Below are positions 1 to 64,000 of a DNA stretch of 64,000 nt, piece after piece; positions within the stretch are counted from its first letter, which is position 1, and the number at the start of each line of letters is the position of its first letter. The position numbers were made by a program, and so were the translations under genes. The DNA is from an uncultured Pseudomonadota bacterium. Lineage in GTDB: Bacteria; Myxococcota_A; UBA796; SXON01. The notes under the pieces were generated by a model, which was given only the letters and a program-made list of their open reading frames with translations, made no database searches and had not been told where the DNA came from. The DNA lies in contig CAISIK010000223.1 in assembly GCA_903885375.1 (NCBI GenBank), positions 1,443 through 65,442 of the forward strand, given 5' to 3'.

Positions 1-1743
1 GTGGGAAACCAGCCGGTGAGCTGGCTCAGCGATGGGGCGGGCGGCATCTACATCCCGCTCGAGAAGTCCATCGAGACGGTGCGGGGGCTCCTGAGCTTCC
101 CGGTCGACGTGGAGTGGGTGGCCCGGGACCTGCCCGAGTGGGGTCGCAAGGGCGAGATGGCGCTGAACCTGCCCGCGCTCGATGCACCCGTGCAGCAGGC
201 CGAGTGGGAGGTCCACCTGCCCCGCGGCTACCAGGCGCTGCGTCCGCCGCCGGTGGGCGGCAGCCGGGTGCTGATGGCCACCGACCTCCGCGGCGATGTC
301 GTTCTGGAAGACCCCGAAGCCCAGGCCGAGCGCCGCGCCCGCATCGACACCGTCTCCTCCGCGTTGGACAACGCTTCTTCCGCCTACAAGACCAACGACT
401 TCGCCACCGCCCAGCAGTGGCTCGACCACGCCCGCTCCGTCGATGACCAGAACGAGGAGGTGGCGCTCCTGCAGGAGAACCTCGACGTGCTCACGGGCAC
501 GTCCACCAAGAACGACATGGCCAGCCGCAGGGTCAAGGAGCTCGCCAAGGCCAAGACTGGCGGCAAGGCATCCCAGCAGCAGATCGTGGAGAAGGAGGCC
601 GAGCTCGCCTACCGCTCGGGCGACTACGACAAGGCCGAAGCCAAGCTGGAGGAGGCCATCGCGATCGCCACGGAGCTCCAGCAGACGGAGCAGCGGGAGA
701 GCGTGGCCCAGACGAGCCGGATCAGCTCGGCCTCCCAGAAGCTCACCGAGCTGCGCTCGCAGCGGGCCAACAACGGCGACACCACGGCGGGCAGCATCGA
801 GGAGGAACTTGGGGGTCTCGAGGGCGGCCTCATGGGCGGAGTCGCCTTCGGCGCGGAGTCCACCGGCAGCTTCGGATTCGGGATCAGCGGCACCGGCATG
901 GGCGGAGGCGGCGCTGGCGAGGGGCGCCTGGGCGGCGAGGTCACGGACGGTGCAGCCTACGGTACCGACGCGTCCGGCGAGGTCGTGCAGCTGAACGAGC
1001 GGTACGTGGTCACGGGCGATGGCGACTTCGACCAGCGCGACCTCGAGGAGGACATCCCGATGGCCGAGCCGGAAGAGCCCGCGCCCACCCCCACCGTCGC
1101 CGACGCCGAGCGCGTCGTCACCGGCACCACGCTGAGCAAGGACATGCTGGCCCGCGTGCCGGCCTCGCGGAGCTACCAGAGCGTCGTGGGGGGGGCGCGG
1201 GCCGCCCGGGAGCAGAAGCCCGCGGACCGAAACGACGACGAAGGCGTCCCCGAGTCCAAGAAAAAGGCGTCCAAGGCAGAGGGTACCAAGAGCCGGCCGC
1301 TCCCGGTGCTCGCGATGGGCAAGCCGCCCCCCGAGCCCGCCGCCGAGGCCCCGCCCCCGCCGCCGCCCCCGCCCGCCCCTCGGCCAGCGGCTTCGAGCCC
1401 GGCCTTCGCCGCCCCGGCGCAACCACCCGCGACCATCGCCCTCGGCACCCTCGGCTACCTCGCAGCCGAGAAGTCGGTCGCCGATGCGGGCGTAGAATGG
1501 GAGGAGCCGCCCGCCGCGGCCGAGGCGGACGAGGCGCCACCTCCCGACGTCGCCGGCCCGACCAGCGGCAGCGCGCGCCCCCTCCCCGAGCGCCGCGCCG
1601 CGCTGCAAGCCTCCCCCTCCCCGATGGCCCTCGCGCTCCCGCTCGACGGCCCGACCCTGACCACCACCCAGGCGCTCCTCCCCGCAGGGGAGAAGCCCGA
1701 GTTCCGCTTCCGCTACCGCTCCACGCTCAAGGAATCACCATGA
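1..1743 (+). CDS. Hypothetical protein, 5'-truncated by the window; TPR-like helices plus Gly/Pro/Ala-rich low-complexity insert; paralogue of the downstream gene
   Basis: Open frame with strong GC3 bias from base 1 to TGA 1741-1743; ATGA overlap with next CDS; N- and C-terminal segments align by eye with 1740..3569. Confidence 0.7.
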   Translation: MGNQPVSWLSDGAGGIYIPLEKSIETVRGLLSFPVDVEWVARDLPEWGRKGEMALNLPALDAPVQQAEWEVHLPRGYQALRPPPVGGSRVLMATDLRGDVVLEDPEAQAERRARIDTVSSALDNASSAYKTNDFATAQQWLDHARSVDDQNEEVALLQENLDVLTGTSTKNDMASRRVKELAKAKTGGKASQQQIVEKEAELAYRSGDYDKAEAKLEEAIAIATELQQTEQRESVAQTSRISSASQKLTELRSQRANNGDTTAGSIEEELGGLEGGLMGGVAFGAESTGSFGFGISGTGMGGGGAGEGRLGGEVTDGAAYGTDASGEVVQLNERYVVTGDGDFDQRDLEEDIPMAEPEEPAPTPTVADAERVVTGTTLSKDMLARVPASRSYQSVVGGARAAREQKPADRNDDEGVPESKKKASKAEGTKSRPLPVLAMGKPPPEPAAEAPPPPPPPPAPRPAASSPAFAAPAQPPATIALGTLGYLAAEKSVADAGVEWEEPPAAAEADEAPPPDVAGPTSGSARPLPERRAALQASPSPMALALPLDGPTLTTTQALLPAGEKPEFRFRYRSTLKESP

Positions 1744-3569
1744 ACCTCCTCCTCCTCGCGTCTCTCGCCCTGGCGGGCACGTTCAACTCCTCTGAAGGCA
1801 AGGTCGAACTACCGTGGAACGACTTCAACGCGCTCTACACCAAGTACGTGCTCGATCAGCAGAAGCCGCCGGCCTCCCCCCGCGACTGGACCCTCGATCG
1901 GGCGGTCTTCACCGGCACCGTGATCGGCGAGGGCGATGACGCCTACGCCATCGTCAAGCTGAACCTCCGCGGCGCGGTGCACAAGAAGGAAGGGTGGTCC
2001 ACGGTTCCCCTCCTCGGCGCCTCCACGGCGCTCCGCTCCGCCACCATCGGGGGCAAGGACGCCGCCCTCTTCGTGCAGAGCGGGTACTACACCTTCATCA
2101 CCGACAAGCCGGGTCCCTTCGAGGCCAACCTCGAGTTCGCGGTCAAGCTCTTCGAAGCCGACGGCGAGAAGGGCTTCACCCTCCCCTTGCCCTCCGCCGG
2201 CGCCACGGTGGTCGGGCTCGCCGTGAAGAGCGCGGACGACCTGGAGTTCGCCGTCCCCGGCGCCCAGGGCCTCAACGTGACCACCGTCGGCACCGAGCGC
2301 CGCCTCGAGGCCTACGTGCCCTCCATGGCGAGCCTCACCGTGAGCTGGTCGCGCAAGGTCAAGGAGCAGACGGCCGACGAGAAGAAGCGGGAGACCCGCG
2401 TGTACGCCGAAGCGCGCACCCTCATCGGCGTGAGCGAGGGCGTGCTCTCCGGCCGCGCCGACATCGACTACACCGTGCTCCACAACCCCGTGGAGCGCTT
2501 CAAGGTGAGCCTCCCCGCCGACGCCACCGTCCTCGAAGTGCGCGGCAACGGCATCCGCACGTGGTCGCAGGCCAAGGACGGCACCATCGACGTGGAGCTG
2601 AACTACGGGGCCGAGGGCCTCTACCGCCTCGGCATCGACTACGAGCGCACCCTCCAGGCCGGCGCCAACCTGCCGCTCGTGGCGCTGATCGGTGTCACGC
2701 GGGAGACCGACTACGTCGGCGTCGATGCCCGCAGCGCCGTGGAGCTCGTGGCGAAAGCGGCCACCGGGGCCGTCCCCATCGACGTTCGGGAGCTTCCGGC
2801 CGCCCTCACCGGCCAGACCGACTACCCCGTGCTGCTCGCCTACCGGGCGCGCGGCGGCGACGTGAAGATTCCCCTCGACGTGCGCCAGCACCCCGACATG
2901 GACATGCTGGTCACCCTCGTGGACACCGCGGCCGCCGAGACGCTGGTCACCGAGGATGGTCGCCGCATGACGCGGGTGCGCTACGGCGTGCGGAACAACC
3001 GCAAGCAGTTCCTGAACCTCAAGCTGCCCGACGGCGCCGAGGTCTGGAGCGCGTCGGTGGCCGGCCGGGGCGTGAAGGTGTCCCGCGGCGAAAAGGGCGA
3101 CGTGCTGGTGCCGCTGGTGCGCAGCGATGCTTCCGGGGGCGCGCTCACCGCCTTCCTCGTGGAGCTGGTGTACGTGGAGGCGGGCGCCGAGCTCGCCAAC
3201 GGTCGCGGCGCGCTCGAGGTGCACCTCCCCACCGTGGACGCGCCCTCCAGCATCCTCCAGTGGACGGTCTACATCCCCGCCACCGCCACCATCGTCCCGC
3301 GCACCTCGAAGGGCAGCGTCCGCCGCGTGGACTGGTTCTCCGCGGCGCCGGTGCTGCCGGCCGAGGCCGTCGTCACCTCCAACGCGCAGCAGGCCGTGCG
3401 CGCCGAGGTCCAGAACCAGGGTGAAACGGGCGCGCTCGGGCAGGGCGTGGAGCCGGTCGAGGTCCAGCTCCCCCTCTCCGGGAACGCCTACACCTTCGAG
3501 AAGACGCTCGTCCTCGACGAGGGCCTCTGGGTCGGGTTCGACTACAAGCACAAGGTCAAGGTTCGTTAG
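1740..3569 (+). CDS. Hypothetical secreted beta-rich protein
   Basis: ATG 1740 coupled to upstream stop (ATGA), AAGGA RBS, signal peptide MNLLLLASLALAG. Confidence 0.8.
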   Translation: MNLLLLASLALAGTFNSSEGKVELPWNDFNALYTKYVLDQQKPPASPRDWTLDRAVFTGTVIGEGDDAYAIVKLNLRGAVHKKEGWSTVPLLGASTALRSATIGGKDAALFVQSGYYTFITDKPGPFEANLEFAVKLFEADGEKGFTLPLPSAGATVVGLAVKSADDLEFAVPGAQGLNVTTVGTERRLEAYVPSMASLTVSWSRKVKEQTADEKKRETRVYAEARTLIGVSEGVLSGRADIDYTVLHNPVERFKVSLPADATVLEVRGNGIRTWSQAKDGTIDVELNYGAEGLYRLGIDYERTLQAGANLPLVALIGVTRETDYVGVDARSAVELVAKAATGAVPIDVRELPAALTGQTDYPVLLAYRARGGDVKIPLDVRQHPDMDMLVTLVDTAAAETLVTEDGRRMTRVRYGVRNNRKQFLNLKLPDGAEVWSASVAGRGVKVSRGEKGDVLVPLVRSDASGGALTAFLVELVYVEAGAELANGRGALEVHLPTVDAPSSILQWTVYIPATATIVPRTSKGSVRRVDWFSAAPVLPAEAVVTSNAQQAVRAEVQNQGETGALGQGVEPVEVQLPLSGNAYTFEKTLVLDEGLWVGFDYKHKVKVR

Positions 3570-3683
3570 TCCAGGCAGCGGAGCGGCGGCGCCCGGCCCC
3601 GGTCGGCGCCGCCCCGCTCCCCGGGCCGGAGTGATGGGGCGCCGCCTTGGCGGCAACCGCCCGGGGGCGCTAAGCGCCGCGCC

Positions 3684-4553
3684 ATGGCCACCGGTCTACT
3701 CGCGCTCCTCGACGACATCTCCAGCATCGCCGATGGCGTGGCCTCGCTCACCGCGGCCGCCGCCAAGAAGACCAGCGGCATCGTCACCGACGACATGGCC
3801 GTCACGGCGGAGCAGGCCGTCGGCATCCGCCGCGAACGCGAAATCCCCGTGGTGCTCGCGGTCGCGAAGGGCTCGATGAAGAACAAGGCGCTCTACCTCG
3901 CGCCGGCCGCCCTCGGGCTCAACGCGGTGGCGCCCTGGGCCATCACCCCGCTCCTGATGGTCGGCGGCACCTACCTCGCCTACGAAGGGGTGGAGAAGGT
4001 GCTCCACTGGGGGAAGACCGGCGATGGCGACGACACCGACCTCGCCATCACCGACCCCGAGGAGTTCGAGCGGTCGCGCATCGCCGGCGCCACCCGCACC
4101 GACTTCATCCTCAGCGCCGAGATCATCGCCATCTCGCTCGGCGAGGTGGCCGAGGCGCCCTTTCTCTCGCAGGTCGTGGCGCTGTACGCCATCTCGGTGG
4201 TGATGACCGTCGGGGTGTACGGCATGGTGGCCGGCCTGGTCAAGATCGACGATCTGGGTGAATACCTCGCGCTCAAGGGAGGGCCGCGCGCCCGCATCGG
4301 CATGCTGCTGGTGCAGGGCACACCCTGGCTCATGAAGGGAATCTCCATCGTCGGCACGTTGGCGATGTTGATGGTCGGCGGCCACATCCTCATCGAGGGC
4401 GTTCCGCCGTTGCACCACCTCGAGGTCGAGCTGATCCACGGGCTCCCGTTCGAGTGGCTGCTCTCCTCGCTCGCCGGGGCCGCCGTGGGCGGCGTGGCTG
4501 GCCTGCTCACGATCGGCGCGCTCGCCCTCTGGTCCCGGCTCAAGCGGAAGTAG
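3684..4553 (+). CDS. DUF808 / YedI-family inner membrane protein
   Basis: Family-typical N-terminus GLLALLDDI..AAKKT.G...DD.AV..RE.PVV.AVAKGS..NK; RTDFILSAEI motif; several TM segments. Confidence 0.85.
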   Translation: MATGLLALLDDISSIADGVASLTAAAAKKTSGIVTDDMAVTAEQAVGIRREREIPVVLAVAKGSMKNKALYLAPAALGLNAVAPWAITPLLMVGGTYLAYEGVEKVLHWGKTGDGDDTDLAITDPEEFERSRIAGATRTDFILSAEIIAISLGEVAEAPFLSQVVALYAISVVMTVGVYGMVAGLVKIDDLGEYLALKGGPRARIGMLLVQGTPWLMKGISIVGTLAMLMVGGHILIEGVPPLHHLEVELIHGLPFEWLLSSLAGAAVGGVAGLLTIGALALWSRLKRK

Positions 4554-4569
4554 GCGGATAGGGAGCCCG

Positions 4570-5448
4570 ATGCGCGATGTACTCGAGGAGCTCCTCCACC
4601 AGCTGCGCCTGGAGCGTATCGAGGAGCGCATCTTCCGCGGGCAGAGCCAGGACCTCGGTTGGGGCGCCGTTTTCGGGGGTCAGGTGCTCGGCCAGGCCCT
4701 CTCCGCGGCCGCCCAGACCGTGCCCCCCGAGCGCGGCGTGCACTCCATGCACGCCTACTTCCTCCGCCAGGGCGATGCGCGGGCGCCGATCGTCTACGAG
4801 GTGGAGCCCGCCCGCGACGGGGGCACCTTCACCACCCGCCGGGTGGTGGCGGTGCAGCACGGCCAGCCGATCTTCATCCTCAGCGCGAGCTTCCAGGTCG
4901 AGGAGGGCGGCTACGACCACGCCGAGCCGGCACCGCTCGATGTGGCGGGCCCCGACGGGCTCCTGAGCGAGCAGGAGTTGGCCCAGCGGGTGGCCGACGA
5001 GATTCCCGAGCCGCTCCGGGCCATGGCGCTTGCCGACCGCCCCATCGAAATCCGGCCGGTCACGCGGTGGAACCTGCTGCGCCCCGCCAAGCTCCCGCCC
5101 CGTCGCCAGCTCTGGTACCGCGCGTCGAGCCGCCTCCCCGACGATCCGGCCGTGCACCGCTACCTGCTCGCCTACGCGAGCGACTTCAACTTCCTCCCCA
5201 CCGCGATGATGCCGCACGGGGTGAGCTGGGTCACCCCGGGGATGCAGGTGGCGAGCCTCGACCACGCCATGTGGTTCCACCGCCCCTTCCGCTTCGATGA
5301 GTGGCTGCTCTACGACGTCCAGAGCCCCTCCGCGAGCGGCGGCCGCGGCCTCGTGCTCGGGCGCTTCTACACCCGCGATGGCCTGCTCGTGGCCTCCGTG
5401 GCGCAGGAAGGGCTCATGCGGAACCGCAGCGTGAGCTGGGCCGGCTGA
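4570..5448 (+). CDS. tesB: Acyl-CoA thioesterase II
   Basis: VFGGQVLGQAL, HSMHAYFLR, RDGGTFTTRRV, LLAYASD, ASLDHAMWFHRP, VASVAQEGLMR. Confidence 0.95.
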   Translation: MRDVLEELLHQLRLERIEERIFRGQSQDLGWGAVFGGQVLGQALSAAAQTVPPERGVHSMHAYFLRQGDARAPIVYEVEPARDGGTFTTRRVVAVQHGQPIFILSASFQVEEGGYDHAEPAPLDVAGPDGLLSEQELAQRVADEIPEPLRAMALADRPIEIRPVTRWNLLRPAKLPPRRQLWYRASSRLPDDPAVHRYLLAYASDFNFLPTAMMPHGVSWVTPGMQVASLDHAMWFHRPFRFDEWLLYDVQSPSASGGRGLVLGRFYTRDGLLVASVAQEGLMRNRSVSWAG

Positions 5449-5482
5449 CCGTTCGCGGCGCGGGCGCGGGGGGCGCCTCCCT

Positions 5483-6862
5483 TCACGGGCTCCCGTCGCA
5501 GGCGTCACCCACGCCGTCGCCATCGCCGTCGGCCTGATCGGGGCGCCAGTCGCCGTCGGGGTCGAGGGAGGGCACCAGCGTGGTGGCGGGCGCGCCGGCA
5601 TCGAGCAGCCGAACGGCCTGGCCCCAGCCTCCGCCCCAGTCGCGCACCTTCACCAGGAGCGTGTTCCGACCGACCTCGGCCACGACCTCGGCCTGGAACT
5701 GGTCGGCGTTCACGCCCTGGCAGCTCCCCACGTCCATCACCTGCACGCCGTTCCACCACGCGAACACGCCGTCGTCGGCGCCGAGGGACACGGTGAGGGG
5801 CCGGCTGTCCGCGCTGTCGAGGTACACGAGGGTGTAGGACTCGCGGGAGGGGCTGGCCGAGCCGTAGGGGATGAGAAGGTCGTAATACCCTGTTTCTACG
5901 AGCGCGATCGTCCAGACTGTATCACCCGCTGCATCACCCGCCGCGGGGGCCAACGGGCCATCCTCGCCCACGAAGGCGAACTCGCTCGGCCGGCATTCGG
6001 CCGTGGTTTCTCCGCCCGTGAAGGGGCCGGCGCTGAGCCAGGTTGTGATGTACCCGTCGGCCGTGAGGGAAGGCGCGGGGGTGAGCGGGCCGTTGCTCAG
6101 GTCCGGGCAGTTGTCCGCTTCGTTGTCGAGCCCATCACCATCCCGGTCGGTGTCGCAGGAGTCGGGGATGGTGTCGGCGTCGCCATCGGCGCCGGAGGCC
6201 GGCGCCCCGATGGTGAGCGGGTCGGGCGAGGTGAGGGCCACACTGTAGTCGGGCACGAGCGTGCCGTTCACGGCGCTCGCACACACGGCCCAGGTGCCCC
6301 CCTCCACCCAGCGGGCACCGGGGGCGCTCAACGGGTCGAGGTGGGCGCAGCCGCTCGCGTCGGGCGCGCCGGAGGCGAGCATCGTGCCGTCGGGCGCGTG
6401 CAAGGAAAACGTCAGCGAGGTGCTGCAGGGGGCCAGCTCCACGAGCTCCACGGCGCCACAGGCCGGCACCTCGATCGACCAGCAGTCGGTGTCCCCCTCC
6501 AGGAGGCTGCCGTTGCCCTCCCCCTGCAGGGCGGAGGCCTCGGCCCACGTGTTGTTGGGTTCGACCTCGGGGGTACCCGTCTCCGCCGCGCAGCGGCCGT
6601 TGCAGCCATCGCCCCCGAAACCGGCTCCGTCGTCACACGTTTCTCCGCTGTCCACCACGAGATCGCCGCACCGGGGCAACCGGCAGTCCGACCGGCATGT
6701 ATCAGCGGATGTATCGCTGTTGGCCCCGCCGTCATCACATTCCTCGTCGGCATCCAGCACCGAATCCCCACATCCGGGAGGCACGAAGACCTCGTCCTCC
6801 ACGGGGGGAGCCGTGTCGGCGGGGTTGTTGCAGGCCGCCACGAGCCAGAGCAGTCGGAGCAT
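5483..6862 (-). CDS. Lipoprotein with myxobacterial Cys-rich (DUF4215-like) repeats, PPC-like domain, thrombospondin type-3 repeats and PA14-like domain
   Basis: Lipobox LVAAC; CGD...EECDDG repeats; EVEPNNT..GDTDCW; DxDxDG...DNCP; SLGADDGVFAWWNG; start moved to ATG 6862. Confidence 0.75.
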   Translation of the reverse strand: MLRLLWLVAACNNPADTAPPVEDEVFVPPGCGDSVLDADEECDDGGANSDTSADTCRSDCRLPRCGDLVVDSGETCDDGAGFGGDGCNGRCAAETGTPEVEPNNTWAEASALQGEGNGSLLEGDTDCWSIEVPACGAVELVELAPCSTSLTFSLHAPDGTMLASGAPDASGCAHLDPLSAPGARWVEGGTWAVCASAVNGTLVPDYSVALTSPDPLTIGAPASGADGDADTIPDSCDTDRDGDGLDNEADNCPDLSNGPLTPAPSLTADGYITTWLSAGPFTGGETTAECRPSEFAFVGEDGPLAPAAGDAAGDTVWTIALVETGYYDLLIPYGSASPSRESYTLVYLDSADSRPLTVSLGADDGVFAWWNGVQVMDVGSCQGVNADQFQAEVVAEVGRNTLLVKVRDWGGGWGQAVRLLDAGAPATTLVPSLDPDGDWRPDQADGDGDGVGDACDGSP

Positions 6863-6920
6863 GGCGCGCAGTGTACCCATTCCCACCGGCGTGCGGGAGT
6901 GTGCGCTACACTCCGCGTCC

Positions 6921-8636
6921 ATGTTCCTCCTCGTCGCCTTCGGCCTCGCCGACGACCGCGTGCTCCTCGGCGAAGGCCCGGAGGCCACCTCCCTCGCCGA
7001 GCTCGTGCGGAGCGGCATGGTCAAGGGCCGAAGCGGTGCCCTCGTGGGGCAGCTCCGGCCCGGTCACGCGATGCCCGCGGTGGCCGGCGTGAACGGCGTG
7101 GATGCGCTCCCGGACGGTGTGGTTCGCCTGCGGCTGGCGGCCGGCACGGATGACCTCGCGCTCGCCCGCCGGCTCCACACGCATCCGGCCTTCGCCTGGA
7201 TCCACCCCGACCTGGTCCTGAACCTCGTCCCCTCGCGGGTGCCCGACGACCCCTACTACGTGGACGAGTGGCACCTCGACAACACCGGTCAGGGGGGCCG
7301 CACCGGCAGCGTGGACATCAACGCACCGACCGCGTGGGACATGGCCACGGGCGCCGGCGTCACCATCGCCGTGCTCGACTCGGGCGTGCAGCTCGACCAC
7401 CCGGACCTCGTGGTGCAGAGCGGCCACGACTACATCGACGACGACGACGATGCCTCGCCCGGCGCGGACTCCTCCGGCCCGCACGGCACCGGCGTGGCCG
7501 GCATCGCCGGAGCCCGCGGCAACAACGCCTACGGCGTGGCCGGCGTGGCGTGGGAGGCCGACCTCTACGCCATCCGCCTCATCGGCGGCAACACCACCAC
7601 GAGCGACCTCTACAGCGCCTTCTCCGAGGCCGTGGATGCCGGCGCCGGCGTGCTGAACAACTCCTGGGGCTTCGGCGGGTGCGGGCAGGTGTCCGACTCG
7701 GCCATCTTCACGCAGATGTTCAAGTACGCCGAGCGCAAGGGCCGCGGCGGCCTCGGCTCGGTGGTGGTCTTCGCGGCGGGCAACGACGGCTGCGACAACT
7801 CCGACGACCCCATGCTCAGCAACGACGCCGCGGTGGTGGTGGCCGCGCTCGAATGGTGGGACCAGCGCGCCTCCTACAGCAACTGGGGCGACGACATCCG
7901 CATCGCCGCCCCCACGAGCATCCTCACCACCGACATCACCTCGGGCGGCTACGGCAGCTACGGCGGCGACGATGCGCTGGCCGACGGCTTCTCCGGCACG
8001 AGCGGCGCCTCGCCGGTGGTGGCCGGCGTGGTGGCCCTCATGCTGGAGGCGAACCCCAGGGCGACCTCCGAACAGGTGCGCGATGTCCTCTGCCAGACGG
8101 CCCGGCGCAACGATCTGGGCGGCGCCGACTGGGACGAGACGGGGTGGAGCCCCTACTACGGCTGCGGTAGCATCGATGCCGGGGCGGCCGTGGCCACGAT
8201 CGCCAACGCGGCGCCGGCGGCCCCCGTGCCGCGCCTCGTGCGCGACGTGGTCTTCCCCGAGCACATCCTCCTCGGCTGGGAGCCCGCGGTCGATGCCGAT
8301 GGCGATGTGAGCGCCTACACCGTGGAGTACTGGCTCGATGGTGACGAAGAGACCGTCGTCACCACCACCGTGACCAGCGACGTGCTCGACCTCTCCGACC
8401 AGCTCGCGGCGGGGATCGAGGTCACCTGGCGGGTGGCCGCGCTCGACCCCTGGGGAGCCGGCGAGTGGAGCGTGGAGACCCGCTTCTCGATCGAGGACCC
8501 GCCCACAAGCAACGGCGAGGACCCGGCGGGCGAAGTCGAGGATCCCCCGGGCACCTGCGCCACCGGTAGGTCACCCCCCTCCGCCCTGGCCGCGCTCCTC
8601 GTCGCCGGTGCGGTCCGCCGCCGACGCAAGCGCTGA
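6921..8636 (+). CDS. S8 (subtilisin-like) serine peptidase with FN3-like domain and MYXO-CTERM-like tail
   Basis: Triad motifs IAVLDSG, HGTGVAG, FSGTSGASP; oxyanion FAAGN; C-terminal GTCATG..hydrophobic..RRRRKR. Confidence 0.92.
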   Translation: MFLLVAFGLADDRVLLGEGPEATSLAELVRSGMVKGRSGALVGQLRPGHAMPAVAGVNGVDALPDGVVRLRLAAGTDDLALARRLHTHPAFAWIHPDLVLNLVPSRVPDDPYYVDEWHLDNTGQGGRTGSVDINAPTAWDMATGAGVTIAVLDSGVQLDHPDLVVQSGHDYIDDDDDASPGADSSGPHGTGVAGIAGARGNNAYGVAGVAWEADLYAIRLIGGNTTTSDLYSAFSEAVDAGAGVLNNSWGFGGCGQVSDSAIFTQMFKYAERKGRGGLGSVVVFAAGNDGCDNSDDPMLSNDAAVVVAALEWWDQRASYSNWGDDIRIAAPTSILTTDITSGGYGSYGGDDALADGFSGTSGASPVVAGVVALMLEANPRATSEQVRDVLCQTARRNDLGGADWDETGWSPYYGCGSIDAGAAVATIANAAPAAPVPRLVRDVVFPEHILLGWEPAVDADGDVSAYTVEYWLDGDEETVVTTTVTSDVLDLSDQLAAGIEVTWRVAALDPWGAGEWSVETRFSIEDPPTSNGEDPAGEVEDPPGTCATGRSPPSALAALLVAGAVRRRRKR

Positions 8637-8663
8637 ACCGGGTCCGCGCTACATTGCCGCCCC

Positions 8664-10454
8664 ATGCAAAAGCCCGTTGAGCTGGTTCCCGTTCCGCCTC
8701 CTCCGCCCGAGCAGCGCGTGTCCCGCGCGGCAGGGTTCGCGGAGGGTGGCGCCCGCCGGGACCGTTATACGCTGCCGGAGGAGCTGCATTCTGGCAATCC
8801 GGTCGGCTACCGCACCCGCCCCTCGCTCACGACGGCCGAAGCCGCAGCCGCGAGCTGGCTCCTCTCGTTGGAGCCGCCGAGCGCCTTCGTACCCGGCGCT
8901 GCGCCCACCGAATCCGAGCTGTTTCACGAGGCCGCCCTCGGGGTGCTGAGCGCCCGGCAGTCCACCAACTACCTCGGCCACCGGCAGGCCACCCTTGGAG
9001 AGGCCGACTCCGCCCGCCTTGCCGCCCTGCTCGGTGAGCTCCGCGGCCACGAACGCCCGGTGCTGCCCGGGGCGCAGTACACCCATGTCGCGTTCACCCG
9101 GCCCTACCGCACGGCCTTCACCTTCCTGCTCACCTTCATCGGCCACGCTGCCTTCAGTTCGCTCTTCACGGTGCCGCGGCGCGCCTGGCAGAAGCGGTTC
9201 CACCACGCCGACGACATCCCCACCATCGGGTACCTGCAGCACCTGCACGTGGGCATCTGGGCCGATGCCAGCGAGCGGGCGGCCGTGCTCGCCTCCTCCG
9301 GGCGGCGCCGGGCGAACGTGCTCATGCGGGCGTTCTCGGGAGCCGCGGCCCAGGAAGCCGGCGGCCCGGTGCTCCGGCGCATCGAGGAGCTCGCCGGGCT
9401 CACGGCCGAGGAACGTGCGGCCGGCTGGCGCATCGCGTTCGTGGCGCAAGTGGGGGCCACCGCCGAGCCCGCCCCCCTCGACGAGCCCACGTGCCGCAAG
9501 CTGGGCGCCACCCTCCTCTCCTTGCGGTCGGAGCGCATCCAGCCGGGCGTGAACGCCGAGGAGAAGGCACCGGCGCCCTACCGCACCCGCCAGGACATGG
9601 ATGTTCCCGAGCGCCTCCCCGAGATGGCCGGGCGCGCCGCCTACAACGCCTTCTGCCACTGGACGGGCGTGGAACGCGACACCGCCAAGCGCCTCCTGCT
9701 CCTCGAGCGGATCGACGTGCTCACCGACGGCGGCAAGGAGCGGCTGCGCGGCGTGCGGAAGGACCTCGAGGACATCACCGATCGGGTGGTGGAAGGCATT
9801 CCCTTGTGGGCCGACCTCCCCACGCTCAACGCGCTCAGCAAGAACGCGATGCGCGGGAAGAAGGCTTTTGCCCTCGCGGGCCAGCGCATCTACGTCGGCG
9901 GGCTCTCCCGGCCGGAGGTCACCGCGGCCGGGCTCGACTTCACCCATGCGGTGCGGGCGTTCGGCGCTGCCTCGGCCCGCTCGGCGCTCGTCTGCGAGCT
10001 GTCCGGCTGCCTCGACATCCCGGAAGGGTGCGATCTGCTCGCCGGTATCTGCCTCATGGCCGGTCCGGTGAACCAGAACGACATCGGCAAGCAGTTCTAC
10101 GGCTACAAGGACCTGCTGGCCGAGGCCTTCGCCGGCCGCGATCCCACCTCGCTGCTGGTCTGGACGTTGAAGGCGAAGACGGTGGCCGACCCCATCGGCA
10201 ACGAGGAGCAGCTCCTCAACGCCCGGCGCAAGGGGGCGCTGGTGGACCTTCGCCCCGCCCCGCACGAGGTGGTCTGGATGCAGATCGAAGGGCGTCGGTC
10301 GCCCATGCGCCGGCGCGACAGCCGCACCAACGGCGAGCGGGCGTTCGCCGACCAGGACAACTTCGTCCGCGATCAAGGCGGATTGGAGATTCCGGGAAAC
10401 CGGGGTTCGGCCTGGCCCGCGGCCTGGTCCGGGGAGAACCCATGGTCCCGGTGA
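8664..10454 (+). CDS. Hypothetical cytoplasmic protein (596 aa), family not recognised
   Basis: Long ORF with host-like codon bias and globular composition; TGATG coupling to next gene. Confidence 0.75.
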   Translation: MQKPVELVPVPPPPPEQRVSRAAGFAEGGARRDRYTLPEELHSGNPVGYRTRPSLTTAEAAAASWLLSLEPPSAFVPGAAPTESELFHEAALGVLSARQSTNYLGHRQATLGEADSARLAALLGELRGHERPVLPGAQYTHVAFTRPYRTAFTFLLTFIGHAAFSSLFTVPRRAWQKRFHHADDIPTIGYLQHLHVGIWADASERAAVLASSGRRRANVLMRAFSGAAAQEAGGPVLRRIEELAGLTAEERAAGWRIAFVAQVGATAEPAPLDEPTCRKLGATLLSLRSERIQPGVNAEEKAPAPYRTRQDMDVPERLPEMAGRAAYNAFCHWTGVERDTAKRLLLLERIDVLTDGGKERLRGVRKDLEDITDRVVEGIPLWADLPTLNALSKNAMRGKKAFALAGQRIYVGGLSRPEVTAAGLDFTHAVRAFGAASARSALVCELSGCLDIPEGCDLLAGICLMAGPVNQNDIGKQFYGYKDLLAEAFAGRDPTSLLVWTLKAKTVADPIGNEEQLLNARRKGALVDLRPAPHEVVWMQIEGRRSPMRRRDSRTNGERAFADQDNFVRDQGGLEIPGNRGSAWPAAWSGENPWSR

Positions 10455-11281
10455 TGCAGTTCGATACGCCACCCGATGTCTCACTGCTGCGGGTGGCCGT
10501 GAAACGTGCGGCGCCGCTGCCGGCCGACGGGAAGATTCCCCACATCGAAGCCCGTGCCAGCCGCCTCGAGCGGCCGGTCGCCGAGTATGCCCGGGTGTGT
10601 GGCTTCAGCACCGACACCCCCCTCCCCCTCACCTTCCCCGACCTGCTCGCGCGCGGCCTCCACCTCGCCGTGCTCACCCATCCCGCCTTTCCGCTCCGGC
10701 TCTTCGGCATCATCCACACCGAGCAGCGGATCGAGGCGCTGCGGCCGATCGCGCTCGGCGAAGCGCTGTCCGGCCGCGCCTGGGTGTCCGGTCCCCGGCC
10801 CGCCCGCCGCGGCGGCGAATTCGACCTCCACACCGAGGTCTTCGCGGGCGACACCTGCGTGTGGCGCGCCACCACCACCATCCTCTCGCGCGCCCTTCCG
10901 GGCGATGGCGAACGTCGCGTGCGGCCGCAACCAGCGCCGTTCGTCGCCGACCGCTCCACGGTGTGGGACCTCTCCGCCGACCTCGGGCGCCGGTACGCCG
11001 CGGTGAGCGGCGACCACAACCCCGTGCACCTCTGGCCGCTCACCGCCCGGCTGTTCGGGTTCAAACGCCCGATCGTACACGGCTGGTGGGCGCTGGCCCG
11101 GGCGCTGGCGGAGCTGGATAACGACGTGTCGGCCCCCTGCGTCCTCACCGCGAGCTTCCACTCGCCCCTGCCGCTCCCGGGCCGGGTCACGTTCAGCTCG
11201 GGGCGCACCAGCGCCGGCCACCATCGTTTCGAAGTCCGCCGCAAGGAAACCTGTCTCATCGGTGCCATCGAGCCCGCATGA
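10454..11281 (+). CDS. MaoC-family double hot-dog (R)-specific enoyl-CoA hydratase/dehydratase
   Basis: GRRYAAVSGDHNPVHL...IVHGWW hydratase motif; start ATG 10454 overlaps upstream TGA. Confidence 0.88.
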   Translation: MQFDTPPDVSLLRVAVKRAAPLPADGKIPHIEARASRLERPVAEYARVCGFSTDTPLPLTFPDLLARGLHLAVLTHPAFPLRLFGIIHTEQRIEALRPIALGEALSGRAWVSGPRPARRGGEFDLHTEVFAGDTCVWRATTTILSRALPGDGERRVRPQPAPFVADRSTVWDLSADLGRRYAAVSGDHNPVHLWPLTARLFGFKRPIVHGWWALARALAELDNDVSAPCVLTASFHSPLPLPGRVTFSSGRTSAGHHRFEVRRKETCLIGAIEPA

Positions 11282-12906
11282 AGGAGCGCTCGATGCACAG
11301 CCCCACCGCCGCCACCGCCCGCCGGGTGAAGGCCATCCCGCCCACGACCGCCGATGTCGTGGTCATCGGCGCCGGCCTCGGGGGATTGATGACCGCCGCG
11401 CGCCTCGCGCAGGAGGGCCGCAAGGTGGTGGTGCTCGACCAGCACTACGTGGCCGGCGGGTGCGCCACCATGTTCTCCCGCGGAAGCGGCGAGCAACGCA
11501 TCCAGTTCGACATCGGCCTGCACTACGTTGGGGAATGCGGCCCCGGCGGCAAGGTCACCCGCCTCCTCGAGGAGGTGGGCGTACACGTGGACTGGTGCCG
11601 CCTCGACGACGAGGGCTTCGACGAGCTGGTCTTTCCCGACTTCCGTTTCCCCATCCCCGCGAACCTCGACCAGTACCGCGACCAGCTCGTGGCGCGTTTC
11701 CCGTCGGAGCGGGCGGGTATCGATCGATACATCCGCTTGTGTCGCGAGGTGCGTCACCTCGGACGGGATGGCGCGCCGCGCGGCTGGGGCCAGGCCCTCG
11801 ATGCGCTGCTCCATGGGCGCCTCGCCGCCTGGAACAAGGGCGTCACGCTCGCCGAGTTCCTCGACACCTGCACCCGGGATCCGCAGCTCCGCGCCGTCAT
11901 CGCCGGCCAGAACGGCGACTACGGCCTCCCGCCCAGCAAGGTGAGCCTGCTCCTGCATTGTGGGCTCGCGATGCACTACTTCGGTGGGGCCTGGTATCCG
12001 CGCGGCGGCGGCCAGGTGATCGCCGACCGGCTCGCGGAGCGCATCGAGGCCCTCGGGTCGACCGTACACCTCCGGCACGCCGTGAGCGACGTGCTGGTAG
12101 AGGGCGGGCGCGCGGTGGGCGTACGTTTCACGCGGCCACACGGCGAAACGGCGGAGTTGCGGGCCCCCGTGGTGGTGAGCAACGCCGACCCCCGCCTCAC
12201 CTTTCTCAAGCTCACGGCGGGTGTGCCGGAGCTGGCGCCGATGGCGCGGGCCGCGGAGGGCTGGGAGATGGGCGGGGCGATCTTCCTGACCTGCCTCGCC
12301 GTGCGGTGCGACCTCGGCGCGCTCGGCATGCGCGCGCGGAACTACTGGTGTTTCGACGGCTACGACTTCGAGGAGATGTACCGGTCGGTGGGTGAAGACT
12401 CCGTCCCCGACTCCCGCGGCTGCTACATCACCAGCGCTACCCGCAAGGACCCGGAAACCCCCGGCCACGCACCGCCCGGGGTGGAGACCGTGGAGATCAT
12501 GGCGCTCGTCCCCGGGAAGAGTCGCGCGTGGGGGGTGGCGGAACCCACCGCGTACGGGCCCGGCTACCGGAGCGGAGCCGACTACGCCACCGCCAAGTCC
12601 AGGCTCGAATCGCAGATGATCGGCCGACTGGAACGGCTCTTTCCGGGGAGCACGGCCAACATCGTGCACCAAGAGAGCGCCTCTCCGGTCACCCAGACCC
12701 GCTTCACCTGGGCAAGCGACGGTACGGGCTACGGGCTCGCCGCCACACCGGGCCAGTTCATGACCAACCGGCCCGGCGCGAGAACCGCCTTGTCCGGGTT
12801 CTACCTTTGCGGGGCCTCCACCCGCTCGGGCCACGGCATCATCGGCGCGCTCGCCTCGGGCGTACAGGCGTCGCGCGCCGTGGTAAAGAATCGAGAGGTG
12901 TCATGA
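11278..12906 (+). CDS. Phytoene desaturase / retinol saturase-like FAD-dependent oxidoreductase
   Basis: VVIGAGLGGL Rossmann motif, GGC..F...FDIGLHY, YPRGG, ASPVT..RF...GTGYG, FYLCGAS...GHG. Confidence 0.88.
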   Translation: MKERSMHSPTAATARRVKAIPPTTADVVVIGAGLGGLMTAARLAQEGRKVVVLDQHYVAGGCATMFSRGSGEQRIQFDIGLHYVGECGPGGKVTRLLEEVGVHVDWCRLDDEGFDELVFPDFRFPIPANLDQYRDQLVARFPSERAGIDRYIRLCREVRHLGRDGAPRGWGQALDALLHGRLAAWNKGVTLAEFLDTCTRDPQLRAVIAGQNGDYGLPPSKVSLLLHCGLAMHYFGGAWYPRGGGQVIADRLAERIEALGSTVHLRHAVSDVLVEGGRAVGVRFTRPHGETAELRAPVVVSNADPRLTFLKLTAGVPELAPMARAAEGWEMGGAIFLTCLAVRCDLGALGMRARNYWCFDGYDFEEMYRSVGEDSVPDSRGCYITSATRKDPETPGHAPPGVETVEIMALVPGKSRAWGVAEPTAYGPGYRSGADYATAKSRLESQMIGRLERLFPGSTANIVHQESASPVTQTRFTWASDGTGYGLAATPGQFMTNRPGARTALSGFYLCGASTRSGHGIIGALASGVQASRAVVKNREVS

Positions 12907-14216
12907 CCCTGCTCTTCCTGATGGGGTGCGACCCCGCTGATGAGTCCGGCGAGGCGGGTCTGGACCTCCAGCTCGGCGTCAACGCGGCGGTGGGCAGCGT
13001 GGTGGAGCTCGCGGTGCAGAGCGAGGAGGCCAGCACCCTCCAGATCACCTACGGGGTGGGCGAGGAGCGCAACCACAGCGTCACCGTCCCCGTTGCGGCC
13101 GCCGCACACGCCGTGCACCTCTACGGTCTCCCCTACGGCTACGAGGTGGGCGTCACGGTGGAGGCCACCACCGAGGCCGGGGCCACCTCGACGGGGACAG
13201 CCTCGATCAGTACCGACGGCCTCCCCAGCGATTTTCCCGGCTACACCTCCGGCGGCGAGATCACGGCCTGGACCGACAGCTACGCGGTGCTGAACACGGC
13301 GGGCTCCGCCAACTACGCCTTCATCCTCGATGGTGCGGGCCGCGTGGTGTGGTCTTGGAAGATCGAGCTGCAACCCGACGAGGCGCTGATGCGCGCCCTG
13401 CTCGGCACCGACGGCGAAACGATGTACCTCGTGGTGGCCGGTCGCTCGGAAGAAACCGCGCCCCTGAGCCGGGTCGTGAAGGTGCCGCTCCACGGCGCCG
13501 ACCTGGAAACCTGGGAATGGCCCCACCTCGACCACGACATCGTCGACCTGGGCGGGGGCTCGCTCGCGGGCATCGAGCGCGTCGTCCAGGATGGCCTCCA
13601 GGGCGATGCCGTGGTGGAACGCGACGCCGCCGGGCAATTCACGACGTTGTACTCCACGTGGGAGGACCCGCAGCTCGGCGAGCCGAAGTCCAACTCCGCC
13701 GAAAATACGTGGACGCACATGGAGTCCCTCGACTGGGACGAGTCCACCGGGCTCCTGTCCTTCCAGACCTACCTCACGGACCAGTTCGTGCGCTTCAACC
13801 GCGCCGACGGTGTGCCGGTGCTCCACCTGTACGGCGAGGGCAGCGACTACGCGCCGGCCGAGGGCGAAACGGCGCTTCACGTCGCGCACCAGTTCGAAGT
13901 GCTCGGTCCCGACCACTTCCTGCACTTCGAGAACGGCGGCCGCGAGCGCAACGCCAGCCGCGCCGTGGAGTACCAGCTCGACGAGGCCTCGATGACCTAC
14001 CGCGAGGTCTGGTCGCACATGAGCGACCCGCCCTTGTACGTGTACATCAAGGGCGACGTGAAACGTTTCGACGATGGCACCACGCAGATCCTGTGGGCCA
14101 CGGCCGGCCGGCTGGAAGACGTGAACGCCAGCGGCGCGGTGGACTGGTGGCTCCAGCTCGACCTCGGCGCGGTGTTCACCTACGTGCAGCACGTGAGCGC
14201 GCTCGGCGCGAACTGA
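12903..14216 (+). CDS. Arylsulfate sulfotransferase (ASST)-like beta-propeller lipoprotein
   Basis: Lipobox LMGC; HLDHD, WTHMES, AHQF, FENG, SRAVEY.LD, GDVKR..DG.T.I.W motifs; ATGA overlap. Confidence 0.7.
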   Translation: MTLLFLMGCDPADESGEAGLDLQLGVNAAVGSVVELAVQSEEASTLQITYGVGEERNHSVTVPVAAAAHAVHLYGLPYGYEVGVTVEATTEAGATSTGTASISTDGLPSDFPGYTSGGEITAWTDSYAVLNTAGSANYAFILDGAGRVVWSWKIELQPDEALMRALLGTDGETMYLVVAGRSEETAPLSRVVKVPLHGADLETWEWPHLDHDIVDLGGGSLAGIERVVQDGLQGDAVVERDAAGQFTTLYSTWEDPQLGEPKSNSAENTWTHMESLDWDESTGLLSFQTYLTDQFVRFNRADGVPVLHLYGEGSDYAPAEGETALHVAHQFEVLGPDHFLHFENGGRERNASRAVEYQLDEASMTYREVWSHMSDPPLYVYIKGDVKRFDDGTTQILWATAGRLEDVNASGAVDWWLQLDLGAVFTYVQHVSALGAN

Positions 14217-14240
14217 GCGCTCGCCGCGCGGCCGCCCGCA

Positions 14241-15302
14241 TCAGCCCCCGACGGGACGCATCTCCACGTTCCGCACCCGAACCGTGCCGGTGCCGGCACG
14301 ATTGTCCACGCAGAGCCGCACGGAGGCCACGCCGGGCTGCGGGTCGGCCCGGCCCTCGAAGGCCGTCCAGGACAGGGAGCGGCGGCCCTGCGCCACGAAG
14401 AGCTGCGAGCCTCCCGGGAGGCTTCCGGGGGGCATCAGCCGCCCCTCCGCCCCGAGCAGGCGCAAGGCAACCCGGGCGCCCTTGGTCTTCGCCGTGCCCA
14501 CCGATTCGAGCGACCACTCCCCCTTCACGACCACCGGCCCCGCGAGGGAGGCCTCCTCGCTGAGGCACGCCATCGGCGTGACCGAAGTGCGGCTCCCCTT
14601 CACCTCCAGCACCCCGCCGCTGAAGCGCACGCTCTTGCCGCTCAACGATGGGGGCACGGCATACCAGCCGCCGCCGATGGTGGAGCGTGGCGCCGCCCGC
14701 TCCGTGGGCCCCTCCTCAGGGGTGGGCGCCTCGGCGTCGGCTTCCGGCACCTCGGCGCTCGCGACCGCGGCTTCCGGCTCCGGGGCGTCAGGCGCCGCCC
14801 CAACGCCGAAGCCCCACGCGAGCAGCGCCACCACCACCACCACCGTGGCCAGCGTGGGGTAGAGCCACTCCGACACGGGCGTGCCGCCCCCGCCCGCGGC
14901 GCTCGCCGGGGCACCGGCCTCCGACCAGGCGAGCAGCGCCGCCGGAAGGGTGCCCTCCCCCATCGCCACCAGCGAGCCATCGCGTCCCACCTGCGCCCAA
15001 CCCGGGAAGGCGGCGCGGGTAGCGACATTGAACCGGCCGAGCCGCGCCAGGAGCTGCCCCTCCGCATCACTGCTGAGCGGAATCGTCAGCCTCCGCTCCT
15101 GACGGAACGACGCCAGCGCCGCCGGGGAGTCGACCGAGACGAGCCGGCACGCCGCTCCCCCCGCGAAGACCCGCTCCAGCTGCGCGGCCACCGCGTGCCC
15201 CTCGGGGGTGAGCACGTGCTCCACGAACGCCAGAAGCTCGCCCACCACCGGCACCATGGCCCCGGTGTGGTCGGCCAGCCTGACATCGCGGAGGTCGATC
15301 AC
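14241..15302 (-). CDS. Hypothetical membrane-anchored protein with C-terminal beta-sandwich (carbohydrate-binding-like) domain
   Basis: Central TM (WLYPTLATVVVVVALLAWGFGV), acidic Pro/Ala linker, beta-rich C-terminus; start uncertain. Confidence 0.6.
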   Translation of the reverse strand: MIDLRDVRLADHTGAMVPVVGELLAFVEHVLTPEGHAVAAQLERVFAGGAACRLVSVDSPAALASFRQERRLTIPLSSDAEGQLLARLGRFNVATRAAFPGWAQVGRDGSLVAMGEGTLPAALLAWSEAGAPASAAGGGGTPVSEWLYPTLATVVVVVALLAWGFGVGAAPDAPEPEAAVASAEVPEADAEAPTPEEGPTERAAPRSTIGGGWYAVPPSLSGKSVRFSGGVLEVKGSRTSVTPMACLSEEASLAGPVVVKGEWSLESVGTAKTKGARVALRLLGAEGRLMPPGSLPGGSQLFVAQGRRSLSWTAFEGRADPQPGVASVRLCVDNRAGTGTVRVRNVEMRPVGG

Positions 15303-15385
15303 GCGCGCCTGCGCGCGCGGGGAACGCCGGCTCCAACCGCTCCGGCCCGGATCGAACGGTCTGGCGCCCGCATCGTTCGAGGCCG

Positions 15386-16027
15386 CTAACTTTCGCCCGA
15401 AGAGCCGGGATGCCGACGCACGAGCACCCGCGCCGGCGGCACGTTCAGCGGCACCGTGCGCCGCTCCACCACGAGCGGCTGCAACGACTGCTCGATCTCG
15501 AGGATCTTGCCGATGCGCTCGCGCGACTGGCCGGTGGTGAACGTGTTCATCAGCTCGCGCCCCATGACGTGCTCGAACATCACGAAGGTGCCCTGCGGCT
15601 CGAGCAGCTCGAAGATGCGGGCGTAGATCTTCTCCACCATCTCGGCTGGGAAGTTCGCGAGCGGGAGCCCGCTGACCACGTGGTGGTACCGAATGCCGGG
15701 GTTGAAGTCGAGGATGCTCACTTCGTGCACCGAAGGCGGCACCTGGGCCCCGCCGAACCGCTCACGAAGAACGACGCAGAACTCGGGATTCAGCTCCACC
15801 ACGTCGAGGCGATCACCCGGGAGCATCCGCGAAACGAGCTCCTCCGTGACCGGACCCACGCCCGCCCCGATCTCGAGCACGCGCAAGGGGCCATCCCGGT
15901 GCACCGAGCTGAAGACCGGCGCCACCATCGCCCGGGACAGGGCCCGACTCGACGGCCAGACCGCCCCGACGGTGGCGGTCTGCTGGAGGGACTGCTGGAA
16001 GAAACGAAGCGGTGAAGGAGGCGCCAT
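15386..16027 (-). CDS. Class I SAM methyltransferase, phospholipid N-methyltransferase-like
   Basis: TVGAVWPSSRAL, VLEIGAGVG, VELNPEF, VVSGLPL.NF, NVPPARV motifs. Confidence 0.85.
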   Translation of the reverse strand: MAPPSPLRFFQQSLQQTATVGAVWPSSRALSRAMVAPVFSSVHRDGPLRVLEIGAGVGPVTEELVSRMLPGDRLDVVELNPEFCVVLRERFGGAQVPPSVHEVSILDFNPGIRYHHVVSGLPLANFPAEMVEKIYARIFELLEPQGTFVMFEHVMGRELMNTFTTGQSRERIGKILEIEQSLQPLVVERRTVPLNVPPARVLVRRHPGSSGES

Positions 16028-16084
16028 GACCCTTCCTTGCAGGTCGTTTAGTGCGATTGGAGGCCCGCGCCAAGCCCCAAATGG

Positions 16085-17719
16085 TCACGTTCTCTCCACG
16101 CCGGCGAGCAGTTCTGCCGCGGCAGCCCGAGCGGCCGCCCCCACACGCGCGCCCCCGAGCATGCGCGCGAGCTCCTCCACCCGCTCCTCCGGCCCCAGGA
16201 GCACCACCGAAGAGCGGGTCCGCTCCCCCACAACCTGCTTGCGAACATGGAAGTGTTGCTGTCCAAACGCGGCGATCTGCGGAAGGTGCGTCACGCATAC
16301 GACGGGGTGATACTTTGATACATCTCGCAGCTTCTGCCCGATGGCCTCGGCCACCGCGCCTCCCACACCGGTGTCCACCTCGTCGAAAACGTACATGCCC
16401 GCCGGCCCGAGCGCCGCCAGCACGCGCTTCACCGCGAGCAACGCGCGGGAGAGTTCGCCTCCACTCGCCACCTTCCGCAACGGCCGGGGCTCCTCGCCGC
16501 GGTTGGTGGCGATGAGGAACTCCACGTGGTCCGCCCCCCGAGGACCCTGCCCGGCTTCCGCCACCTCCACCGCCACCCGCGCCTCGCCCATCCCCAGCGA
16601 GGCGAGCTCCTCCGTGATGGCGCCCGCGAGCTGCGAGGCCGAAGCCCTCCGCCGCGCGGAAAGGGCTGTGGAACGCCGCGCTACCCCTTCCTGCAGCCGC
16701 CCCACCTCCGCCTCCGCGTCGAGGATGCTGTTGCCGATGTCGGCGAGCGCCGCCAGCTCCTTCGCCCGTTCGGCGTGCGCGGCCGTGAGGTCCTCCCCAT
16801 GCTTCCGGCGCAGGCGACGCAGCTCGTGCGCGGCATCCTCCAGCCGGGCGAGGCGCGCCGGGTCGGCCCGAAGCCCGCGCACGTAACGCCCCAGCTCGTG
16901 TGCAACGTCCGCGAGCTCGGTCTCCACCGTGGCAAGCCGCTCCGCCAGCACGCCGAGCGTGGGGTCGAGCCTCGCGGCCGCCGCGAGGTCGGCCGATACG
17001 CGCGCCACCCGCTCGGTGGCCGACGCCTCGCCCGAGTGCAGCCGGCCCTCGGCGGCGCCGACCAGCCCGGACAGCTCGTGCACGTTGCGGAGGCGCTGCA
17101 CCTCGGCGTCATCCACATCCAGCTCGAGCACCCGCTCCAGCTCGGCGAGCTGGAAGCGCAGCCAGTCCGAGCGGTCCTCCCGCAGCGCCGCCATGAGCGC
17201 CTCCACCCGACTGCGCGCGGCGATCAGCTCCTCCCAGGCGCTCCGGAACTCGGCGGCGTCGGTGGCCAGGCCGGCGTAGGCGTCGAGGTAGGAGAGGTGG
17301 GAGCCGGCATCCACGAGGGAGTGGTGCTCGTGCTGGGAGCTGATGTCGCAGAGGCCCGCGCCGATGCGCGCGAGCTCCGACACGGTGGAGAGCCGACCGT
17401 CCACATAGGCGCGCGTCCGGCCGCTCGCCTCCACCGTGCGCCGGAGCAGGAGCTCCCCGTCGGGTGCGAGCTCCTCCCCCAGCCGGGCCCGGGCCGTGGG
17501 GTTCTGGCGCAGGTCGAAGATGGCCTCGATGTCGGCGCGCTCGGCGCCCGTCCGCACCATCTCCGGACGCGCGCGCGCCCCGAGCACCAACTGGAGCGCG
17601 TCCACGAGGATCGACTTTCCCGCGCCGGTCTCCCCGGTCACGACGTTCAGCCCCGGGCCGAAGGCCACCTCCAGCTCCTCCACGATCGCAAACTGTCGGA
17701 TTCGCAGCAGGGAGAGCAT
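16085..17719 (-). CDS. recN: DNA repair protein RecN
   Basis: L.IRQFAIV.EL, TGETGAGKS (Walker A), ASGGELSR, VFDEVDTGVGG, VTHLPQIAA, RVEELARMLGG; start moved to ATG 17719. Confidence 0.96.
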   Translation of the reverse strand: MLSLLRIRQFAIVEELEVAFGPGLNVVTGETGAGKSILVDALQLVLGARARPEMVRTGAERADIEAIFDLRQNPTARARLGEELAPDGELLLRRTVEASGRTRAYVDGRLSTVSELARIGAGLCDISSQHEHHSLVDAGSHLSYLDAYAGLATDAAEFRSAWEELIAARSRVEALMAALREDRSDWLRFQLAELERVLELDVDDAEVQRLRNVHELSGLVGAAEGRLHSGEASATERVARVSADLAAAARLDPTLGVLAERLATVETELADVAHELGRYVRGLRADPARLARLEDAAHELRRLRRKHGEDLTAAHAERAKELAALADIGNSILDAEAEVGRLQEGVARRSTALSARRRASASQLAGAITEELASLGMGEARVAVEVAEAGQGPRGADHVEFLIATNRGEEPRPLRKVASGGELSRALLAVKRVLAALGPAGMYVFDEVDTGVGGAVAEAIGQKLRDVSKYHPVVCVTHLPQIAAFGQQHFHVRKQVVGERTRSSVVLLGPEERVEELARMLGGARVGAAARAAAAELLAGVERT

Positions 17720-17723
17720 CGAG

Positions 17724-19208
17724 TCAGTTCCTCGGGCGCGGGCGGCGGAAGAAGCGGGACAACCCCCAGCCGAGGCCGGCGGATAGCACGAGCTCGGCGG
17801 CCAGCATGGCGGGCATGCGGGAGCCACTCGGGGCGGGGACAGGCGGGTTGGCGAGGTAGCGAGCCCGGCGCGCCTCCACCTCGGCGCGGGCGGCCAGCGC
17901 GTTGCCCACGAGCGACTCCATCGTGGAGGCGCGCAGCCGCGCCGCCGCCTCCGGATCGCTCCGCGCTACCGCGAGCTGGTCGGCCTCGCGGCGCCAGAGG
18001 GCGCGCACGCTCGTGCCCGCGCGCGACAGGGCATCCCGCTGCTCGAGGAAGAAGGCCTCACGCTCCGCGGGCGTGGCATCCTCCCGGATGGCCGAGGCGG
18101 GGTCGCCCTTCGCCTCGGTGTAGCTCGCGCCCGGCTCGCGGAAGCGCGGGTCCACCAGCGCGCGGGTGCGCGCGTAGGTGTCGGCCGCGTGCGGCGCCGA
18201 GATGCCGATGAGCGCCACCACCGAGTCGCGCACGGCCGTAGGCGAGTCCGGCACGGCGGTCACCGGGGCCATGTCGGGCGCGTCGGACCGCGCGGCGTCG
18301 AGGAGGCCCTCCTCCCCGAGCAGGAGCGCCTGCTCGGTGATCAGCTCGCCGAGCAGGTGGTGGTTGGTGATGCTGTTCATGCCCACGCTGGCGAGGGTGG
18401 GCAGCTCCCCGAAGTACCCGCCGCCGGTACGCGCGCCGAGGCCGAGCCGCGTGAACCACGCATCCTTGAAGAAGTCGTACAGGCCGACCTGCACGGTATG
18501 GATGGGAGTGCCCACATCCTCCGCGTAGTGCAGGGCGGCGCCGAACCAGCAGGCGCCGAGGCCGTCGTGCCCCGCGAGGAAGGCGAGCGTGGCGAGGTCG
18601 GCGTGCGCCTGGGCCATCTCGGGTGCCAGGGTAATGATCGGCCCCTCGGGCCACCCGGCGGCCACCGCGAAGCGCTCCGGCTGGGTGCGGAGCACCTCGG
18701 GATCATCCGAGAACTCCCCGCGTTGGAGGGCGTAGTGCGCGTGTGCCTGGCTGGACACGGAGCCGAGCCGGCCCATGTTGAGGAGGATGGGGTCGTCGGG
18801 AACGCCGGGCAGCGCGGCACGGTCGGGGCCGTGGGCGCGGCGCTCGCGGTTGCGCCCGTCGTCGTCGGGTCGCCGCGAGCCTTGCGCGAGGGCGGCGAGG
18901 AGGGTGTCGGCGGTGTCGAAGCGGTCGAGCCCCACCACCGAGGCCTCGGGGTTGAGTGACAGGAGCTCCTTGAACGCCCAGGCATCGAACGCGGCGGACT
19001 CGGGGTAGCGCGCCGTCCACGCCGCGGCATGCCGCGAGCCGCGCGCCCACCCGTCGATCTCCGCGAGCAGCGCCGCCGCCTCCTCGGGCCTCGCCGGCGC
19101 GACCTGGGCCGCCCCCACCGTCGAACGCAACGCCGCCTCGGTGAGGGCCTCGTGCACGCGTTCGCCGAACGCCGCCGCGGTGGACACCATGGCCAGCGAG
19201 AGGATCAC
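17724..19208 (-). CDS. Secreted, C-terminally anchored protein; possible Zn-dependent phospholipase C / S1-P1 nuclease fold
   Basis: Signal peptide, then AFGERVHEALT; PDDD; HAHY; GAALHYAEDVGTPIHT; NHHLLGE; C-terminal TM plus basic tail. Confidence 0.55.
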   Translation of the reverse strand: MILSLAMVSTAAAFGERVHEALTEAALRSTVGAAQVAPARPEEAAALLAEIDGWARGSRHAAAWTARYPESAAFDAWAFKELLSLNPEASVVGLDRFDTADTLLAALAQGSRRPDDDGRNRERRAHGPDRAALPGVPDDPILLNMGRLGSVSSQAHAHYALQRGEFSDDPEVLRTQPERFAVAAGWPEGPIITLAPEMAQAHADLATLAFLAGHDGLGACWFGAALHYAEDVGTPIHTVQVGLYDFFKDAWFTRLGLGARTGGGYFGELPTLASVGMNSITNHHLLGELITEQALLLGEEGLLDAARSDAPDMAPVTAVPDSPTAVRDSVVALIGISAPHAADTYARTRALVDPRFREPGASYTEAKGDPASAIREDATPAEREAFFLEQRDALSRAGTSVRALWRREADQLAVARSDPEAAARLRASTMESLVGNALAARAEVEARRARYLANPPVPAPSGSRMPAMLAAELVLSAGLGWGLSRFFRRPRPRN

Positions 19209-19864
19209 GGCCCTCGGTACACGAACCGCGAGCTGCCCACCCGCACCTCGTCCCCATCCTTCAGGCGCACGTTCACGACGCTCTTGCCGTTGACGTACAT
19301 GGGAATGAGGAACGAGCCGCGCCGCGCCGCCGCGCCGCCAGACTGGGGCGCGATGGACCCCGGACTCACGAAGGGCAGCACACCCGCGACGGGCAGATCG
19401 GCGCCGAACGTGAGCCCATCGCCCACGGGATGCGCCGTGCCGTCGACCGATTCGAGGGTGGGGGCGGCGGCCGTGACCACCGGGTCGGGCGCGGGCGGCA
19501 GGCCACCGCCGGGGTTGGTGCGGGAGTCGGCGGCGTTCTCCGCCTCGGTGTCGGCGTACTCGGGCTGGTCGCCCGCATCGTCCATGCGGAAGGTGAGGGT
19601 GAACTTGCCGAGGATGAGCACGTCACCATCGGCGAGCCGGTGCTGCTCCACGGTGGCGCCGTTCACCATCGTCCCGTTCGCGCTGCCGTTGTCGGAGAGG
19701 AGCCAGCCGCCGTCGGCGCGCTCCACGAGCGCGTGCTTCCGGCTCACATCCTGATCGGGGAGCACGAGGTCGGCGGTGTCGATGCGACCGATGATGATCG
19801 CGTCGGTGAGCAGACGGTACGCCCGCGTGGGGCGCCCCTCCTCCTCGATCAGAAAGCGGGCCAT
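19205..19864 (-). CDS. FHA domain-containing protein (two FHA-like domains, second degenerate)
   Basis: IGR..TADL...VSRKHA...DNGSANGTMVNG...LADGD; second VNG...LKDGDEVRVG; GGAG RBS before ATG 19864. Confidence 0.88.
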   Translation of the reverse strand: MARFLIEEEGRPTRAYRLLTDAIIIGRIDTADLVLPDQDVSRKHALVERADGGWLLSDNGSANGTMVNGATVEQHRLADGDVLILGKFTLTFRMDDAGDQPEYADTEAENAADSRTNPGGGLPPAPDPVVTAAAPTLESVDGTAHPVGDGLTFGADLPVAGVLPFVSPGSIAPQSGGAAARRGSFLIPMYVNGKSVVNVRLKDGDEVRVGSSRFVYRGP

Positions 19865-19954
19865 GGGTTCTCCGGAGGCACCTGTACTATCAAGAAAGAG
19901 GGCGACAGGTCGCGCCCGCATCGCCTCGGCCCCCCCGCTCGCGACGCTCCGGGG

Positions 19955-20305
19955 CTAGCCGCGAAGCCGCTCGATCTCGCGACGGTCCCGCTTCGTAGGC
20001 CGACCGGCGCCGGCATCCCGAGCCGCGGCCGGCGGCTCATCGACCTCGGGGGGCGTGCGGTCCTCGTAGAGGAGCCGCGCCACCTCGGCGCCGCCACGCA
20101 CCGCGGAGAGGCCCCGCACGAGGAGCACCTTGCGGCCGCCGGGCGTGCGCGCGATGAGCTCGTCGCCGACCCGGACGGCGGTGGCGGGGTCGCACCGGTT
20201 CCCGTCGCGGGTCACCTTGCCCTCCTTGAGCGCGAGGGCCGCCTGCGAGCGGGTCTTCCAGAACCGCGCCGCCCACAGCCACTTGTCCGCGCGGACCTCG
20301 GTCAC
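19955..20305 (-). CDS. hslR: Ribosome-associated heat shock protein Hsp15 (S4 domain)
   Basis: R.DKWLWAARF.KTRS.A, LYED.TP, GRPTKRDRR. Confidence 0.93.
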   Translation of the reverse strand: MTEVRADKWLWAARFWKTRSQAALALKEGKVTRDGNRCDPATAVRVGDELIARTPGGRKVLLVRGLSAVRGGAEVARLLYEDRTPPEVDEPPAAARDAGAGRPTKRDRREIERLRG

Positions 20306-20976
20306 GCGGGCTTGCCTCCCCCGTGGGTGAAGAGCACGGCGCGAGCGGTAGCATCGTGGGGGGCGCGCAGCTCCTTGCCCACGCTCCGGCCGCGGGCCAC
20401 GGCGGGCCGGGCCGCCACCTCCGCGAACCAGCGCTGCACGTTCGGGAAGTCACCGAGCTGCTGGCCCTGCTTCTCCCAGGGCGCAATCCACGGGAAGATG
20501 GCCATGTCGGCGATGGAGTACTCCCCCGCCACGAACGGCCGATCGGCGAGCCGCCGGTCGAGCACGCCGTACAGGCGCCCGACCTCCGCCGTGTACCGCT
20601 GGATTCCGTACTCCACGCGCTCCGGGGCGTACTCCCGGAAGTGATGCGCCTGACCGGCCATGGGGCCGAGCCCGCCCACCTGCCAGAAGAGCCACTGCAG
20701 CACCTCCACGCGCCCGGCCGGGTCGGCGGGCAGGAAGCGACCTTCCCGCTCGGCGAGGTACACGAGGATGGCGCCGCTCTCGAACACGGAAATCTGCCGC
20801 TCCTCGTCGAAGATCGCGGGGATGCGGTTGTTGGGGCTCAGCTCGAGGAAGGCCGGCTGGAACTGCTCCCCGCGCCCGATGTTCACCGGGTTGAACTGGT
20901 AGGGGAGCCCCAGCTCCTCGAGCGCGATGCTGATCTTGATGCCGTTGGGCGTGGGCCAGGAGTAGAGCTGGATCAT
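20302..20976 (-). CDS. Glutathione S-transferase, YfcG/YghU-like
   Basis: WPTPNG.K, SPNNRIPAI, FESGAIL, WQVGGLGPMAGQ, YSIADMA. Confidence 0.93.
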   Translation of the reverse strand: MIQLYSWPTPNGIKISIALEELGLPYQFNPVNIGRGEQFQPAFLELSPNNRIPAIFDEERQISVFESGAILVYLAEREGRFLPADPAGRVEVLQWLFWQVGGLGPMAGQAHHFREYAPERVEYGIQRYTAEVGRLYGVLDRRLADRPFVAGEYSIADMAIFPWIAPWEKQGQQLGDFPNVQRWFAEVAARPAVARGRSVGKELRAPHDATARAVLFTHGGGKPA

Positions 20977-21473
20977 CGGACCGCCGCCGCGTCGTGCCGG
21001 AAGTAACGCTCCACGCTGCGGTCCGGATCGGTGAGCACGCGCGTGGGGCCGGGGCGAAAGCCCGCGGACTGGTAGAGCTGGTGTGCCGAGCGGAACCGCA
21101 CATCACTCCACAGCTCCGACCAGGCGAACCCGCCCCAGGAGAGGCACAGCGAGAGGAGCCCCCGGGCGAGGCCGGCGCGACGCCCCCGCGGCGCCACGTA
21201 CATGCGCTTGATCACCCGCGCGGCCCCGTTGGGCGCCACCGCCCCCGTGGCCACGATGCCCTCCGCATCCTCCACCACCCAGAAGGCGCCCGAGGCGTAG
21301 CTCTCCATCACGTCGACGAGGTCATCCTCGAACTCGAGGTCGAAGTCGAGGCCGAATTCCTCGTAGATCGTGCGGATGTGACCGGCCACGTCGTCGTTCG
21401 GCGTGGCCTCGCGCACACGATAGCCCTCCGGCACCCGCCAAACCGACTCCACCGCTGGATACAAGGGGGCCAT
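20973..21473 (-). CDS. GNAT family N-acetyltransferase
   Basis: IKRMYVAPRGRRAGLA (motif A), AHQLYQSAGF; start ATG 21473 or GTG 21452. Confidence 0.82.
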   Translation of the reverse strand: MAPLYPAVESVWRVPEGYRVREATPNDDVAGHIRTIYEEFGLDFDLEFEDDLVDVMESYASGAFWVVEDAEGIVATGAVAPNGAARVIKRMYVAPRGRRAGLARGLLSLCLSWGGFAWSELWSDVRFRSAHQLYQSAGFRPGPTRVLTDPDRSVERYFRHDAAAVR

Positions 21474-21708
21474 GCTGCTCCTCTGGCTGGCGACTTCGAG
21501 CGCCGATGCGCCCGGCTTGCCGCTGTGGGTAACCCGCGGGGATTCGGCAGCGGCTGCCGTGTCGCTGGCGGCCGGCACGCTCTCGACCACCGCCGCCGAG
21601 GTGGCGGCGAGCGGGAGGGCGAGCCGCTTCCCCGAACTTCACGCGCAGTCCGCCGAGCTCGTGGACCGGGCGGTCGGCCTCCGCGAGGCCGTGAACCAGG
21701 ACCCGTAG
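21472..21708 (+). CDS. Small secreted helical hypothetical protein (78 aa)
   Basis: Hydrophobic N-terminus, host-like codon bias, fills the gap between flanking genes. Confidence 0.5.
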   Translation: MLLLWLATSSADAPGLPLWVTRGDSAAAAVSLAAGTLSTTAAEVAASGRASRFPELHAQSAELVDRAVGLREAVNQDP

Positions 21709-21715
21709 GCGCGGG

Positions 21716-22594
21716 CTAGAGCTCTTCGCCCTCTTCCACGCCGAAGCGGGCTTCGGGCAGGGAGGGGTCGCAGAAGACGATGTACCACTTCTTGGCGGCG
21801 AACTTGGACTCCTCGGCGAGCCACTCCGACCAGCGGGGCAGCTCGGGGTTCTTCTCCTTGTCATCCACCCGCACGAGGCGGGGCTGCGCCTGCTTGCTGC
21901 CCACGCACTGCTTGAAGCGTGCGGCGCGCTTGCTGTCGAGGGCGGTCTGCACCTCGCCGCGGCAGGTCTCCATGCGCTTGCGGTTGCCCTTCTCGCACAC
22001 GTTGAGCACCACGGTGGTGCGGAAGCTCTCCCAGCGGGCATCCACGGTTTCGCCCTGGGCCACGCGGGTCTCCTCGCGGGCCTCGCGGGTTTCGCCCTGG
22101 CTGACGGTCAGCTCGCCTTCGAGGCGGCGCTGCTCGGCATGCGCCTCGTCGAGCTGGACCTGCAGCTCGGTGAGCTCGGCCTGGCGGGCCTCCAGCTCCT
22201 TCTTGAGCGCGGCGGACTGGCCCTTGGCCTTCTTCACCTTCAGCTCGAGGAGCTTCACCTCGTCGGCCTTCTTCGCCACATCGCCTTCGAGCGACGTGAC
22301 CTTGGCGGTGGCGCTCTCCAGCTCGGAGCGCTGCGCCTCATCGGCCTTGGCGGTTTCGGAGAGGAGCGCGGCGTACTTGGCCTCGGCGGCATCGAGCTGA
22401 CGGATCAGCTCCGCGCGCGAGAGGCTGCCTTCCGCGCGGGCGAGGGTTTCGGGGTCGTTCGCGTACTCGATCGCCTGCGCGCCCAGCACGCCGAGGACCG
22501 CCCCCAGTGCGAGGGCCACGCCGTGCGTGACCACCTGCATGAGGCAGCCCGTAGCCCGACTTCCGCCGCCCGCTTCTTCGTCGATCTCCGACAT
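21716..22594 (-). CDS. Membrane-anchored coiled-coil protein with Cys-containing C-terminal domain
   Basis: GGAG RBS and ATG 22594; TM GVALALGAVLGVLG; long E/K/A-rich heptad stretch; 4 Cys in C-terminal domain. Confidence 0.75.
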   Translation of the reverse strand: MSEIDEEAGGGSRATGCLMQVVTHGVALALGAVLGVLGAQAIEYANDPETLARAEGSLSRAELIRQLDAAEAKYAALLSETAKADEAQRSELESATAKVTSLEGDVAKKADEVKLLELKVKKAKGQSAALKKELEARQAELTELQVQLDEAHAEQRRLEGELTVSQGETREAREETRVAQGETVDARWESFRTTVVLNVCEKGNRKRMETCRGEVQTALDSKRAARFKQCVGSKQAQPRLVRVDDKEKNPELPRWSEWLAEESKFAAKKWYIVFCDPSLPEARFGVEEGEEL

Positions 22595-22730
22595 CCCCAC
22601 TCCATGACTGGCAGCTGCTATCACGAGAAACGCCCAGACGGCCCGGTTGCACGACCACTCCGCCATCGCTGTCGCGATCCCCGAGCATGGCTCCCGCCAA
22701 CAAGGCAGCAATTCCAGACATATAGGCCAG

Positions 22731-22747
22731 TTGGCACGCTTTCTGCA
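22731..22747 (+). promoter_or_regulatory. Putative sigma-54 (-24/-12) promoter
   Basis: TTGGCACGCTTTCTGCA: GG-N10-GC with TGGCACG core, about 28 nt upstream of ATG 22775. Confidence 0.7.
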
Positions 22748-22774
22748 CTACTGCCTGTCACACCCGGAACGGTC

Positions 22775-23479
22775 ATGCGTCTCTCCCTCTTCTCCGCCTC
22801 TTCCCTGCTCTTCCTGCTCGGCTGCCCCACCACCGTCATCGTCGATCCGCCGGAAGCGCCGGAGGTCGTGCGACTCGAGTCCGGCAGCTACGGTGTGCTC
22901 GTTACCGACGTGCTGGAGGTCGACTGCGACGGCGCGAACGGCGAGGACCTCTTCGGCATGGAGCTGCCGATGGAGCTCAAGATGGGCCGGGGCGGCGGCG
23001 CGACCGCCGACCTCTCCGGCCTCCTCCTGTCCGGCGGGATGAGCGGCGGCACGCTCGCGCTCGATGGCGACCTGGTGACCACCCAGGAGCACGAGCAGGA
23101 GTACGGCGAGGAGGACGGCGAGGTGGACGGCGAGGTGGACGGCGAGGTGGACGAGGAGGCCGTCGAACCCTGCGCCGTTCCCGACGAGGAGGGCGACGAG
23201 GATGTGGAGCCCGTGGACTGCAGCGACGAGGACCGCCCCGACCAGCCCTCGCACGGTGGTGGCCGCGACGGCGTCGTGAGCCTCGAGATCGTGGCGAGCC
23301 GCACCGACCACGGCACCGGCTTCCTCGCCCTCTCCGACCGCCAGTGCCGGCTCGAGCTCGCGGTCGAGGTGCAGGCCGTGAGTCGCGGCGACGACCCGCC
23401 CCCGGTGCACACCACCGGCGAGGAGGCCGAGTGCGACGACTCCGAGGATGTGGACGGCGACCGCAGCGACTGCGGCTGA
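22775..23479 (+). CDS. Highly acidic hypothetical lipoprotein
   Basis: Lipobox LLGC after MRLSLF...; D/E-rich with DGEV repeats. Confidence 0.75.
   Translation: MRLSLFSASSLLFLLGCPTTVIVDPPEAPEVVRLESGSYGVLVTDVLEVDCDGANGEDLFGMELPMELKMGRGGGATADLSGLLLSGGMSGGTLALDGDLVTTQEHEQEYGEEDGEVDGEVDGEVDEEAVEPCAVPDEEGDEDVEPVDCSDEDRPDQPSHGGGRDGVVSLEIVASRTDHGTGFLALSDRQCRLELAVEVQAVSRGDDPPPVHTTGEEAECDDSEDVDGDRSDCG
23113..23152 (+). repeat. 12-bp tandem repeat (GGACGGCGAGGT x3) encoding DGEV
   Basis: Read directly from the sequence. Confidence 0.85.
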
Positions 23480-23554
23480 TCCCACGACCCGAGCGGGCCG
23501 GCCGACGACGTGGGGGTCGTCGCCTGCCCGGAGCGGCCACCGTCTCCGCCGCCG

Positions 23555-23580
23555 CGCCGACCGGGCCTTCCCGGTCGGCG
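23555..23580 (+). terminator. Perfect 11-bp hairpin, possible terminator
   Basis: CGCCGACCGGG-CCTT-CCCGGTCGGCG downstream of 22775..23479; only a weak U tail. Confidence 0.45.
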
Positions 23581-23632
23581 TCTCGCGTGGGGGGGCGCCT
23601 CCGAGCCTTCCCGTTTCCGGATAGGCCCCGGC

Positions 23633-24055
23633 ATGCTCCCCGCCTTCGTCTTTGCTGTTTGCCTCCCCTTCGTCGTCCGCATGAACGAGTCGCTCTCGCG
23701 TGCGATCGGGTACGTCCCGGCCGCCTGGGCGGTGCACGCGATCGGGGCCGTCTTCGGCCTTGTGTTCATGCTCCCTTTCGCGGGGCGGAGCTGGGTGGCG
23801 GCGGCCTCCACGGCCCCCTGGTGGTCGTGGCTGGGCGGCGTGATCGGCTGCGCGATGGTGCTCCTCGCCACGCGCGCGGTGACCACCCTGGGCGTGGCCG
23901 GGTTCACCGCCGTCACCGTGGCCGTGCAGCTCGTGGTGAGCGCCGCCATCGACCACTTCGGCCTCGCCGGGAGCCCGATCTACGCGCTCTCCCCGCTTCG
24001 TGCGGCCGGCATCGTGCTCCTGGCCATCGGGGCCACCATGGTCGTTCGCGGATGA
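23633..24055 (+). CDS. DMT superfamily (YdcZ-like) small membrane transporter
   Basis: Multiple TM segments, PWWSWLGG, QLVVSAAIDHFG motifs. Confidence 0.85.
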   Translation: MLPAFVFAVCLPFVVRMNESLSRAIGYVPAAWAVHAIGAVFGLVFMLPFAGRSWVAAASTAPWWSWLGGVIGCAMVLLATRAVTTLGVAGFTAVTVAVQLVVSAAIDHFGLAGSPIYALSPLRAAGIVLLAIGATMVVRG

Positions 24056-25137
24056 CCCTCGCGGCGGTCCTCCTCGTGGGCGTGGCCTGCACGGAGGCGG
24101 CCCCGCCGCCTGCGCTGGGCTTCAAGCTCGTCGGCGTGGCCGAAGTGGAGTCCCCCACCGCCCTCGCCGTCCCGCCCGCCGGGCCGGATGTCCTCTGGGC
24201 CGCCGAGCAGGCCGGCCGCCTCGTCCGGCTCACGCCCGCCGGCCCCGTCCCCGCGCTCGACATCCGGGATCGGGTCACGAGCGGCGGAGAGACCGGGCTC
24301 CTCGGCCTCGCGTTCGCGCCCGACTGGCCGGCCGACCCCCGCGCCTTCGTCAACTACACCTTCAAGGATGCCGGTCAGCTCTACACCCGCATCGCCAGCT
24401 TCCGCACGGCCGACGGCGGGCTCACCCTGCAGCCCGGCTCGGAGGTCACGCTCCTCGTGGTGGAACAGCCCTGGTCCAACCACAACAGCGGGCCGCTGGC
24501 TTTCGGGCCCGATGGCATGCTCTACGTCGCGCTCGGCGATGGCGGCTCCGGCGGCGACCCGCACGGCACCGGGCAGGACCGGTCCGACCTCCTCGGGAGC
24601 ATCCTCCGCCTCGACGTACGCACCGAGCCCTACGCCATCCCGACCGACCAGCCCTTCGCCTCCACCCCGGGTGTCCGCCCGGAGATCTGGGCCTACGGCG
24701 TTCGTAATCCGTGGGGCATGCACTTCGACGGCACCACCCTCTGGTTCGGCGACGTGGGGCAGAACCTCTGGGAGGAGGTGAACAAGGGCGTCGCGGGCGG
24801 CAACTACGGGTGGAACGTGCGGGAGGGCGCCCACTGCTACGAGGAGAGCCCCTGTTCGGGGAGCTTCGTGGAGCCCGTGGCGGAGTATGCGCACCCCGAG
24901 GGCGCCAGCGTGACCGGCGGCATGGTGGTCCGGGGGCCCGCGATCCCCCTGCTCGACGGGAAGTACGTCTTCGCCGACTTCGCTACCGGCCAGTTCTTCG
25001 CGGTACCGGCCAGCGGCGGTCCGCTCGAGCGCCTCGGCGCCACCCAGCTCCACCCCAGCACCTTCGGCCGCACCCGCGATGGCCGGCTCCACGTGGCCGA
25101 CTACGGCGGCACGGTCTACCGGATCGACCCGCCCTAA
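24052..25137 (+). CDS. PQQ-dependent sugar (glucose/sorbosone) dehydrogenase-like lipoprotein
   Basis: ETGLLGLAF.P, NHNSG.L.FGPDG.LY...GDGG, GSILR.D, IWAYG.RNPW, GNYGW; ATGA overlap. Confidence 0.9.
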   Translation: MTLAAVLLVGVACTEAAPPPALGFKLVGVAEVESPTALAVPPAGPDVLWAAEQAGRLVRLTPAGPVPALDIRDRVTSGGETGLLGLAFAPDWPADPRAFVNYTFKDAGQLYTRIASFRTADGGLTLQPGSEVTLLVVEQPWSNHNSGPLAFGPDGMLYVALGDGGSGGDPHGTGQDRSDLLGSILRLDVRTEPYAIPTDQPFASTPGVRPEIWAYGVRNPWGMHFDGTTLWFGDVGQNLWEEVNKGVAGGNYGWNVREGAHCYEESPCSGSFVEPVAEYAHPEGASVTGGMVVRGPAIPLLDGKYVFADFATGQFFAVPASGGPLERLGATQLHPSTFGRTRDGRLHVADYGGTVYRIDPP

Positions 25138-25715
25138 CCGTCGAGGACCTTGGCCATGAAGAGGCGGCGATCGGTGCGGAAGCTGCCGTCGTTGCGGCGC
25201 GAAGGCACCTCCATGTACACGCCTGTGTCCTCGAAGCCGAGGCGCAGGTACATCTCGTAGGCGGCGTTCTTCGTGGCGCTGGTGCGCAGGATCACGTGGG
25301 TGAAGCGGGCGCGATCGATGAGCTGGAGGCGCAGCTCGATGAGCTGACGCCCGAGGCCTGTCTGCCGCCACTGCTCCATGATGCCCAGCTCGGCGAAGTA
25401 GTAGGTGGAGTCGATGGGCAGGAGGCCGCGGATGTCGCGCACCACATCCGGCTTGCTCGCCACCGGGAAGGCCATCGCGAAGCCGGCCACCACGCCGGAA
25501 TCCCGCACCGCGAGGAGCGTGATCTGGTCGGGGATGCGCAGGGCGCGCTGCAGCACGGCGCTCGCCTCCTCCGAGGAGAACCGCTCGTTGTAGGGCGGCT
25601 CACTCCAGATGGCCTGGTAGGCGCCCGCAAAAGCCGCGAGCCACGGGAGCCCATCGGCCACCGACTCCGGGCGCAGGATGTTGAGGCCGTCAGGGCGTTC
25701 GGCCAACGTCAGCAT
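25134..25715 (-). CDS. GNAT family acyltransferase
   Basis: YFAELGI..QWRQTGLG (motif A), NAAYEMY..LGF; 24 bp downstream of the PKS on the same strand. Confidence 0.85.
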   Translation of the reverse strand: MLTLAERPDGLNILRPESVADGLPWLAAFAGAYQAIWSEPPYNERFSSEEASAVLQRALRIPDQITLLAVRDSGVVAGFAMAFPVASKPDVVRDIRGLLPIDSTYYFAELGIMEQWRQTGLGRQLIELRLQLIDRARFTHVILRTSATKNAAYEMYLRLGFEDTGVYMEVPSRRNDGSFRTDRRLFMAKVLDG

Positions 25716-25739
25716 GGCTGCCCCTTATCCGACCGGCGC

Positions 25740-28700
25740 TCAGGCCGCGAAGACCGCGGTGACCACGACGCGCCCCGCGTGCATGCCCACCCGCACCCGG
25801 ATCGGCGCCCCGCCGAGGGCGGTGTGGGCCGCGAGGACCTCGCCAGACAGGCGAACGGTGGCCACACCCGCCTCCACGCCCACCACCTCGATCTCGCGGG
25901 GGTTCAGCGCCATGCCGACGCCGAGGGCCTTGAGCACCGCTTCCTTCACGCTCCAGACCACCGTGATGGCCTCGTCGGTGTGCGCCCAGCCACGCTCCGT
26001 CTCGGAGAACCACTCCTCGACGAAGCTCGCGGGCCGGGGCGTGATCGCCTCCATGTCCACGCCGGCGCGGGCCCCCCGAACCGCGAGCGCGAGCGCTTCG
26101 CCGTCGGTGTGGGTGATGCTGACCTCGAGGCGGGGCGGCCCGCCCACCACGATCGGACGGCCACCGGGCTCCCGATCCACCGCCAGCGCGGCGCCCGGCT
26201 CGAGGGCCTCTACGGCCCGCAATGCCGCGAGCTGCCCGGCCACCCGGTCGGCCCGACGCTTCGCCGTGCCCCGGGCCTCCATCTTCTCCCGGTCGCCCGG
26301 CGGAAGCGCCTCCGACTCCGACGACGCCGCGATCGACGCCGAGGGCCAGCCCCCCTCCGGGACCGGGAGACGGTCGCCCGGGGGCAACGGTCCCTTCTCC
26401 ACCATGCGGAACCCGCGGACGCGCATGATCCGGCCTTCGGGGCCGTCCACGTCGATGTCGTAGCCGCCCCCGCGGACATGCACGACGACCTGCAGCGACT
26501 CCCCTTCGACCGCCGAGCGCACGAGCTCCACCGCATCGATGCTCGCCGGCAGGGCCATCACGCCCTCCAGCGCGATGCGGTGCAGGCCGGCCGCCTGGAA
26601 CGCCGACTCGAGCACCAGCGGCTCGGAGATGAGCCCCTCGGCGATGGAACCGTGCTCCACCACGGCCTCCGCGAGGAGGCCCTGCACGGTGACGGCTTCC
26701 GCGGCCCGGAGGACCTGGAACCGCGCCCCATGGAAGAAGCGCCGGTAGATGTCCTTCTGCGACACCCGCTCCTCGGGGAACCAGGCCCCGGGGAGCGCGG
26801 GCAGGAGCGGCATCTCCACGAGCTGCACCCGCGCCTCGAAGTGCCGGGTGACCTGCGTGCGACCGTTCTTGAGCGTGCGCGAGCTGGACAGGGTGCAGCG
26901 CCAGGCACCCTCCTCGTCGGGCTCGGCCGTGACCTCGATGTCGGCCGCTTGATCGCGGTGCAGCTTCAGCGGCGCAGAGAACGTGACATCCTCGAAGCCG
27001 ACGAAGCGGCCGCGCGGATCGCTCGCCAGCGCCGCGCCCACCATCATCTCCAGACCCATGACCCCGGGGAGGACGGGCACGTTGTCGATGGCGTGGTCGA
27101 GGATCCACGGGTCGGTCTCGACGGACATCCGGCGCCGACCGATCGCCCGATCCCCAACGAGCTCCACGCTGTCGAGCAGGGGATGGATGGACGGCGACTG
27201 GAAGTCGCCGAGGCGCCCCGCCACGACGAGCTCCCCGCACACGCCGGAGGCCACGAGATCGCAGAGCAGGCGCGCGCCCGCCTGCGGCGGGAGCAGCTCC
27301 ACACCGCGCGAGGTGAGCAGGCTCTCCATGCCGCCGCGCACCGCCATGCCCACACCGGCCCACGCCGTCCAGGCCAGGTGCAGCGACCGCGGGCGGGCGA
27401 GGCACACCTGCGCCATCGCCTCGTTGGCGGCGCTGTAGTCCACCTGCCCGGCGTTTCCGAAGCGGCCGGCGATGCTCCCCATGCTCACGAAGAACGTGGA
27501 GGCATCGAGGCCCTCGGCGAGCGCGAGCCCGCCTTCGGCCTTGCCGTCGAACACCCGGCGGAACGCGGTTTCGTCCTTGTCGGTCAGGAGCCTCGACTCC
27601 TCGACCCCGGCCCCGTGCACGACGAGGTCGATGCGCGGGTGCTTCATGCGAAGCTCGGCCACCGCGAGCCGGACGGCATCGGGATTGGCGAGGTCCAGCG
27701 CGCGCAACTCCACCAGCGCGCCGAGCGCGATCATGGCCTCCACGTTCTGGCGTGCCTCCTCCGACACCCGGAGAGGCTTCAGCCGGTCCTCGATCATCTT
27801 CGGCGTGACGCGCTTGTTCGTGGCCTCGAGGGCCTGCCGGATGAGCGGACGTTCTTTCTCCTCGTCGAGCGGCAGAAGCCCCGGGAGGGTGCGCGCCACG
27901 AGGACCAGGGTGCACGGCCCACGCCGCGCGAGCTCGAGCGCCACCTGCGCGGTGATGCCGCGGGTGCCGCCCGTCAGGATCACGACCGGGTGTTCGGGCC
28001 AGTGGCCCTCGGTCGGCACGGTTTCGACGGCGAGCGCCGCCACATCGCGCTCGGCCGGACCGATCCAGACCTCGTTCGCGGCATCGCCCTCACCCATCTC
28101 GTCCACGATCGCCCGCGCGGCGTCGAGCTCGGGCCAGTTCGCACGAACGGAGACCACGCGAGCGCGACAACCCTCCCACTCGCGACCGAGCGCCTTGCAG
28201 AGCCCGGCGCGCGCGCCGTTGTCGCGCGCCGCCTTGAGGTCGGCGGGCGGGGTGAGGATGGACAACCACTGCCTCGGCCGACGGCCATCGAGCCGCTGCG
28301 CCTGCGCGAACAGCTCCAGGAGCGGCGCGCCGCAATCCACCACGACGTCGGGGTCCCCTTCGGAACGCCCCCCGGCGTTGCGGATCTCGTCGCGCAGGTG
28401 TTCGCCCAGCTCGCCACCGCCGAGCACCCACACCACCTGGCCCCGGAGGGTGCTCACGGGCAGCTTGACGTGGCTCACCCGCACCACGCGCCGCACCCGG
28501 AAGTCCGGAGGGAGCTGGTGGGGGAGGAGGGTGGGCACGGCCGCTTCGGGCGCCGGAGCGACCGCTTCGGGCACCGCCGCCGGGGCGGCCACGGAGGCCG
28601 CCACCGCCGGAGCGGGCGCCTCGACGGGCTCGGCAGCGCCGGCCTTCGCCGCGATCCGCCCGGCCAGCCAGCCCGCGAGCTTGTCGACCGTGGGGTAGTC

Positions 28701-31700
28701 GGCGAGGCGGAAGCTGTCGTCGCGCTCGAGCGCGTAGGCGTCGCGCACCTCGCCGAAGATCTCGGCCTGCTTCACGGTGTCGATGCCGAGGTCGGCTTCG
28801 AGCTCGTAGTTCGGATCGATCTCCGAGGGCTCGTAGCCCGTGCGCGCGGCCACGACCCCGATGAGTCGGGCGAGCACCTCGGTGTGCCCGGCGTGGGCAG
28901 CCTCGGCGGGCGCGCTGGCGGGCAAGCTGGCGGGAGGTGCAACGGCAGACGGAGTCGGGGTCGGCACGGGAGCCGCCACCGGGGCCGGCGCAGGCGCGGG
29001 CGCAGCGCCGGCAGCCTTGTCGGCCAGCCACCCCGCGAGCTTCGCCACGGTGGGGTAGTCGGCGAGCTTGAAGCTGTCGTCGCGCTCAAGCCCGTAGGCG
29101 TCGCGCACCTCGGCGAAGATCTCCGCCTGCTTCACGGTGTCGATGCCGAGATCGGCCTCCAGCTCGTAGCCGGGATCGATCTCGCCCACGTCGTAGCCGG
29201 TCTTCGCCGCCACCACGGTGATGAGCCGCTGGAGCACTTCCGCGCGGTCCACGCCCGGCGACGCTGCTGCGGGCGCCGGGGCCGCGGCTGCCGGGGCTGG
29301 CGCGGCCGCATCCACGGCCGTGATCGCTCCGGCAGCACGGGAAGCGAGCCATCCGGCGAGCTTCTCGACGGTGGGGTAGTCGGCCAGCTTGAAGCTGTCG
29401 TCGCGTTCCAGCCCGTAGGCATCACGCACTTCGGCAAAGATCTCCGCCTGCTTCACGGTGTCGATGCCGAGATCGGCCTCCAGCTCGTAGCTGGGGTCGA
29501 TCTCCTCACGCGAGTAGCCGGTCTTCTGCGCCACGACGCCGATCAGGCGCTGCAGCACCTCGGCGCCGCTCACGGAACCCTTCGGCGCTGCCGCCGCGGG
29601 CGCGGGAGCCGCCGGAGCGGCCGGAGCCGCCGCCCGCGCCGCGTTCGGATCGGGCACGAACCGGAGCTGACGGTTTTCGAGCGTGGTGCTGCCGGCAGCG
29701 CCGCCGACCCGCGCCAGCCACTGCCCGTACACCGCCGCGTCGCTTACGCGCACATCGCCGTTGGCGACCTTCTTCCAGGCCACCAACGCGAGCTGGCTGC
29801 CGAAGCCGGCGGCGAGCCGGAGGGCGTAGCGGATGTCGTAGTGCCCGCCGGTGCTCAAGGTGAGCTCGCCGAGGTCCGGGTCGCGCTCCTTCAGATTGGG
29901 GATCGGCGGCACCAGCTGGTACTGCAACGACTTGATCGCGACGGTGTCCTCGACGCCGGCGCCCATCGGGTGACCGGTGAACCCCTTGGTGTTGGCGATC
30001 ACGACCTTGGAGGCCGCGGCGCCGAAGGCGTTCGGGAGGCTCGCCATCTCCGCCGCCGCCGAGCCGCCCCGCGCGGGGGTGTAGGTCTCGTGGCTGAGGA
30101 AGACGCAGCTCTCCGCGAAGGTCTGGTGACTGACCCCCGACGCAGCGACCGCACGGTCCACGAGGGCCTTGACCTCGCGCGCGATGTGCGAGGCGTCGAG
30201 GCGGGTGCCGTGGAAGGCCGAGTTCGCGAGGTGCGTCGCGAGCAGCTCAGCGATCGGCACCATGCCGCGCGCGCGCACATCCGGCCCCCGCTCCAGCACC
30301 AGGCCGACCGCGCCCATGCCGAGGATCATCCCGTGACGGCGACGGTCGAACGGCAGCGCCGCGTTCTCGACCTCGGCCGTGGTGGTGGCCGCGCCGGCCG
30401 CCATGAAGCCCGCGCCGATCCACTGGAGCAGGTTCTCGCTCGTGACATCGTCGGCGCCAACCACGATCACGCGCTCGCACCGCCCGAGCCGGAGCCAATC
30501 CTCGGCCACGGCGATGGCCTGCGTGGTGCTCGCGCAAGCGGCGTTGACCGCCGTGTTCGGGCCGCGCGCGCCGAGGAACTGCGCGAGCTGGCTGTGCCCC
30601 ATCGAGAGCACCTGGAACAGGAACCGACGGTCGAAGTGGCCTTCGCCATCCCCGCCGTTTTCGCCCAGCTTGCCGACGAGCTGGTCGTAGCCGGGGAAGG
30701 CGCTCGCGAAAACGATGCCCGTGCCGTCGCGGAACGCCTCCGGCAGGGCCCAGCCCGTGGCCACGTCCTTGCCCGTGGTGGTGTGCCGGTAGGTGCGCAC
30801 CAGCGGGATGCCGGCGTCGCGCAAGGCCTCTATCGCCGCGGCGAACGCGAGCTGCGTGGTGATGTCGAGGCTCCGGGCGAGGCCCGGGTCTACGCCGTAG
30901 TCGGCGATGAGGTCGAAGTGCGACTTGCGGCCGGCGAGGCGGATCACCTGATCGCGGCTCTCCACGGGCAGGAAGCTGCCCTCGCCCGTTTGCGGGTCCT
31001 TCGTGAGCCGCATGAGCTTCTTGTCGAGGAAGCGGTCGAGGTTCGTCTCGTCCACCGAACCGATGCGGTTCTCGCCGCGGAGCATCCGCTGGATGCCGTC
31101 CACCTCGAAGACCTCGGTGCCACCGGGCAACCCGAGCGAGGCGCCCGAACAGACGATCTCGGCGCGGGCCACCGGCGCGGGGCGTTCGGCCGGTGCGGGA
31201 GCCGCCGCCGGGGCCGCGGGACGGACCGGCGCCGGGGGCGGCGCGGCGGCGACCACGACGGGTGCCTGGGCGGCTTGGAACGCCGTCCAAGCGGCGCCGA
31301 GGAAGCCCTGGAGCGCCGGGAGCATGGCGGTGGCAAAGGTGGACCCATCGACCCCGCGGAGGTCCTGACCGGCGATCTCCTTCAGGAAACGCGCGGCGCT
31401 GTCGGCGGGGAGGGTCGGGGCGCCGACCGTGGGCGCGGCCACGGGCGCCGGGAGGGCCCCGAGCTCGCTCGTGCCTCGCCGCTCGGGCATGGTGGAGGGG
31501 CGGGTGAACCCGCTGCGGCGGGCGGCGTAGTCCACCAGCTGCCGGAGGGTGCGGTGCTGACCCATCCGGAAGTCCGGGTCCGGGTCGAGGCGCAGGGTTT
31601 CGCGCACGGTGCCGATGACGTCGGCCATCTTGACGGTGTCGATGCCGAGGTCGGCCTCGACGTCGTGGTCGAGGGAGAGGTCCTCCACCGCGATGCCCGT

Positions 31701-34700
31701 CCGCCGGGCCACCACGTCGAGGATGGTGCGGGCGATCTCGGGCGTGCCCACGCGCTCCGCTTCGGCGGCCACCGAGGGCGTGGAGTTGCGCGCGGCGAGC
31801 AGCGGCGTGGTGCTCCGACGCGGGCCGGACGTGCCGAAGATGTCGGTGCTCCCCTCGGGGCGCGCGGCGATCGGGAAGCCGAGCACGAAGAGCTCGGCGA
31901 GGGCGTCGAGGAAGGAGCTGGCCCCGCCGCGCTTCGGCTGGTTGGTGTACAGCGCCCGGTGGGGGCGGTGCTTGAGGATCTGGACGACGAAGCCGGAGAG
32001 CGCGCGCTTGGGACCGCACTCCACGAAGATGCGGGCGCCGTCGGCGTACATGCGCTCGACCTGGGCGATCCACTCCACCGGAGCCGCCACCTGCAGGGCG
32101 AGGTTCTCGATGATCTGCTCGCGGGCACCGGGCCCCGTGGGGTAGTACCGGCTGTCCACGTTGGTGGTGACCCGGCGGCGCGGCTCGCGGATGTCGAGCT
32201 GCTGGAGCACGCGCTTGAGCGGCTCCGAGGCGGGCGCCACGATCCGACTGTGGAAGGCGTGGCTGACCGGCAGCGGGTACACCGTGATGCCGCGGCTCTT
32301 GAAGAGCTCGCTCGCGGCCTCCACCGCATCCGACTCGCCCGCGATCACGGTTTGTGTGGGGCAGTTCTTGTTGGCCGGCACCACGTAGCCGGGCACCTCG
32401 GCGAGCACTTCCATGACCACGTCGGTGCTGGCGGCGATTCCCGCCATCTTGCCCACGTCATCGAGCTTTACGGCGGCCATCTCCCGGCCACGCGCGCTCA
32501 CGGCCACGAGGGCCTCGCGGAAGGTCAAGATGCCGGCGGCAACGAGCGCGCCGTACTCGCCGAGGCTGTGCCCGGCCACCATGTCGGGCCGCACGCCGTA
32601 GGCGCTCATCAGGCGGAGGATGGCCACATCGACCGTGAGCGTGGCGGGCTGGGAGATCGCCGTGTCGCGGAGGCGCTCGAACTGCTCCTCTTCGCTCAGC
32701 GCGTCGTCGCGCCGGATGAGCGAGGTCAAGGACCGGCCCAGGAGCGGCGTCATCACCTCGTCGGCTTCGGCGAAGGTGGCGGCCACGACCGGGAACTGCT
32801 CCGCGAGATCGAGGCCCATGCCGATGTATTGGCTGCCCTGCCCGGTGAAGAGGAAGGCGAGCTCGCCGTCGCACGGCACGTCTTCGAGCGCGATCCCGCG
32901 CTGGCGAACAAGGTCGTAGCCCTTGCCCTTGCGGACGGCCGACACGACCTTCTCGAGCTGGCCCACCAGCTCTTCCTGGTTCTGGGCATGCGCCGACACC
33001 CGCAACGGGGCATCGCCTTCGTAGGGAGCGGCCTCGCCGCGCTCGGCAAGGGCCGTGCAGCGCTCCACCATCTCCTCGGGCGTGTCCGCCGAGAGCGCCC
33101 ACAACCCCGTCGGGACCGGCACCACGCTGGGGGCACGCTCCACCTGGTTGACCGGCGCCTGCGGCTTCCGGCCCGCCGGAGCGGCCACCGCAACGGGAGC
33201 GGCCGGCGGCGGGTTGGCGGGGGCGAGCACCGAGTGCGAGCGGGGGGGCCAGCTCGCGGCCGGCGCATCGGGGGAAGAAGCCCGCGCCATGCCGGGGCGG
33301 AAGCCCTCGAGCACCACGTGGAAATTCGTGCCGCCAAAACCGAAGGAGCTGATGCCCGCGAAGCGCGGACCGTTGCCCTCCCAGGCCTCCGTGATGGTCT
33401 GCACCTTGAGCGGCACCCGCCCGAGGTCGATGTCCGGACGCGGCTTCTTGTAGTTGATGCTCGGCGGGAAGACGCCATGGTGGAGCGCGAGGCACACCTT
33501 CAACGCACTCGCGGCGCCCGCGGCGCTCTTGAGGTGGCCGATGTTCGACTTCACCGAGCCGATGCGCGAGGGCCGGTTGCGCCGCCCGCTGCCCACGAGT
33601 TCGGAGAGCGCGTCGACTTCGACCTTGTCGCCCACGACCGTACTCGTGCCGTGACACTCGAACAGGTCCACGTCGGCCGGGTCGATCCCGGCGTTCTCGT
33701 AGGCGCGGTGCAGCGCCCGCTTCTGCCCTTCGGGATTGGGCGCAGTGATCCCCTTGCCCTTGCCGTCGGAGCTGCCGCCGAACCCGCGGAGCACGGCGTA
33801 CACACGGTCGCCATCGCGGAGCGCATCGCTGAGCCGGCGCAGCACCAGGATGCCGACGCCCTCGCCCATGACGAAGCCGTTGGCGTCGGCATCGAAGGGG
33901 CGGCTCCCGTCGGGCGACAGCGCCCCGATCTTGGAGAACTTGGCATAGGTGGCCACGCCCATCGAGCGGTCGGCGCCGCCGGTGACCGCCATGTCGAAGT
34001 CACCATCCTGCAGGCCCTTCACGGCCGCCTGCATCGCCGCCATCGAGCCCGCGCACGCCGCATCCGTCGTGAAGTTGGGGCCGCCGAGGTTGAGCGCGTT
34101 GGTGATGCGGCCGGCCACCACGTTGGCCAACTCGCCGGGCATGGAGTCTTCGGTGATGGGCGGCAGGTTCCGCTTGAGCTGTTCTTCGTAGGCCGCGAGG
34201 ATGGCGGCCCGATCGTCGGTGGGCAGGGCCGCGAACCCCTTCACCTCGGTGAGCGCCTTCCGGATGGCCGGGAACATCACGCGGATCGTGTACTCGTCCG
34301 TGATCTCGCCACCCATCGAGTTGCCGAGGATCGTGGCCACGCGGGCGCGGTCGTAGTCGCGCGATTCGCCGTAGCCGGCGTCCTCGAGCGCATCGGCCGC
34401 GGCTTCGAGCGCCATCTGCTGGATGGGGTCGACGAGGCGTGCCACCGAAGGCGGGATGCGGAAACGTTTCGGGTTGAAGACGAAGTCGGTGACGAAGCCG
34501 CCGATGCGGGCGTACGTCTTGTCGGGGACGGACTTGTCGGCATCCCAGTAGAGCGCCGGATCCCAGCGCTCGCGGGGCACCTCGATGATGCCATCGAAGC
34601 CGGCCACGAGGTTCTCCCAGAGGCGGGAGACAGACGGGCTCCGGGGGAGACGGCAGCCGAGGCCGATGACGGCGATCGGCTCGTTGCGCTCGAACGGAAC

Positions 34701-35477
34701 GTGCGCTTCGTCGACCGCCGGCGCGGGCGGCGCCGAGGCCGGAGCCGACACCTCCACGGCCCGAGGCCGCGCCCCGTAGGCGCGGACCGCCGCGCCGACG
34801 TCGGCGTGGCGGCGGTAAAGGCCGGCGGCATGAAGCGCTCCCGCGCCGATGGGCCAAGCCGAAGCGTAGGCATCGCCGCTCGTGTACACGCCCGCGGCCA
34901 CCTCCTCCACCGCTTCGCCGGCCGCCACGCGACGCCAGGCCGGGCTGGCGAGGCTCGCAACGAGGTTCTGATCGCCGAAGCGACGGAAATCGGCGGCCGA
35001 GAGCCGGGCCAGACGCCCGTGGAGGCCCTCCGCGAGCGGGAGGTGGGCGAGGAGCACATCGCTGAGGACCAGCCCCACACCGGCCGGCAGGGGCACTTCG
35101 GGGGGGTGAGGCCAGTCGACGAGCACCGCCACGCCGGCGGGCATCTCGGCAAGCAGCTCGCGAACGTCATGACGCCCAGCACGACCGCCGCTCCCGAGCC
35201 CGCGCAACATCACGCCCGCGAAGCCGGCGGGCGGGGCGCCCGCGGTGGTCCGCTCGAGCCATGTGGGGCGGCTGGGATCCGGCTTGCCTTCCTGAACCAC
35301 CAACGGCCCCGTGCCGGGCGCGTGGGTGGCGGAGCGCGCTCGTACCCAGGCGCCCGGCGGCACCTCGGCGCTGTCGGCCGTACAATCGATCAGGACCTCG
35401 AGCCCCGCGGCCGCGAACGCAGCGGCGAGCTCCGCGAAGGCGGCAGGGAGGACGACGAGGCGATTCGGCACGGCCAT
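25740..35477 (-). CDS. PfaA-like iterative type I polyketide/fatty-acid synthase: degenerate N-terminal domain-KS-AT-ACP-KS-ACP-ACP-ACP-KR-DH-PPTase
   Basis: KS1 DAACAGS/ECHGTST/NIGHLK; AT FTGQGSQ/GHSLG/HAFHS; ACPs EADLGIDTVK x4; KS2 NAACAST/SHETYTP/TGHPMGA; KR TGGTRGIT/YSAAN; DH DHAIDNVPVLPG; Sfp-type PPTase SITH/GVDME/WSVKEAVLKALG. Start ATG 35477 or GTG 35537. Confidence 0.93.
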   Translation of the reverse strand: MAVPNRLVVLPAAFAELAAAFAAAGLEVLIDCTADSAEVPPGAWVRARSATHAPGTGPLVVQEGKPDPSRPTWLERTTAGAPPAGFAGVMLRGLGSGGRAGRHDVRELLAEMPAGVAVLVDWPHPPEVPLPAGVGLVLSDVLLAHLPLAEGLHGRLARLSAADFRRFGDQNLVASLASPAWRRVAAGEAVEEVAAGVYTSGDAYASAWPIGAGALHAAGLYRRHADVGAAVRAYGARPRAVEVSAPASAPPAPAVDEAHVPFERNEPIAVIGLGCRLPRSPSVSRLWENLVAGFDGIIEVPRERWDPALYWDADKSVPDKTYARIGGFVTDFVFNPKRFRIPPSVARLVDPIQQMALEAAADALEDAGYGESRDYDRARVATILGNSMGGEITDEYTIRVMFPAIRKALTEVKGFAALPTDDRAAILAAYEEQLKRNLPPITEDSMPGELANVVAGRITNALNLGGPNFTTDAACAGSMAAMQAAVKGLQDGDFDMAVTGGADRSMGVATYAKFSKIGALSPDGSRPFDADANGFVMGEGVGILVLRRLSDALRDGDRVYAVLRGFGGSSDGKGKGITAPNPEGQKRALHRAYENAGIDPADVDLFECHGTSTVVGDKVEVDALSELVGSGRRNRPSRIGSVKSNIGHLKSAAGAASALKVCLALHHGVFPPSINYKKPRPDIDLGRVPLKVQTITEAWEGNGPRFAGISSFGFGGTNFHVVLEGFRPGMARASSPDAPAASWPPRSHSVLAPANPPPAAPVAVAAPAGRKPQAPVNQVERAPSVVPVPTGLWALSADTPEEMVERCTALAERGEAAPYEGDAPLRVSAHAQNQEELVGQLEKVVSAVRKGKGYDLVRQRGIALEDVPCDGELAFLFTGQGSQYIGMGLDLAEQFPVVAATFAEADEVMTPLLGRSLTSLIRRDDALSEEEQFERLRDTAISQPATLTVDVAILRLMSAYGVRPDMVAGHSLGEYGALVAAGILTFREALVAVSARGREMAAVKLDDVGKMAGIAASTDVVMEVLAEVPGYVVPANKNCPTQTVIAGESDAVEAASELFKSRGITVYPLPVSHAFHSRIVAPASEPLKRVLQQLDIREPRRRVTTNVDSRYYPTGPGAREQIIENLALQVAAPVEWIAQVERMYADGARIFVECGPKRALSGFVVQILKHRPHRALYTNQPKRGGASSFLDALAELFVLGFPIAARPEGSTDIFGTSGPRRSTTPLLAARNSTPSVAAEAERVGTPEIARTILDVVARRTGIAVEDLSLDHDVEADLGIDTVKMADVIGTVRETLRLDPDPDFRMGQHRTLRQLVDYAARRSGFTRPSTMPERRGTSELGALPAPVAAPTVGAPTLPADSAARFLKEIAGQDLRGVDGSTFATAMLPALQGFLGAAWTAFQAAQAPVVVAAAPPPAPVRPAAPAAAPAPAERPAPVARAEIVCSGASLGLPGGTEVFEVDGIQRMLRGENRIGSVDETNLDRFLDKKLMRLTKDPQTGEGSFLPVESRDQVIRLAGRKSHFDLIADYGVDPGLARSLDITTQLAFAAAIEALRDAGIPLVRTYRHTTTGKDVATGWALPEAFRDGTGIVFASAFPGYDQLVGKLGENGGDGEGHFDRRFLFQVLSMGHSQLAQFLGARGPNTAVNAACASTTQAIAVAEDWLRLGRCERVIVVGADDVTSENLLQWIGAGFMAAGAATTTAEVENAALPFDRRRHGMILGMGAVGLVLERGPDVRARGMVPIAELLATHLANSAFHGTRLDASHIAREVKALVDRAVAASGVSHQTFAESCVFLSHETYTPARGGSAAAEMASLPNAFGAAASKVVIANTKGFTGHPMGAGVEDTVAIKSLQYQLVPPIPNLKERDPDLGELTLSTGGHYDIRYALRLAAGFGSQLALVAWKKVANGDVRVSDAAVYGQWLARVGGAAGSTTLENRQLRFVPDPNAARAAAPAAPAAPAPAAAAPKGSVSGAEVLQRLIGVVAQKTGYSREEIDPSYELEADLGIDTVKQAEIFAEVRDAYGLERDDSFKLADYPTVEKLAGWLASRAAGAITAVDAAAPAPAAAAPAPAAASPGVDRAEVLQRLITVVAAKTGYDVGEIDPGYELEADLGIDTVKQAEIFAEVRDAYGLERDDSFKLADYPTVAKLAGWLADKAAGAAPAPAPAPVAAPVPTPTPSAVAPPASLPASAPAEAAHAGHTEVLARLIGVVAARTGYEPSEIDPNYELEADLGIDTVKQAEIFGEVRDAYALERDDSFRLADYPTVDKLAGWLAGRIAAKAGAAEPVEAPAPAVAASVAAPAAVPEAVAPAPEAAVPTLLPHQLPPDFRVRRVVRVSHVKLPVSTLRGQVVWVLGGGELGEHLRDEIRNAGGRSEGDPDVVVDCGAPLLELFAQAQRLDGRRPRQWLSILTPPADLKAARDNGARAGLCKALGREWEGCRARVVSVRANWPELDAARAIVDEMGEGDAANEVWIGPAERDVAALAVETVPTEGHWPEHPVVILTGGTRGITAQVALELARRGPCTLVLVARTLPGLLPLDEEKERPLIRQALEATNKRVTPKMIEDRLKPLRVSEEARQNVEAMIALGALVELRALDLANPDAVRLAVAELRMKHPRIDLVVHGAGVEESRLLTDKDETAFRRVFDGKAEGGLALAEGLDASTFFVSMGSIAGRFGNAGQVDYSAANEAMAQVCLARPRSLHLAWTAWAGVGMAVRGGMESLLTSRGVELLPPQAGARLLCDLVASGVCGELVVAGRLGDFQSPSIHPLLDSVELVGDRAIGRRRMSVETDPWILDHAIDNVPVLPGVMGLEMMVGAALASDPRGRFVGFEDVTFSAPLKLHRDQAADIEVTAEPDEEGAWRCTLSSSRTLKNGRTQVTRHFEARVQLVEMPLLPALPGAWFPEERVSQKDIYRRFFHGARFQVLRAAEAVTVQGLLAEAVVEHGSIAEGLISEPLVLESAFQAAGLHRIALEGVMALPASIDAVELVRSAVEGESLQVVVHVRGGGYDIDVDGPEGRIMRVRGFRMVEKGPLPPGDRLPVPEGGWPSASIAASSESEALPPGDREKMEARGTAKRRADRVAGQLAALRAVEALEPGAALAVDREPGGRPIVVGGPPRLEVSITHTDGEALALAVRGARAGVDMEAITPRPASFVEEWFSETERGWAHTDEAITVVWSVKEAVLKALGVGMALNPREIEVVGVEAGVATVRLSGEVLAAHTALGGAPIRVRVGMHAGRVVVTAVFAA
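28660..29570 (-). repeat. Three tandem near-identical ACP-encoding units separated by Ala/Pro-rich linkers
   Basis: Repeated DNA (e.g. gcctgcttcacggtgtcgatgccgag) near 28765, 29125 and 29446. Confidence 0.9.
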
Positions 35478-35605
35478 GGGGAACGCTCCGCGCGCGCCCC
35501 TATCCGCGATCGCGACAGGGAGCGAATGAGCGGCCATTCAGCCACGCTGCCGGGGGCGCGGCGTCGGCAGCGGGTTTGCGGTTAGGCCTTCCCCCGGAGG
35601 ATCCC

Positions 35606-36307
35606 ATGCTCCCAGGTCTTGTCGTCGTGCTCCTCGCCACGCCCGCCGCCGAAGCGCGCTCCAGCGAGGGTACCGGTGCCTTCGAGCTCAGCCCACGCGT
35701 GAACCGGCGCTACCAGGACGTGATCGTGACCACCGATGGCAGCCGCTGGCGGGGCCGGGTGATCGCGCGTGGGGAGCAGTACCGGATCCGGCTCGAAGAC
35801 CAGAGCGAGCTGGTGATCGCGAAGGAGGACATCGTGTCGGTCACCCGGGAGCTCAACCCGGCGCTGGTGCACAACGGCCAGTGGGCCTTTCGTGCCACAC
35901 CGGGCTTCGAAGCGGCCTTCGTCATCGCCGACGAGGGCGGCGGCCCGCAATACGGAGGCCTCCTCGAGGTGGCGGTGGCCCACAACTGGGGCGGCAGCTT
36001 CGAGCCCGAGCTCACCATCACCCTCTCCCCGATCGGTCCGAAGGACAGCCTCACGGTGGAGGCCGGAGTTGGCATCCGGTACTACCTCCAGCCCGACAGC
36101 AAGACGAAGGCGTACACGAACACCCAACTCATCCTCTACGGCAACCGCGGCGACCTCGGGCTCCGCACCGGTCCTGGCTTCATGTGGGACATCAGCCCGG
36201 GCTTCGGGATTGGCACGAACCAGGGCGTCACCCTGCTCATCCAGGACAACCCCGCCGCGGTGGCCGTCGGCTACCACGCGGGATTGACCGTGCAAGGGCG
36301 ATTCTGA
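35606..36307 (+). CDS. Hypothetical outer-membrane beta-barrel protein with small N-terminal domain
   Basis: GGAGG RBS, signal peptide, alternating amphipathic strands, C-terminal Phe (GLTVQGRF). Confidence 0.7.
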   Translation: MLPGLVVVLLATPAAEARSSEGTGAFELSPRVNRRYQDVIVTTDGSRWRGRVIARGEQYRIRLEDQSELVIAKEDIVSVTRELNPALVHNGQWAFRATPGFEAAFVIADEGGGPQYGGLLEVAVAHNWGGSFEPELTITLSPIGPKDSLTVEAGVGIRYYLQPDSKTKAYTNTQLILYGNRGDLGLRTGPGFMWDISPGFGIGTNQGVTLLIQDNPAAVAVGYHAGLTVQGRF

Positions 36308-36326
36308 TAGGGTCCCCATGTAGAAG

Positions 36327-37370
36327 ATGTCGCACCCCTCCCGCATCCTGGTCGTTGACGACGAGCCCCTGAACCTGCAGGTGTTCGAATACAACTTCGC
36401 GGAGGAGTTCCCGCTGCTGTACGCGTCCGGAGCCGAGGAGGCGCTGGCGCTCCTGGAGGCCCACCCGGTCGCGGTGATCATCGCCGACCACCGGATGCCC
36501 GGGATGCTCGGGCTCGATCTGCTCGCCCTCGTCGCGCGGCGTTTTCCCGCGGTCGTGCGGATGCTCCTCACCGCCCACACCGACGTTCCGCTCCTGCTCG
36601 ATGCGGTCAATCGAGGTGACCTCTTCCGGTACGTGCCCAAGCCCTGGGAGCCCGACGGGATGCGCCAGGACATGCAGCTCGCCCTGTCGCGGCACGGCGA
36701 GGAAATCCAACGGCAGCGCCTCCTCCGCCACGCCGCCGAGCACGTGCACACCACCGGCGCGCTCACGGCCTCGTTGGCGAACTCGCTCGGCGAGGTCGAT
36801 GCGCTCCTCACCGAGGCCGCCAAGGGCGGCGAAGGCGCCGCCAACGCGGCGCTCGTGCGGGCCGCCCTGCGCGTGCGGACCCTGCACGAAGGCGCCCTCC
36901 GGGAGTCCCGGCGGCAGGCGAAGCCGCAGCGCGAGTCGGTGACCGAGCTCGTGAGCGAGGCCGTGAACGCCGTCGGGCTGTGGAATGCCGAGAGCGGCGT
37001 GGCCCTGGAGCTGATCGACGAGGCAAGCGCCGCACAGGTGATGGTGCCCGCCATGCGGCTGGTGGAGGCAGTCACCGCGCTGCTGCGAAACGCCACCGAG
37101 GCCGCCTCGGCCGGCCCCGCCCCCCGCTCGGTGCAGGTGCGGGTGGTCCGCGCGGCGTCCGATCGCGTTCGCATCGTGGTATCCGACTCCGGCGGAGGCT
37201 TTTCGCCAGAGGGTCGCCCGGAGCTCTTCGGCTCCACGCGTGGCCGCGCGGGCTTCGGCCTCGCCATCGCCGGGGCCCTCGCCAACGGTGCAGGCGGCCA
37301 GCTCGACCTTTCTGGAGCGCAGAGCGGGCGGGTAGCCCTCACGCTTCCGCTCGCGCCGCCGGGTCGCTGA
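36327..37370 (+). CDS. Response regulator receiver + degenerate histidine-kinase (HATPase) protein
   Basis: ILVVDDE, IIADHRMP, LTAH, VPKPW; N box LLRNATEA, DSGGG, GFGLAIA; H-box region GALTASLANSL has no His. Confidence 0.85.
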   Translation: MSHPSRILVVDDEPLNLQVFEYNFAEEFPLLYASGAEEALALLEAHPVAVIIADHRMPGMLGLDLLALVARRFPAVVRMLLTAHTDVPLLLDAVNRGDLFRYVPKPWEPDGMRQDMQLALSRHGEEIQRQRLLRHAAEHVHTTGALTASLANSLGEVDALLTEAAKGGEGAANAALVRAALRVRTLHEGALRESRRQAKPQRESVTELVSEAVNAVGLWNAESGVALELIDEASAAQVMVPAMRLVEAVTALLRNATEAASAGPAPRSVQVRVVRAASDRVRIVVSDSGGGFSPEGRPELFGSTRGRAGFGLAIAGALANGAGGQLDLSGAQSGRVALTLPLAPPGR

Positions 37371-40171
37371 TGCAGGGGTTCCCGAAGCGCACCAACCCCC
37401 GGCGGCGCACCATCCTTCGGCTGGAAGCAGGCCGGCATGATCGTGAGCGCGTGCTGAACCTCTCCGCGAACGGCATGTTCGTGGCGGGAGCGAAGGTTGC
37501 CGATGCGGCGCGCGGAGCCCTGTTCATTCCCGGCGAGGACCGTCCCCTCGAGCTGAAGTTTCGTTCGGTCTTCCAGCGGGCCGATGGGCTCGGCGTGCAG
37601 TTCGACACCGAAGACCGCCGCACCCGCAACGAGCTCCTCGCCTACGTCACCTTCCAGCACGAGCAAGCGCGACTCCAGGCCATCGAGACCCGACTGCACG
37701 GCCGGCCGATGAACCTCAAGCCGTTGAACGAAGCGGAGGGCACCCGCGTGGCGCTCCGCCCGATGGAGCGCACGGGCCGCGCGGTGGAGGTGTATCGACG
37801 CATCGACGGCTCGCCGATCCGCGCCTCCCTCACCGCGGTAGACCAGGCCAACGCCCGCCTCTCGATGCTGCTCGACCAGAGCAGCGAGTCCGCCGACGAG
37901 TTCGACCAGGTCTTCCTCGTCCTCCGCCAGGGCGACGTGTCCTTCCTCGCCGACACCGTCGTGGAGACCGCCCGGGGCCGCGTGGCCTCGCTGATGCTCC
38001 CCGAGCGCATCTTCTTCCCCGAACGCCGGATGCTGGAGCGGGAAGCGAGCGGCACCGGGGTGATGCGGGTGGAGATCGACGGCCGAACGCGGGTGATGGG
38101 CGTGCTGCAGTCCGACCCGAACGGCTTCTCGGTCCAGGTCTGGGCGGTCGACGCCGATGCCTTCACGGCCGGGCGCGAGATCACCGGCTGCATCCTGCAG
38201 GAAGGCGACCGAAGCGGGCCGGTGGGTCCCGTGATCGTGGCTTGGCGCGCGGATGCGCCCCAGGAAGGGCGACTGCGCCTGGGGTTGCGGCGGGTCCAGG
38301 CACGCGTGTCGGTACCGCAGCAACGGCTGGCGTTTTCCGAACAGTCCACGACCCTCTTCCAGCGCGCCTGGGGAGGCGTGCAGCACGTGGTGGGCGGGTG
38401 GCTCGCCCGCACCGGCGTCGTGGCGGGTCCGGGCCTGCCGCAGGTCTGGGAAGTTCCCGACGAGGCAGGGCGCCCGGTGGTGGCCCTCGTCAACGCCACG
38501 TTCGACCTGGCGCATCCGCCCGAGGGCAACCTCAACGTCGTGCTGGTCCCTCCGCCCTTCGCGCGCCGCAAGGAGACCCTCGGCCCCGTCGCCCTCTCGC
38601 TCGTGGAGACCTTCCGCGCCGCCGGCGAGCACGCGGTGATCGTGCGGTGGGATGGCATCAACCATCTCGGTGAGAGCTGGAAGGACGAGGCGAGCCGGCA
38701 GCCCGGCCGGGAACTCATCCATTGGACCCTGGGGCAGACCGTTCGGGACCTCGCCAACGTGCACCAACGGGTTCGGGAACGCTTCGCCGGTCGCACGCTC
38801 CGGACCGCGATCGTGTCGTTCTCCATGTCGGCCGTGGCGGCCCGCCGCTACCTTTCCGGGGGCGTGCCGGACGTCCACTACTGGCTCGCGCCCATGGGCG
38901 CGCCCGACCCGCGCGACATCATCCGGAACTCCAGCGGTGGCGTCGACTGGGTCGGCATGCGCAAACGGGGCGCGCAGCTCGGCGTGAACCCCATCCAGGG
39001 GCACCTGCTCGACTGCGACCGGGGTTGCGACGAGATGCTGGGGAGCCGGATCGCCGAGCTGGAGGATGCGCGGCGGGAGATGGCCCTCATCAGCCAGCCG
39101 GTCACCTGGTTCTGCGGCCAGCACGACTACTGGGTGAATCCGCTGCGCGTGGAGGACATCCTCGGGGTACCGGCGCCCGGCACCCGGGAGCTCATCCGCG
39201 TGCCCACCGGCCACTTCGTCCGCCAGAGCGGCGAGGCCATGGAGACCTTCCGCCTCCTTGCGAGCAAGGTGGCCGGCACCTTGCTCGGCCGCCCCGTGAC
39301 CGCCGTCCTCCCCGCCTCGCACGCCTTCACCCGTGCGGCAGAATGGGAGCGGGGGCGGCGCCAGACCGAAGCGTTCGACGACCAGCGGTACTGGAGCGAC
39401 TACCTGCGCGGCACCACCCGCAATCCCCTCGGTTTCGACGTGCTCGCCCTCACGGACGAGTACGAGGAGCTGATGAACGAGCAGGTGGACCAGCTCGGCA
39501 TCCAGTCCGGCGAGCGCGTGCTCGACGCCGGCTGCGGAACCGGAAACGCGCTCGCGGCCATCGTCCGCCGCTGGGGGCACGGGGCGCCCGGCATCCAGAT
39601 CGACGCCATCGACTTCGTGCCCCACGCGCTCGAAACCGCGCGCGCAAAAGCTGCGTCCGCGGCTGCCGAGGTTGGACTCCCGACGTTGGAGGCGCGCTTC
39701 CACGTTTGCGACCTCCGCCTCCCGGCCGACAACTCCGTCCTGCCTTTCGGCGACTCCGCGTTCGACGTGGTGCTCGTCAGCCTCGTCCTCCCCTACCTGC
39801 CAGAGCCGGCGGCGCTCCTGCGCGAGCTCAATCGTGTGCTGCGCCCGGGCGGGCGCCTGGTGGCCAGCACCCTCCGGCCGGATTGCGACATGAGCGGGCC
39901 GCTCAAGCGCCTCAAGGAGAAGATCGAACGCGGCGACGATCAGGTGAAAGAAGGCTGGCGGGCGCGCCAGCTGCTGGTGGCCGTGCAGGACTACGTGAAC
40001 GCGGCAGCCGGGCTCGTGGAGCAAGAGGCCGACGGCCGGTTCCAGTTCTATGAACGCGAGGCGTTCGAGGGCCTCCTCCGCAGCGCCGGCTTCCGCACCG
40101 AGTCCACGCAAGCCACCTTCGGCACCCCGCCCCAGGGTCTGGTGACCCTCGCACGAAAGCCGAATGGATAG
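37370..40171 (+). CDS. Multidomain PilZ / LuxD-like acyl-thioesterase (alpha/beta hydrolase) / class I SAM methyltransferase fusion
   Basis: PilZ RTNPRR...NLSANG; hydrolase PFARRKE, RWDGINHLGES, SFSMSA, GQHDYWV, TGH; MTase VLDAGCGTG, LPFGDSAFD, RVLRPGG; TGATG coupling. Confidence 0.82.
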   Translation: MQGFPKRTNPRRRTILRLEAGRHDRERVLNLSANGMFVAGAKVADAARGALFIPGEDRPLELKFRSVFQRADGLGVQFDTEDRRTRNELLAYVTFQHEQARLQAIETRLHGRPMNLKPLNEAEGTRVALRPMERTGRAVEVYRRIDGSPIRASLTAVDQANARLSMLLDQSSESADEFDQVFLVLRQGDVSFLADTVVETARGRVASLMLPERIFFPERRMLEREASGTGVMRVEIDGRTRVMGVLQSDPNGFSVQVWAVDADAFTAGREITGCILQEGDRSGPVGPVIVAWRADAPQEGRLRLGLRRVQARVSVPQQRLAFSEQSTTLFQRAWGGVQHVVGGWLARTGVVAGPGLPQVWEVPDEAGRPVVALVNATFDLAHPPEGNLNVVLVPPPFARRKETLGPVALSLVETFRAAGEHAVIVRWDGINHLGESWKDEASRQPGRELIHWTLGQTVRDLANVHQRVRERFAGRTLRTAIVSFSMSAVAARRYLSGGVPDVHYWLAPMGAPDPRDIIRNSSGGVDWVGMRKRGAQLGVNPIQGHLLDCDRGCDEMLGSRIAELEDARREMALISQPVTWFCGQHDYWVNPLRVEDILGVPAPGTRELIRVPTGHFVRQSGEAMETFRLLASKVAGTLLGRPVTAVLPASHAFTRAAEWERGRRQTEAFDDQRYWSDYLRGTTRNPLGFDVLALTDEYEELMNEQVDQLGIQSGERVLDAGCGTGNALAAIVRRWGHGAPGIQIDAIDFVPHALETARAKAASAAAEVGLPTLEARFHVCDLRLPADNSVLPFGDSAFDVVLVSLVLPYLPEPAALLRELNRVLRPGGRLVASTLRPDCDMSGPLKRLKEKIERGDDQVKEGWRARQLLVAVQDYVNAAAGLVEQEADGRFQFYEREAFEGLLRSAGFRTESTQATFGTPPQGLVTLARKPNG

Positions 40172-42794
40172 CGGGGTAAATCCTCGTAGAATATGGGCAT
40201 TCGAGGCGGATTTGCGCGCACGCACGGTGCGCGGCATGCGCCTGGCGGCGGGGGTGGGCGCCACCTTCGTGCCCATGTTCTACTTCCTCGACCGGCTGAT
40301 CGTTCCAGAGCTGGCCGACCAGTTCTTGCGCTGGCGGCTCCTGGCCTCGCTCATCTGCACGGGCTGCATCCTGTCGAGCTACACGGAGGCCGGGCGCCGC
40401 CACATCGTCCCCGTCTCCTACGTGGCCTGCCTTTCGGTGAGCCTGTCGATCGCGGCGATGGTCACCAGCATCGCGCCCGGGGAGTCCACCTACTACGCCG
40501 GGCTGAACCTCTGCCTCCTCTCCACGGCGGTGCTCTTCCCGTGGGCGCCGCGCCACACCGCAGCGATCGGCGTGATCGTGGTGGCATCCTTCGTCGTTCC
40601 GGCGCTGGTCTCGCCGCCGGACAGCCTCGGCATCTTCGCGAACAACCTGTTCTTCCTCGTGGCAACCGCCGCGATCGGGGGTCTTTCCTCCCTCGCGGCG
40701 TTCAACGAGCACCGCCGCCGGTTCGACCTCTCGTGGTCCCTCGAGCTCCGTTCTGCGGATCTGGCCGGCGCCAACGAACGACTGCGTCAGGTCGACGAGC
40801 TCAAGAGTCGGTTCTTCGCCAACGTCTCCCATGAGCTCCGCACGCCGCTGACCCTCGCGATCTCGCCGGTGGAGGCGCTCCTGACCACCCCCGGCCTCCC
40901 GCCGACGGTGACGGCCACGATGCGTTCGTTGCACATCGATCTGCTCGCGCTGCGTCGTCGCATCGAGGACCTCATCGACCTCGCCCGGCTGGACAGCGGT
41001 CGCCTGCGCCTGCCCGACCGTCCCGTCGCCTTCGCGCGGATCGTGGCCGATGTGCTCGACGCCGCGCGCCCCTTCGCCGAGCGTGTCGGCGTCGCGCTCC
41101 GCGCCGAGGTGCAGCCGGACCTGCCGGTGGTCATCGGCGATGCCGGCGTGCTCGAGCAGGTGGTCTTCAACCTCCTCTCCAACGCGCTCAAGTTCACGCC
41201 GGCCGGCGGCGAGGTCACGGTGTCGCTGCACGCCCTCCTCGGCTCCGCCGTGCTCCGCGTGTCGGACACCGGAAAGGGCATCTCCGCGGCCGACCAGGCC
41301 GAACTCTTCACCCGCTTCGGGAGCACCACCTCCAGCACCGCCGCGCGAGGAAGCGGCCTGGGACTCGCGCTGGTGAAGGAATTCGTGGAGCTGCACGGCG
41401 GAACGGTGGAAGTCCGCTCCTCCGAAGGCCTGGGCACGACCTTCGAGGTGCACCTCCCCCTGGCCCCCGACGGAACCACGGAATCGGGCATCGACGGCGG
41501 CTCGAACGTGGGCGCGATGGACTTCGAGAGCGAGCTCACCCTCCGCGACGACGACATCCTCGTGCAGCCGCACGACGACGACCGCTCCCTCGTGCTCGTG
41601 GTCGACGACAACCCCCGACTCCGCAAGCTCGTGGCCACCACGCTCGCCGAGGAGTTCCGCGTGGCCGAAGCGCGCGACGGCGCCGACGCGCTGGCCCGCA
41701 TCCGCCAGTCCATGCCCGCGGTCGTGGTGGCCGACGTGATGATGCCGGTCATGGGCGGGCGCGAGCTGCTCGCGACCATGCGGAACGACCCCCGCCTCCG
41801 CCACATCCCCGTGCTCCTGCTCACGGCGCACGCCGACGCCGACGTGCGCGACGAGGCGCTGGAGACCGGCGCGTCGGACTTCCTCAGCAAGCCCTTCTCC
41901 ACCCGGGAGCTCCTCGCGCGCGTGCGGAACTTCGTGTCCCTGCGCAGCGCCCAGCTCGCGCTCGCCTCCACCAACGACGCCCTCGCCCTCGCCCTCGACC
42001 AGACCCGCACGGCGCAGGCCCGGGCGGTCCGCGCGGAGAAGCTCGCCGCCATCGGCCAGCTCGCCTCGGGCATCGCGCACGAGGTGAAGAACCCCATCAA
42101 CTACATGCTCAACTTCGCGCGGCCGGCCCGCGGCAAGCTGGACCGCGCCCAGTCCGGGCAGCTCCCCGCGGATGCGGTGGCGCGGGAATTGGCCAGCGTG
42201 GGGGAGGCGCTGGGGCGGGTGGTGGAGGGCGGCGAACGCATCCTGCGCATCGTGAACGGCCTGCAGGCCTTTGCCCGAGGTGGCCAGGCCCGCGTGCCCG
42301 TCGCGGTAGACGCGGAGGTGGCCGCCGCGCTGCGCCTCACCGAAGGGACGGCCCCCCCGGGCGTGCAGATCACCTCCAACCTCCAGAGCGAGGGGACGGT
42401 GCTCGGCAGCCCCGTGAGCATCGGCGCGGTCACCCTGAACCTCGTCTCCAACGCCCTCCGCGCGCTCTCCCCCGGCGGCACCGTCCGGGTCTCCACGACC
42501 AGCGACGAAGAGTCGGTCTGCCTCGTGGTGGAGGACGACGGGCACGGCATTCCCCCCGAGTACCTCGACCGGATATGGCACCCCTTCTTCACCACGAGGG
42601 GCGCCGGCGAGGGCCTCGGGCTGGGGCTCGCGCTGGTGCTCCGCATCGTCAACGAGGACATGGGCGGGCGCATCCAGGTGCGCAGCGAGCCCGGGGAGGG
42701 CACCCGCTTCGAGGTGACGATTCCCCGGAACTCGTCCCGGCGGGACGACAGCACCTGGACCGATCTCGCCCGCGGGATCACCGCGCCGAGCTGA
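40164..42794 (+). CDS. Membrane hybrid sensor kinase: ~6TM-HisKA-HATPase-REC-HisKA-HATPase
   Basis: TM sensor with YYAGLNL; SHELRTPL, NLLSNALKFT, GSGLGL; REC VDD/ADVMMP/KPF; second AHEVKNP, NLVSNA, PFFTT, GLGLGL. Start could be later (ATG near 40236). Confidence 0.93.
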   Translation: MDSGVNPRRIWAFEADLRARTVRGMRLAAGVGATFVPMFYFLDRLIVPELADQFLRWRLLASLICTGCILSSYTEAGRRHIVPVSYVACLSVSLSIAAMVTSIAPGESTYYAGLNLCLLSTAVLFPWAPRHTAAIGVIVVASFVVPALVSPPDSLGIFANNLFFLVATAAIGGLSSLAAFNEHRRRFDLSWSLELRSADLAGANERLRQVDELKSRFFANVSHELRTPLTLAISPVEALLTTPGLPPTVTATMRSLHIDLLALRRRIEDLIDLARLDSGRLRLPDRPVAFARIVADVLDAARPFAERVGVALRAEVQPDLPVVIGDAGVLEQVVFNLLSNALKFTPAGGEVTVSLHALLGSAVLRVSDTGKGISAADQAELFTRFGSTTSSTAARGSGLGLALVKEFVELHGGTVEVRSSEGLGTTFEVHLPLAPDGTTESGIDGGSNVGAMDFESELTLRDDDILVQPHDDDRSLVLVVDDNPRLRKLVATTLAEEFRVAEARDGADALARIRQSMPAVVVADVMMPVMGGRELLATMRNDPRLRHIPVLLLTAHADADVRDEALETGASDFLSKPFSTRELLARVRNFVSLRSAQLALASTNDALALALDQTRTAQARAVRAEKLAAIGQLASGIAHEVKNPINYMLNFARPARGKLDRAQSGQLPADAVARELASVGEALGRVVEGGERILRIVNGLQAFARGGQARVPVAVDAEVAAALRLTEGTAPPGVQITSNLQSEGTVLGSPVSIGAVTLNLVSNALRALSPGGTVRVSTTSDEESVCLVVEDDGHGIPPEYLDRIWHPFFTTRGAGEGLGLGLALVLRIVNEDMGGRIQVRSEPGEGTRFEVTIPRNSSRRDDSTWTDLARGITAPS

Positions 42795-42800
42795 TCCGCC

Positions 42801-43922
42801 TCAGGATGGGTAGACGGGCGGCCACGCCGCGCCGGGGCGGGCGAGGTGGAAGCCCTGCAGCAGGTTCGCCCCGCAGCGCACGGCCGTGGAGGCCTCTTCT
42901 TCCGATTCCACACCCTCCGCCACCAGCTCGCTGCCCGTGGCCGAAGCGAAGTTGGCGAGGAGCTGGAGCAGGCGCTGCTTGCGCGGCTCCCGATGGGCGT
43001 TCCGCACGATGCTCATGTCGGCCTTGATGAAGGCGGGGCTGAGCTCCGCGAGCACGGACAGGCTGTTGTAGCCGCTGCCGATGTCATCCACCGCGATGCG
43101 GAACCCGCGGCGCCCGAGCTCCCCGAGCGCCTCCTCGGCGCCGTGGTAGTCGGAGAGCGGCGCGCGCTCGGTGATCTCCAGCACCGTGCGGGCGGCGAAG
43201 GGCTCAAGGCAGGCGAAGGCCTCCAAGGCGCGCGGCCCGGCGAACTGGGCAGGATGGGTGTTCACGAAAACGTCGACCGACGCCGGCACCCTCTGCATCC
43301 ACCCGGCCGCGAGCTGGTTCACCACGCGGCCGAGGTCGGCCTCCCGGCCGCTGCGCTCCACGGAGTCGAGGACGCGGAGGGGATCAGACAGGGTGGGGTG
43401 GGTGGAGCGGAGCAGCAGCTCGACCGCAGCGAGACCGCGGGTGCGCGCCGTGAACATCGGCTGGATCGCGAGCGAAAACATCCCGCCGTCCACGCACTGC
43501 TGGAACATCGACGAGTGGAACTCCACGTCGTGCGTGCGGCGGATGGCCCGGCGCACGAGCGCACCGGCCTCCTGGAGCGCCCGCAGCTCCCGCTCGAATT
43601 GCTCCGTCTGGAAGGGGCGCCGAAGCACCCGCTGGGCGATGACCGCGCCGGCCCCCAGGTCGCTGCCGGAGCTGGTGAGCAGGAGCCGCATGGTTTCGGG
43701 GTGGTGCTCGCGCGAGTGCGTCAGCAACCCGGTGCTCGCCTCTTCGCCGAGCTCGTCGGACACGACCAGCACGTCGACCCGACGTGCGCTGAGACCGCCG
43801 AGGGCCTCCTCCGCCGTGCCCACCACCTCCACGGTGTTTCCCGTGTCGGTGAGGAGACGGAAAAGGGTACGCCGCAACCCTTCATTTGTATCGGCGAGGA
43901 GGATGTGGGCGGGGGCTTCCAA
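42801..43922 (-). CDS. Degenerate REC + EAL domain c-di-GMP phosphodiesterase
   Basis: IQP, ELLLR, FVN, LEITER, VDDIGSGYNS, IKAD, VAEGVE, LQGF; REC phosphoacceptor region reads VLVVSDE; TTG start. Confidence 0.88.
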   Translation of the reverse strand: MEAPAHILLADTNEGLRRTLFRLLTDTGNTVEVVGTAEEALGGLSARRVDVLVVSDELGEEASTGLLTHSREHHPETMRLLLTSSGSDLGAGAVIAQRVLRRPFQTEQFERELRALQEAGALVRRAIRRTHDVEFHSSMFQQCVDGGMFSLAIQPMFTARTRGLAAVELLLRSTHPTLSDPLRVLDSVERSGREADLGRVVNQLAAGWMQRVPASVDVFVNTHPAQFAGPRALEAFACLEPFAARTVLEITERAPLSDYHGAEEALGELGRRGFRIAVDDIGSGYNSLSVLAELSPAFIKADMSIVRNAHREPRKQRLLQLLANFASATGSELVAEGVESEEEASTAVRCGANLLQGFHLARPGAAWPPVYPS

Positions 43923-43984
43923 GCGGGCCAGTGTACCACGCCGCCACCACCTTGATACGCTGGCCGGCCCGAGCAGGAGCCCCG

Positions 43985-45193
43985 ATGCACATCCTCATCG
44001 CCGACAAATTGGCCCCGTTCGTCGCGGGCCGCGCACAGGACCTCGGCGGCGTGGTCACCGTGGAGGGGGGCCTCAAGGATGCGGCGCTCACGGCGCGCAT
44101 CGCCGAGCTCGACCCCGAAGTGCTCATCGTGCGCAGCACGAAGGTGACCGCGGCCGACATGGCGGCGGGGCGCTCGCTCTCCCTCGTGATCCGCGCTGGC
44201 GCGGGCGTGAACACGATCGACCTCGCGGCGGCCTCCCAGCGCGGTGTGTACGTGGCCAACTGCCCCGGCAAGAACGCCATCGCGGTGGCCGAGCTGGCCA
44301 TCGGGCTGATGATCAGCTGCGACCGGCGGATTCCCGACAACGTCGCGGCGCTGCGGGCCCACCGGTGGGACAAGAAGACCTTCGGCACCGCGCGCGGTCT
44401 TAACGGTCGCACGGTGGCCGTGCTCGGGGTCGGCACCATCGGCAAGGAGTTCATCGTCCGCGCGCAGGCCATGGGCATGCGGGTGGTGGCCTGGAGTCGG
44501 GGCCTCACCGCGGATGCGGCGGCGCGCCTCGGCGTGGCGCGCGCGGAGAGCCCGGAGGCCGCCGTGGTGGGCGCCGACGTGGTGAGCGTGCACCTCGCGC
44601 TCGCCTCCGAAACGCGCGCGCGCATCGGCGAGAGCGTGTTTTCCGCGATGAAGCCCGGCGCGATCTTCCTGAACACCGCCCGTGGCGAAGTCGTGGACTA
44701 CGCCGCGCTCCAGCGCGCGATCAGCGAGCGCCAGCTCCGCGTGGGGCTCGACGTCTTCCCCGACGAGCCCTCCGCCGCGCAGGCCGAATTCGCCCACCCG
44801 CTGGTGGACAACCCCGCGGTGTACGGCACCCACCACATCGGCGCGAGCACCGACGAGTCGGAAGAGGCCGTGGGCGAGGAGTGCCTCCGCATCATCACCG
44901 CCTACCGCGACGGCGCCCCGATCCCCAACTGCGTGAACCTCGCCACCCGCACCCCCGCCACCCACCTGCTCGTGGTCCGCCACGCCGACCGCGTGGGTGT
45001 CCTCGCACACGTGCTCGGCGTGCTCCGTGAGGGCGGCGTGAACGTGGAGGACATGCAGAACATCGTGTTCTCCGGCGGCCTCGCCGCCTGCGCCCGCATC
45101 GCCACCAAGGGCGAGGTCTCGCCCGCCCTCCTGGAGCGCATCCAGGCCAATCCCAACATCTTCGCGGCTTCGGCCGTGGCCCTCTCGGAGTAG
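43985..45193 (+). CDS. serA: D-3-phosphoglycerate dehydrogenase with C-terminal ACT domain
   Basis: RAGAGVNTID, NAIAVAE, GVGTIG, NTARG, DVF..EP, HIGAST.E; ACT domain; adjacent to serC; AGGAG RBS. Confidence 0.88.
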   Translation: MHILIADKLAPFVAGRAQDLGGVVTVEGGLKDAALTARIAELDPEVLIVRSTKVTAADMAAGRSLSLVIRAGAGVNTIDLAAASQRGVYVANCPGKNAIAVAELAIGLMISCDRRIPDNVAALRAHRWDKKTFGTARGLNGRTVAVLGVGTIGKEFIVRAQAMGMRVVAWSRGLTADAAARLGVARAESPEAAVVGADVVSVHLALASETRARIGESVFSAMKPGAIFLNTARGEVVDYAALQRAISERQLRVGLDVFPDEPSAAQAEFAHPLVDNPAVYGTHHIGASTDESEEAVGEECLRIITAYRDGAPIPNCVNLATRTPATHLLVVRHADRVGVLAHVLGVLREGGVNVEDMQNIVFSGGLAACARIATKGEVSPALLERIQANPNIFAASAVALSE

Positions 45194-45195
45194 TC

Positions 45196-46278
45196 ATGGC
45201 CCGTCTGCACAACTTCTCGGCCGGCCCGGCCGTCCTGCCCCTCTCCGTCGTGGAGGCCCTCCGCGACAACCTGCTCGACCTCAACGGCTCGGGCGTGGGC
45301 CTCATGGAGATCAGCCACCGCAGCAAGACCTTCCAGGCGGTGGTCGACAGCGCGGAGGCCCGCGTTCGCCGCGTGCTGAACGTGCCGGCCGACTACAAGG
45401 TGCTGTTCCTCCAGGGCGGCGCCTCCCTCCAGTTCTACATGAGCGCCCTGAACCTGCTCCGCCCCGGCGAGGCCGCCGACTTTCTCGTGACCGGCGTGTG
45501 GTCGCAGAAGGCCATCAAGGAAGCCAAGCGTATCGGCGATGCCCGCGCCATCTGGGACGACGCGCCCAACAACTTCACCCGCGTGCCCCAGAACGGCGAG
45601 TACACCGTTCGCGACGAGGCGGTGTACCTGCACTACACCTCGAACAACACCATCTACGGCACCGAATTCCACCACCAGCCCGACTCGGCCGGCAAGCCGT
45701 TGGTGGCCGACCTGAGCTCCGACATCGCCGGCGTGCCGGCGAACGTGAGCGAGCACGCGATGATCTACGCGGGCGCCCAGAAGAACCTCGGCCCCAGCGG
45801 CCTCACCCTCGTGCTGCTCTCCCCGTGGGCCATGTCGCGCATTCCGAGCGGGCTCCCCGCCATGCTCGACTACGCGGTGCACGCCAAGGATGGGTCGATG
45901 TACAACACGCCCAACTGTGTCGGCATCTACGTGCTCGACCAGGTGCTCGGCTGGATGGAGGACAACGGCGGCATGCCGGCCATGATCGCGCGCAACCGCA
46001 AAAAGGCCGACACGCTCTACGCCGAGCTCGACCGCACCGGCTTCTGGCGCCCGCACGCGCGGCCCGACAGCCGCAGCGTGATGAACGTCACCTGGCGCCT
46101 GCCCTCCGAGGAGCTCGAGAACGCCTTCGTGAAAGAAGCGAAAGCGGCCACGCTCGATGGCCTCAAGGGCCATCGCTCCGTGGGCGGCATCCGCGCCAGC
46201 CTCTACAACGCGCTCGGGCAGGAATCGGTCGATGCGCTGGTGTCCTTCATGACTGATTTCGAGCGTCGAAACGGCTGA
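45196..46278 (+). CDS. serC: Phosphoserine aminotransferase
   Basis: NFSAGPA.LP, EISHRS, FLQGGA, NNTIYG, YAGAQKNLGPSG, MYNTP, GHRSVGG.RAS.YNA. Confidence 0.97.
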   Translation: MARLHNFSAGPAVLPLSVVEALRDNLLDLNGSGVGLMEISHRSKTFQAVVDSAEARVRRVLNVPADYKVLFLQGGASLQFYMSALNLLRPGEAADFLVTGVWSQKAIKEAKRIGDARAIWDDAPNNFTRVPQNGEYTVRDEAVYLHYTSNNTIYGTEFHHQPDSAGKPLVADLSSDIAGVPANVSEHAMIYAGAQKNLGPSGLTLVLLSPWAMSRIPSGLPAMLDYAVHAKDGSMYNTPNCVGIYVLDQVLGWMEDNGGMPAMIARNRKKADTLYAELDRTGFWRPHARPDSRSVMNVTWRLPSEELENAFVKEAKAATLDGLKGHRSVGGIRASLYNALGQESVDALVSFMTDFERRNG

Positions 46279-46374
46279 ACTGCGGCGCGGCCGGGGCGGC
46301 GGAGCAATTCCGTAAAAACCGGTCCCCGCGGCGGGCTCGGGGGTTAGCGGGCGCACTCCAACCCGAGGGCTCCC

Positions 46375-46722
46375 ATGGCCGGTTCCGACGACGAAAAGCA
46401 CGACCACTCCCACGAGCACGATGAGTCGTGCGACCACGACCACGACGAAGAGGTCGATGTCGTGACCCTCGTCGACGCCGATGGCAACGAGGTGGACCAC
46501 TACTGGCTCGGCCTCGTGGAGGTCGACGATGACCAGTTCGCGCTCCTCTGTCCGGTAGATGAGATGGACGAGGACAGCGAGAACACCAACGTCTACGTGT
46601 ACCACTACAGCGAAGACGAAGACGGCGCCGAGTCCTTCGAAGCCGTGGAAGACGACGCGCTGCTCGCCCGCGTGCAGGCCGCCGCCGAGGCCATGTTCGC
46701 CGCCGACGAAGAAGAAGCCTGA
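46375..46722 (+). CDS. DUF1292-like acidic protein with His-rich N-terminus
   Basis: HDHSHEHDESCDHDHDEE then TLVDADGNE...YHY.EDEDG...EDD. Confidence 0.75.
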   Translation: MAGSDDEKHDHSHEHDESCDHDHDEEVDVVTLVDADGNEVDHYWLGLVEVDDDQFALLCPVDEMDEDSENTNVYVYHYSEDEDGAESFEAVEDDALLARVQAAAEAMFAADEEEA

Positions 46723-46736
46723 TCGAACGAGCGCCG

Positions 46737-46760
46737 CGCGGCCCTCGCGAGGGGGCCGCG
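46737..46760. terminator. GC-rich hairpin between convergent genes
   Basis: CGCGGCCC-N8-GGGCCGCG. Confidence 0.4.
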
Positions 46761-46785
46761 CCGCACCGGCCGCGACGATCGCGGC

Positions 46786-48960
46786 TTACTTGTGCTCGTT
46801 CATGAAGACGTAGGCCGCGCCTTCCTTGTACTCGGAGGCGTCCTCCTGCTCGGGATCGCCGGCCGCGTAGTCCACATCGCCATCGCCATCGATGTCGGCG
46901 CCGAGCGGCGCCATCCCTTCGGCGAACGCGGCGTTGAGCCCATCGGCGCTGCCGCCCACGTAGCCCCCGTAGAACTCGCCCTCTGCGTAGTCGAGCGAAG
47001 AACCGGAGGGGGCGCAGCAGAGCTCGGAGTCGATCCAGGCGAGCGCGCCGAGGCTGTAGGTGGGCAGGCTCACGAACATGTCGTCGATGCCATCACCGCC
47101 GAAGTCGCCGCCGCGGCGGATCGCCGCGATGTCCGTGGAGCCCCATTCGTAGGACATGAGGGGCTCGTTCTGGTCGACCGTGCCGGAGCGGAGGTAGGCC
47201 CCGCCCGGGAAGGCTTCGAGCGAGGAGGCATCGCTGTACACCCAGATTTCCGGAACGCCATCGCCGGTGAGGTCGGGGCCGACCTGGCTCGCCGTGCCGA
47301 AGCCGGCCGAGCTGCTGGCGCCCTGGCCGATCATGGTGCTGACGCTGTTGAAGGAGCTGGTGCCGGCGTAGCGCGAGGGCTGGCCCCACACGACCCACAC
47401 GGCGCCCGCATCGGTGGAGGGGCTGTCGACCCCGCCGTCGGAGAACATCAGGTCGTCGTAGCCATCGCCATCGAGGTCGGCGCCCACACCCATGTTCTCG
47501 TAGAAGGTCTCGGAGGTGCCGGTGTAGCTCCAGCGGGCGTCGGTGCTGGAGGTGCCCACGCTGCCGCCGGAACCGCCGTACTCAACCGCCACGGCGTTGT
47601 TCGACGAGCTGGTGTAACTGGCCACCAGCTCGCTCATGCCATCACCATCGAGGTCCACGTTGGTGGCCACGCCGCGGCCGGCGTACTCGCCCGAGCTGCC
47701 CGACAGGGTGACGAGCGCATCGGAGGTGTCTCGCCCCCGCATCACGTCGTCGCCGGAGATGAGGTACACGGCGCCGCCATTGCTGTTGATCGCCAGGGCC
47801 GAGATGGCGAGCTCGGGGATGGAGTCGCCGTCGTAGTCGCCCATGACCGTCACGAAGTTGCCGAGCCCGTCGGAGGACGAGCTGCCCTGGATCTCCTCGT
47901 CGGCATCCCCGAGGTCGGTGGAGGCCAGGATGTCGGTGCCGCCGGCGAAGATGCCCACCATGCCGCGACCGTTCGCGGCGGGGCTCGTGGCGTTGTAGTA
48001 GGGCGCCCCGACGATCACCTCGGCGAAGCCATCGCTGTCGAGGTCGCCGAGGGCGAGGGAGTAGCCGGCGCGGTCGTGGCTGCCGCGGCCTACGTACACC
48101 CGCTCGCTGAGCATGGCATCGCAGGAGGTGTCCACCTCGCCATCGCAGTCATCGTCCTTGCCGTTGAGCTGCTCGTCGGAGCTGATGTTCACGTTGGGGT
48201 CGTAATCATCGCAGTCGAGGCCCTTGCCATAGTCGGAAGAGCGCGAGCCATCCCCATCGAAGTCGTAGTCATCCGCACCATCGCAGTTGGTGTCGGCGTT
48301 GTCGTAGGGCTCATCGGCCGCGTAGGGGTGGTACTCGGTGTTGCTGTCCTGGCAATCGCCGCCGCCCGCCGCCGGGTTGTCGTTGTGGTGGTCGGACTCG
48401 TAGCCGTCACCATCCTGATCGTAGTCGGAGAGACCATCACAGTTCTGATCGACGCCGTCGTACCAGACCTCGCTGGCGCCGGGGTTCACGTCGATCGCGT
48501 CGTCGTCGCAATCGGTGCCGCCCGCATCGACGAGGTCGTACCCATCGCCGTCGGAGTCGGCGTTCACGGACGCGATCAGGGAAACCACCGCCTCGGGGAG
48601 GTCGGGATCGTTCGAGGTGAAGGTGAGGGAGGCATCGAGCTCGCCGTACTGGAGCGCGGAGAGGCCAACCACGATCTGCGTGGTGTTGCCGGGCGCGATG
48701 GTGGCGCTCAGCGGGTTCACCGTGAAGGGCGTGTCGGCGGTGATGGCGTTCACGACCAGATCGGCCGCACCACCGTTGGTCAGGCTCATGTGGCCCTGGT
48801 AGGCCTTGCCGTACTCCACGACACCGAAGTCGATCTCGCTCACATCGAGCTGGATGACGGGGTCTTCCTCCACGACGGGCGCCGTGTCGCCCCCGCCGCT
48901 CCCCGGGTTGATGATCGAGTCGTCGCAGGCCACCAGCAGCATCAGGATCGAGGAAAGCAC
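46786..48960 (-). CDS. Surface lipoprotein with Ig-like domain, DCDD (MopE-related metal-binding) repeats and FG-GAP/integrin-alpha-like repeats
   Basis: Lipobox LVAC; IDFG...TNGG...SNDPD; DxDGDG..DCDD....NPG..E..DG.D.NCDG; GDLDSDG...VGAP; GGAGG RBS favours GTG 48960. Confidence 0.85.
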   Translation of the reverse strand: MLSSILMLLVACDDSIINPGSGGGDTAPVVEEDPVIQLDVSEIDFGVVEYGKAYQGHMSLTNGGAADLVVNAITADTPFTVNPLSATIAPGNTTQIVVGLSALQYGELDASLTFTSNDPDLPEAVVSLIASVNADSDGDGYDLVDAGGTDCDDDAIDVNPGASEVWYDGVDQNCDGLSDYDQDGDGYESDHHNDNPAAGGGDCQDSNTEYHPYAADEPYDNADTNCDGADDYDFDGDGSRSSDYGKGLDCDDYDPNVNISSDEQLNGKDDDCDGEVDTSCDAMLSERVYVGRGSHDRAGYSLALGDLDSDGFAEVIVGAPYYNATSPAANGRGMVGIFAGGTDILASTDLGDADEEIQGSSSSDGLGNFVTVMGDYDGDSIPELAISALAINSNGGAVYLISGDDVMRGRDTSDALVTLSGSSGEYAGRGVATNVDLDGDGMSELVASYTSSSNNAVAVEYGGSGGSVGTSSTDARWSYTGTSETFYENMGVGADLDGDGYDDLMFSDGGVDSPSTDAGAVWVVWGQPSRYAGTSSFNSVSTMIGQGASSSAGFGTASQVGPDLTGDGVPEIWVYSDASSLEAFPGGAYLRSGTVDQNEPLMSYEWGSTDIAAIRRGGDFGGDGIDDMFVSLPTYSLGALAWIDSELCCAPSGSSLDYAEGEFYGGYVGGSADGLNAAFAEGMAPLGADIDGDGDVDYAAGDPEQEDASEYKEGAAYVFMNEHK

Positions 48961-49040
48961 GACCACCTCCGGAACGGCCCACAGGATACCTTGCTCGCTC
49001 GCGCCGCGCCCCTCGATTTTGCAGCGCCTGGAGCCCCCGA

Positions 49041-49355
49041 GTGTCCGACCGTCTCGCCGCCGCCCGCGCCTACGTGGCGAACAAGCCCACCGATCGTTTC
49101 GGTCTCTACGCGCTCGCCATGGAGCTCCGCAAGACCCGGGAGTGGCCGGACTGCTTCACGGCGTTCGACAACCTTCTTTCGCACCACCCCCAAAATGGGG
49201 CCGGGTACTACCACTACGGGATGGCGAAGAAAGAGTCGGGCGACGTCGAAGGTGCCCGCAAGGTCTGGGAGGCCGGTGTGGCGGCCTGCACCGGCCGTGA
49301 TGCCCACGCCGTGGCAGAGATTACCGAAGCGCTCGAGTCCCTCGCCGACGAGTAG
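49041..49355 (+). CDS. Small tetratricopeptide repeat protein
   Basis: P.D.FGLYALAME...P....YYH.G...A...W..G...D.HA..E pattern; GGAG RBS. Confidence 0.8.
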   Translation: MSDRLAAARAYVANKPTDRFGLYALAMELRKTREWPDCFTAFDNLLSHHPQNGAGYYHYGMAKKESGDVEGARKVWEAGVAACTGRDAHAVAEITEALESLADE

Positions 49356-49358
49356 GGC

Positions 49359-49967
49359 TCACTCCGGCAGCGCCCCCGCGCCCGCTGCCTCCACGCCCGC
49401 CACGGCCCGCGGCACGAGGTCCACGTTGTCGCAGCGCTCGAGCTCCGTCGTGGCGCCCCACTCGCCGAGGTCGAGGGTGAGGCCCACGACGCCGGCATCC
49501 GGGCGGACGTGGGCCTCGCCGTGCAGCCGATCGTCCACCTCCACCTCCGTCGGCACCCAGGCGTGAAGCGCCTCGGTGGACTCCTCCACCGCCGCCTCCA
49601 CCACCCGGATCGCCACGGCGCTGCCCGTGCCCACCGACCCGTTCAGCGACAGCGGCCCCCCCACCTCGAAGTCCTCGGTCTCGCCGGCCCCCGAGAGGAC
49701 GAGGAGCAGGAGCGCCGCCCCCTCGCGGTTCAGCGCCGCTCCCAGCTCCGCCTCCCACCAGGCCTCCGCGCTCGCCGCTTCATCCGCCTTCGTGCGCGGG
49801 TCGTCGTCCACCACCGCCGGCTCGCACGGCACCGGCGAGTTGGCCACCAGGGCCACCACCGTGCCGGGGCTGTTCGCGAACGCGCCCTCCAGCCACAGCC
49901 CGCCGCGCACGCGCTCCTCCCCGTCGGGGGTGGCGAGCGCACCGCAGCCGAGGAGCACGAGCAGCAT
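49359..49967 (-). CDS. Hypothetical lipoprotein
   Basis: MLLVLLGC lipobox; ATG 49967 overlaps upstream TGA. Confidence 0.65.
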   Translation of the reverse strand: MLLVLLGCGALATPDGEERVRGGLWLEGAFANSPGTVVALVANSPVPCEPAVVDDDPRTKADEAASAEAWWEAELGAALNREGAALLLLVLSGAGETEDFEVGGPLSLNGSVGTGSAVAIRVVEAAVEESTEALHAWVPTEVEVDDRLHGEAHVRPDAGVVGLTLDLGEWGATTELERCDNVDLVPRAVAGVEAAGAGALPE

Positions 49968-50710
49968 CAGAAGCTGCCCGCCGCGCGGGGGCGAACGGGG
50001 AGGCCGACCGCGGCGCTGGCGGCGGCGTGGAGCGCGTCGGCGCGGGCCTGATCCCCGCTGTTCCAGCGCCGGAGGTACACGGCGTCGCGGTCCATGGCGG
50101 GCCACTCGGCGGTGAGCTGGGGCTCGCGGCCGGCGGCGCGGAGCCGCGGCATCCAGAAGTCCACGAAGGTTGCGGCCTCGTGCACGTTCTCCTCCTGCAC
50201 CACGAAGGCCACGTGGGCCACGGGCCGGGCCGCGCTCCCGCGCACCTCGAGGAAACGTTCCACGTTGCGGAACGACAACTCCCGGCGATCGGCGCCCTTC
50301 ACCCGCGTGTACACCCCCGGCGAGAAGGCATCGAGGCTGAAGTGGATCGCGAGGAAGGTGTCGGCCGCCGCCGAACGGTCCGACGCCAGCCGGGTGAGGA
50401 GCGACGCCCGCGACTCGGGGAAGATCACCGCGTTCGTGTGCAGCTTGAAGTGCCGGAAGCGCCGGTTGCCCACGTTCTCCGCGAAGGCGTGCTCCACGAA
50501 GCGGTCGAACTCCGGGTGGAGCGTGGGCTCGCCGAGCCAGTGGGGGCAGAGCGTCACGTCGTCGAGGTCGGAGAGGCCCGCCACGGCGTGCTGCCAGGTG
50601 GCGAAGTCCATGAAGCGGTGCGGCGCGCCGTGCGCCTCCTCGCGCAGGGACTGGCTGCACATGCGGCACCGCAGGTTGCAGTGGTCGGTGAGCTCGAGGT
50701 TCACGTTCAT
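49967..50710 (-). CDS. Radical SAM protein (no SPASM domain)
   Basis: ELTDHCNLRCRMC, GEPTLHP, LHTNA, FSLDA; ATGA coupling. Confidence 0.9.
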   Translation of the reverse strand: MNVNLELTDHCNLRCRMCSQSLREEAHGAPHRFMDFATWQHAVAGLSDLDDVTLCPHWLGEPTLHPEFDRFVEHAFAENVGNRRFRHFKLHTNAVIFPESRASLLTRLASDRSAAADTFLAIHFSLDAFSPGVYTRVKGADRRELSFRNVERFLEVRGSAARPVAHVAFVVQEENVHEAATFVDFWMPRLRAAGREPQLTAEWPAMDRDAVYLRRWNSGDQARADALHAAASAAVGLPVRPRAAGSF

Positions 50711-51777
50711 GCAGCCCCCGCCGGGAGGCGCGCCCGGATGGCCCGCTCGTGGGCGAGGAGGTTCTCGCTGCACTCCACGCACCGGCCCGCGGGCCGCCCC
50801 GCCAGCATGCTCGTGCGCACGCCCGAAAGGAACGCATCGCCCTCCCACACCTCGGCGAGGCTCCGGTTGGCCACGCTCCCCCCCTCCCCGGCCAGCACGC
50901 AGCACGGCGCCACCCGGCCATCGGCGCTCACGGCAAGATGGTGCCAGGCCTTCAGGCAGGGCGCCGCAGCGTAGCCCTTCCCCTCCCCGCGCTCCGGGGC
51001 GTGCACCCCGCGCTCCACGCTCCGATCGTCGAGGAAACGGCCGAAGGTCGTGCGCACCCCGAGGCGGGCGCCCTCGGCCATCCCCTCCTCGAGCCGGGCC
51101 CGCAGCCGGCCGCGCTCCGACGGGCCGAGCGCGTGCGCCGCCTGCTCGGGGCGGTACGCCACGAGGGCATCGAGCTCCACGGCGCCGGCCCCGAGGGCGG
51201 CGGCCAGCCGCACGAGCGCGGGCAGCTCGTCCACGTTTTCGCGGGTGAGCACCGTGTGGAGGGCGAGCCGCGGGCCGCGGCCCGCGGCGAGGGTGGCCGC
51301 GCGCAGGGCGCAGACGTGCTTCACGGTGCGGTCGAACGCGCCGCGGTTACCGCGCAGGTAGTCGTGTGTGCGTGCGCGCGCTCCGTCGATCGACACGTGC
51401 ACCTCGTCCCACCCCATCTCCACGAGCGCCGCGCGGGTGGGGGCGCCGAGCAGGGTGCCGTTGGTGGTGAGCATTCCGCGGAGGCCGTGGGCCTTCACCC
51501 GCCGCATCACCTCCACCGTGTGCGGCGCGAGAAGCGGCTCCCCGCCGCCGAGCACCATCACCTGCTCCACGCCGAGGGCCGCCGCTTCGTCGACCAGCGC
51601 GAGCATCCGGGCGGCCGGGAGCTCGCCCACCGGGCGGGCGTGCCGCAGGGTGGTGTCGCAGAACCGGCACGAGAGGTTGCAGGCGAGCGTGGGGTAGAGC
51701 TCGAGCGTAAAGGGGCCGCGCACGCCGCCGCGGTCGCGCTCCACGATGCGGGCTGCGATGCGCTCGACCTCGTCCAC
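50707..51777 (-). CDS. Radical SAM / SPASM(twitch)-domain protein
   Basis: CNLSCRFC, GGGEP, TTNG, VSIDG; C-terminal C..AW......DG...PCC...C..C. Confidence 0.92.
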   Translation of the reverse strand: MDEVERIAARIVERDRGGVRGPFTLELYPTLACNLSCRFCDTTLRHARPVGELPAARMLALVDEAAALGVEQVMVLGGGEPLLAPHTVEVMRRVKAHGLRGMLTTNGTLLGAPTRAALVEMGWDEVHVSIDGARARTHDYLRGNRGAFDRTVKHVCALRAATLAAGRGPRLALHTVLTRENVDELPALVRLAAALGAGAVELDALVAYRPEQAAHALGPSERGRLRARLEEGMAEGARLGVRTTFGRFLDDRSVERGVHAPERGEGKGYAAAPCLKAWHHLAVSADGRVAPCCVLAGEGGSVANRSLAEVWEGDAFLSGVRTSMLAGRPAGRCVECSENLLAHERAIRARLPAGAA

Positions 51778-51824
51778 CCCCCGAGCGTAATCGCCATCGC
51801 CCGATTCTGCGGTACACTGGCCCG

Positions 51825-52265
51825 ATGCCGCGCCTCCCGTTCTTGTTTCTGCTGACCGCCGCCTGCGACACCAACGCCGGGCTCGATTCCGACACCGCCC
51901 CCGAGTTCTGCACCGTGATCGAACACGACGGGGAGATGTGGCTCGAGTCCACGAGCGATGCCGCGGCCGGCAGCGGCTCCCTTGATCTGCGCGTGATCAC
52001 CGACCAGAGCGACGATGTGAACGACCCCTACTACGTGGCCTACCGCAACTACGCGCTCGAGCCGGCCGAGACCGGCGGCGTGCAGACCACGGGCACCACC
52101 AGCGGCGACGGTCTGGTGCAGAAGACCCTCGGCGCCGGCGTATGGACGTTCGAGGCCACCTGGACGCGCGGCAGCGTCACCTGCGTGGCCGCCACCGACG
52201 CGCTCCTGATCAACTCCGGTGAGACCACCCACGCGTGCGTGGTGCTCACCTGCCCACAGGGTTAG
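51825..52265 (+). CDS. Hypothetical lipoprotein
   Basis: Lipobox LTAAC; beta-rich with several Cys. Confidence 0.7.
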   Translation: MPRLPFLFLLTAACDTNAGLDSDTAPEFCTVIEHDGEMWLESTSDAAAGSGSLDLRVITDQSDDVNDPYYVAYRNYALEPAETGGVQTTGTTSGDGLVQKTLGAGVWTFEATWTRGSVTCVAATDALLINSGETTHACVVLTCPQG

Positions 52266-52293
52266 CCGACCGGGCCGCCAACCCGGAGCGCAG

Positions 52294-54495
<2,202 letters not shown>

Positions 54496-54609
54496 ACCCA
54501 CGGGCCGGCGCGGCGCAACCGGCTCCTCTTCGGGCCGGGGCGGGACCGCGCCGGGGCGCCGCTGGGGTGCACCTCGGACGCGCTTCGGCCCGCAAAGCCG
54601 CCGCCTCGG

Positions 54610-55065
54610 CTGCGAGCCATGCCTCCAGAGCATCCAGATCACGGGCGAGGGGTTCTGCCACCGCGAGCGCCTCAGCCCGGAGCCGGCCCAGCGCCACGGG
54701 GTTGAGCTCGGTATCATACGCGTGCCGAACCACGTGACGGAAGCCACGCAGGTCGTGCAGTGGCGAGGCGATGACGCGATCGAATATTCCTGACATCACC
54801 TCAGGAATGTCGCGAAATGCACCATCCAAAGCTCGCGCTGCCACTCGCCGGACTCCTGCACGCCGCCCTCGAGCGTCCGAGCGATCCGGGCAAGAATCGA
54901 CTCGACGGCGCAGTAGGCGTGGTGCAGACCGCAGGCAACGAGCGCGCTCCGGCCTGCGCTGACATCCACCTGGGGATCATGCTCGGCCAGCACCCCGAGG
55001 TGCTTGGCAAACGCACCGCGATCACCCGCGATATCCGCCCGAAGGCGCTGGATTCGTGGATTCAC
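54610..55065 (-). pseudogene. HepT-like (HEPN) ribonuclease toxin, frameshifted
   Basis: GTG 55065; LHHAYCAVESIL.RIA...WQREL, frame break at 54828-54830, then LDGAF...LRGFRHVVRHAY (Rx4H); no stop where expected, so 3' end is approximate. Confidence 0.8.
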
Positions 55066-55413
55066 CGACGCAGACCCTCCCGGCGGATCCGGTCGCCGAA
55101 CGCCGGCGCGGCTTCCTCGAGGCGGACGAGGTCCACCGAGCATGGAAGATTCGCCGACATCCAGCCCAACGCGGCGACATAGGCTTCCCCAGACATGCCG
55201 CCGACCGCGAGACGGACGTCGCTGGCCTTGTGCACCTCGCCGGCCACCAGGGAACCGAACAACCAGATTTCCTCGGCCCCCGAGGGAGCGCAGCGCCTCC
55301 GCGGCGCCGGGAAGCAGCGCGTGCAGGTCCCGCGCGCGCTCTTGTGCCCGACGTGCCCGCGTGGCGGCGGAGGGGCGCAGCGGGCGGGCAGCGGTCGCGG
55401 CGCGCCGCCCCAC
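55062..55413 (-). pseudogene. MNT-type nucleotidyltransferase antitoxin, frameshifted
   Basis: LPGAAEALRSLG | AEEIWLFGSL...SDVRLAV...VDLVRLE...IRREG; extra base in the run at 55277-55281; GTGA overlap with the toxin; 5' end approximate. Confidence 0.78.
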
Positions 55414-55417
55414 GCGC

Positions 55418-56143
55418 TCACCCCCGGATCAGCGGCACCATCACCACCTCGGGCACCACGTACCGGTCGGACTTTCGCGCGACCTCCACCACCGTCTCCG
55501 CGACCTCCTCGGGGCGCATGAAGTCCGTGGTGGGGTCGATGCCGGCGGGGAAGGGGTAGTAGTCCATGGCCCGCCAGAAGGGGGTGTCGATCCCGCCGGG
55601 GCACACGCAGGTCACCCGCACGTTGTGGGGCGCCGCTTCGAGGCGAAGCGTGCCGGTGAACCCGTTCACGGCCCACTTCGAGGCGTTGTACACGGCCTCG
55701 TTGGGCAGATGCAGCTTGCCCGCGATGCTGGAGATGTTGATGATGAGGCCCGAGCCCTGCGCCTTCATCACCCGGAACGCTGCCTGGCTGCCGAAGATGA
55801 CGCCCTTCACGTTGGTGTCGATCATGGCGTGAACGGCATCGGGCGAGGTGCCCTCCACCGGGCCGTACACCGCGAGGCCGGCGTTGTTGATCATGATGTC
55901 GAGGCGGCCGAACTCGGCCACGGCGGCCTCCACGAGGCGGTCGCAGTCCACCGGGAGGCGCACGTCGGTCTGCACCGAAACGGCGTTGCCGAGGCGGGAG
56001 GCGAGCTCGTCGATCTCCGCGCTGCTGCGGGCGCCGAGCACGAGGCTCGCGCCTTCGGCGGAGAACTGCTCGGCGAGCGCGCGGCCGAGGCCGCGACCGG
56101 CGCCGGTGATCACCACGACCCGACCGTGAAAGGGCTTCTTCAT
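55418..56143 (-). CDS. SDR family oxidoreductase
   Basis: TGAGRGLG, NNAG, NISS, YNASK; ATGA coupling. Confidence 0.93.
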   Translation of the reverse strand: MKKPFHGRVVVITGAGRGLGRALAEQFSAEGASLVLGARSSAEIDELASRLGNAVSVQTDVRLPVDCDRLVEAAVAEFGRLDIMINNAGLAVYGPVEGTSPDAVHAMIDTNVKGVIFGSQAAFRVMKAQGSGLIINISSIAGKLHLPNEAVYNASKWAVNGFTGTLRLEAAPHNVRVTCVCPGGIDTPFWRAMDYYPFPAGIDPTTDFMRPEEVAETVVEVARKSDRYVVPEVVMVPLIRG

Positions 56144-56790
56144 GCGAGCTCCAGGAAGGCCGACACGGCCCGTTCGATGCCGAGGGCCACATCGGAGATG
56201 CGGGCGTGGAACATGTAGGCGGGCGCGGTGACGAGCTTGCGCTCCCGGTCCACGTGGATCTCGGTGACGGTGCAGGCGGCGTGCCCGCCGCCCATCGCCT
56301 CGATCGCCGCGGCCGTGCCATCGTCGTTGCCGATGGTCACGCTCCCCTCGCGGAGCGCGGCCACGACCACCACCGGCGCGATGCACACCGCTCCGATGGG
56401 CTTGCCTGCCGCGCGGAAGGCCCGAAGGAGCTCCCCGAGCTCCGGGTGCACCGTGGCGCCGGCCCCCGCGAACGCCACCGTGGACAGGTTCTTGGCCGCC
56501 CCGAAGCCGCCGGGGAGCCAGATGCCGTCGAAGTCCTCGACGCGCACCGAAGCCAGCGGCACGATGGCGCCCCGGGCGATGCGCGCCGCTTCGGCGAGCA
56601 CGTTGCGGGATTCGCCAGTCACCGTCCCCGTGGTGTGGTTCACGACGTGGTGCTGCGGCTGGTCGGGCGCCGCGCATTGCACGGTGGCGCCCGCGCGGTC
56701 CAGCGCGAGCAGCGACACCACCGACTCGGTGATCTCGCTGCCATCGAGGTGGCCGCAGCCACTCAGTACCACCAGGATCCGCTTGCTCAT
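56140..56790 (-). CDS. elbB: DJ-1/PfpI-family glyoxalase ElbB
   Basis: VLSGCG.LDGSEI.E, RNVL.EAARIARG, PGGFGAAKNL, CIAP, TAPAYM; GGAG RBS. Confidence 0.92.
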   Translation of the reverse strand: MSKRILVVLSGCGHLDGSEITESVVSLLALDRAGATVQCAAPDQPQHHVVNHTTGTVTGESRNVLAEAARIARGAIVPLASVRVEDFDGIWLPGGFGAAKNLSTVAFAGAGATVHPELGELLRAFRAAGKPIGAVCIAPVVVVAALREGSVTIGNDDGTAAAIEAMGGGHAACTVTEIHVDRERKLVTAPAYMFHARISDVALGIERAVSAFLELA

Positions 56791-56818
56791 CTGACGCTCC
56801 GCGGTCAATCGTAGCCCG

Positions 56819-58294
56819 TTGCGCGGGTTAGCACCGGCCGTGCTCCTGCTCGTCGCCCTCGCCGCCGCCAGCCCCGACGACGAGGTCGCGCGCGCGGCCG
56901 CGCGGAAGGTGGTGCTCGATGAGGGGCTCGATGCCTTCGGGGGTCTGGCCGCCGAGAGTGATGCCCGCGCTGCGGCCGCCCTGGGGGATTGCGCGAAGGG
57001 CGGCGAATGGGCCGAGGCGCTGCTCGCCGCCGCCTGCGCGCGCGACCTGGGGAGCCTCCAGCCCACCGCATCCCTGCGCCTCGGCGGCGCCCTCACCGCC
57101 GGCACGGCCGACCCGGTGAACGCCGCAGGCGACCGCACCGACGAGGCGTTCGGCGCCCGCGTGGGCCTCCGCGGCGAGGTCCAATCGGGCCCGATGGTGG
57201 CGCGCGTTCACGGCAGCCTCGGCCTCGATGCCGCGCCGGGCCTCGTTCCCACCGCGGTCCTGCCCGAGGCGTGGATCGGCTACGACAGCGGCAGCCACTG
57301 GCTGGGCTTCGGCCAGCAGTCCCGGTGGCTCGGCCCCGGCCAACACGGCACGCTCGTGCTCTCCGACAACGCCACCCCGCCGTGGATGGTCAACGGCGGG
57401 CTCGAGGGCCACCTGCCCGGCGTGCTCGGCAAGGCCGGTCGGTTCCGCGCCGAGCTCGGCGTGGGGGTGCTCCAGGAGCCTCGGGAGGACGTCACCCTCC
57501 CCGGCCTCCTGATGATGGATGTGCGGTGGATGCCCCACCCGGTGTTCGAGCTCGGCATCAGCCGGCTCAGCATCTTCGGCGGCGAGGGCCGCCCCGCGGT
57601 GGACCTCGGGCAGTTGCTCGTGCCCAGCGAGCCCCACGTGTACGACGATCCCGACAAGGAGCTGCCCGACCAGAACGAGCTGGCCGCGCTCAGCTTCCGC
57701 GGGAACCTGCCGCTTCACCGCTGGTTCGGCGGGCCGCTCGGCCACCTCTCCGGCTGGTGGGAGTACGGCGGCGAGGACATGATCGTGCGCCAGATCGGCA
57801 CCGTCGACTACCCGGCGCTGGCCGGCGTGGCGAACCTGTACGGCGGCGAGCTGGCAGTGGGTCCGGTGGTGGCCACGGCAGAGTACGCGCGGCTGATGGA
57901 CGACAGCTTCCGCTGGTACGTGGGGCACCGCGTGTACCACGATGGCTTCACGCAGAACGGGCTTGTGACCGGCCACTTCGGCGGCCCCGACAGCGAAACG
58001 GCGACGGCCTCCGTGGCGGTGTGGGGCAACGGCTGGCGGGCGCGTGCGCTGGGCGCGTCGGTGCGCCGGGTGGCGGTTGTCGACACCCAGAGCGGCACCG
58101 TCGCCACGCTCCGCCACGAAGAGTCGCAGCTCCGGGGCAGCGTGGGCGCCGACGTCCTCGTGGGCGGCTACTGGCTCAACGCCGGCTACACGGCCGTGGC
58201 CTACACCAACAAGGACTTCATCGGCGGCAACGACCCGCTCGAGCACCGGGTGGTGCTGGCGATCGCCGCCTCGCCCGAGCTCTTGAAGCGCTGA
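56819..58294 (+). CDS. Capsule assembly Wzi-family outer membrane protein
   Basis: G.QSRWLGPG.HG.L.LSDNA, QNELA, EYGGED, VY..GFT..G...GH..G.DS; start TTG 56819 or GTG 56840. Confidence 0.75.
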   Translation: MRGLAPAVLLLVALAAASPDDEVARAAARKVVLDEGLDAFGGLAAESDARAAAALGDCAKGGEWAEALLAAACARDLGSLQPTASLRLGGALTAGTADPVNAAGDRTDEAFGARVGLRGEVQSGPMVARVHGSLGLDAAPGLVPTAVLPEAWIGYDSGSHWLGFGQQSRWLGPGQHGTLVLSDNATPPWMVNGGLEGHLPGVLGKAGRFRAELGVGVLQEPREDVTLPGLLMMDVRWMPHPVFELGISRLSIFGGEGRPAVDLGQLLVPSEPHVYDDPDKELPDQNELAALSFRGNLPLHRWFGGPLGHLSGWWEYGGEDMIVRQIGTVDYPALAGVANLYGGELAVGPVVATAEYARLMDDSFRWYVGHRVYHDGFTQNGLVTGHFGGPDSETATASVAVWGNGWRARALGASVRRVAVVDTQSGTVATLRHEESQLRGSVGADVLVGGYWLNAGYTAVAYTNKDFIGGNDPLEHRVVLAIAASPELLKR

Positions 58295-58301
58295 GCGCGC
58301 C

Positions 58302-59534
58302 CTACTTCGCCTCGCGGCGGAGCACCGCACCATAGAGGCTGTCGGCATCGGCGTCGGGGGCGCCGTGGAGCTGGTCCTGCTCGAGGCTCCACGCGGGGTG
58401 GCGCTGGAGGAACTCGGCCACCACGGCCTCGTTCTCCTCTACGAACACGCTGCACGTGGCGTACACGAGGGCGCCGCCGGGCCGCACGGCCGCCGCCGCC
58501 CCGAGGAGCAGATCACGCTGCTGGGCCGCCCACCGGCCGAGCGAGGAGGGCACCGACCGCAAGCGCGCGTCGGGGCGGCGCCGCCAGGTACCCGAGCCGC
58601 TGCAGGGCGCATCCACCAGCACGGTGTCGAAGCCGCCGCGGGCGGCCACCTCGGTGGGCAGCGTGGGCGGGCCGCGCCCATCCCAGGGCCACACCCGCAC
58701 GTTCTTGCCATCCACCCGTTGAAGGCGCTTCCGCAGCTCGGCGAGGCGGGCGGGCGAAACGTCGGAGGCGTGGATGGCGCCGCGGCCATCGAGGCGGGAC
58801 CAGAGCTGCAGGGTCTTCCCGCCGGTGCCGGCGCAGGCATCCCACACGAAGCGCCCCGCCCCGAGCGGCACCCCCTCGCCCACCCGCTGGCTCGCGAGGT
58901 CCTGGATCTCCACCTTGCCTTCTTTCCAGGCGCGGCTCCGGAACACGGGCGTGGGCCCCTCCACCGCGAGCGCGCCGGAATCCTGCGCCACCACGCGCAG
59001 GCCATCGAGGCCGAGGACATCGCGAACCGCGCCGGTGTGGCGCGGCACCGCCACCCGAAGCCAGAGCGGCGGGCGGGTGGCCTGCCTCGCCAGCCAGCGG
59101 GCGAGCCAATCCTCCCCGGATAGTTCGCGACGGCGGGCGAGCGCGGGCGCGTGCCAGGGCGGGATGCCGTGGCGCACGAGCGCGGCGAGCGTGGCCAGCT
59201 CCCCATCCTGCGCGCCGGCCATCAGCGCATCGAGCGCGGCGATGTCGCCCGTGGGGTCCGCGCCGGAGGCGAGCGCCCGCACGCGGCTGGCAAACTCGAC
59301 GTCGGCCTTGCGCCAGAGCTGCAGGAGCTCGCGGGGGCGGTGCACCGACGCGGCGAACTTCAGGAGCGCGCCCTCCGTGGACTTCCCGCGGCCGCGGAAG
59401 GGGCCGAACGCGGCGAGGGTGCCCCAGGCCACCGCGTGGTCCACGAACTGGAGGATCGGCTCGGCGCGCGGATCGCGGACCAGCCCCACCGTGCGGAGCC
59501 ACTCGCCGGCCCAGCGGTCGACGGAGGGGGGCAC
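58302..59534 (-). CDS. RsmB/NOP family rRNA m5C methyltransferase
   Basis: EIQDLASQ, DACAGTGGKT, VDAPCSGSGT.RR.PD, YATCS...ENE; may start at CTG 59633. Confidence 0.9.
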   Translation of the reverse strand: MPPSVDRWAGEWLRTVGLVRDPRAEPILQFVDHAVAWGTLAAFGPFRGRGKSTEGALLKFAASVHRPRELLQLWRKADVEFASRVRALASGADPTGDIAALDALMAGAQDGELATLAALVRHGIPPWHAPALARRRELSGEDWLARWLARQATRPPLWLRVAVPRHTGAVRDVLGLDGLRVVAQDSGALAVEGPTPVFRSRAWKEGKVEIQDLASQRVGEGVPLGAGRFVWDACAGTGGKTLQLWSRLDGRGAIHASDVSPARLAELRKRLQRVDGKNVRVWPWDGRGPPTLPTEVAARGGFDTVLVDAPCSGSGTWRRRPDARLRSVPSSLGRWAAQQRDLLLGAAAAVRPGGALVYATCSVFVEENEAVVAEFLQRHPAWSLEQDQLHGAPDADADSLYGAVLRREAK

Positions 59535-59654
59535 CTCGCCCGCGCCCAGCCAGGCGAGGAACGCGCCGAGGCCGAGGTCGCCGCCCGGGGCGGGCGGTTC
59601 GGTGGGCGTGGGTGGGGGACCGTGGCGGGCCAGGGGGGGAGCTCCTCTGGCGGA

Positions 59655-60407
59655 CTATCGCGGCCCGCGCCGGGCCCACGCCACGATGGCGGCGGCCGCG
59701 AGGAGCATCACGACGGAGGTGGCCTGGCCATTGGTGAGGCCGGTGCCCGCGAACGTGCCCCGATCGTCGTTGCGGAAGAACTCGTTGACGAACCGGAAGA
59801 CCCCGTAGAGCGAGAAGAGCAGCGCCGTGCGCTGCCCCACGAAGCGCCGCGGCAGGAACCACAGCAGCGTGCCGATGGCCAGGTTGGCGATGACCTCGTG
59901 CAGCTGCGTGGGAATCAACGGCGTGCGGGCTGGCGCCAGGCTCCCTTCGGGAAAGGTGATGTGCCACCAGCCCTCGGTTTCGCGGCCGTAACAGCAGCCG
60001 GCGGACAGGCAGCCCAGCCGGCCGAGCGCGTGGCCGAACGCGAGCGAGGGCGCCATGACGTCGGTCAGCGCGAGGAACGGCTGCTTCTTCACGCGGGCGT
60101 AGATGGCGTAGCCGAGGAGCGTGCAGACAAAGCCGCCGTAGAACACGAGGCCCCCATCCCGGAGGGCGAAGATGCGCGCCGGGTCCTCGACGAAGGAGCC
60201 CGGGTGGGTCCGCACGTACTCGAGCCGCGCCCCCACCACCGCGCACACCATGGCGATGAGGCCGAGGTCCCACGCGGTGTCGCCCACGAGGCCATCGCGG
60301 CGGGCACGGACGGTGCCGAGCAGGAGGCCGAGGAACAGCGCGAGCCCCAGACACACGCCGTAGGTGGCCACGTCGAAGTTCCCCACGCGGAACAGGACGG
60401 GGTGCAC
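59655..60407 (-). CDS. lgt: Prolipoprotein diacylglyceryl transferase
   Basis: GARL.Y, GGLVFYGG, GRLGC...GCCYG, PTQL.E, RF.NEFFR.D. Confidence 0.95.
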   Translation of the reverse strand: MHPVLFRVGNFDVATYGVCLGLALFLGLLLGTVRARRDGLVGDTAWDLGLIAMVCAVVGARLEYVRTHPGSFVEDPARIFALRDGGLVFYGGFVCTLLGYAIYARVKKQPFLALTDVMAPSLAFGHALGRLGCLSAGCCYGRETEGWWHITFPEGSLAPARTPLIPTQLHEVIANLAIGTLLWFLPRRFVGQRTALLFSLYGVFRFVNEFFRNDDRGTFAGTGLTNGQATSVVMLLAAAAIVAWARRGPR

Positions 60408-60408
60408 G

Positions 60409-60948
60409 CTAGGCGGCCCGGGCGGCGGTGAACTTCGTGCGCAGCTCGAGGAGGTAGAGGATCACGAAGACGCCGACGCCCACGAAGATGGCGGCATCCG
60501 CCACGTTCCAGATGGGGTACACGGTGCGGCCCCCCAGGTATTCGCGGGCCCACGCGCGCCACGGGTCGGCGCCGGCGTAGACCTTCACCATGTCGGTGAC
60601 CTGACCGGCCAGGAGGCGATCGGTGAAGTTGCCGAGCGCCCCCGCGAGGATCGCGCCGAGCGCGAAGGACTGCGCCTTGTCGCCCGGCTCGAGCTGCCGG
60701 AAGCTCTGGACGACCACGAAGAGCGCCACGGCGGTGAACGCGTAGAAGACGTAGAGGCGGTACTCGAAGCCCTGCAGGAACGAGAAGGCGGCGCCTTTGT
60801 TGGTGGCGTGGCTGATCGCAAGGAAGTTCGGGAGGATCGAGATGCTCTCCCCCTCCGCGAGGTTGGCGCGCACCCACCACTTCGACCACTGGTCGAACCC
60901 GTAGAAGGCGAGCGCCGTTGCGAGGAATACGGGGAGTTTGGGGGCCAT
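60409..60948 (-). CDS. lspA: Signal peptidase II
   Basis: DQWSK, N.GAAFS, GALGNF.DR, V.D, WNVAD. Confidence 0.95.
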   Translation of the reverse strand: MAPKLPVFLATALAFYGFDQWSKWWVRANLAEGESISILPNFLAISHATNKGAAFSFLQGFEYRLYVFYAFTAVALFVVVQSFRQLEPGDKAQSFALGAILAGALGNFTDRLLAGQVTDMVKVYAGADPWRAWAREYLGGRTVYPIWNVADAAIFVGVGVFVILYLLELRTKFTAARAA

Positions 60949-61017
60949 GCGGCCCCGGGGTTAGCGCGTGGCGCTCGCGGCGTCGAATGTTAGACGCCAA
61001 GCGGCGGGGGAAAGCAG

Positions 61018-62691
61018 ATGCAGCGCGAAACGATGCCGGTGGATGTGCTCTTCGTCGGAGGCGGCCCGGCCTGCCTCGCCGGCGCCATCCGCTTGATGGA
61101 CCTGATTGCGGCGCACAACGAGTCGGGCGCCGAACCGAAGCTCGGCGAGCTCACCATCGCCTTGATGGACAAGGGCTCCGAGATCGGCTCGCACGCCATC
61201 TCCGGCGCGGTGCTCGACCCCACGGCGCTCAACGAGCTCATCCCCGACTGGGAGGCGCAGGAGCCCACCTTCGTGGAGCGCCACGTGGAGGAGGAGACCT
61301 TCCTCACGCTCACGAGCAAGTTCGCGCTGCCCGCGCCGCTCATGCCGCCGGGCATGGAGGATCACGGCAACCCGATCATCTCCATCGCCAAGTTCCAGAA
61401 GTGGCTGGCCGCGCAGGCCGAGGCCCGCGGCGTGATGCTGTTCGCCGGCTTTGCCGGCACCCAGCTCCTCTACGAGAACGGCCAGGTGACCGGCGTCCGC
61501 ACGGGCGACAAGGGCATCGACAGTAACGGCGAACAAAAGCCCACCTTCGAGCCGGGCATCGACATCCAGGCCAAGGTCACCATCCTCGGCGAGGGCCCCC
61601 GCGGCACGCTCTCCCGCCAGCTCATCAACCGCTACGAGCTGGACAAGGACAGCCAGCCGATGGTGTACGAGATCGGCGTAAAGGAGGTCATCGAGATGCC
61701 CCCGGGCACGGTGAAGAAGGGCGAGGTCATCCTCACCTTCGGCTACCCGCTCGACCTGAACACCTTCGGCGGCGCCTTCATCTACTCCCTGGCCGGTGAT
61801 CGTTACGCCATCGGCCTCCTTGTGGGTCTCGACGCGAAGGACCCCGCGATGGATGCCCACTACCTCCTCCAGAAGCTCAAGAACCACCCCACCATCCGGG
61901 CCAAGCTCGGCGCGGGCAAGGTGGTGAAGTACGGGGCCAAGGCCGTAACCGTGGGCGGCTGGCCCTCCATCCCCAAGCTCTACGCGCCCGGCGCCATGCT
62001 CGTGGGCGACAGCGCCAGCTTCCTCAACCCCGGCCGCATCAAGGGCATCCACCTCTCGATGAAGTCGGGCATGCTCGCCGCCGAGACCGCCTTCGAAGCC
62101 CTCAAGCGGGGCGACAGCCGCGAGGAGGTCCTCGCCGCCTACAAGGCCGCGGTCGATGCCTCGTGGATCCGCACCGAGATGGAGCCCATGAAGAACTTCC
62201 ATCCGGCGATGGAGAAGGGCGTCATCGGCGGCATGGCCAGCGTGGGCCTCTCGCTCCTGTTCGGTCCCGGCGAGCAGAAGCCCTTCCACGCCGACCACGA
62301 GCACATGCACAAGAACGCGGCGGTCCGCGGGCAGCACCCCTACCCCGACCGCAACGACATCACGTACGACGGCACCTACATCGTCGACAAGCTGACGGAC
62401 GTGTACCACTCGGGCACCAAGCACGAGGAGAAGCAGCCGGCGCACCTCCACGTGGTCGACAAGAACATCTGCGCCACCCAGTGCGCCGAGGAGTACGGCA
62501 ACCCGTGCACCCGGTTCTGTCCCGCGCAGGTGTACAACATGCACTTCGACGACAAGACAGGCCGCAACGAGCTGCACATCGACTTCAGCAACTGCGTGCA
62601 CTGCAAGACGTGCGACATCCGCGACCCCTACCAGATCATCACCTGGGTGCCGCCCGAGGGTGGCCAGGGTCCGGAGTACGGGATTCTCTAG
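61018..62691 (+). CDS. Electron transfer flavoprotein-ubiquinone oxidoreductase
   Basis: VGGGPA, G.H.ISGA, GVRTGDKG, YEIGVKE, RIKGIH..MKSG, RFCPA.VY, NCVHCKTCDI.DP, WVPPEGG.GP.Y. Confidence 0.96.
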   Translation: MQRETMPVDVLFVGGGPACLAGAIRLMDLIAAHNESGAEPKLGELTIALMDKGSEIGSHAISGAVLDPTALNELIPDWEAQEPTFVERHVEEETFLTLTSKFALPAPLMPPGMEDHGNPIISIAKFQKWLAAQAEARGVMLFAGFAGTQLLYENGQVTGVRTGDKGIDSNGEQKPTFEPGIDIQAKVTILGEGPRGTLSRQLINRYELDKDSQPMVYEIGVKEVIEMPPGTVKKGEVILTFGYPLDLNTFGGAFIYSLAGDRYAIGLLVGLDAKDPAMDAHYLLQKLKNHPTIRAKLGAGKVVKYGAKAVTVGGWPSIPKLYAPGAMLVGDSASFLNPGRIKGIHLSMKSGMLAAETAFEALKRGDSREEVLAAYKAAVDASWIRTEMEPMKNFHPAMEKGVIGGMASVGLSLLFGPGEQKPFHADHEHMHKNAAVRGQHPYPDRNDITYDGTYIVDKLTDVYHSGTKHEEKQPAHLHVVDKNICATQCAEEYGNPCTRFCPAQVYNMHFDDKTGRNELHIDFSNCVHCKTCDIRDPYQIITWVPPEGGQGPEYGIL

Positions 62692-62768
62692 GGCGAGTGG
62701 CGCAACTGGCAGACGCGGGGGATTTAAAATCCCCGACATTCCTGTGGGTTCGAGTCCCACCTCGCCCA
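62691..62768 (+). tRNA. tRNA-Leu (anticodon TAA)
   Basis: Acceptor stem GGGCGAG/CTCGCCC, D arm, anticodon arm GGGGA-TT TAA AA-TCCCC (TAA 62725-62727), T arm GTGGG-TTCGAGT-CCCAC, discriminator A; CCA not encoded. Confidence 0.92.
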
Positions 62769-62779
62769 CCCTCCACGCC

Positions 62780-63793
62780 TCAAGGTGTGCCGTAGGGAAT
62801 CACGAAGGAGCCGGGGGGGTGGTGCATCGAAGTATCGTTCCCCCAACAGTGGAGCTGTCCGTCTGGCGTGATGCCACAGGCACCCCAAAAGTCGCAGCGC
62901 AGTTGTGTCAGAGGCACATCCGCGGCAGAACTATGGCCCCGGAACGGTACCGGAGTTTCGGCAGTGTACCAGCACTCCGCCCGATCGTCGGTGTTGATCG
63001 CGCAGGCCATGATGGACACGCAGGGGGAATGAAAGCTGCCGGAAGGGGGGGCGAGAACTTCCTCCCCGTACGGTCCCCACAGCTCTCGGCAGTCGAGTTT
63101 TCCGTCCCCATCCGTCCAGCAGGCACTTTGGACGCCGACGCCGGCGGCGACCACGTTGTCTCGACTGAACGAGTCTTCCGGCTGATCGCTGGTGCACCGC
63201 AGCTCGTGGTCGTCAACCAAGCAATAGCCCGATACTCCGGCCCACAACTTCCCCGCGTCCGCTAGCCCGAGATCCGTCACAAGCGTTCCGTCAGACTCCC
63301 AGTCGTACTCGAACCGCCCAACCGCTCCATCGACCGACTGAATCGCAACGTCGCGATCGTCTCTGAGCTGCACCCGCGCCACATCTGCGCGAGCCGGAAG
63401 TTCTGGGAACAGCGGCCGACCCCAACAGGCCAGTTCGTCGTCCGAGGTGACCACGCAGACCGACGGCTCGCCATCGTCGATCGTGTTCGCCTCGATCGAC
63501 ACCGACCGGGCGGCAACGGCCGGCGGCTGCAGCAGGCCGTAGTTGGTCCAACCCGTGTCATTCACCGCATCCGCCTTCACATCCCCCCAGCACTCGATGC
63601 AGCCATCCTCGTGCACGCCGCAGGCGCGGAAGATTCCGAGGCTAAAGTCTATCCAAGCGTTGTCCTCGCAGGATGCGACGCCTGTCCCAGTGTCGGCCGC
63701 CGCTGTCTCCTCACCCCCTGTCTCCCCAACGCCAGTCGCACATCCCAGTAGCAGCGCCGCCACGAACGGCACAATCGCCACCCATGAGGTCAT
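62780..63793 (-). CDS. RCC1/BLIP-II-like repeat lipoprotein
   Basis: Lipobox LLLGC; repeated ACG...DG.I.CWG units; ATGA coupling; less biased codon usage than neighbours. Confidence 0.8.
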   Translation of the reverse strand: MTSWVAIVPFVAALLLGCATGVGETGGEETAAADTGTGVASCEDNAWIDFSLGIFRACGVHEDGCIECWGDVKADAVNDTGWTNYGLLQPPAVAARSVSIEANTIDDGEPSVCVVTSDDELACWGRPLFPELPARADVARVQLRDDRDVAIQSVDGAVGRFEYDWESDGTLVTDLGLADAGKLWAGVSGYCLVDDHELRCTSDQPEDSFSRDNVVAAGVGVQSACWTDGDGKLDCRELWGPYGEEVLAPPSGSFHSPCVSIMACAINTDDRAECWYTAETPVPFRGHSSAADVPLTQLRCDFWGACGITPDGQLHCWGNDTSMHHPPGSFVIPYGTP

Positions 63794-63999
63794 GCCGACG
63801 GCCCCGCACCGGAACAGGTGGAGTAGACGCCTTGCCAACTCCCCTCGGACACGCCGACATGGCTCTCCACCCAACTGGTGATGTCCCACCGGGTCTGATC
63901 CGAGAGCCTCACCAGCATCACGCGCGAGCCGCTGATGACTCCATCCGTCGAGCAGTACATCGTGAACACCACGTAGTCGTCGGACAGGCAGAACTCACC
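63790..63999 (-). CDS. 3' end of a hypothetical protein (runs off the window)
   Basis: Frame open to the window edge; stop overlaps the next ATG (ATGA). Confidence 0.55.
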   Translation of the reverse strand, partial: GEFCLSDDYVVFTMYCSTDGVISGSRVMLVRLSDQTRWDITSWVESHVGVSEGSWQGVYSTCSGAGPSA

Positions 64000-64000
64000 G

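What the first reader, a model, noticed from the sequence alone, without database searches (positions are those of the whole stretch)
28660..31740. All four PKS carrier domains have Thr in place of the phosphopantetheine-accepting Ser
Seen: each ACP reads EADLGID-T-VK, with ACC codons at 31635-31637, 29457-29459, 29136-29138 and 28776-28778, including the diverged first ACP (VEADLGIDTVKMAD). Established: PfaA-type ACPs carry LGID-S-I, and 4'-phosphopantetheine is attached to that Ser. Inference: the KS, AT, KR and PPTase motifs are intact and the diverged copy shares the change, so decay is unlikely. The fused C-terminal PPTase may be specialised for Thr phosphopantetheinylation, giving an orthogonal carrier/PPTase pair insulated from host PPTases.
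Basis: partly seen in the sequence, partly recalled or inferred. Interest (0 to 1): 0.88.

Follow-up and report, generated by a model that had tools for sequence, protein, structure and literature searches.

The report
Carrier domains with threonine, not serine
A giant fatty-acid/polyketide-type synthase, and nearly all of its many relatives in bacteria and archaea, carry threonine where every textbook carrier domain has the serine that holds the phosphopantetheine arm, and each comes with its own arm-attaching enzyme.

Summary
The 3265-aa ORF at window 25740-35537 (-) has four PP-binding domains. Each reads EADLGID-T-VK, with ACC at the stated codons (T1301, T2027, T2134, T2254).

It is not decay and not specific to this gene. 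Among 150 representatives chosen by the internal second ketosynthase (KS2), not by the ACP, 327 of 357 ACP domains have Thr and 20 have Ser. In two other homologue sets the counts are 533 of 535 and 397 of 402. All four Thr codons are used, and Ser is one base change away.

The family spans many bacterial phyla and MAGs labelled archaeal. By architecture and genus it matches the uncharacterised 'Type R secondary lipid synthase' of Shulse & Allen 2011. The words threonine and serine do not occur in that paper's main text.

A related Sfp-type PPTase is fused or lies downstream in 29 of 30 loci with enough flank. A docking model puts the D37-T38-V39 segment against the catalytic Glu (0.86; best control 0.00).

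Rare all-Ser relatives keep the same PPTase type, and no PPTase residue tracks Ser versus Thr. So the enzyme probably accepts both residues and is not Thr-exclusive. Insulation from host PPTases is untested.

The same genome also holds a canonical LGIDSIK (Ser) Pfa-like synthase and a separate PPTase. Ten literature searches found no natural Thr acceptor.

The parts
25740..35537 (-). Whole synthase ORF, 3265 aa plus stop: FabK-like N-domain, KS, AT, ACP1, KS2, ACP2-4, KR, DH, PPTase
34683..35537 (-). N-terminal domain (res 1-285), no Pfam match; predicted TIM-barrel-like fold nearest FabK enoyl-ACP reductase
   Evidence: Pfam none. ESM atlas lead to the NMO family, 0.83-0.84. AF2 pLDDT 86. Foldseek best hit FabK 5gvj, E 7.9e-5, TM 0.51.
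33297..34682 (-). KS1 (res 286-747)
   Evidence: PF00109, PF02801 and PF16197
31971..32855 (-). Acyltransferase (res 895-1189), GHSLGE
   Evidence: PF00698, 158 bits
31503..31751 (-). ACP1 (res 1263-1345), VEADLGIDTVKMAD; Thr1301 codon ACC at 31635-31637
29703..31250 (-). KS2 (res 1430-1945), a divergent second ketosynthase with Cys-His-His intact
   Evidence: Weak Pfam hits only. Cys 213 of 213, His 212 of 213 and His 211 of 213 in KS2-like rows. Family size 581 representative clusters at E<=1e-30.
29325..29573 (-). ACP2 (res 1989-2071); Thr2027 codon ACC at 29457-29459
29004..29252 (-). ACP3 (res 2096-2178); Thr2134 codon ACC at 29136-29138
28644..28892 (-). ACP4 (res 2216-2298); Thr2254 codon ACC at 28776-28778
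27360..27983 (-). Ketoreductase (res 2519-2726)
   Evidence: PF08659, 94.9 bits
26883..27185 (-). PKS dehydratase N-terminal part (res 2785-2885)
   Evidence: PF21089, 56.5 bits
25743..26447 (-). C-terminal fused Sfp-type PPTase (res 3031-3265); GVDME and WSVKEAVLK
   Evidence: PF01648, 47.4 bits. Invariant R64, G129, D131, E133, E151, K168, E169 and K173 in 44 rows. Docking with ACP2.

Best explanation
The four domains are working acyl carrier domains, and their 4'-phosphopantetheine acceptor is threonine (T1301, T2027, T2134, T2254). Thr is the ancestral, selected state of a large PfaA-like family built as KS-AT-(ACP)-KS2-ACPn-KR-DH. By architecture and genus this family matches Shulse & Allen's uncharacterised 'Type R' secondary lipid synthase. 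Every adequately sampled member comes with its own Sfp-type PPTase: fused at the C-terminus as here, encoded right after the DH, or lying after a multidomain acetyl-CoA carboxylase gene. That PPTase docks helix II of the ACP in the canonical way. It would transfer Ppant from CoA to the Thr hydroxyl using the usual Asp/Glu-Mg and Glu base (inferred). It most likely accepts both Thr and Ser. The synthase then runs as a self-priming iterative megasynthase, probably with a FabK-like enoyl reductase at its N-terminus. Shown here: the sequence facts, the conservation, the synteny and the docking model. Inferred: that Thr is actually phosphopantetheinylated, and by the cis enzyme. Why Thr is preferred is open. 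Possibilities are protection from host AcpS-type priming, from ACP phosphodiesterase or from beta-elimination.
For: (1) The Thr sits on the motif-Ser column of solved ACPs. It is the only hydroxyl residue in the invariant D-T-V-K block. Invariant ACP columns are T17, G18, E31, D33, L34, G35, D37, T38, V39, K40 and A42 in 45 rows. T17 belongs to the KTGY motif, which is also present in the Ser-type ACPs of the same genome.
(2) No Ser-type carrier exists in the protein, although KS, AT, KS2, KR and DH are intact.
(3) Conservation: 533 Thr and 2 Ser of 535 ACPs in 121 proteins. In 128 of 150 KS2-selected representatives, 327 Thr, 20 Ser, 5 gaps and 5 other of 357. In 120 Chloroflexi relatives, 397 Thr, 0 Ser and 5 gaps of 402. 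Codons in the loci are ACG 116, ACC 102, ACA 7 and ACT 6, against Ser AGC 2 and TCC 1.
(4) Ser and Thr swap at exactly this column, in near-identical proteins (P0012/P0014) and in whole proteins (P0186, P0231, P0227), as expected if both serve as acceptor.
(5) PPTase synteny: 29 of 30 loci with at least 9.5 kb downstream (13 fused, 16 separate), 45 of 50 with at least 6 kb, and 52 of 61 with at least 3.5 kb. Catalytic residues are invariant.
(6) Docking of PPTase, ACP2, CoA and Mg scored 0.86 with best of 3 controls 0.00. That mark was reached by 58 of 80 solved complexes and 2 of 110 mismatched pairs. The runs agree in at least 98% of contacts and the partner pLDDT is at least 87. The interface holds ACP residues 37-39 and PPTase E133, W165 and E169.
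(7) The gene is kept intact in relatives: 35 of 41 genomes searched, G000 included.
(8) The same genome uses Ser in all its other carrier domains found, so this is not a recoding or assembly artefact.
Against: There is no biochemical precedent. Ten full-text searches found no natural Thr acceptor. E. coli ACP S36T is described as unmodifiable and non-functional (PMC3340395). The docking pass may come from the model's memory of solved PPTase-carrier complexes, and it does not test chemistry on a secondary alcohol. The loci set was fished with a pattern containing EADLGIDT, so it is biased toward Thr. The PPTase tree is the quick search only; the careful search did not finish. Loci without a detected PPTase: 9 of 61 with at least 3.5 kb downstream, 5 of 50 with at least 6 kb, and 1 of 30 with at least 9.5 kb (L012, which has only a partial hit). 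No expression or proteomic data were examined.
Confidence: 0.65

Rival explanations
1. Strict orthogonal pair. The cis PPTase is specialised for Thr, and host PPTases (AcpS and Sfp types) cannot prime these ACPs, so the synthase is fully insulated.
For: A dedicated PPTase is always fused or syntenic. The genome's other PPTase is a different Sfp-type enzyme that scores only 2.2e-8 against the fused-PPTase HMM, against 1e-20 to 1e-34 for the in-cluster ones. It lies about 8 kb from a Ser-type Pfa-like synthase. E. coli AcpS does not modify ACP S36T (PMC3340395). Ser is one mutation away yet rare.
Against: All-Ser members (P0186, P0231, P0227), one mixed S-T-S member (P0233) and members with only ACP1 as Ser (STT: P0014, P0068) keep the same PPTase type. 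P0012 and P0014 have PPTases identical at 217 of 236 positions. No PPTase interface position separates Ser-type from its nearest Thr-type sisters. Canonical pfa clusters also often carry their own PPTase (Shulse & Allen, passages read), so synteny alone does not show specialisation.
Confidence: 0.25
2. The Thr is not modified. The domains are carrier-dead scaffolds, or Ppant sits on another residue.
For: No precedent for Thr priming was found in the searches listed above. A few family ACPs have Q, D, G or P at the site (5 of 357), so dead copies do occur.
Against: No other Ser is conserved in the domain. All carriers of the protein would be dead while KS, AT, KS2, KR, DH and a PPTase are kept under selection over many phyla. 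The Ser/Thr-only alternation at this column argues that a hydroxyl is needed.
Confidence: 0.07
3. Different chemistry on Thr: direct O-acyl tethering, or a different prosthetic group such as a dephospho-CoA derivative as in citrate lyase and malonate decarboxylase ACPs (recalled).
For: Nothing direct. It is only not excluded by sequence.
Against: The partner enzyme is an ordinary Sfp-type PPTase with the CoA- and Mg-binding residues invariant. No triphosphoribosyl-dephospho-CoA genes were seen among the ORFs of the window region 19430-43922 scanned against Pfam.
Confidence: 0.03

Closest known systems
'Type R' secondary lipid synthase gene cluster (Shulse & Allen 2011, PLoS One 6:e20146; PMC3098273, passages read)
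   Same: A pfaA homologue built KS-MAT-'CLF'-ACP(3-6)-KR, followed by a PPTase gene, with an acetyl-CoA carboxylase gene in between in Koribacter. It is reported in Acidobacteria, Chloroflexi (Roseiflexus) and Elusimicrobia, with the product unknown. My architecture B loci match this. For example L077 reads ACAD, PKS, multidomain ACC, PPTase. A Roseiflexus sp. protein (P0279) has four DTVKQAE ACPs.
   Different: The window's form adds a FabK-like N-domain, an extra ACP between AT and KS2, and a fused PPTase. The 'CLF' keeps Cys-His-His, so it is a true KS. The paper's main text contains neither 'threonine' nor 'serine' (0 occurrences). Its supplements could not be opened. I did not test the exact strains listed in the paper.
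PfaA of bacterial PUFA synthases (NCBIfam TIGR02813)
   Same: KS-AT-tandem ACP-KR-DH order. The ACP helix-II motif is LEADLGID-x-[IV]K. The best NCBIfam hit is PfaA at 898.5 bits.
   Different: The score is below the curated cut-off of 1010.1. There is an extra KS2, Thr instead of Ser, TVKQAE instead of SIKRVE, and no pfaB/C/D neighbours.
Enediyne PKSE (SgcE/CalE8 type) - recalled, not tested here
   Same: An iterative KS-AT-ACP-KR-DH synthase ending in a fused PPTase that self-primes.
   Different: PKSE has a single ACP with Ser and no second KS, ER-like N-domain or tandem ACPs. No sequence comparison was run.
Fungal FAS alpha-subunit C-terminal PPTase (PDB 7bc4, 2was)
   Same: These are the closest solved sequences to the window's PPTase domain (E 1.9e-5 and 2.7e-4). 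They share the GVD.E and WS.KEAV.KALG motifs, and the PPTase is fused to its megasynthase.
   Different: The fungal ACP acceptor is Ser (recalled). The window's domain has both halves of an Sfp-type enzyme.
E. coli AcpP S36T mutant
   Same: The same Ser-to-Thr change at the acceptor.
   Different: There it abolishes modification and function (PMC3340395, passages read). Here Thr is the conserved natural state.

Membership tests
PP-binding carrier domain (Pfam PF00550) | Profile match above the gathering score | tested here: met
   103.3 bits against a cut-off of 20.8, in 4 stretches
PP-binding carrier domain (Pfam PF00550) | Ser at the start of helix II as the Ppant acceptor (PROSITE-type motif, recalled) | tested here: not met
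   Thr in 4 of 4 domains, aligned to the motif-Ser (D-S) column of solved ACPs
PP-binding carrier domain (Pfam PF00550) | Actually carries 4'-phosphopantetheine | not testable with these tools
   Needs mass spectrometry
PfaA (TIGR02813) | Score at or above the curated cut-off | tested here: not met
   898.5 bits against 1010.1
PfaA (TIGR02813) | pfaB/pfaC/pfaD partners in the cluster | tested here: not met
   Flanks encode GSDH, a response regulator/kinase and a PilZ-methyltransferase
Type R secondary lipid synthase (Shulse & Allen 2011) | KS-MAT-second KS ('CLF')-ACP(3-6)-KR in one protein | tested here: met
   The window's copy has three tandem ACPs plus one extra ACP and further domains.
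Type R secondary lipid synthase (Shulse & Allen 2011) | Associated PPTase downstream | tested here: met
   Fused here; fused or downstream in 29 of 30 loci
Type R secondary lipid synthase (Shulse & Allen 2011) | Groups with the named Type R strains in the KS tree | tested here: inconclusive
   A Roseiflexus sp. protein is in the KS2-defined family with Thr ACPs. The paper's strains and its tree were not reproduced.
Sfp-type PPTase (PF01648) | Profile match, the Mg/CoA residues (G-x-D-x-E; W..KE..K) and an N-terminal pseudo-half | tested here: met
   47.4 bits against 25. D131, E133, E169, K173, R64 and H113 are conserved. PF17837 is not detected in this copy, but it is listed among the precomputed Pfam domains of relatives (P0003, P0015) and was detected in P0186.
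Enediyne PKSE | KS-AT-single ACP-KR-DH-PPTase, about 1900 aa (recalled) | tested here: not met
   3265 aa, two KS and four ACPs. It shares only the fused-PPTase logic.

The most novel reading that the evidence does not exclude
O-(4'-phosphopantetheinyl)-threonine is a natural, widespread modification. It would be installed by a dedicated PPTase clade on a family of more than 500 synthase clusters in bacteria and in MAGs labelled archaeal. Thr would be selected because it makes these carriers invisible to the cell's housekeeping AcpS/AcpH machinery. That would give a ready-made orthogonal carrier/PPTase pair.
Probability: 0.3. Interest if true: 0.9.

Novelty: new variant of a known kind. Interest (0 to 1): 0.8.

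Why it matters
The Ppant-accepting serine is treated as invariant in carrier proteins. It is built into motif definitions, annotation rules and genome-mining tools, and mutating it to Thr is used as a 'dead ACP' control.

A large, ancient family that keeps Thr at this site under selection means one of two things. Either PPTases can use a secondary alcohol in nature, which would be a new post-translational modification to add to the list. Or this family works in a way not yet understood.

Practical consequences follow. Annotation pipelines may flag these carriers as inactive. An S/T-tolerant or Thr-preferring PPTase with its cognate ACP would be a useful labelling and pathway-insulation tool. 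The finding also gives a concrete handle on the product-unknown Type R synthases, which are conserved in whole lineages (23 of 24 genomes of this family).

Tried and rejected
Decay or pseudogene: rejected. The frame is intact here and in relatives, and Thr is kept through synonymous codon turnover.

Recoding or assembly artefact: rejected. Four different Thr codons are used across many phyla. The same genome writes Ser in its other carriers, including LGIDSIK tandem ACPs.

Co-variation of PPTase residues with Ser versus Thr. Positions 146, 171 and 183 first looked different in the 4 Ser-type rows. The signal vanished when those rows were compared with their nearest Thr-type sisters, so I dropped it.

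Thr tied to the fused PPTase: rejected. 47 of 121 homologues lack the fusion and still have Thr.

Neighbourhood as a pfa operon: rejected. The long minus-strand ORFs beside the gene have no Pfam hits, and the plus-strand genes are unrelated.

Literature. Ten searches found nothing on a Thr acceptor or on the DTV motif. Passages read in PMC5811116, PMC11744666 and PMC4035055 were irrelevant. Subscription journals and all supplements were not searchable, so prior mention cannot be excluded.

Full report
WHAT IS THERE. Window 25740-35537 (-) is one 3265-aa ORF. Pfam and NCBIfam give this order:
- an N-terminal stretch of about 285 aa with no family match;
- KS (286-747);
- AT (895-1189);
- ACP1 (1263-1345);
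- a divergent second ketosynthase, KS2 (about 1430-1945);
- three tandem ACPs (1989-2298);
- KR (2519-2726);
- DH (from 2785);
- a C-terminal PPTase (3031-3265).

The best NCBIfam model is PfaA (TIGR02813) at 898.5 bits, below its cut-off of 1010.1. The flanks encode a glucose/sorbosone dehydrogenase, response-regulator/kinase proteins and a PilZ-methyltransferase. No pfaB/C/D is present.

THE OBSERVATION. All four carrier domains read EADLGID-T-VK.

IS IT DECAY OR LINEAGE NOISE? No.
(i) A search with residues 1250-2320 returned 4254 hits at E<=1e-3 among 8000 scored candidates. In the 120 listed plus the query, an ACP HMM found 535 domains: 533 Thr and 2 Ser. Both Ser are in ACP1, in P0014 and P0068.
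(ii) To avoid selecting on the ACP itself, I searched 1.84 billion representative proteins with KS2 alone. That gave 9345 proteins at E<=1e-3, 2988 at <=1e-10 and 581 at <=1e-30. Of the best 150, 128 contain ACPs, with 357 domains: 327 Thr, 20 Ser, 5 truncated, 2 Gln and 1 each of Asp, Gly and Pro.
(iii) 120 Chloroflexi relatives picked by the KS2 region of P0054 have 402 domains: 397 Thr, 0 Ser and 5 truncated.
(iv) In 78 genome loci the Thr codon is ACG 116, ACC 102, ACA 7 and ACT 6. The three Ser are AGC, AGC and TCC, each one base away from ACC. This set was fished with a pattern containing EADLGIDT, so it is biased toward Thr.
(v) KS2 matches an open frame in 11 of 11 other same-genus genomes, 23 of 24 same-family genomes and 35 of 41 genomes searched overall, G000 included.

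The ACP alignment has T17, G18, E31, D33, L34, G35, D37, T38, V39, K40 and A42 invariant in 45 rows. Thr is therefore under purifying selection across Myxococcota, Bradymonadia, Bdellovibrionota, Acidobacteriota, Actinomycetota, Chloroflexota, Binatia and Gemmatimonadota. It is also present on contigs of MAGs labelled Thermoplasmatota and Methanobacteriota.

INTERNAL CONTROL. The same MAG (6.0 Mb, 224 contigs, 90% complete) has 13 PP-binding matches. Besides the window's own, all those I read have Ser:
- AcpP (DSL);
- two PKS/NRPS-type carriers;
- three tandem ACPs at the end of contig C101 reading LEADLGIDSIKRVEIL, the classical PfaA motif, followed by a KR-DH ORF.

About 8 kb downstream on the same strand lies the genome's only other PF01648 match. 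It is a 232-aa Sfp-type PPTase (4PPT_N + ACPS). So one cell holds a Ser-type and a Thr-type Pfa-like synthase, each near or fused to a PPTase.

THE PPTase. The fused domain has the Sfp-type residues. R64, G129, D131, E133, E151, K168, E169 and K173 are invariant, and H113 and W165 nearly so, in 44 aligned sequences. The nearest solved sequences are the PPTase domains of fungal FAS alpha (7bc4 at E 1.9e-5; 2was).

An HMM of the fused domains finds a related PPTase on the synthase strand in these fractions of loci:

| Flank downstream of the last ACP | Loci with a related PPTase |
|---|---|
| at least 9.5 kb | 29 of 30 (13 fused, 16 separate) |
| at least 6 kb | 45 of 50 |
| at least 3.5 kb | 52 of 61 |

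The one exception in the first row, L012, has a partial hit at 3.5e-14.

The separate genes sit in one of two places. Some lie directly after the DH, about 2.8-3.1 kb past the last ACP. Others lie about 8.3-8.6 kb away. In L077 the intervening gene is an 1864-aa multidomain acetyl-CoA carboxylase, and an acyl-CoA dehydrogenase, ETF-alpha and an Fe-S/CCG protein lie upstream. The genome's other PPTase scores only 2.2e-8 against the same HMM.

DOCKING. I ran PPTase (alignment A2), ACP2 (A3), CoA and Mg. The score was 0.86 (runs 0.86, 0.87, 0.86), and the best of 3 controls was 0.00. That mark was reached by 58 of 80 solved complexes and 2 of 110 mismatched pairs. The runs agree in at least 98% of contacts and the partner pLDDT is at least 87. 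The interface lists ACP residues 31-35, 37-39 and 41-43 onward, and PPTase residues 133, 165, 169 and 178-184. Low-error pairs include E169-V39 and W165-V39. This is the canonical carrier-PPTase pose. Similar complexes are solved (recalled), so the pass shows likeness and not chemistry.

IS THE PPTase THR-SPECIFIC? The evidence says no. The KS2-selected set holds all-Ser members with the same architecture and a fused PPTase: P0186, P0231 and P0227. It also holds P0233, whose three ACPs read S-T-S.

On a quick ML tree of 118 fused PPTase domains, these members nest inside Thr-type clades at 3 or more places. P0227+P0231 form one group. P0233 is sister to P0193 (support 99). P0186 is sister to P0150 (support 97) (the careful search did not finish).

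P0014 (ACP1 Ser) and P0012 (ACP1 Thr) have PPTase domains identical at 217 of 236 positions. Three interface positions at first looked Ser-type-specific. They do not hold against the nearest Thr-type sisters.

The simplest reading is a PPTase that takes either hydroxyl, with Thr ancestral and favoured in the carriers for a reason still unknown.

WHAT FAMILY. Shulse & Allen 2011 (PMC3098273; passages read) defined a 'Type R' secondary lipid synthase. It is built KS-MAT-CLF-ACP(3-6)-KR plus a downstream PPTase, with an ACC gene in between in Koribacter. It was found in Koribacter, Solibacter, Elusimicrobium and Roseiflexus, and its product is unknown.

My architecture B matches this (P0054, P0046 and P0050: KS-AT-KS2-ACP5/6-KR-DH; L077). 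An NCBI-named Roseiflexus sp. protein (P0279) has four ADLGVDTVKQAETF ACPs. The paper's main text contains the words 'threonine' and 'serine' zero times.

Two corrections follow. KS2 keeps Cys in 213 of 213, His in 212 of 213 and His in 211 of 213 KS2-like rows, so it is a ketosynthase and not a chain-length factor. The window's form (architecture A) adds ACP1, a fused PPTase and an N-terminal domain.

THE N-DOMAIN. It has no Pfam match. The ESM atlas leads to NMO-family clusters at 0.83-0.84, below the level at which that tool is reliable. An AF2 model from 17 sequences has pLDDT 86 and pTM 0.80. Its best PDB matches are FabK enoyl-ACP reductases (5gvj at E 7.9e-5, TM 0.51; 9pl0; 5gvh; 2z6i; 7l00). 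It is probably an enoyl-reductase-like TIM barrel. FMN-site residues were not checked.

If it is active, the protein would be a self-contained, self-priming ER-KS-AT-ACP-KS-ACP3-KR-DH-PPTase synthase. No thioesterase or reductase release domain was found.

PRECEDENT. Ten full-text searches found no report of a natural Thr acceptor, of Thr phosphopantetheinylation, or of the DTV motif. [quoted passage not shown] The library lacks most subscription journals, so I put about 15-20% on the trait having been noted somewhere.

VERDICT. It is a family-wide, selected trait and not a quirk of this gene. The most likely mechanism is Thr-linked phosphopantetheine installed by the dedicated PPTase (0.65). 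Strict orthogonality is possible but unproven (0.25). A carrier-dead domain or other chemistry is unlikely. I rate it a new variant of a known kind, of high interest, and testable within days by mass spectrometry.

Noticed in passing
window 34683-35537 (-): The N-terminal 285 aa of the synthase has no Pfam match. It models confidently (pLDDT 86) as a fold nearest FabK enoyl-ACP reductase (Foldseek E 7.9e-5, TM about 0.5). A related N-terminal region was found in 73 of the 121 proteins of the first set (jackhmmer). It may be a built-in enoyl reductase.
   Followed up: partly
window 29703-31250 (-): The internal second KS, called 'CLF' in the 2011 Type R description, keeps the Cys-His-His triad in essentially all 213 KS2-like sequences. 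Two active ketosynthases in one iterative synthase remains unexplained.
   Followed up: partly
G000:C101 (L094 16792-19934, -; PPTase at L094 10750-11439, -): A second Pfa-like synthase in the same genome is cut by the contig end. It has three identical-looking tandem ACPs with the canonical LGIDSIK Ser motif, then a separate KR-DH ORF. An Sfp-type PPTase lies about 8 kb downstream with unrelated genes between.
   Followed up: partly
L077 97-19722 (+); similar spacing in L020, L028, L035, L039, L040, L043, L046, L048, L055, L057, L059, L062, L068, L071, L076: The architecture B cluster reads Fe-S/CCG protein, ETF-alpha, acyl-CoA dehydrogenase, KS-AT-KS2-ACPn-KR-DH synthase, 1864-aa single-chain acetyl-CoA carboxylase (BC-BCCP-central-CT), PPTase. 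The ACAD/ETF pair may supply the enoyl reduction that the FabK-like domain supplies in the window's form. Only L077 was annotated.
   Followed up: partly
L022, L026, L033, L038, L042, L049, L075 (Thermoplasmatota MAGs); L065 (Methanobacteriota MAG): Full-length Thr-ACP synthases with a fused PPTase sit on contigs of MAGs labelled archaeal (for example L022 at 3025 aa and L042 at 3258 aa). I did not check whether the contigs are truly archaeal or binning contamination.
   Followed up: no
P0134, P0144, P0150, P0158, P0185: Single ACP copies in some relatives carry Gln, Gly, Asp or Pro at the acceptor column, with a degraded motif. They look like dead repeats inside otherwise Thr-type tandem arrays.
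   Followed up: no
window 36980-40171 (+): A 1063-aa ORF combines a weak PilZ match (E 5e-4, below the cut-off) with a C-terminal class I methyltransferase domain. It sits next to response-regulator/histidine-kinase genes that are divergent from the synthase.
   Followed up: no
G000, whole genome: Only two PF01648 matches were found and no AcpS-sized one. In this 90%-complete MAG the C101 Sfp-type enzyme may be the housekeeping PPTase. Absence is not shown.
   Followed up: no

Follow-up and report, generated by a model that had tools for sequence, protein, structure and literature searches.

A putative Phc-type lipid-signalling cassette whose candidate synthase combines PilZ, LuxD-like and methyltransferase domains, from an uncultured freshwater bacterium

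Introduction

Does a gene cassette from an uncultured, probably myxobacterium-like freshwater bacterium with a high-GC genome (~70 % GC) encode a lipid-based quorum-sensing system of the Phc type, and is signal production in it tied to c-di-GMP, the second messenger that chiefly decides between motile and sessile life? To our knowledge, Phc-type signalling is known only from Burkholderiales; the literature that we searched held no description of Phc signalling outside Ralstonia and its close relatives, nor of a synthase uniting thioesterase, methyltransferase and PilZ domains. In the Phc system, a 3-hydroxy fatty-acid methyl ester activates the sensor, and the LysR-type regulator PhcA carries the output. 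A first-pass annotation of the window (the whole 64,000-nt stretch of DNA analysed here) had read this locus as analogous to phcB-phcS-phcR and as containing a c-di-GMP loop. Published work describes PhcB as a SAM methyltransferase producing 3-OH PAME or 3-OH MAME, PhcS as a membrane sensor kinase, PhcR as a receiver joined to a kinase domain and PhcQ as a receiver (PMC6989110, PMC9102662).

Gene organization of the cassette

The cassette comprises an outer-membrane barrel ORF (35606-36307, + strand, 233 aa), a REC+HATPase gene (36327-37370, + strand, 347 aa), the candidate signal synthase gene (37370-40171, + strand, 933 aa) and a hybrid sensor kinase gene (40164-42794, + strand, 876 aa), faced by a REC-EAL gene (42801-43922, - strand, 373 aa). 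The TGA of the REC+HATPase gene and the synthase ATG at 37370 have one base in common (TGATG), the 3' end of the synthase gene and the start of the kinase gene overlap by 8 nt, and 6 bases (42795-42800) lie between the convergent stops of the kinase and REC-EAL genes. A stand-alone type I PKS / PUFA-synthase-like gene (25740-35537, - strand, 3265 aa) is transcribed divergently from the cassette, 68 bp away. The genes, the overlaps and the 6-bp gap of the first-pass annotation were all recovered at the same positions.

Homology of the sensor kinase to PhcS and PhcR

The PhcS-type six-helix membrane domain of the kinase (40164-40733, + strand) carries the motif S108-x-Y110-Y-A-G-L. Residues 24-180 contained six hydrophobic segments connected by loops of at most 12 residues (Kyte-Doolittle), and Pfam detected two HisKA, two HATPase_c and one REC domain, arranged as membrane domain, HisKA/HATPase (H223), REC (D524) and second HisKA/HATPase (H639). 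The earlier description of a 6TM double hybrid kinase with no large periplasmic domain therefore holds, and the YYAGL segment singled out in it proved to be a signature common to the window sensor group and the PhcS-like group, both sensors sharing S-x-Y-Y-x-G-L. The MASE8 profile (PF20968) matched the window kinase over profile positions 2-150 of 154 at 18.6-18.7 bits (gathering cut-off 26.2); 9 of the 23 members of the sensor family matched it at E <= 0.1 (best E 2.5e-6).

Among 401 sampled Burkholderiales genomes, 29 were matched by the profile of the window membrane domain, the lowest E-value being 4.7e-27. Seven of the eight Burkholderiales loci examined carried a four-gene operon encoding a 462-aa methyltransferase, a TM kinase, a REC-HisKA-HATPase protein and a REC protein; these reference operons were called phcBSRQ from their architecture and the invariant R22 (PMC6989110). 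The comparison of the sensor TM region with PhcS, which the first-pass annotation had named as a check, gave a probability of 99.3 % and an E-value of 1.1e-20 over 206 columns (hhalign, alignment A5 versus the PhcS-like A7), and the pairwise match of the window kinase to a PhcS-like kinase reached E 3.7e-27. With proteins of one reference operon (L170), residues 8-451 of the 453-residue PhcS-like protein aligned with window positions 40176-41474, the first half of the kinase, and residues 8-369 of the 370-residue PhcR-like protein aligned with its second half (E 8.4e-21). Judged by these sequence comparisons, the membrane domains of the window sensor and of phcBSRQ-type operon kinases are homologous, and the window kinase reads as a fusion of a PhcS-like and a PhcR-like protein. 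The equivalents of PhcS and PhcR would thus, unlike in the Phc system, lie in one 876-aa protein.

The 347-aa protein encoded upstream of the synthase contained REC and HATPase_c domains by Pfam, which gave no match to HisKA. Its receiver has D54, T82 and K105, and its helical linker has Asn152 where the canonical H-box histidine would be expected; this histidine was missing in 7/7 REC+HATPase proteins of the genus (alignment A3), whereas the ATP-binding N, G1 and G2 motifs were kept (N255, D287xG289, G309xG311), in agreement with the label of pseudokinase given to it before. By tblastn, the PhcR-like and PhcQ-like proteins of L170 matched the 347-aa protein at E 7.9e-18 and 4.4e-21, respectively. 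Both systems therefore have a REC + kinase-like protein within the operon, but here it is a separate upstream protein that has lost the canonical histidine, which is present in PhcR-like proteins.

Domains of the candidate synthase

The synthase begins with a PilZ domain (37370-37669, + strand), followed by a YcgR-like PilZN+PilZ region (about 37724-38359, + strand). The N-terminal PilZ scored 25.8 bits when residues 1-117 were scanned alone (Pfam cut-off 22.5) and 20.9 bits in the whole-protein scan against the same cut-off. It carries R13xxxR17 and N30xS32xxG35, and R11, R12, R13, N30, S32 and G35 were invariant among 18 full-length relatives. A profile search of PDB sequences matched the synthase to a PilZ domain (E 6.9e-8) and residues 119-299 to YcgR and PP4397-type proteins, with Alg44 and BcsA also among the matches; the second PilZ deviates in this genus from D/NxSxxG (Q247-x-D249-x-x-G252). 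PilZ-gated enzymes are known, for example cellulose synthase BcsA and Alg44. As in these and in YcgR and PP4397, a PilZ with RxxxR and D/NxSxxG is joined to an enzyme or effector, but the predicted output here is a lipid-signal synthase instead of a polysaccharide synthase or the flagellar motor. The synthase thus appears to be switched by c-di-GMP through PilZ, with binding suggested by these motifs.

The central region (about 38387-39319, + strand) is a LuxD-like alpha/beta-hydrolase thioesterase with a putative Ser-Asp-His triad, of which D586 and H615 were invariant and S485 was present in >=90 % of the 22 sequences of alignment A2. In a fold search with its structure model (pLDDT 83.6), chains of 1THT ranked first and second (E 1.4e-14 and 2.5e-13; TM 0.80 and 0.79 on the target) at a sequence identity of 16 % in the fold alignment, and the PDB profile search reached 1tht at E 0.0012. 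1THT is LuxD, the myristoyl-ACP thioesterase/acyltransferase of Vibrio harveyi (Pfam Acyl_transf_2). LuxD is the best fold match, and its catalytic residues are also ordered Ser, Asp, His; the domain differs from it in falling below every Pfam threshold for the family and in being fused to PilZ and methyltransferase domains outside any lux operon. Pfam gave no LuxD/Acyl_transf_2 match in synthase residues 338-677 even at E <= 10, and PF02273 was precomputed on only 3 of 22 synthase relatives. Of the PilZ-LuxD-methyltransferase architecture proposed earlier, PilZ and methyltransferase are hence supported by Pfam, and LuxD by fold and PDB profile.

The fold matches also included feruloyl/cinnamoyl esterases and monoacylglycerol lipase, and alpha/beta hydrolases can be esterases, which would suit a cassette that degrades or recycles an external methyl-ester signal, with the hydrolase acting as a methyl-esterase in quorum quenching. 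We regard this as very unlikely, since esterase and methyltransferase in one chain would run a futile cycle, the fold search placed the acyl-ACP thioesterase LuxD first and not an esterase, and the synthase lacks a signal peptide, its N-terminal PilZ domains being cytoplasmic.

The C-terminal region (about 39467-40108, + strand; residues 700-913) is a class I SAM methyltransferase by Pfam. Its best PDB match was MitM, and weaker matches included the carboxyl methyltransferases BioC (1e-10) and, for fatty-acid O-methylation, Mtf2 (1e-5). The best named family matches were DVU_1556, CpaM and MenG/UbiE, not carboxyl methyltransferases, and PDB matches included phosphatidylethanolamine N-methyltransferase 8ys9 (E 1.7e-8). 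These matches favour an explanation in which hydrolase and methyltransferase use different substrates and no fatty-acid methyl ester is formed, for instance LuxD-type acyl transfer to another acceptor alongside methylation of a phospholipid head group, a quinone or a protein. However, the two domains were joined in every synthase member seen, and a PilZ-less family of ~565 aa likewise joins Acyl_transf_2 to a methyltransferase. The PilZ-hydrolase profile matched 340 protein clusters at E <= 1e-30, and the best 150 of these (E <= 2e-112; 511-1200 aa) mostly leave room for a C-terminal methyltransferase, judged by length alone. That the fusion persists speaks for successive steps on a single substrate, and we consider separate substrates improbable.

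Comparison of the synthase with PhcB

A comparison of the synthase with a PhcB-like methyltransferase by hhalign (A1 versus A6) aligned 123 columns of the SAM-binding core only (E 1e-8), and nothing aligned between the PilZ and hydrolase part (A2) and A6 (probability 0.12 %). When synthase residues 353-933 were searched against the 401 Burkholderiales genomes, all of the matches listed started at or after query residue 288 of 581, spanning the linker and methyltransferase only. The synthase was thereby ruled out as a full-length relative of PhcB. Because the profile comparison aligns the methyltransferase core alone, the synthase counts as no more than an analogue of the PhcB-like methyltransferase, and since only this generic core is common to both, the product chemistry of PhcB is not transferable to it. 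The synthase here further departs from the Phc system by including a LuxD-like thioesterase of its own along with two PilZ modules. These results support the proposed phcB-phcS-phcR analogue and extend it, in that sensor and relay are homologous by sequence, beyond analogy, while the synthase is analogous only. On this basis, we lean towards reading the cassette as a Phc-type system for cell-cell signalling by a lipid methyl ester with c-di-GMP gating, in which PhcB has been replaced by a three-function enzyme.

Neighbouring genes and linkage of synthase and sensor

The apparently secreted 233-aa protein opens with a signal-peptide-like N-terminus, which precedes a small beta domain and a putative outer-membrane beta-barrel of eight strands; it ends in ...GRF and had no match in Pfam or NCBIfam. 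A Foldseek search with its AF2 model (pLDDT 75.3) gave 15 matches at E <= 0.001, with the 8-stranded OmpA, NspA, Ail, OprG, OmpW and OmpX among the barrels found, so that the model resembles the outer-membrane barrel expected from the first reading. The gene was kept in 6/6 genus loci that extend to its position.

By Pfam, the PKS consists of KS-AT-ACP, a second KS-like region, tandem ACPs, KR, DH and a PPTase at the C-terminus. The ACP repeats can be read off the translation, and no thioesterase domain was found in the 3265 aa. It occupied the same position in four of the six genus loci with enough flank (L001, L111, L112 and L113) and was found neither at L114 and L116 nor at any distant locus. 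The PKS is a possible supplier of acyl chains for the synthase.

A thioesterase-less PKS next to the cassette in the window and in 4/6 genus loci, together with an outer-membrane barrel gene within the operon, also speaks for a different explanation. Instead of making an autoinducer, the synthase would, under c-di-GMP control, release and tailor an end product of lipid or polyketide nature (e.g. a methyl ester that is volatile or antibiotic, or a membrane/envelope lipid), and the kinase would read membrane state or another cue and only regulate the pathway. In line with this, a preprint describes MASE-type membrane domains as promiscuous sensor modules (bioRxiv 10.1101/2021.11.05.467447). Moreover, the sensor domain was far commoner in the class than the synthase (74/182 versus 29/182 genomes), and the domain is therefore not specific to the synthase.

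Against the tailoring explanation, the sensor gene directly followed the synthase gene, to which it is translationally coupled in the window by the 8-nt overlap, in 21/23 loci, all PKS-less ones included. A methyltransferase gene immediately before a co-oriented sensor kinase gene is found in both lineages, and sensor and relay are homologous to a methyl-ester quorum-sensing operon type. Co-occurrence of synthase and sensor, on which the first-pass annotation had staked its interpretation, was seen at the genome level as well: 28 of the 29 synthase-positive genomes of the class were also sensor-positive, and within the genus the same 7/11 genomes had both while the same 4/11 had neither. We rate the tailoring explanation as rather unlikely.

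c-di-GMP enzymes at the loci

The EAL domain of the facing gene noted at first reading was identified by Pfam (E 5.3e-41), whereas its receiver was weak (22.4 bits versus a cut-off of 30.2) and atypical, with D56 and an Arg for the conserved Lys. Residues E168, N221, E249, E252, D279, D280, K300, E336 and Q356 were invariant in alignment A10, the catalytic set, which includes R172, was complete, and the protein is predicted to be an active c-di-GMP phosphodiesterase. The REC-EAL gene was convergent with the kinase gene in the window and at L112, L113, L114 and L116, and was not found next to L001 and L111, the two closest relatives, within ~6 kb of flank each. Overall, a c-di-GMP enzyme (REC-EAL, PAS-GGDEF-EAL or HD-GYP) adjoined the cassette or was fused to it in 16/24 loci and none was seen in 8/24; PAS-GGDEF-EAL occurred in 10 loci (9 by Pfam, L122 by tblastn only), and in Nannocystis an HD-GYP is fused to the kinase. 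Together with the conserved PilZ motifs, these enzymes back the c-di-GMP loop suggested earlier, with c-di-GMP binding as its predicted step. Neither the REC-EAL phosphodiesterase nor the outer-membrane barrel gene has a counterpart among the features that the cassette shares with the Phc system.

Proposed mechanism

The domain composition, the folds, the homology of sensor and relay to a phcBSRQ-type operon and the conserved linkage are results of the analysis; substrate, product and ligand, the partners in phosphotransfer, the binding of c-di-GMP and whether the feedback is positive or negative are what we infer. In the resulting scheme, the LuxD-like domain would release a fatty or polyketide acyl chain from an acyl carrier protein, either the FAS ACP or, in this genome, that of the adjoining thioesterase-less PKS. 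The SAM methyltransferase would then esterify the released carboxylate to a membrane-permeant lipid methyl ester, the two N-terminal PilZ modules would put this synthesis under c-di-GMP, and the small outer-membrane barrel may aid passage of the lipid through the outer membrane. The six-helix PhcS-type domain of the hybrid kinase would detect the product within the membrane, and phosphate would pass from the kinase to its own receiver and second kinase module (the fused PhcR), and onward to the His-less REC-kinase-like protein and the REC-EAL phosphodiesterase. The phosphodiesterase would shift c-di-GMP and thereby feed back on the synthase.

More tentatively, and with less than even confidence, we suggest that the cassette may form a self-contained autoinducer circuit, in which c-di-GMP, acting on the synthase's own PilZ domains, would gate synthesis of a lipid methyl ester, here possibly polyketide-derived, and perception of this ester by the PhcS-type kinase would reset c-di-GMP through a dedicated phosphodiesterase. 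If this circuit is true, it would contain the first quorum-sensing synthase directly controlled by a second messenger, and Phc-type signalling would be ancient and widespread, with interchangeable synthases. Signal production wired to c-di-GMP would couple cell-density sensing to lifestyle control at the enzyme level. If the reading as a Phc-type system holds, lipid methyl-ester signalling would occur widely among uncultured bacteria of freshwater and soil. The synthase is a single soluble polypeptide, for which a simple assay can be predicted.

Synthase designs in sister genomes

The same sensor frame takes at least two unrelated synthase designs, as seen in sister genomes. One cassette (L182) had kinases and GGDEF-EAL without a methyltransferase, and a partial one (L181) combined the homologous kinase with a receiver and a PhcB-like methyltransferase in which PilZ was not matched. 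In L186, a sister genome of the same class, the gene order was REC-HATPase, PilZ-PhcB-like methyltransferase, homologous double kinase and PAS-GGDEF-EAL, so that the synthase slot was occupied by a PhcB-like methyltransferase with an N-terminal PilZ. Unlike the window synthase, the methyltransferases of L186 and L181 were PhcB-like, being 26-28 % identical to the Burkholderiales protein (E ~1e-30), and had no hydrolase domain, whereas the operon frame of L186 was the same and its double hybrid kinase was 32-33 % identical over the full length.

Organization of the cassette

The cassette is real and coherent. On the forward strand, a 233-aa ORF (35606-36307, +) is followed by a 347-aa REC-HATPase protein (36327-37370, +), a 933-aa synthase (37370-40171, +) and an 876-aa hybrid kinase, the putative sensor (40164-42794, +). 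A 3265-aa PKS gene (25740-35537, -) lies upstream, and a 373-aa REC-EAL gene (42801-43922, -) converges on the kinase gene. The first-pass annotation had described a phcBSR-like cassette with an apparent built-in c-di-GMP loop, and the three gene junctions that it reported match exactly: TGATG, an overlap of 8 nt and, between the convergent stops, a gap of 6 bp. Because the GC content of the window is about 70%, long shadow ORFs are common in it, and a 3624-aa ORF (24711-35585, +) and other long overlapping ORFs were rejected as GC-rich shadow frames of the PKS or cassette genes. The cassette is single-copy: synthase and sensor each gave a single match in the 6.0-Mb genome (224 contigs). Near-identical DNA was present in lake or freshwater metagenome runs from several studies, and the 22 runs listed included no RNA data.

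Downstream of the cassette, 43985-46278 (+) encodes a SerA-like D-3-phosphoglycerate dehydrogenase with an ACT domain (43985-45193, +) and then a class V aminotransferase; the SerA-like gene is syntenic in loci L112, L113 and L114. Farther on, 46786-48966 (-) encodes a 726-aa protein in which HYDIN/VesB-like Ig, MopE-type metal-binding and FG-GAP repeats occur together.

The reading that we favor, at slightly better than even confidence, is a lipid methyl-ester signalling cassette of the Phc type, in which the synthase would combine chain release and methylation and would be gated by c-di-GMP, and the sensor would feed back on c-di-GMP through the adjoining phosphodiesterase. In the literature that could be searched, neither a Phc-type system beyond Burkholderiales nor a PilZ-thioesterase-methyltransferase enzyme was found.

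Domain architecture of the synthase

Pfam assigned residues 700-913 of the synthase to a class I methyltransferase, whose SAM motif reads D719-x-G-x-G, and, when the N-terminal region was scanned alone, gave a PilZ domain at 25.8 bits (cut-off 22.5). The c-di-GMP motifs R13-x-x-x-R17 and N30-x-S32-x-x-G35 were found in this first PilZ, and R11, R12, R13, N30, S32 and G35 were invariant across 18 full-length relatives (43-86% identity). A profile of residues 1-690, built from 22 family members (A2), was run against PDB sequences: residues 5-83 matched the PilZ domain 8u0i (E 6.9e-8), residues 119-299 matched the two-domain PilZ receptors PP4397, 3kyf and YcgR (E 5.6e-5 to 0.003), and residues 384-611 matched alpha/beta hydrolases including LuxD (1tht, E 0.0012). 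A Pfam scan of the hydrolase region alone gave no match. The AF2 model of residues 1-690 had a mean pLDDT of 83.6, and its best Foldseek PDB matches were both chains of 1THT (E 1.4e-14 and 2.5e-13; TM on target 0.80 and 0.79), the Vibrio harveyi myristoyl-ACP thioesterase LuxD, which is the nearest fold to the hydrolase region. Among the 22 synthase sequences, 90% or more keep S485 and all keep D586 and H615, so that Ser, Asp and His follow one another in their usual order. In the second PilZ, R220-x-x-x-R224 was kept in all 22 sequences, and the second motif reads Q-x-D-x-x-G in this genus versus [D/E]-x-S-x-x-G in most distant relatives. Pfam, the PDB profile search and the predicted fold thus bear out the PilZ-LuxD-MTase architecture proposed in the first-pass annotation, and add an extra YcgR-like PilZ pair.

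A word-index search found 22 relatives; an exhaustive A2 profile search returned 340 cluster representatives at E ≤ 1e-30. The best 150 of these 340 matches all had E ≤ 1.9e-112, and 37 of them (about 812-950 aa) begin at profile position 111-123 and so are missing the first PilZ.

Linkage of synthase and sensor across genomes

In the window's class, 29 of 182 genomes carry the synthase. We compared 20-kb neighborhoods from 20 synthase-positive genomes of the class and three named or partial loci, one of them from Nannocystis bainbridge, by tblastn with the window proteins. The results revealed a full-length hybrid kinase homologue, membrane domain included, directly 3' of the synthase in 21 of the 23 loci. 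At L129 the kinase homologue lies about 4 kb upstream of the synthase. L128 (synthase 9667-11808, -) is the only locus with no sensor gene within 20 kb of the synthase homologue, and its synthase alone has Gly in place of the nucleophile serine. At the genome level, 28 of the 29 synthase-positive genomes also carried the sensor, the sole exception (G087) having its synthase match where a 3.3-kb contig ends; these counts cover kin, which are not independent. Within the genus, both genes occur in the same seven genomes (G108, G109, G111, G113, G115, G117 and G118) and neither occurs in the same four (G110, G112, G114 and G116). The proposed pairing of synthase and sensor therefore held, by adjacency and by co-occurrence alike. 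A REC-HATPase gene was located upstream in 10 of the 23 loci. The barrel gene was present in all six genus loci extending that far, and the PKS gene in four of these six.

Relay protein, barrel and PKS

In the 347-aa REC-HATPase protein, the receiver is complete (D54, T82, K105) and ATP-binding motifs are present; the protein is similar to PhcR (E 7.9e-18) and its receiver to PhcQ (E 4.4e-21). An A-H-[DE] motif occurs in three of four distant homologues and in the window's second kinase; the same site holds N, A, G or F, in place of the canonical H-box histidine, in all seven genus REC-HATPase proteins. H141, 11 residues upstream, is common to these seven and not found in the distant homologues, and could be a shifted phospho-acceptor or could be meaningless.

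The 233-aa protein is predicted to fold as a small beta domain and an 8-stranded barrel like those of OmpA-TM, NspA, Ail, OprG, OmpW and AlkL. Barrels of the OmpW/AlkL type pass hydrophobic molecules.

The PKS comprises KS-AT-ACP, a KS-like region, tandem ACPs, KR, DH and a C-terminal 4'-phosphopantetheinyl transferase (PPTase); neither a thioesterase nor an enoyl reductase was found in it. Since the PKS is without a thioesterase, in this genus the LuxD-like domain of the synthase could act as the enzyme that releases its product. The PKS lies outside the wider conserved core of the cassette. The main rival to the Phc-type reading, in which the synthase would be a tailoring enzyme that acts under c-di-GMP control on a lipid or polyketide with no signal role, seems to us less likely. 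The N-terminal ~280 aa of the PKS gave no Pfam match, nor did the ORFs that lie left of the PKS on the minus strand (23980-25371, 22748-23956 and 21716-22711).

Relationship of the sensor kinase to PhcS and PhcR

The Phc-type reading draws further on the kinase. Six hydrophobic segments joined by short loops only were located within residues 24-180, in agreement with the six-TM sensor without a large periplasmic domain described at first pass, and the predicted phosphotransfer residues are H223 (first kinase), D524 (receiver) and H639 (second kinase). A sub-threshold Pfam match to MASE8 spanned the full profile length, and 9 of 23 kinase family members matched MASE8 at E ≤ 0.1 (best E 2.5e-6).

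With a profile of the sensor membrane domain (A5), we searched 401 genomes sampled evenly from the order containing a Brachymonas MAG, that is, Burkholderiales. The profile matched 29 of the 401 over its full length; the lowest E was 4.7e-27, and the matching open frames measure about 440-490 aa. Of eight matched loci that were compared, seven share one conserved four-gene operon. Its first product is 462 aa long and ends in a methyltransferase; a membrane kinase (453 aa), a REC-HisKA-HATPase protein (370 aa) and a REC protein (329 aa) follow in that order. PMC6989110 and PMC9102662 give the layout phcB-phcS-phcR-phcQ, and PMC6989110 reports the phcB mutation R22C, which affects a residue that Ralstonia, Cupriavidus and Paraburkholderia have in common; R22 was invariant in the first protein of the Burkholderiales operons. 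From their architecture, we infer that these operons are phcBSRQ.

The hhalign comparison of the window-type and Burkholderiales membrane domains gave a probability of 99.3% and E 1.1e-20 over 206 columns, so the sensor TM region is homologous to that of the PhcS-like kinases, and the S-x-Y-Y-x-G-L motif that had been picked out from the window is common to both sensor groups. In pairwise alignment, residues 8-451 of the 453-aa PhcS-like protein aligned with window 40176-41474 (E 3.7e-27), and residues 8-369 of the 370-aa PhcR-like protein with 41592-42743 (E 8.4e-21). The two proteins thus align with successive parts of the kinase, which identifies the 'double hybrid kinase' as a predicted PhcS-PhcR fusion.

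The synthase and PhcB

The likeness between PhcB and the window synthase is confined to the methyltransferase core. Profile-profile comparison with the PhcB-like family aligned the SAM-binding core only (123 columns, E 1e-8) and nothing of the PilZ-hydrolase part, and when synthase residues 353-933 were searched against the 401 Burkholderiales genomes, no match reached the hydrolase part. Named PhcB was absent among the synthase relatives in word-index searches (in one, among the best 120 of 192), which is weak evidence, as the index requires shared 5-mers. Judged by sequence, the synthase is not PhcB, yet it occupies PhcB's place. Methyltransferase-based PhcB candidates from the 401 genomes, five loci with 460-480-aa frames, were rejected; their methyltransferases were about 300 aa, with no adjoining kinase.

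Of the 182 genomes of the class, 74 carry the sensor domain, and we sampled 10 sensor loci without the synthase. L186 (2394-10914, -) encodes, in order, a REC-HATPase protein, a 515-aa PilZ plus PhcB-like methyltransferase, a homologous double kinase and a PAS-GGDEF-EAL protein; the PilZ of this enzyme scored 24.4 bits against the cut-off of 22.5. L181 (2700-7922, -) holds a receiver, a PhcB-like methyltransferase on which no PilZ was detected, and a kinase, and L183 has a PhcB-like match within 1.5 kb of the sensor match. As these sister loci hold a PhcB-like enzyme, one operon frame appears to take either of two unrelated synthase designs. L182 (546-7994, +) encodes a REC-HATPase protein, a second HATPase protein, a homologous double kinase and a REC-PAS-GGDEF-EAL protein; no methyltransferase was found in this cassette, which may be a 'listener-only' variant. 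The other six sampled loci gave no methyltransferase match with the queries used. The PhcB-like proteins of the Burkholderiales loci L169-L175 have an N-terminal ~280 aa without a Pfam match. Because the L186 homologue starts with a PilZ, this part of PhcB, in which R22 lies, may be a degenerate PilZ.

c-di-GMP enzymes around the cassette

The window REC-EAL protein keeps all EAL catalytic residues; its receiver is atypical, with Arg replacing the conserved Lys. A REC-EAL gene converges on the kinase in four genus loci (L112, L113, L114 and L116) and was not found at L001 or L111 (about 6 kb of flank each) or L115 (2 kb of flank). Beyond the genus, a PAS-GGDEF-EAL gene lies beside the synthase-kinase pair in 10 of 16 loci; Pfam confirmed it at nine of these, and at L122 it was identified by tblastn only. 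It directly follows the kinase in nine; at L117, a REC-PAS-GGDEF-EAL gene lies upstream of the synthase instead. In all, a c-di-GMP-metabolising domain is in or beside the cassette in 16 of 24 loci, the window included. This conserved context, together with the conserved PilZ motifs, supports the c-di-GMP loop suggested at first pass, whose feedback could have either sign. In Nannocystis bainbridge (L002, 13228-15936), the sensor homologue ends in an HD-GYP-type HD_5 domain, without the second kinase, and so joins signal perception directly to predicted c-di-GMP hydrolysis.

Follow-up and report, generated by a model that had tools for sequence, protein, structure and literature searches.

A PilZ, LuxD-like and methyltransferase fusion protein encoded beside a membrane sensor kinase, a candidate c-di-GMP-gated acyl methyl ester synthase

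The gene and its neighbourhood

Translation of the window, the whole 64,000 nt stretch of DNA that was analysed, revealed an uninterrupted frame of 933 aa at positions 37370–40171 on the + strand. In this protein, a PilZ domain, a PilZ-like region, a LuxD-like hydrolase/acyltransferase and a class I SAM-dependent methyltransferase follow one another, and 17 full-length orthologues with identities of 43–86% were found. As the ATG at 37370 overlaps the stop codon of the upstream gene (TGATG) and the orthologue N-termini align at it, it is the likely start codon. A preliminary description of this DNA had reported the frame and a series of motifs, all of which were found where it had placed them (RTNPRR at residue 7, NLSANG at 30, PFARRKE at 396, RWDGINHLGES at 426, VSFSMSA at 482, MGAPDPRD at 509, GQHDYWV at 583, PTGH at 612 and VLDAGCGTG at 717). 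Its position for the codon of the middle serine in VSFSMSA, residue 485, was exact (38822–38824). The three domains that it had named, PilZ, LuxD-like and SAM-dependent methyltransferase, hold by Pfam, profile and motif comparison, and are more than chance resemblances.

The gene lies in a run of three overlapping genes. Upstream (36327–37370, + strand) is a 347 aa protein with receiver and HATPase_c domains, in which Pfam returned no HisKA match. A gene of this type adjoins that of the enzyme in 8/16 order-level loci and in 10/11 Verrucomicrobiota loci. Downstream, overlapping the end of the enzyme gene by 8 nt, is an 876 aa hybrid sensor kinase (40164–42794, + strand) that Pfam and hydropathy resolve into a multi-pass N-terminus of hydrophobic segments, HisKA-HATPase, a receiver and a second HATPase. 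A sensor kinase gene is found directly downstream of the enzyme in 41 of 43 judgeable loci from three phyla (15/16 in the first set, 11/11 in Verrucomicrobiota and 15/16 in the order of the window), and in all three locus sets these kinases are on the same strand as the enzyme. The partner kinases of Nitrospirales and Opitutaceae are likewise multi-pass at the N-terminus, with HisKA_7TM and GAF.

Convergent with the kinase gene is one for a 373 aa receiver-EAL protein (42801–43922, − strand; Pfam EAL, E 5e-41), a putative c-di-GMP phosphodiesterase. EAL-bearing genes flank the enzyme in 11/16 loci of the window's order, and the two that were examined both encode PAS-GGDEF-EAL proteins, while the partner kinase in Nannocystis is fused to HD-GYP. 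Thus, a c-di-GMP turnover gene usually accompanies the enzyme in this order. The window's own genome returned 23 GGDEF matches. A PKS gene adjoins the enzyme only in the window, in locus L001 and in 3/5 loci from the same genus, and no other biosynthetic gene was conserved beside it among the loci compared.

Domains of the 933 aa protein

The N-terminal PilZ domain (residues ~5–100; 37382–37669, + strand) includes RxxxR (R7..R11; 37388–37402) and NxSxxG (N30..G35; 37457–37474). In the window's own protein the Pfam match covers residues 9–94 with E 4.5e-4 and 20.9 bits, below the 22.5-bit cut-off, and PilZ was detected in 20/22 homologues at E<=0.01 (best E 4.2e-20). Both motifs are retained in all 19 homologues that have the N-terminal region. 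Hence, this domain retains the two c-di-GMP-binding motifs. It is followed by a helical linker and middle domain (residues ~101–212; 37670–38005, + strand) that is kept among the orthologues; a Pfam search of these residues found no match, and hhalign found no similarity to either PilZ region.

The preliminary description had also mentioned further PilZ-like segments, and this was correct in part. A second region (residues ~216–335; 38015–38374, + strand) is preceded by the conserved ERRxLxR (R220..R224), its RxxxR is retained in 20/20 sequences, and residues 212–335 align to the first PilZ with a probability of 64% (hhalign, E 6e-5). However, its D/NxSxxG motif is degenerate: the 18 close orthologues read D[A/P]NG at this point, and P0020 and P0021 alone have the canonical form. 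The Nannocystis homologue has two PilZ stretches, and PilZ is also present on the Nitrospirales versions of the enzyme.

The central domain (residues ~352–666; 38423–39367, + strand) was assigned to the alpha/beta-hydrolases from family profiles compared with PDB entry 1THT, LuxD of Vibrio harveyi, and from a stored Atlas model. With a profile of 22 homologues, 1THT was the best PDB match overall (E 1.1e-19), and no other hydrolase was among the 58 PDB matches. When only the central domain was profiled, 1THT gave E 7.4e-42 and the next hydrolase 7.6e-13. The likeness to LuxD proposed earlier is upheld. Restricted to the 18 close orthologues, the profile reached 1THT at just E 7.8e-4, over residues 388–492. 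The Atlas model of residues 352–666 matched a 307 aa cluster of the LuxD family PF02273 with a TM of 0.87 in the listed row. PF02273 was found in 8/22 homologues, and a search of the window's own protein with it returned no match.

Three residues in this domain are invariant across 60 aligned sequences and correspond to a putative LuxD-type triad. Ser485 (38822–38824, + strand), the putative nucleophile in S-F-S-M-S, aligns to the serine of LuxD A-A-S-L-S-A. Asp586 in HDYWV (39125–39127, + strand), the putative acid, aligns to the first D of LuxD NNDDWV, and His615 in PTGH (39212–39214, + strand), the putative base, aligns to the H of GSSHDL. The alignment also confirmed the serine elbow as one that departs from GxSxG. 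The nucleophile serine has been lost from 4/19 Nitrospirales copies, and some family members are therefore not enzymes. Hydropathy predicted no membrane segment in the N-terminal and hydrolase parts of the protein.

The C-terminal part (residues ~672–933; 39383–40168, + strand) is a class I SAM-dependent methyltransferase carrying a helical lid at its N-terminus. It matches Methyltransf_23, 11, 31, 25 and 12 in Pfam with E-values of 3e-17 to 6e-14, all above the cut-offs, and PDB methyltransferases at E~1e-11. Its SAM motif I, VLDAGCGTG, is at 39518–39544, and D719, G721, G723 and G725 are invariant among the orthologues. No substrate-specific NCBIfam model was fitted by the domain: the top match scored 63 bits where 155 are needed, and scores were also below the cut-off for Mtf2, a fatty-acid O-methyltransferase (24.9 bits, cut-off 400), and for BioC (TIGR02072; 41.9 bits, cut-off 184.95).

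Relatives and comparable systems

When the core formed by the LuxD-like and methyltransferase domains was used as a query, 771 clusters at 50% identity were returned (E<=1e-30), from Verrucomicrobiota, Nitrospirota and Myxococcota. By sequence, this core is a large uncharacterised family. Input domains vary over the family (none, PilZ, or receiver-PAS-PilZ), and the relatives in loci L014 and L020 have their own receiver domain. The protein is thus not the single repurposed LuxD that had been supposed, and PilZ is one among several input domains. Relatives also match Hydrolase_4, of lysophospholipase or monoglyceride-lipase type, and some carry the JGI label 'pimeloyl-ACP methyl ester carboxylesterase'. 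The fused PilZ/LuxD-like/methyltransferase architecture was not found in the relevant passages of two PilZ surveys.

Among proteins of solved structure, LuxD, the V. harveyi myristoyl-ACP thioesterase/acyltransferase (PF02273, Acyl_transf_2), is nearest to the central domain. The alignment is full-length (residues 16–293 of the 305 in the 1THT chain), the Ser, Asp and His positions match, and both have an S/A-x-S-x-S/A elbow in place of G-x-S-x-G. Unlike LuxD, the central domain shares its chain with a methyltransferase and PilZ and lies outside any lux context; in the window's own 90%-complete genome LuxE was not found, and LuxC family matches were limited to two weak ones, both on other contigs. 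The window's own protein has also diverged too far for PF02273 to detect it. Short insertions follow the GES motif in its clade.

Cellulose synthase BcsA is an enzyme gated by a fused PilZ. As outlined in bioRxiv 10.1101/814665, that PilZ packs against its own catalytic domain. The 933 aa protein likewise has a canonical PilZ (RxxxR and D/NxSxxG) and catalytic domains on one chain, an arrangement implying that c-di-GMP controls the enzyme directly and allosterically. It differs from BcsA-type enzymes in the catalytic partner, a LuxD-like and methyltransferase pair, and in the order, with PilZ at the N-terminus and a second, degenerate PilZ-like region after it.

In gene content, the cluster is like the phcB-phcS-phcR quorum-sensing system of Ralstonia, which produces a fatty-acid methyl ester and senses it, and whose operon likewise combines a SAM methyltransferase with a membrane sensor kinase and with a soluble receiver and kinase-like protein. 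According to PMC8578825, the phc operon encodes the methyltransferase responsible for methyl 3-hydroxymyristate together with a sensor kinase and a protein with receiver and kinase domains. The PhcB product, methyl 3-hydroxymyristate or -palmitate, is a fatty-acid methyl ester, the kind of product proposed here. As phcBSR jointly span ~3.9 kb in the account in PMC6580516, PhcB is too short for both catalytic domains, and the 933 aa enzyme has PilZ and a LuxD-like domain for acyl release in addition. As described in these two sources, the operon includes no c-di-GMP genes, in contrast to the cluster studied here.

Two further comparisons involve hydrolase and methyltransferase pairs. The Pseudomonadota 'bifunctional alpha/beta hydrolase/class I SAM-dependent methyltransferase' proteins in Atlas clusters (~580 aa) share the order of the two domains, but both halves belong to other Pfam families (Hydrolase_4 and Methyltransf_20) and the structural match is low (TM 0.39). 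We know of no characterised member. BioC and BioH, the SAM methyltransferase and alpha/beta-hydrolase of the biotin pathway, both act on acyl-ACP-bound carboxylates; however, the BioC score here is far below its cut-off, the hydrolase is LuxD-like and the context is one of signalling.

Proposed mechanism and alternatives

The best explanation is that the enzyme is a regulated small-molecule synthase in a self-contained signalling module. The comparisons show which domains the protein has, that its catalytic and ligand-binding residues are conserved and that its gene neighbourhood is kept, whereas its substrate, O-methylation, a signal role, c-di-GMP binding and a direction of control are inferred. 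In the specific form, tentatively given a probability of roughly 0.45, a c-di-GMP-gated enzyme would free an acyl chain from a thioester carrier and methylate it, and the partner kinase would sense the lipophilic ester. The acyl group would pass from the carrier (acyl-ACP, as for LuxD) to Ser485 by means of the Ser485/Asp586/His615 triad and then be released, and the fused methyltransferase would act on the acid, most simply at the carboxylate, to give a volatile, membrane-permeant methyl ester. Binding of c-di-GMP by the N-terminal PilZ would switch the enzyme on or off. The translationally coupled multi-pass kinase may detect this lipophilic ester, or a related cue from the membrane, and, via receiver domains and the adjoining receiver-EAL protein, alter the local c-di-GMP level, closing a feedback loop on the PilZ enzyme. 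The kinase pairing, which resembles that of a lipid-signal synthase with its own receptor, the c-di-GMP genes and the phc-like content all strengthen the earlier proposal of a regulated signal synthase, though its chemistry is still inferential. If correct, this would be an undescribed enzyme that makes a lipid signal and is encoded with its own receptor.

The protein could instead remodel membrane lipids, its hydrolase working on glycerolipids as a lysophospholipase or acyltransferase and its methyltransferase acting on the head group or acyl chain, as the output of the adjoining two-component and c-di-GMP system with the kinase monitoring membrane state. The Hydrolase_4 matches of relatives, monoglyceride lipases among the weaker PDB matches, and phosphatidylethanolamine N-methyltransferase and cyclopropane-fatty-acyl-phospholipid-synthase-like enzymes among the methyltransferase matches point this way. 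The receiver-fused relatives suggest an output role, and would fit a kinase that controls the enzyme as well as one that senses its product. However, LuxD, an acyl-ACP enzyme, beats all lipases by ~29 orders of magnitude in E-value, the N-terminal and hydrolase parts have no predicted membrane segment and the methyltransferase matches are generic, making lipid remodelling unlikely. No likelier is a methyl ester, or another metabolite derived from the acyl chain, without a signalling role (a volatile, antibiotic precursor, or storage or detoxification product), with the kinase merely timing production. The domain evidence for it is identical, the input domains are variable and the kinase GAF domains could sense another cue; set against this are the tight, often overlapping pairing with multi-pass kinases in three phyla, which is a synthase-receptor pattern, and the restriction of additional biosynthetic genes to the sporadic PKS.

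Much less probable is a BioC/BioH-like logic, in which the methyltransferase would mask the free carboxylate on malonyl-ACP or another dicarboxyl-ACP for extension by fatty-acid synthesis and the LuxD-like domain would later free the omega-methyl-ester acid. BioC models are among the NCBIfam matches (TIGR02072, E 1e-10) and the JGI label on some relatives agrees, but the shortfall in bits, a hydrolase unlike BioH and neighbours that are not those of cofactor synthesis weigh against it. The least probable alternative is a new type of acyl-homoserine-lactone-like synthase, with SAM bound in the methyltransferase fold and acylated on its amino group by the Ser485 acyl-enzyme, so that SAM would donate aminobutyryl and not methyl. 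LuxI-type synthases use an acyl-thioester and SAM, the substrates implied by the domains here, and pairing of synthase and kinase would suit an autoinducer. Yet the Pfam, NCBIfam and PDB matches give no pointer to aminocarboxypropyl transfer; all are to ordinary class I families that transfer methyl groups.

Reading frame and LuxD-like central domain

The enzyme gene is an open reading frame of 933 codons without stops at window positions 37370–40171 on the forward strand (from translation), nested in a longer frame that has a GTG start. We place the start at the ATG at 37370 because it shares bases with the stop codon of the preceding gene (TGATG), because the N-termini of 17 full-length orthologues (43–86% identity) align there, and because another frame upstream of it encodes a receiver+HATPase gene. 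Every motif named in the preliminary description was found at the position assigned to it, including the codon for the putative nucleophile, Ser485, at 38822–38824. The same DNA was found again in metagenomes of lakes and freshwater from eight studies.

The window enzyme's own central-domain sequence (residues ~352–666) returned no Pfam match, and none to PF02273, the LuxD family, at E ≤ 10. Among homologues, PF02273 matched 8 of 22, with a best E-value of 2.7e-27. When a profile of 22 central-domain slices (from the window, locus L001, L002 of Nannocystis bainbridge, a single Opitutaceae member and 18 Nitrospirota, most of them Nitrospirales) was used, LuxD (PDB 1THT) was recovered with an E-value of 7.4e-42 over chain residues 16–293 of 305, and the second-best hydrolase had an E-value of 7.6e-13. 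With the corresponding full-length 22-sequence profile, 1THT was the top match of all in the PDB (E 1.1e-19) and no other hydrolase was present among the 58 PDB matches. The 18 close orthologues alone, as a profile, matched 1THT weakly (E 7.8e-4, residues 388–492), and it was the sole hydrolase found. The stored Atlas model of residues 352–666 gave a TM-score of 0.87 (row-normalised), or 0.46 by query, against a 307-aa PF02273 cluster.

Ser485, Asp586 and His615 are invariant in 60/60 aligned family members. Comparison with LuxD revealed that Ser485, in S-F-S-M-S, aligns with the Ser of AASLSA in an elbow that is not GxSxG, and that Asp586 and His615 align with the Asp of NNDDWV and the His of GSSHDL, respectively; the LuxD residues at these positions form its catalytic triad. 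The resemblance to LuxD proposed earlier, with its triad positions and non-GxSxG elbow, is supported by the profiles built from the family and by the alignment, and the central domain is most simply regarded as a putative acyl-thioester-cleaving LuxD-like domain. The gene is not placed in a lux (luxCDABE) operon, where it would feed a fatty-acid reductase, and its neighbours are signalling genes. In the window's genome, which is 90.5% complete, the LuxE family had no match, and the LuxC family had two weak matches on other contigs, using a model that also responds in 8 of 14 control genomes.

PilZ and methyltransferase domains

The Pfam PilZ model (PF07238) covers residues 9–94 of the enzyme with 20.9 bits, below the gathering cut-off of 22.5. 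The same model was found in 20 of 22 homologues at E ≤ 0.01 (best E 4.2e-20), and the Nannocystis homologue reached 77 bits in two stretches. R7-T-N-P-R11 and N30-L-S-A-N-G35 in the window enzyme correspond to RxxxR and NxSxxG, the c-di-GMP-binding motifs of PilZ as defined in bioRxiv 10.1101/2020.02.11.943704, and both are retained in all 19 homologues that have the N-terminal region. As both motifs are present, the PilZ of the enzyme is a putative c-di-GMP-binding domain.

All 20 sequences compared share another RxxxR, at R220..R224, and the D/NxSxxG motif that follows it has become D[A/P]NG in close orthologues. Comparison of this second region with the first PilZ using hhalign gave a probability of 64%. 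Further PilZ-like segments had been proposed to follow the N-terminal signature; the proposal holds for this degenerate region, where RxxxR is kept, and fails for the middle domain, which hhalign ruled out as a third PilZ (0.3% and 1.2% probability). As read from sequence, the N-terminus comprises a single canonical PilZ together with a degenerate PilZ-like region and a middle domain that has no assigned family.

Residues ~700–912 scored above the cut-offs of five Pfam models for class I methyltransferases (E 3e-17 to 6e-14) and matched many solved methyltransferases (E ~1e-11). The SAM motif VLDAGCGTG is invariant, as are D719, G721, G723 and G725. An Atlas search with this part returned generic methyltransferase clusters only. 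Its short relatives were fragments or generic enzymes, none of them named PhcB; the score dropped from 211 bits to 80 on leaving the fusion family. When residues 345–933 were used to query plasmids with tblastn, only generic methyltransferases were returned, in 23 records, none of which covered 80% of the query. In 400 sampled genomes from the class of a Methylomicrobium genome, no LuxD+methyltransferase fusion was found; these yielded weak generic hydrolase matches only (best E 1.5e-14). The methyltransferase domain is split, with two-piece matches, in L002 and in the order-level homologues L146–L154, which are more distant Myxococcota proteins of 1040–1200 aa; an insertion of 100–200 residues separates the SAM motif from the remainder of the domain.

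Distribution and gene neighbourhood

When 1.84 billion representatives were searched with a profile, the LuxD-like+methyltransferase core was found in 771 clusters at 50% identity (E ≤ 1e-30), with lengths of 547–1421 aa. Two-domain forms of ~565 aa predominate in Verrucomicrobiota/Opitutaceae, and Nitrospirota forms are open frames of 750–1440 aa. Ahead of the core, L014 carries receiver-PAS-PilZ x2, and L020 carries the same with the addition of a kinase-like segment detected using phmmer. The window's order had a match in 21 of 121 sampled genomes, the window's own included; matches occurred in 5 of the 9 other genomes from its genus and in 12 of the 24 from its family. Where a source names members of this large family, the name is generic, such as 'methyltransferase domain-containing protein', UbiE-type C-methylase or 'hypothetical protein', and therefore one biochemical characterisation would annotate many genes. 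In the available main-text portions of the openly accessible literature, neither a PilZ+LuxD+methyltransferase nor a LuxD-like+methyltransferase protein is described. The family is carried by freshwater Myxococcota, nitrite-oxidising Nitrospirales and Opitutaceae, groups that matter in the environment and have received little study.

The nucleophile Ser is absent from 4 of 19 Nitrospirales copies (L009, L016, L017 and L020), and in L009 and L020 the Asp and His are absent too. These Ser-less copies may be pseudo-enzymes serving as sensors. L009, L016 and L020 have long open frames (1111–1441 aa), and the one N-terminus inspected, that of L020, is receiver-PAS-PilZ.

In the window, three overlapping genes encode a receiver+HATPase protein (36327–37370, +), the enzyme and a hybrid kinase (40164–42794, +) with a hydrophobic, multi-pass N-terminus, and a convergent receiver-EAL gene follows the kinase. 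A sensor kinase, here called the partner kinase, lies directly downstream of the enzyme gene in 41 of 43 judgeable loci, which are related within phyla and represent about three independent lineages. In the set of 21 loci from named genomes, a same-strand sensor kinase occupies this position in 15, and 5 loci end too soon to tell. The exception is L020, which has receiver genes downstream and a kinase-like segment within the enzyme's own frame. The domain was found in 12 of 301 sampled Verrucomicrobiota genomes, and a 7TM-GAF kinase immediately follows the enzyme gene in all 11 newly fetched loci from this phylum. In the window's order, a hybrid kinase comes immediately after the enzyme gene in 15 of 16 loci, and 11 of the 16 have a flanking EAL-bearing gene; two of these EAL genes were inspected and both encode PAS-GGDEF-EAL. 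The Nannocystis partner kinase ends in receiver-HD-GYP, and the window's genome contains 23 GGDEF matches.

A gene for a receiver+kinase-like protein lies close to the enzyme gene in the window, in 8/16 order-level loci and, as receiver-HisKA-HATPase, in 10/11 Verrucomicrobiota loci. The window's representative (36327–37370) has no HisKA match, whereas its Verrucomicrobiota counterparts have HisKA; it may be kinase-like and without the phospho-accepting His. Verrucomicrobiota operons include a conserved ~474-aa gene with no Pfam match (L123:10809–12230, with counterparts in L003, L116, L117, L119–L122 and L124–L126), placed between the genes for the 7TM-GAF kinase and for the receiver-kinase, and a counterpart is absent from the window.

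A divergent gene 1.8 kb from the enzyme gene (25740–35537, −) encodes a PfaA-like synthase of 3265 aa, identified using Pfam, with KS, AT, four PP-binding stretches, a second KS-like segment, KR and DH, and with a 4'-phosphopantetheinyl transferase domain at the C-terminus. No thioesterase domain was detected in it. This polyketide synthase adjoins the enzyme locus in the window, as it does in L001 and in three of the five same-genus loci. The adjacency is missing from all 11 of the order-level loci that are more distant, and we therefore rejected the synthase as a general acyl donor. Between it and the signalling operon, a ~230-aa protein with no Pfam match (35615–36304, +) is conserved, with its location unchanged, in L001 and in 5/5 same-genus loci.

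Possible roles of the enzyme and its partner kinase

The LuxD-like domain would cleave an acyl-thioester, and as such a domain is fused to a SAM methyltransferase, the simplest product would be an acyl methyl ester. Two features suggest a regulatory loop: the PilZ that the enzyme carries, and the c-di-GMP turnover proteins linked to the partner kinase. In this loop, the partner kinase would act on a phosphodiesterase or cyclase, this on c-di-GMP, and c-di-GMP on the PilZ-bearing enzyme. We tentatively propose, at a probability of about one in three, that the enzymes and adjacent multi-pass kinases constitute an unrecognised and widespread system of acyl-methyl-ester cell–cell signalling in Verrucomicrobiota, Nitrospirota and Myxococcota, to our knowledge phyla with few known quorum-sensing systems. 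Synthesis in Myxococcota would be gated by c-di-GMP through the fused PilZ, with feedback from the kinase via EAL, GGDEF-EAL or HD-GYP, placing second messenger and autoinducer in one loop.

Substrate-specific methyltransferase models were not reached (the best NCBIfam match scored 63 bits, with the cut-off at 155), and the model for the fatty-acid O-methyltransferase Mtf2 gave 24.9 bits against a cut-off of 400. The enzyme could be an output enzyme that remodels lipids, which we consider unlikely, and it is slightly less likely still that it makes a regulated metabolite that is not a signal. BioC/BioH-like masking appears very improbable, and the BioC model gave 41.9 bits against a cut-off of 184.95. 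Least probable of all is a lactone synthase.

If the acyl-methyl-ester signalling proposal is correct, the enzyme would represent a type of autoinducer synthase not described before, in which a methyltransferase is fused to an acyl-releasing domain of LuxD type, and it would come with its receptor kinases. Production of an extracellular signal would be directly gated by c-di-GMP, for which we know of no earlier case. A single polypeptide would lead from acyl-ACP to methyl ester, which is relevant to biological ester production.

A parallel is the phc quorum-sensing operon of Ralstonia, in which, according to PMC8578825, the methyltransferase PhcB makes methyl 3-hydroxymyristate, the kinase PhcS senses this ester and PhcR is a receiver+kinase-domain protein. 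Like phc, the enzyme loci pair a methyltransferase with a membrane kinase and a receiver+kinase-like protein, a likeness of gene content. As the total length of phcBSR is only about 3.9 kb (PMC6580516), PhcB cannot hold both LuxD-like and methyltransferase domains, and the window enzyme would be at most a distant, extended analogue of it.

In N. bainbridge, a metallo-beta-lactamase-fold gene (L002:8984–9868) immediately precedes the gene for the PilZ-LuxD-methyltransferase homologue. Lactonases and esterases that degrade signals are among the enzymes with this fold, and the gene product could be a signal-quenching partner.
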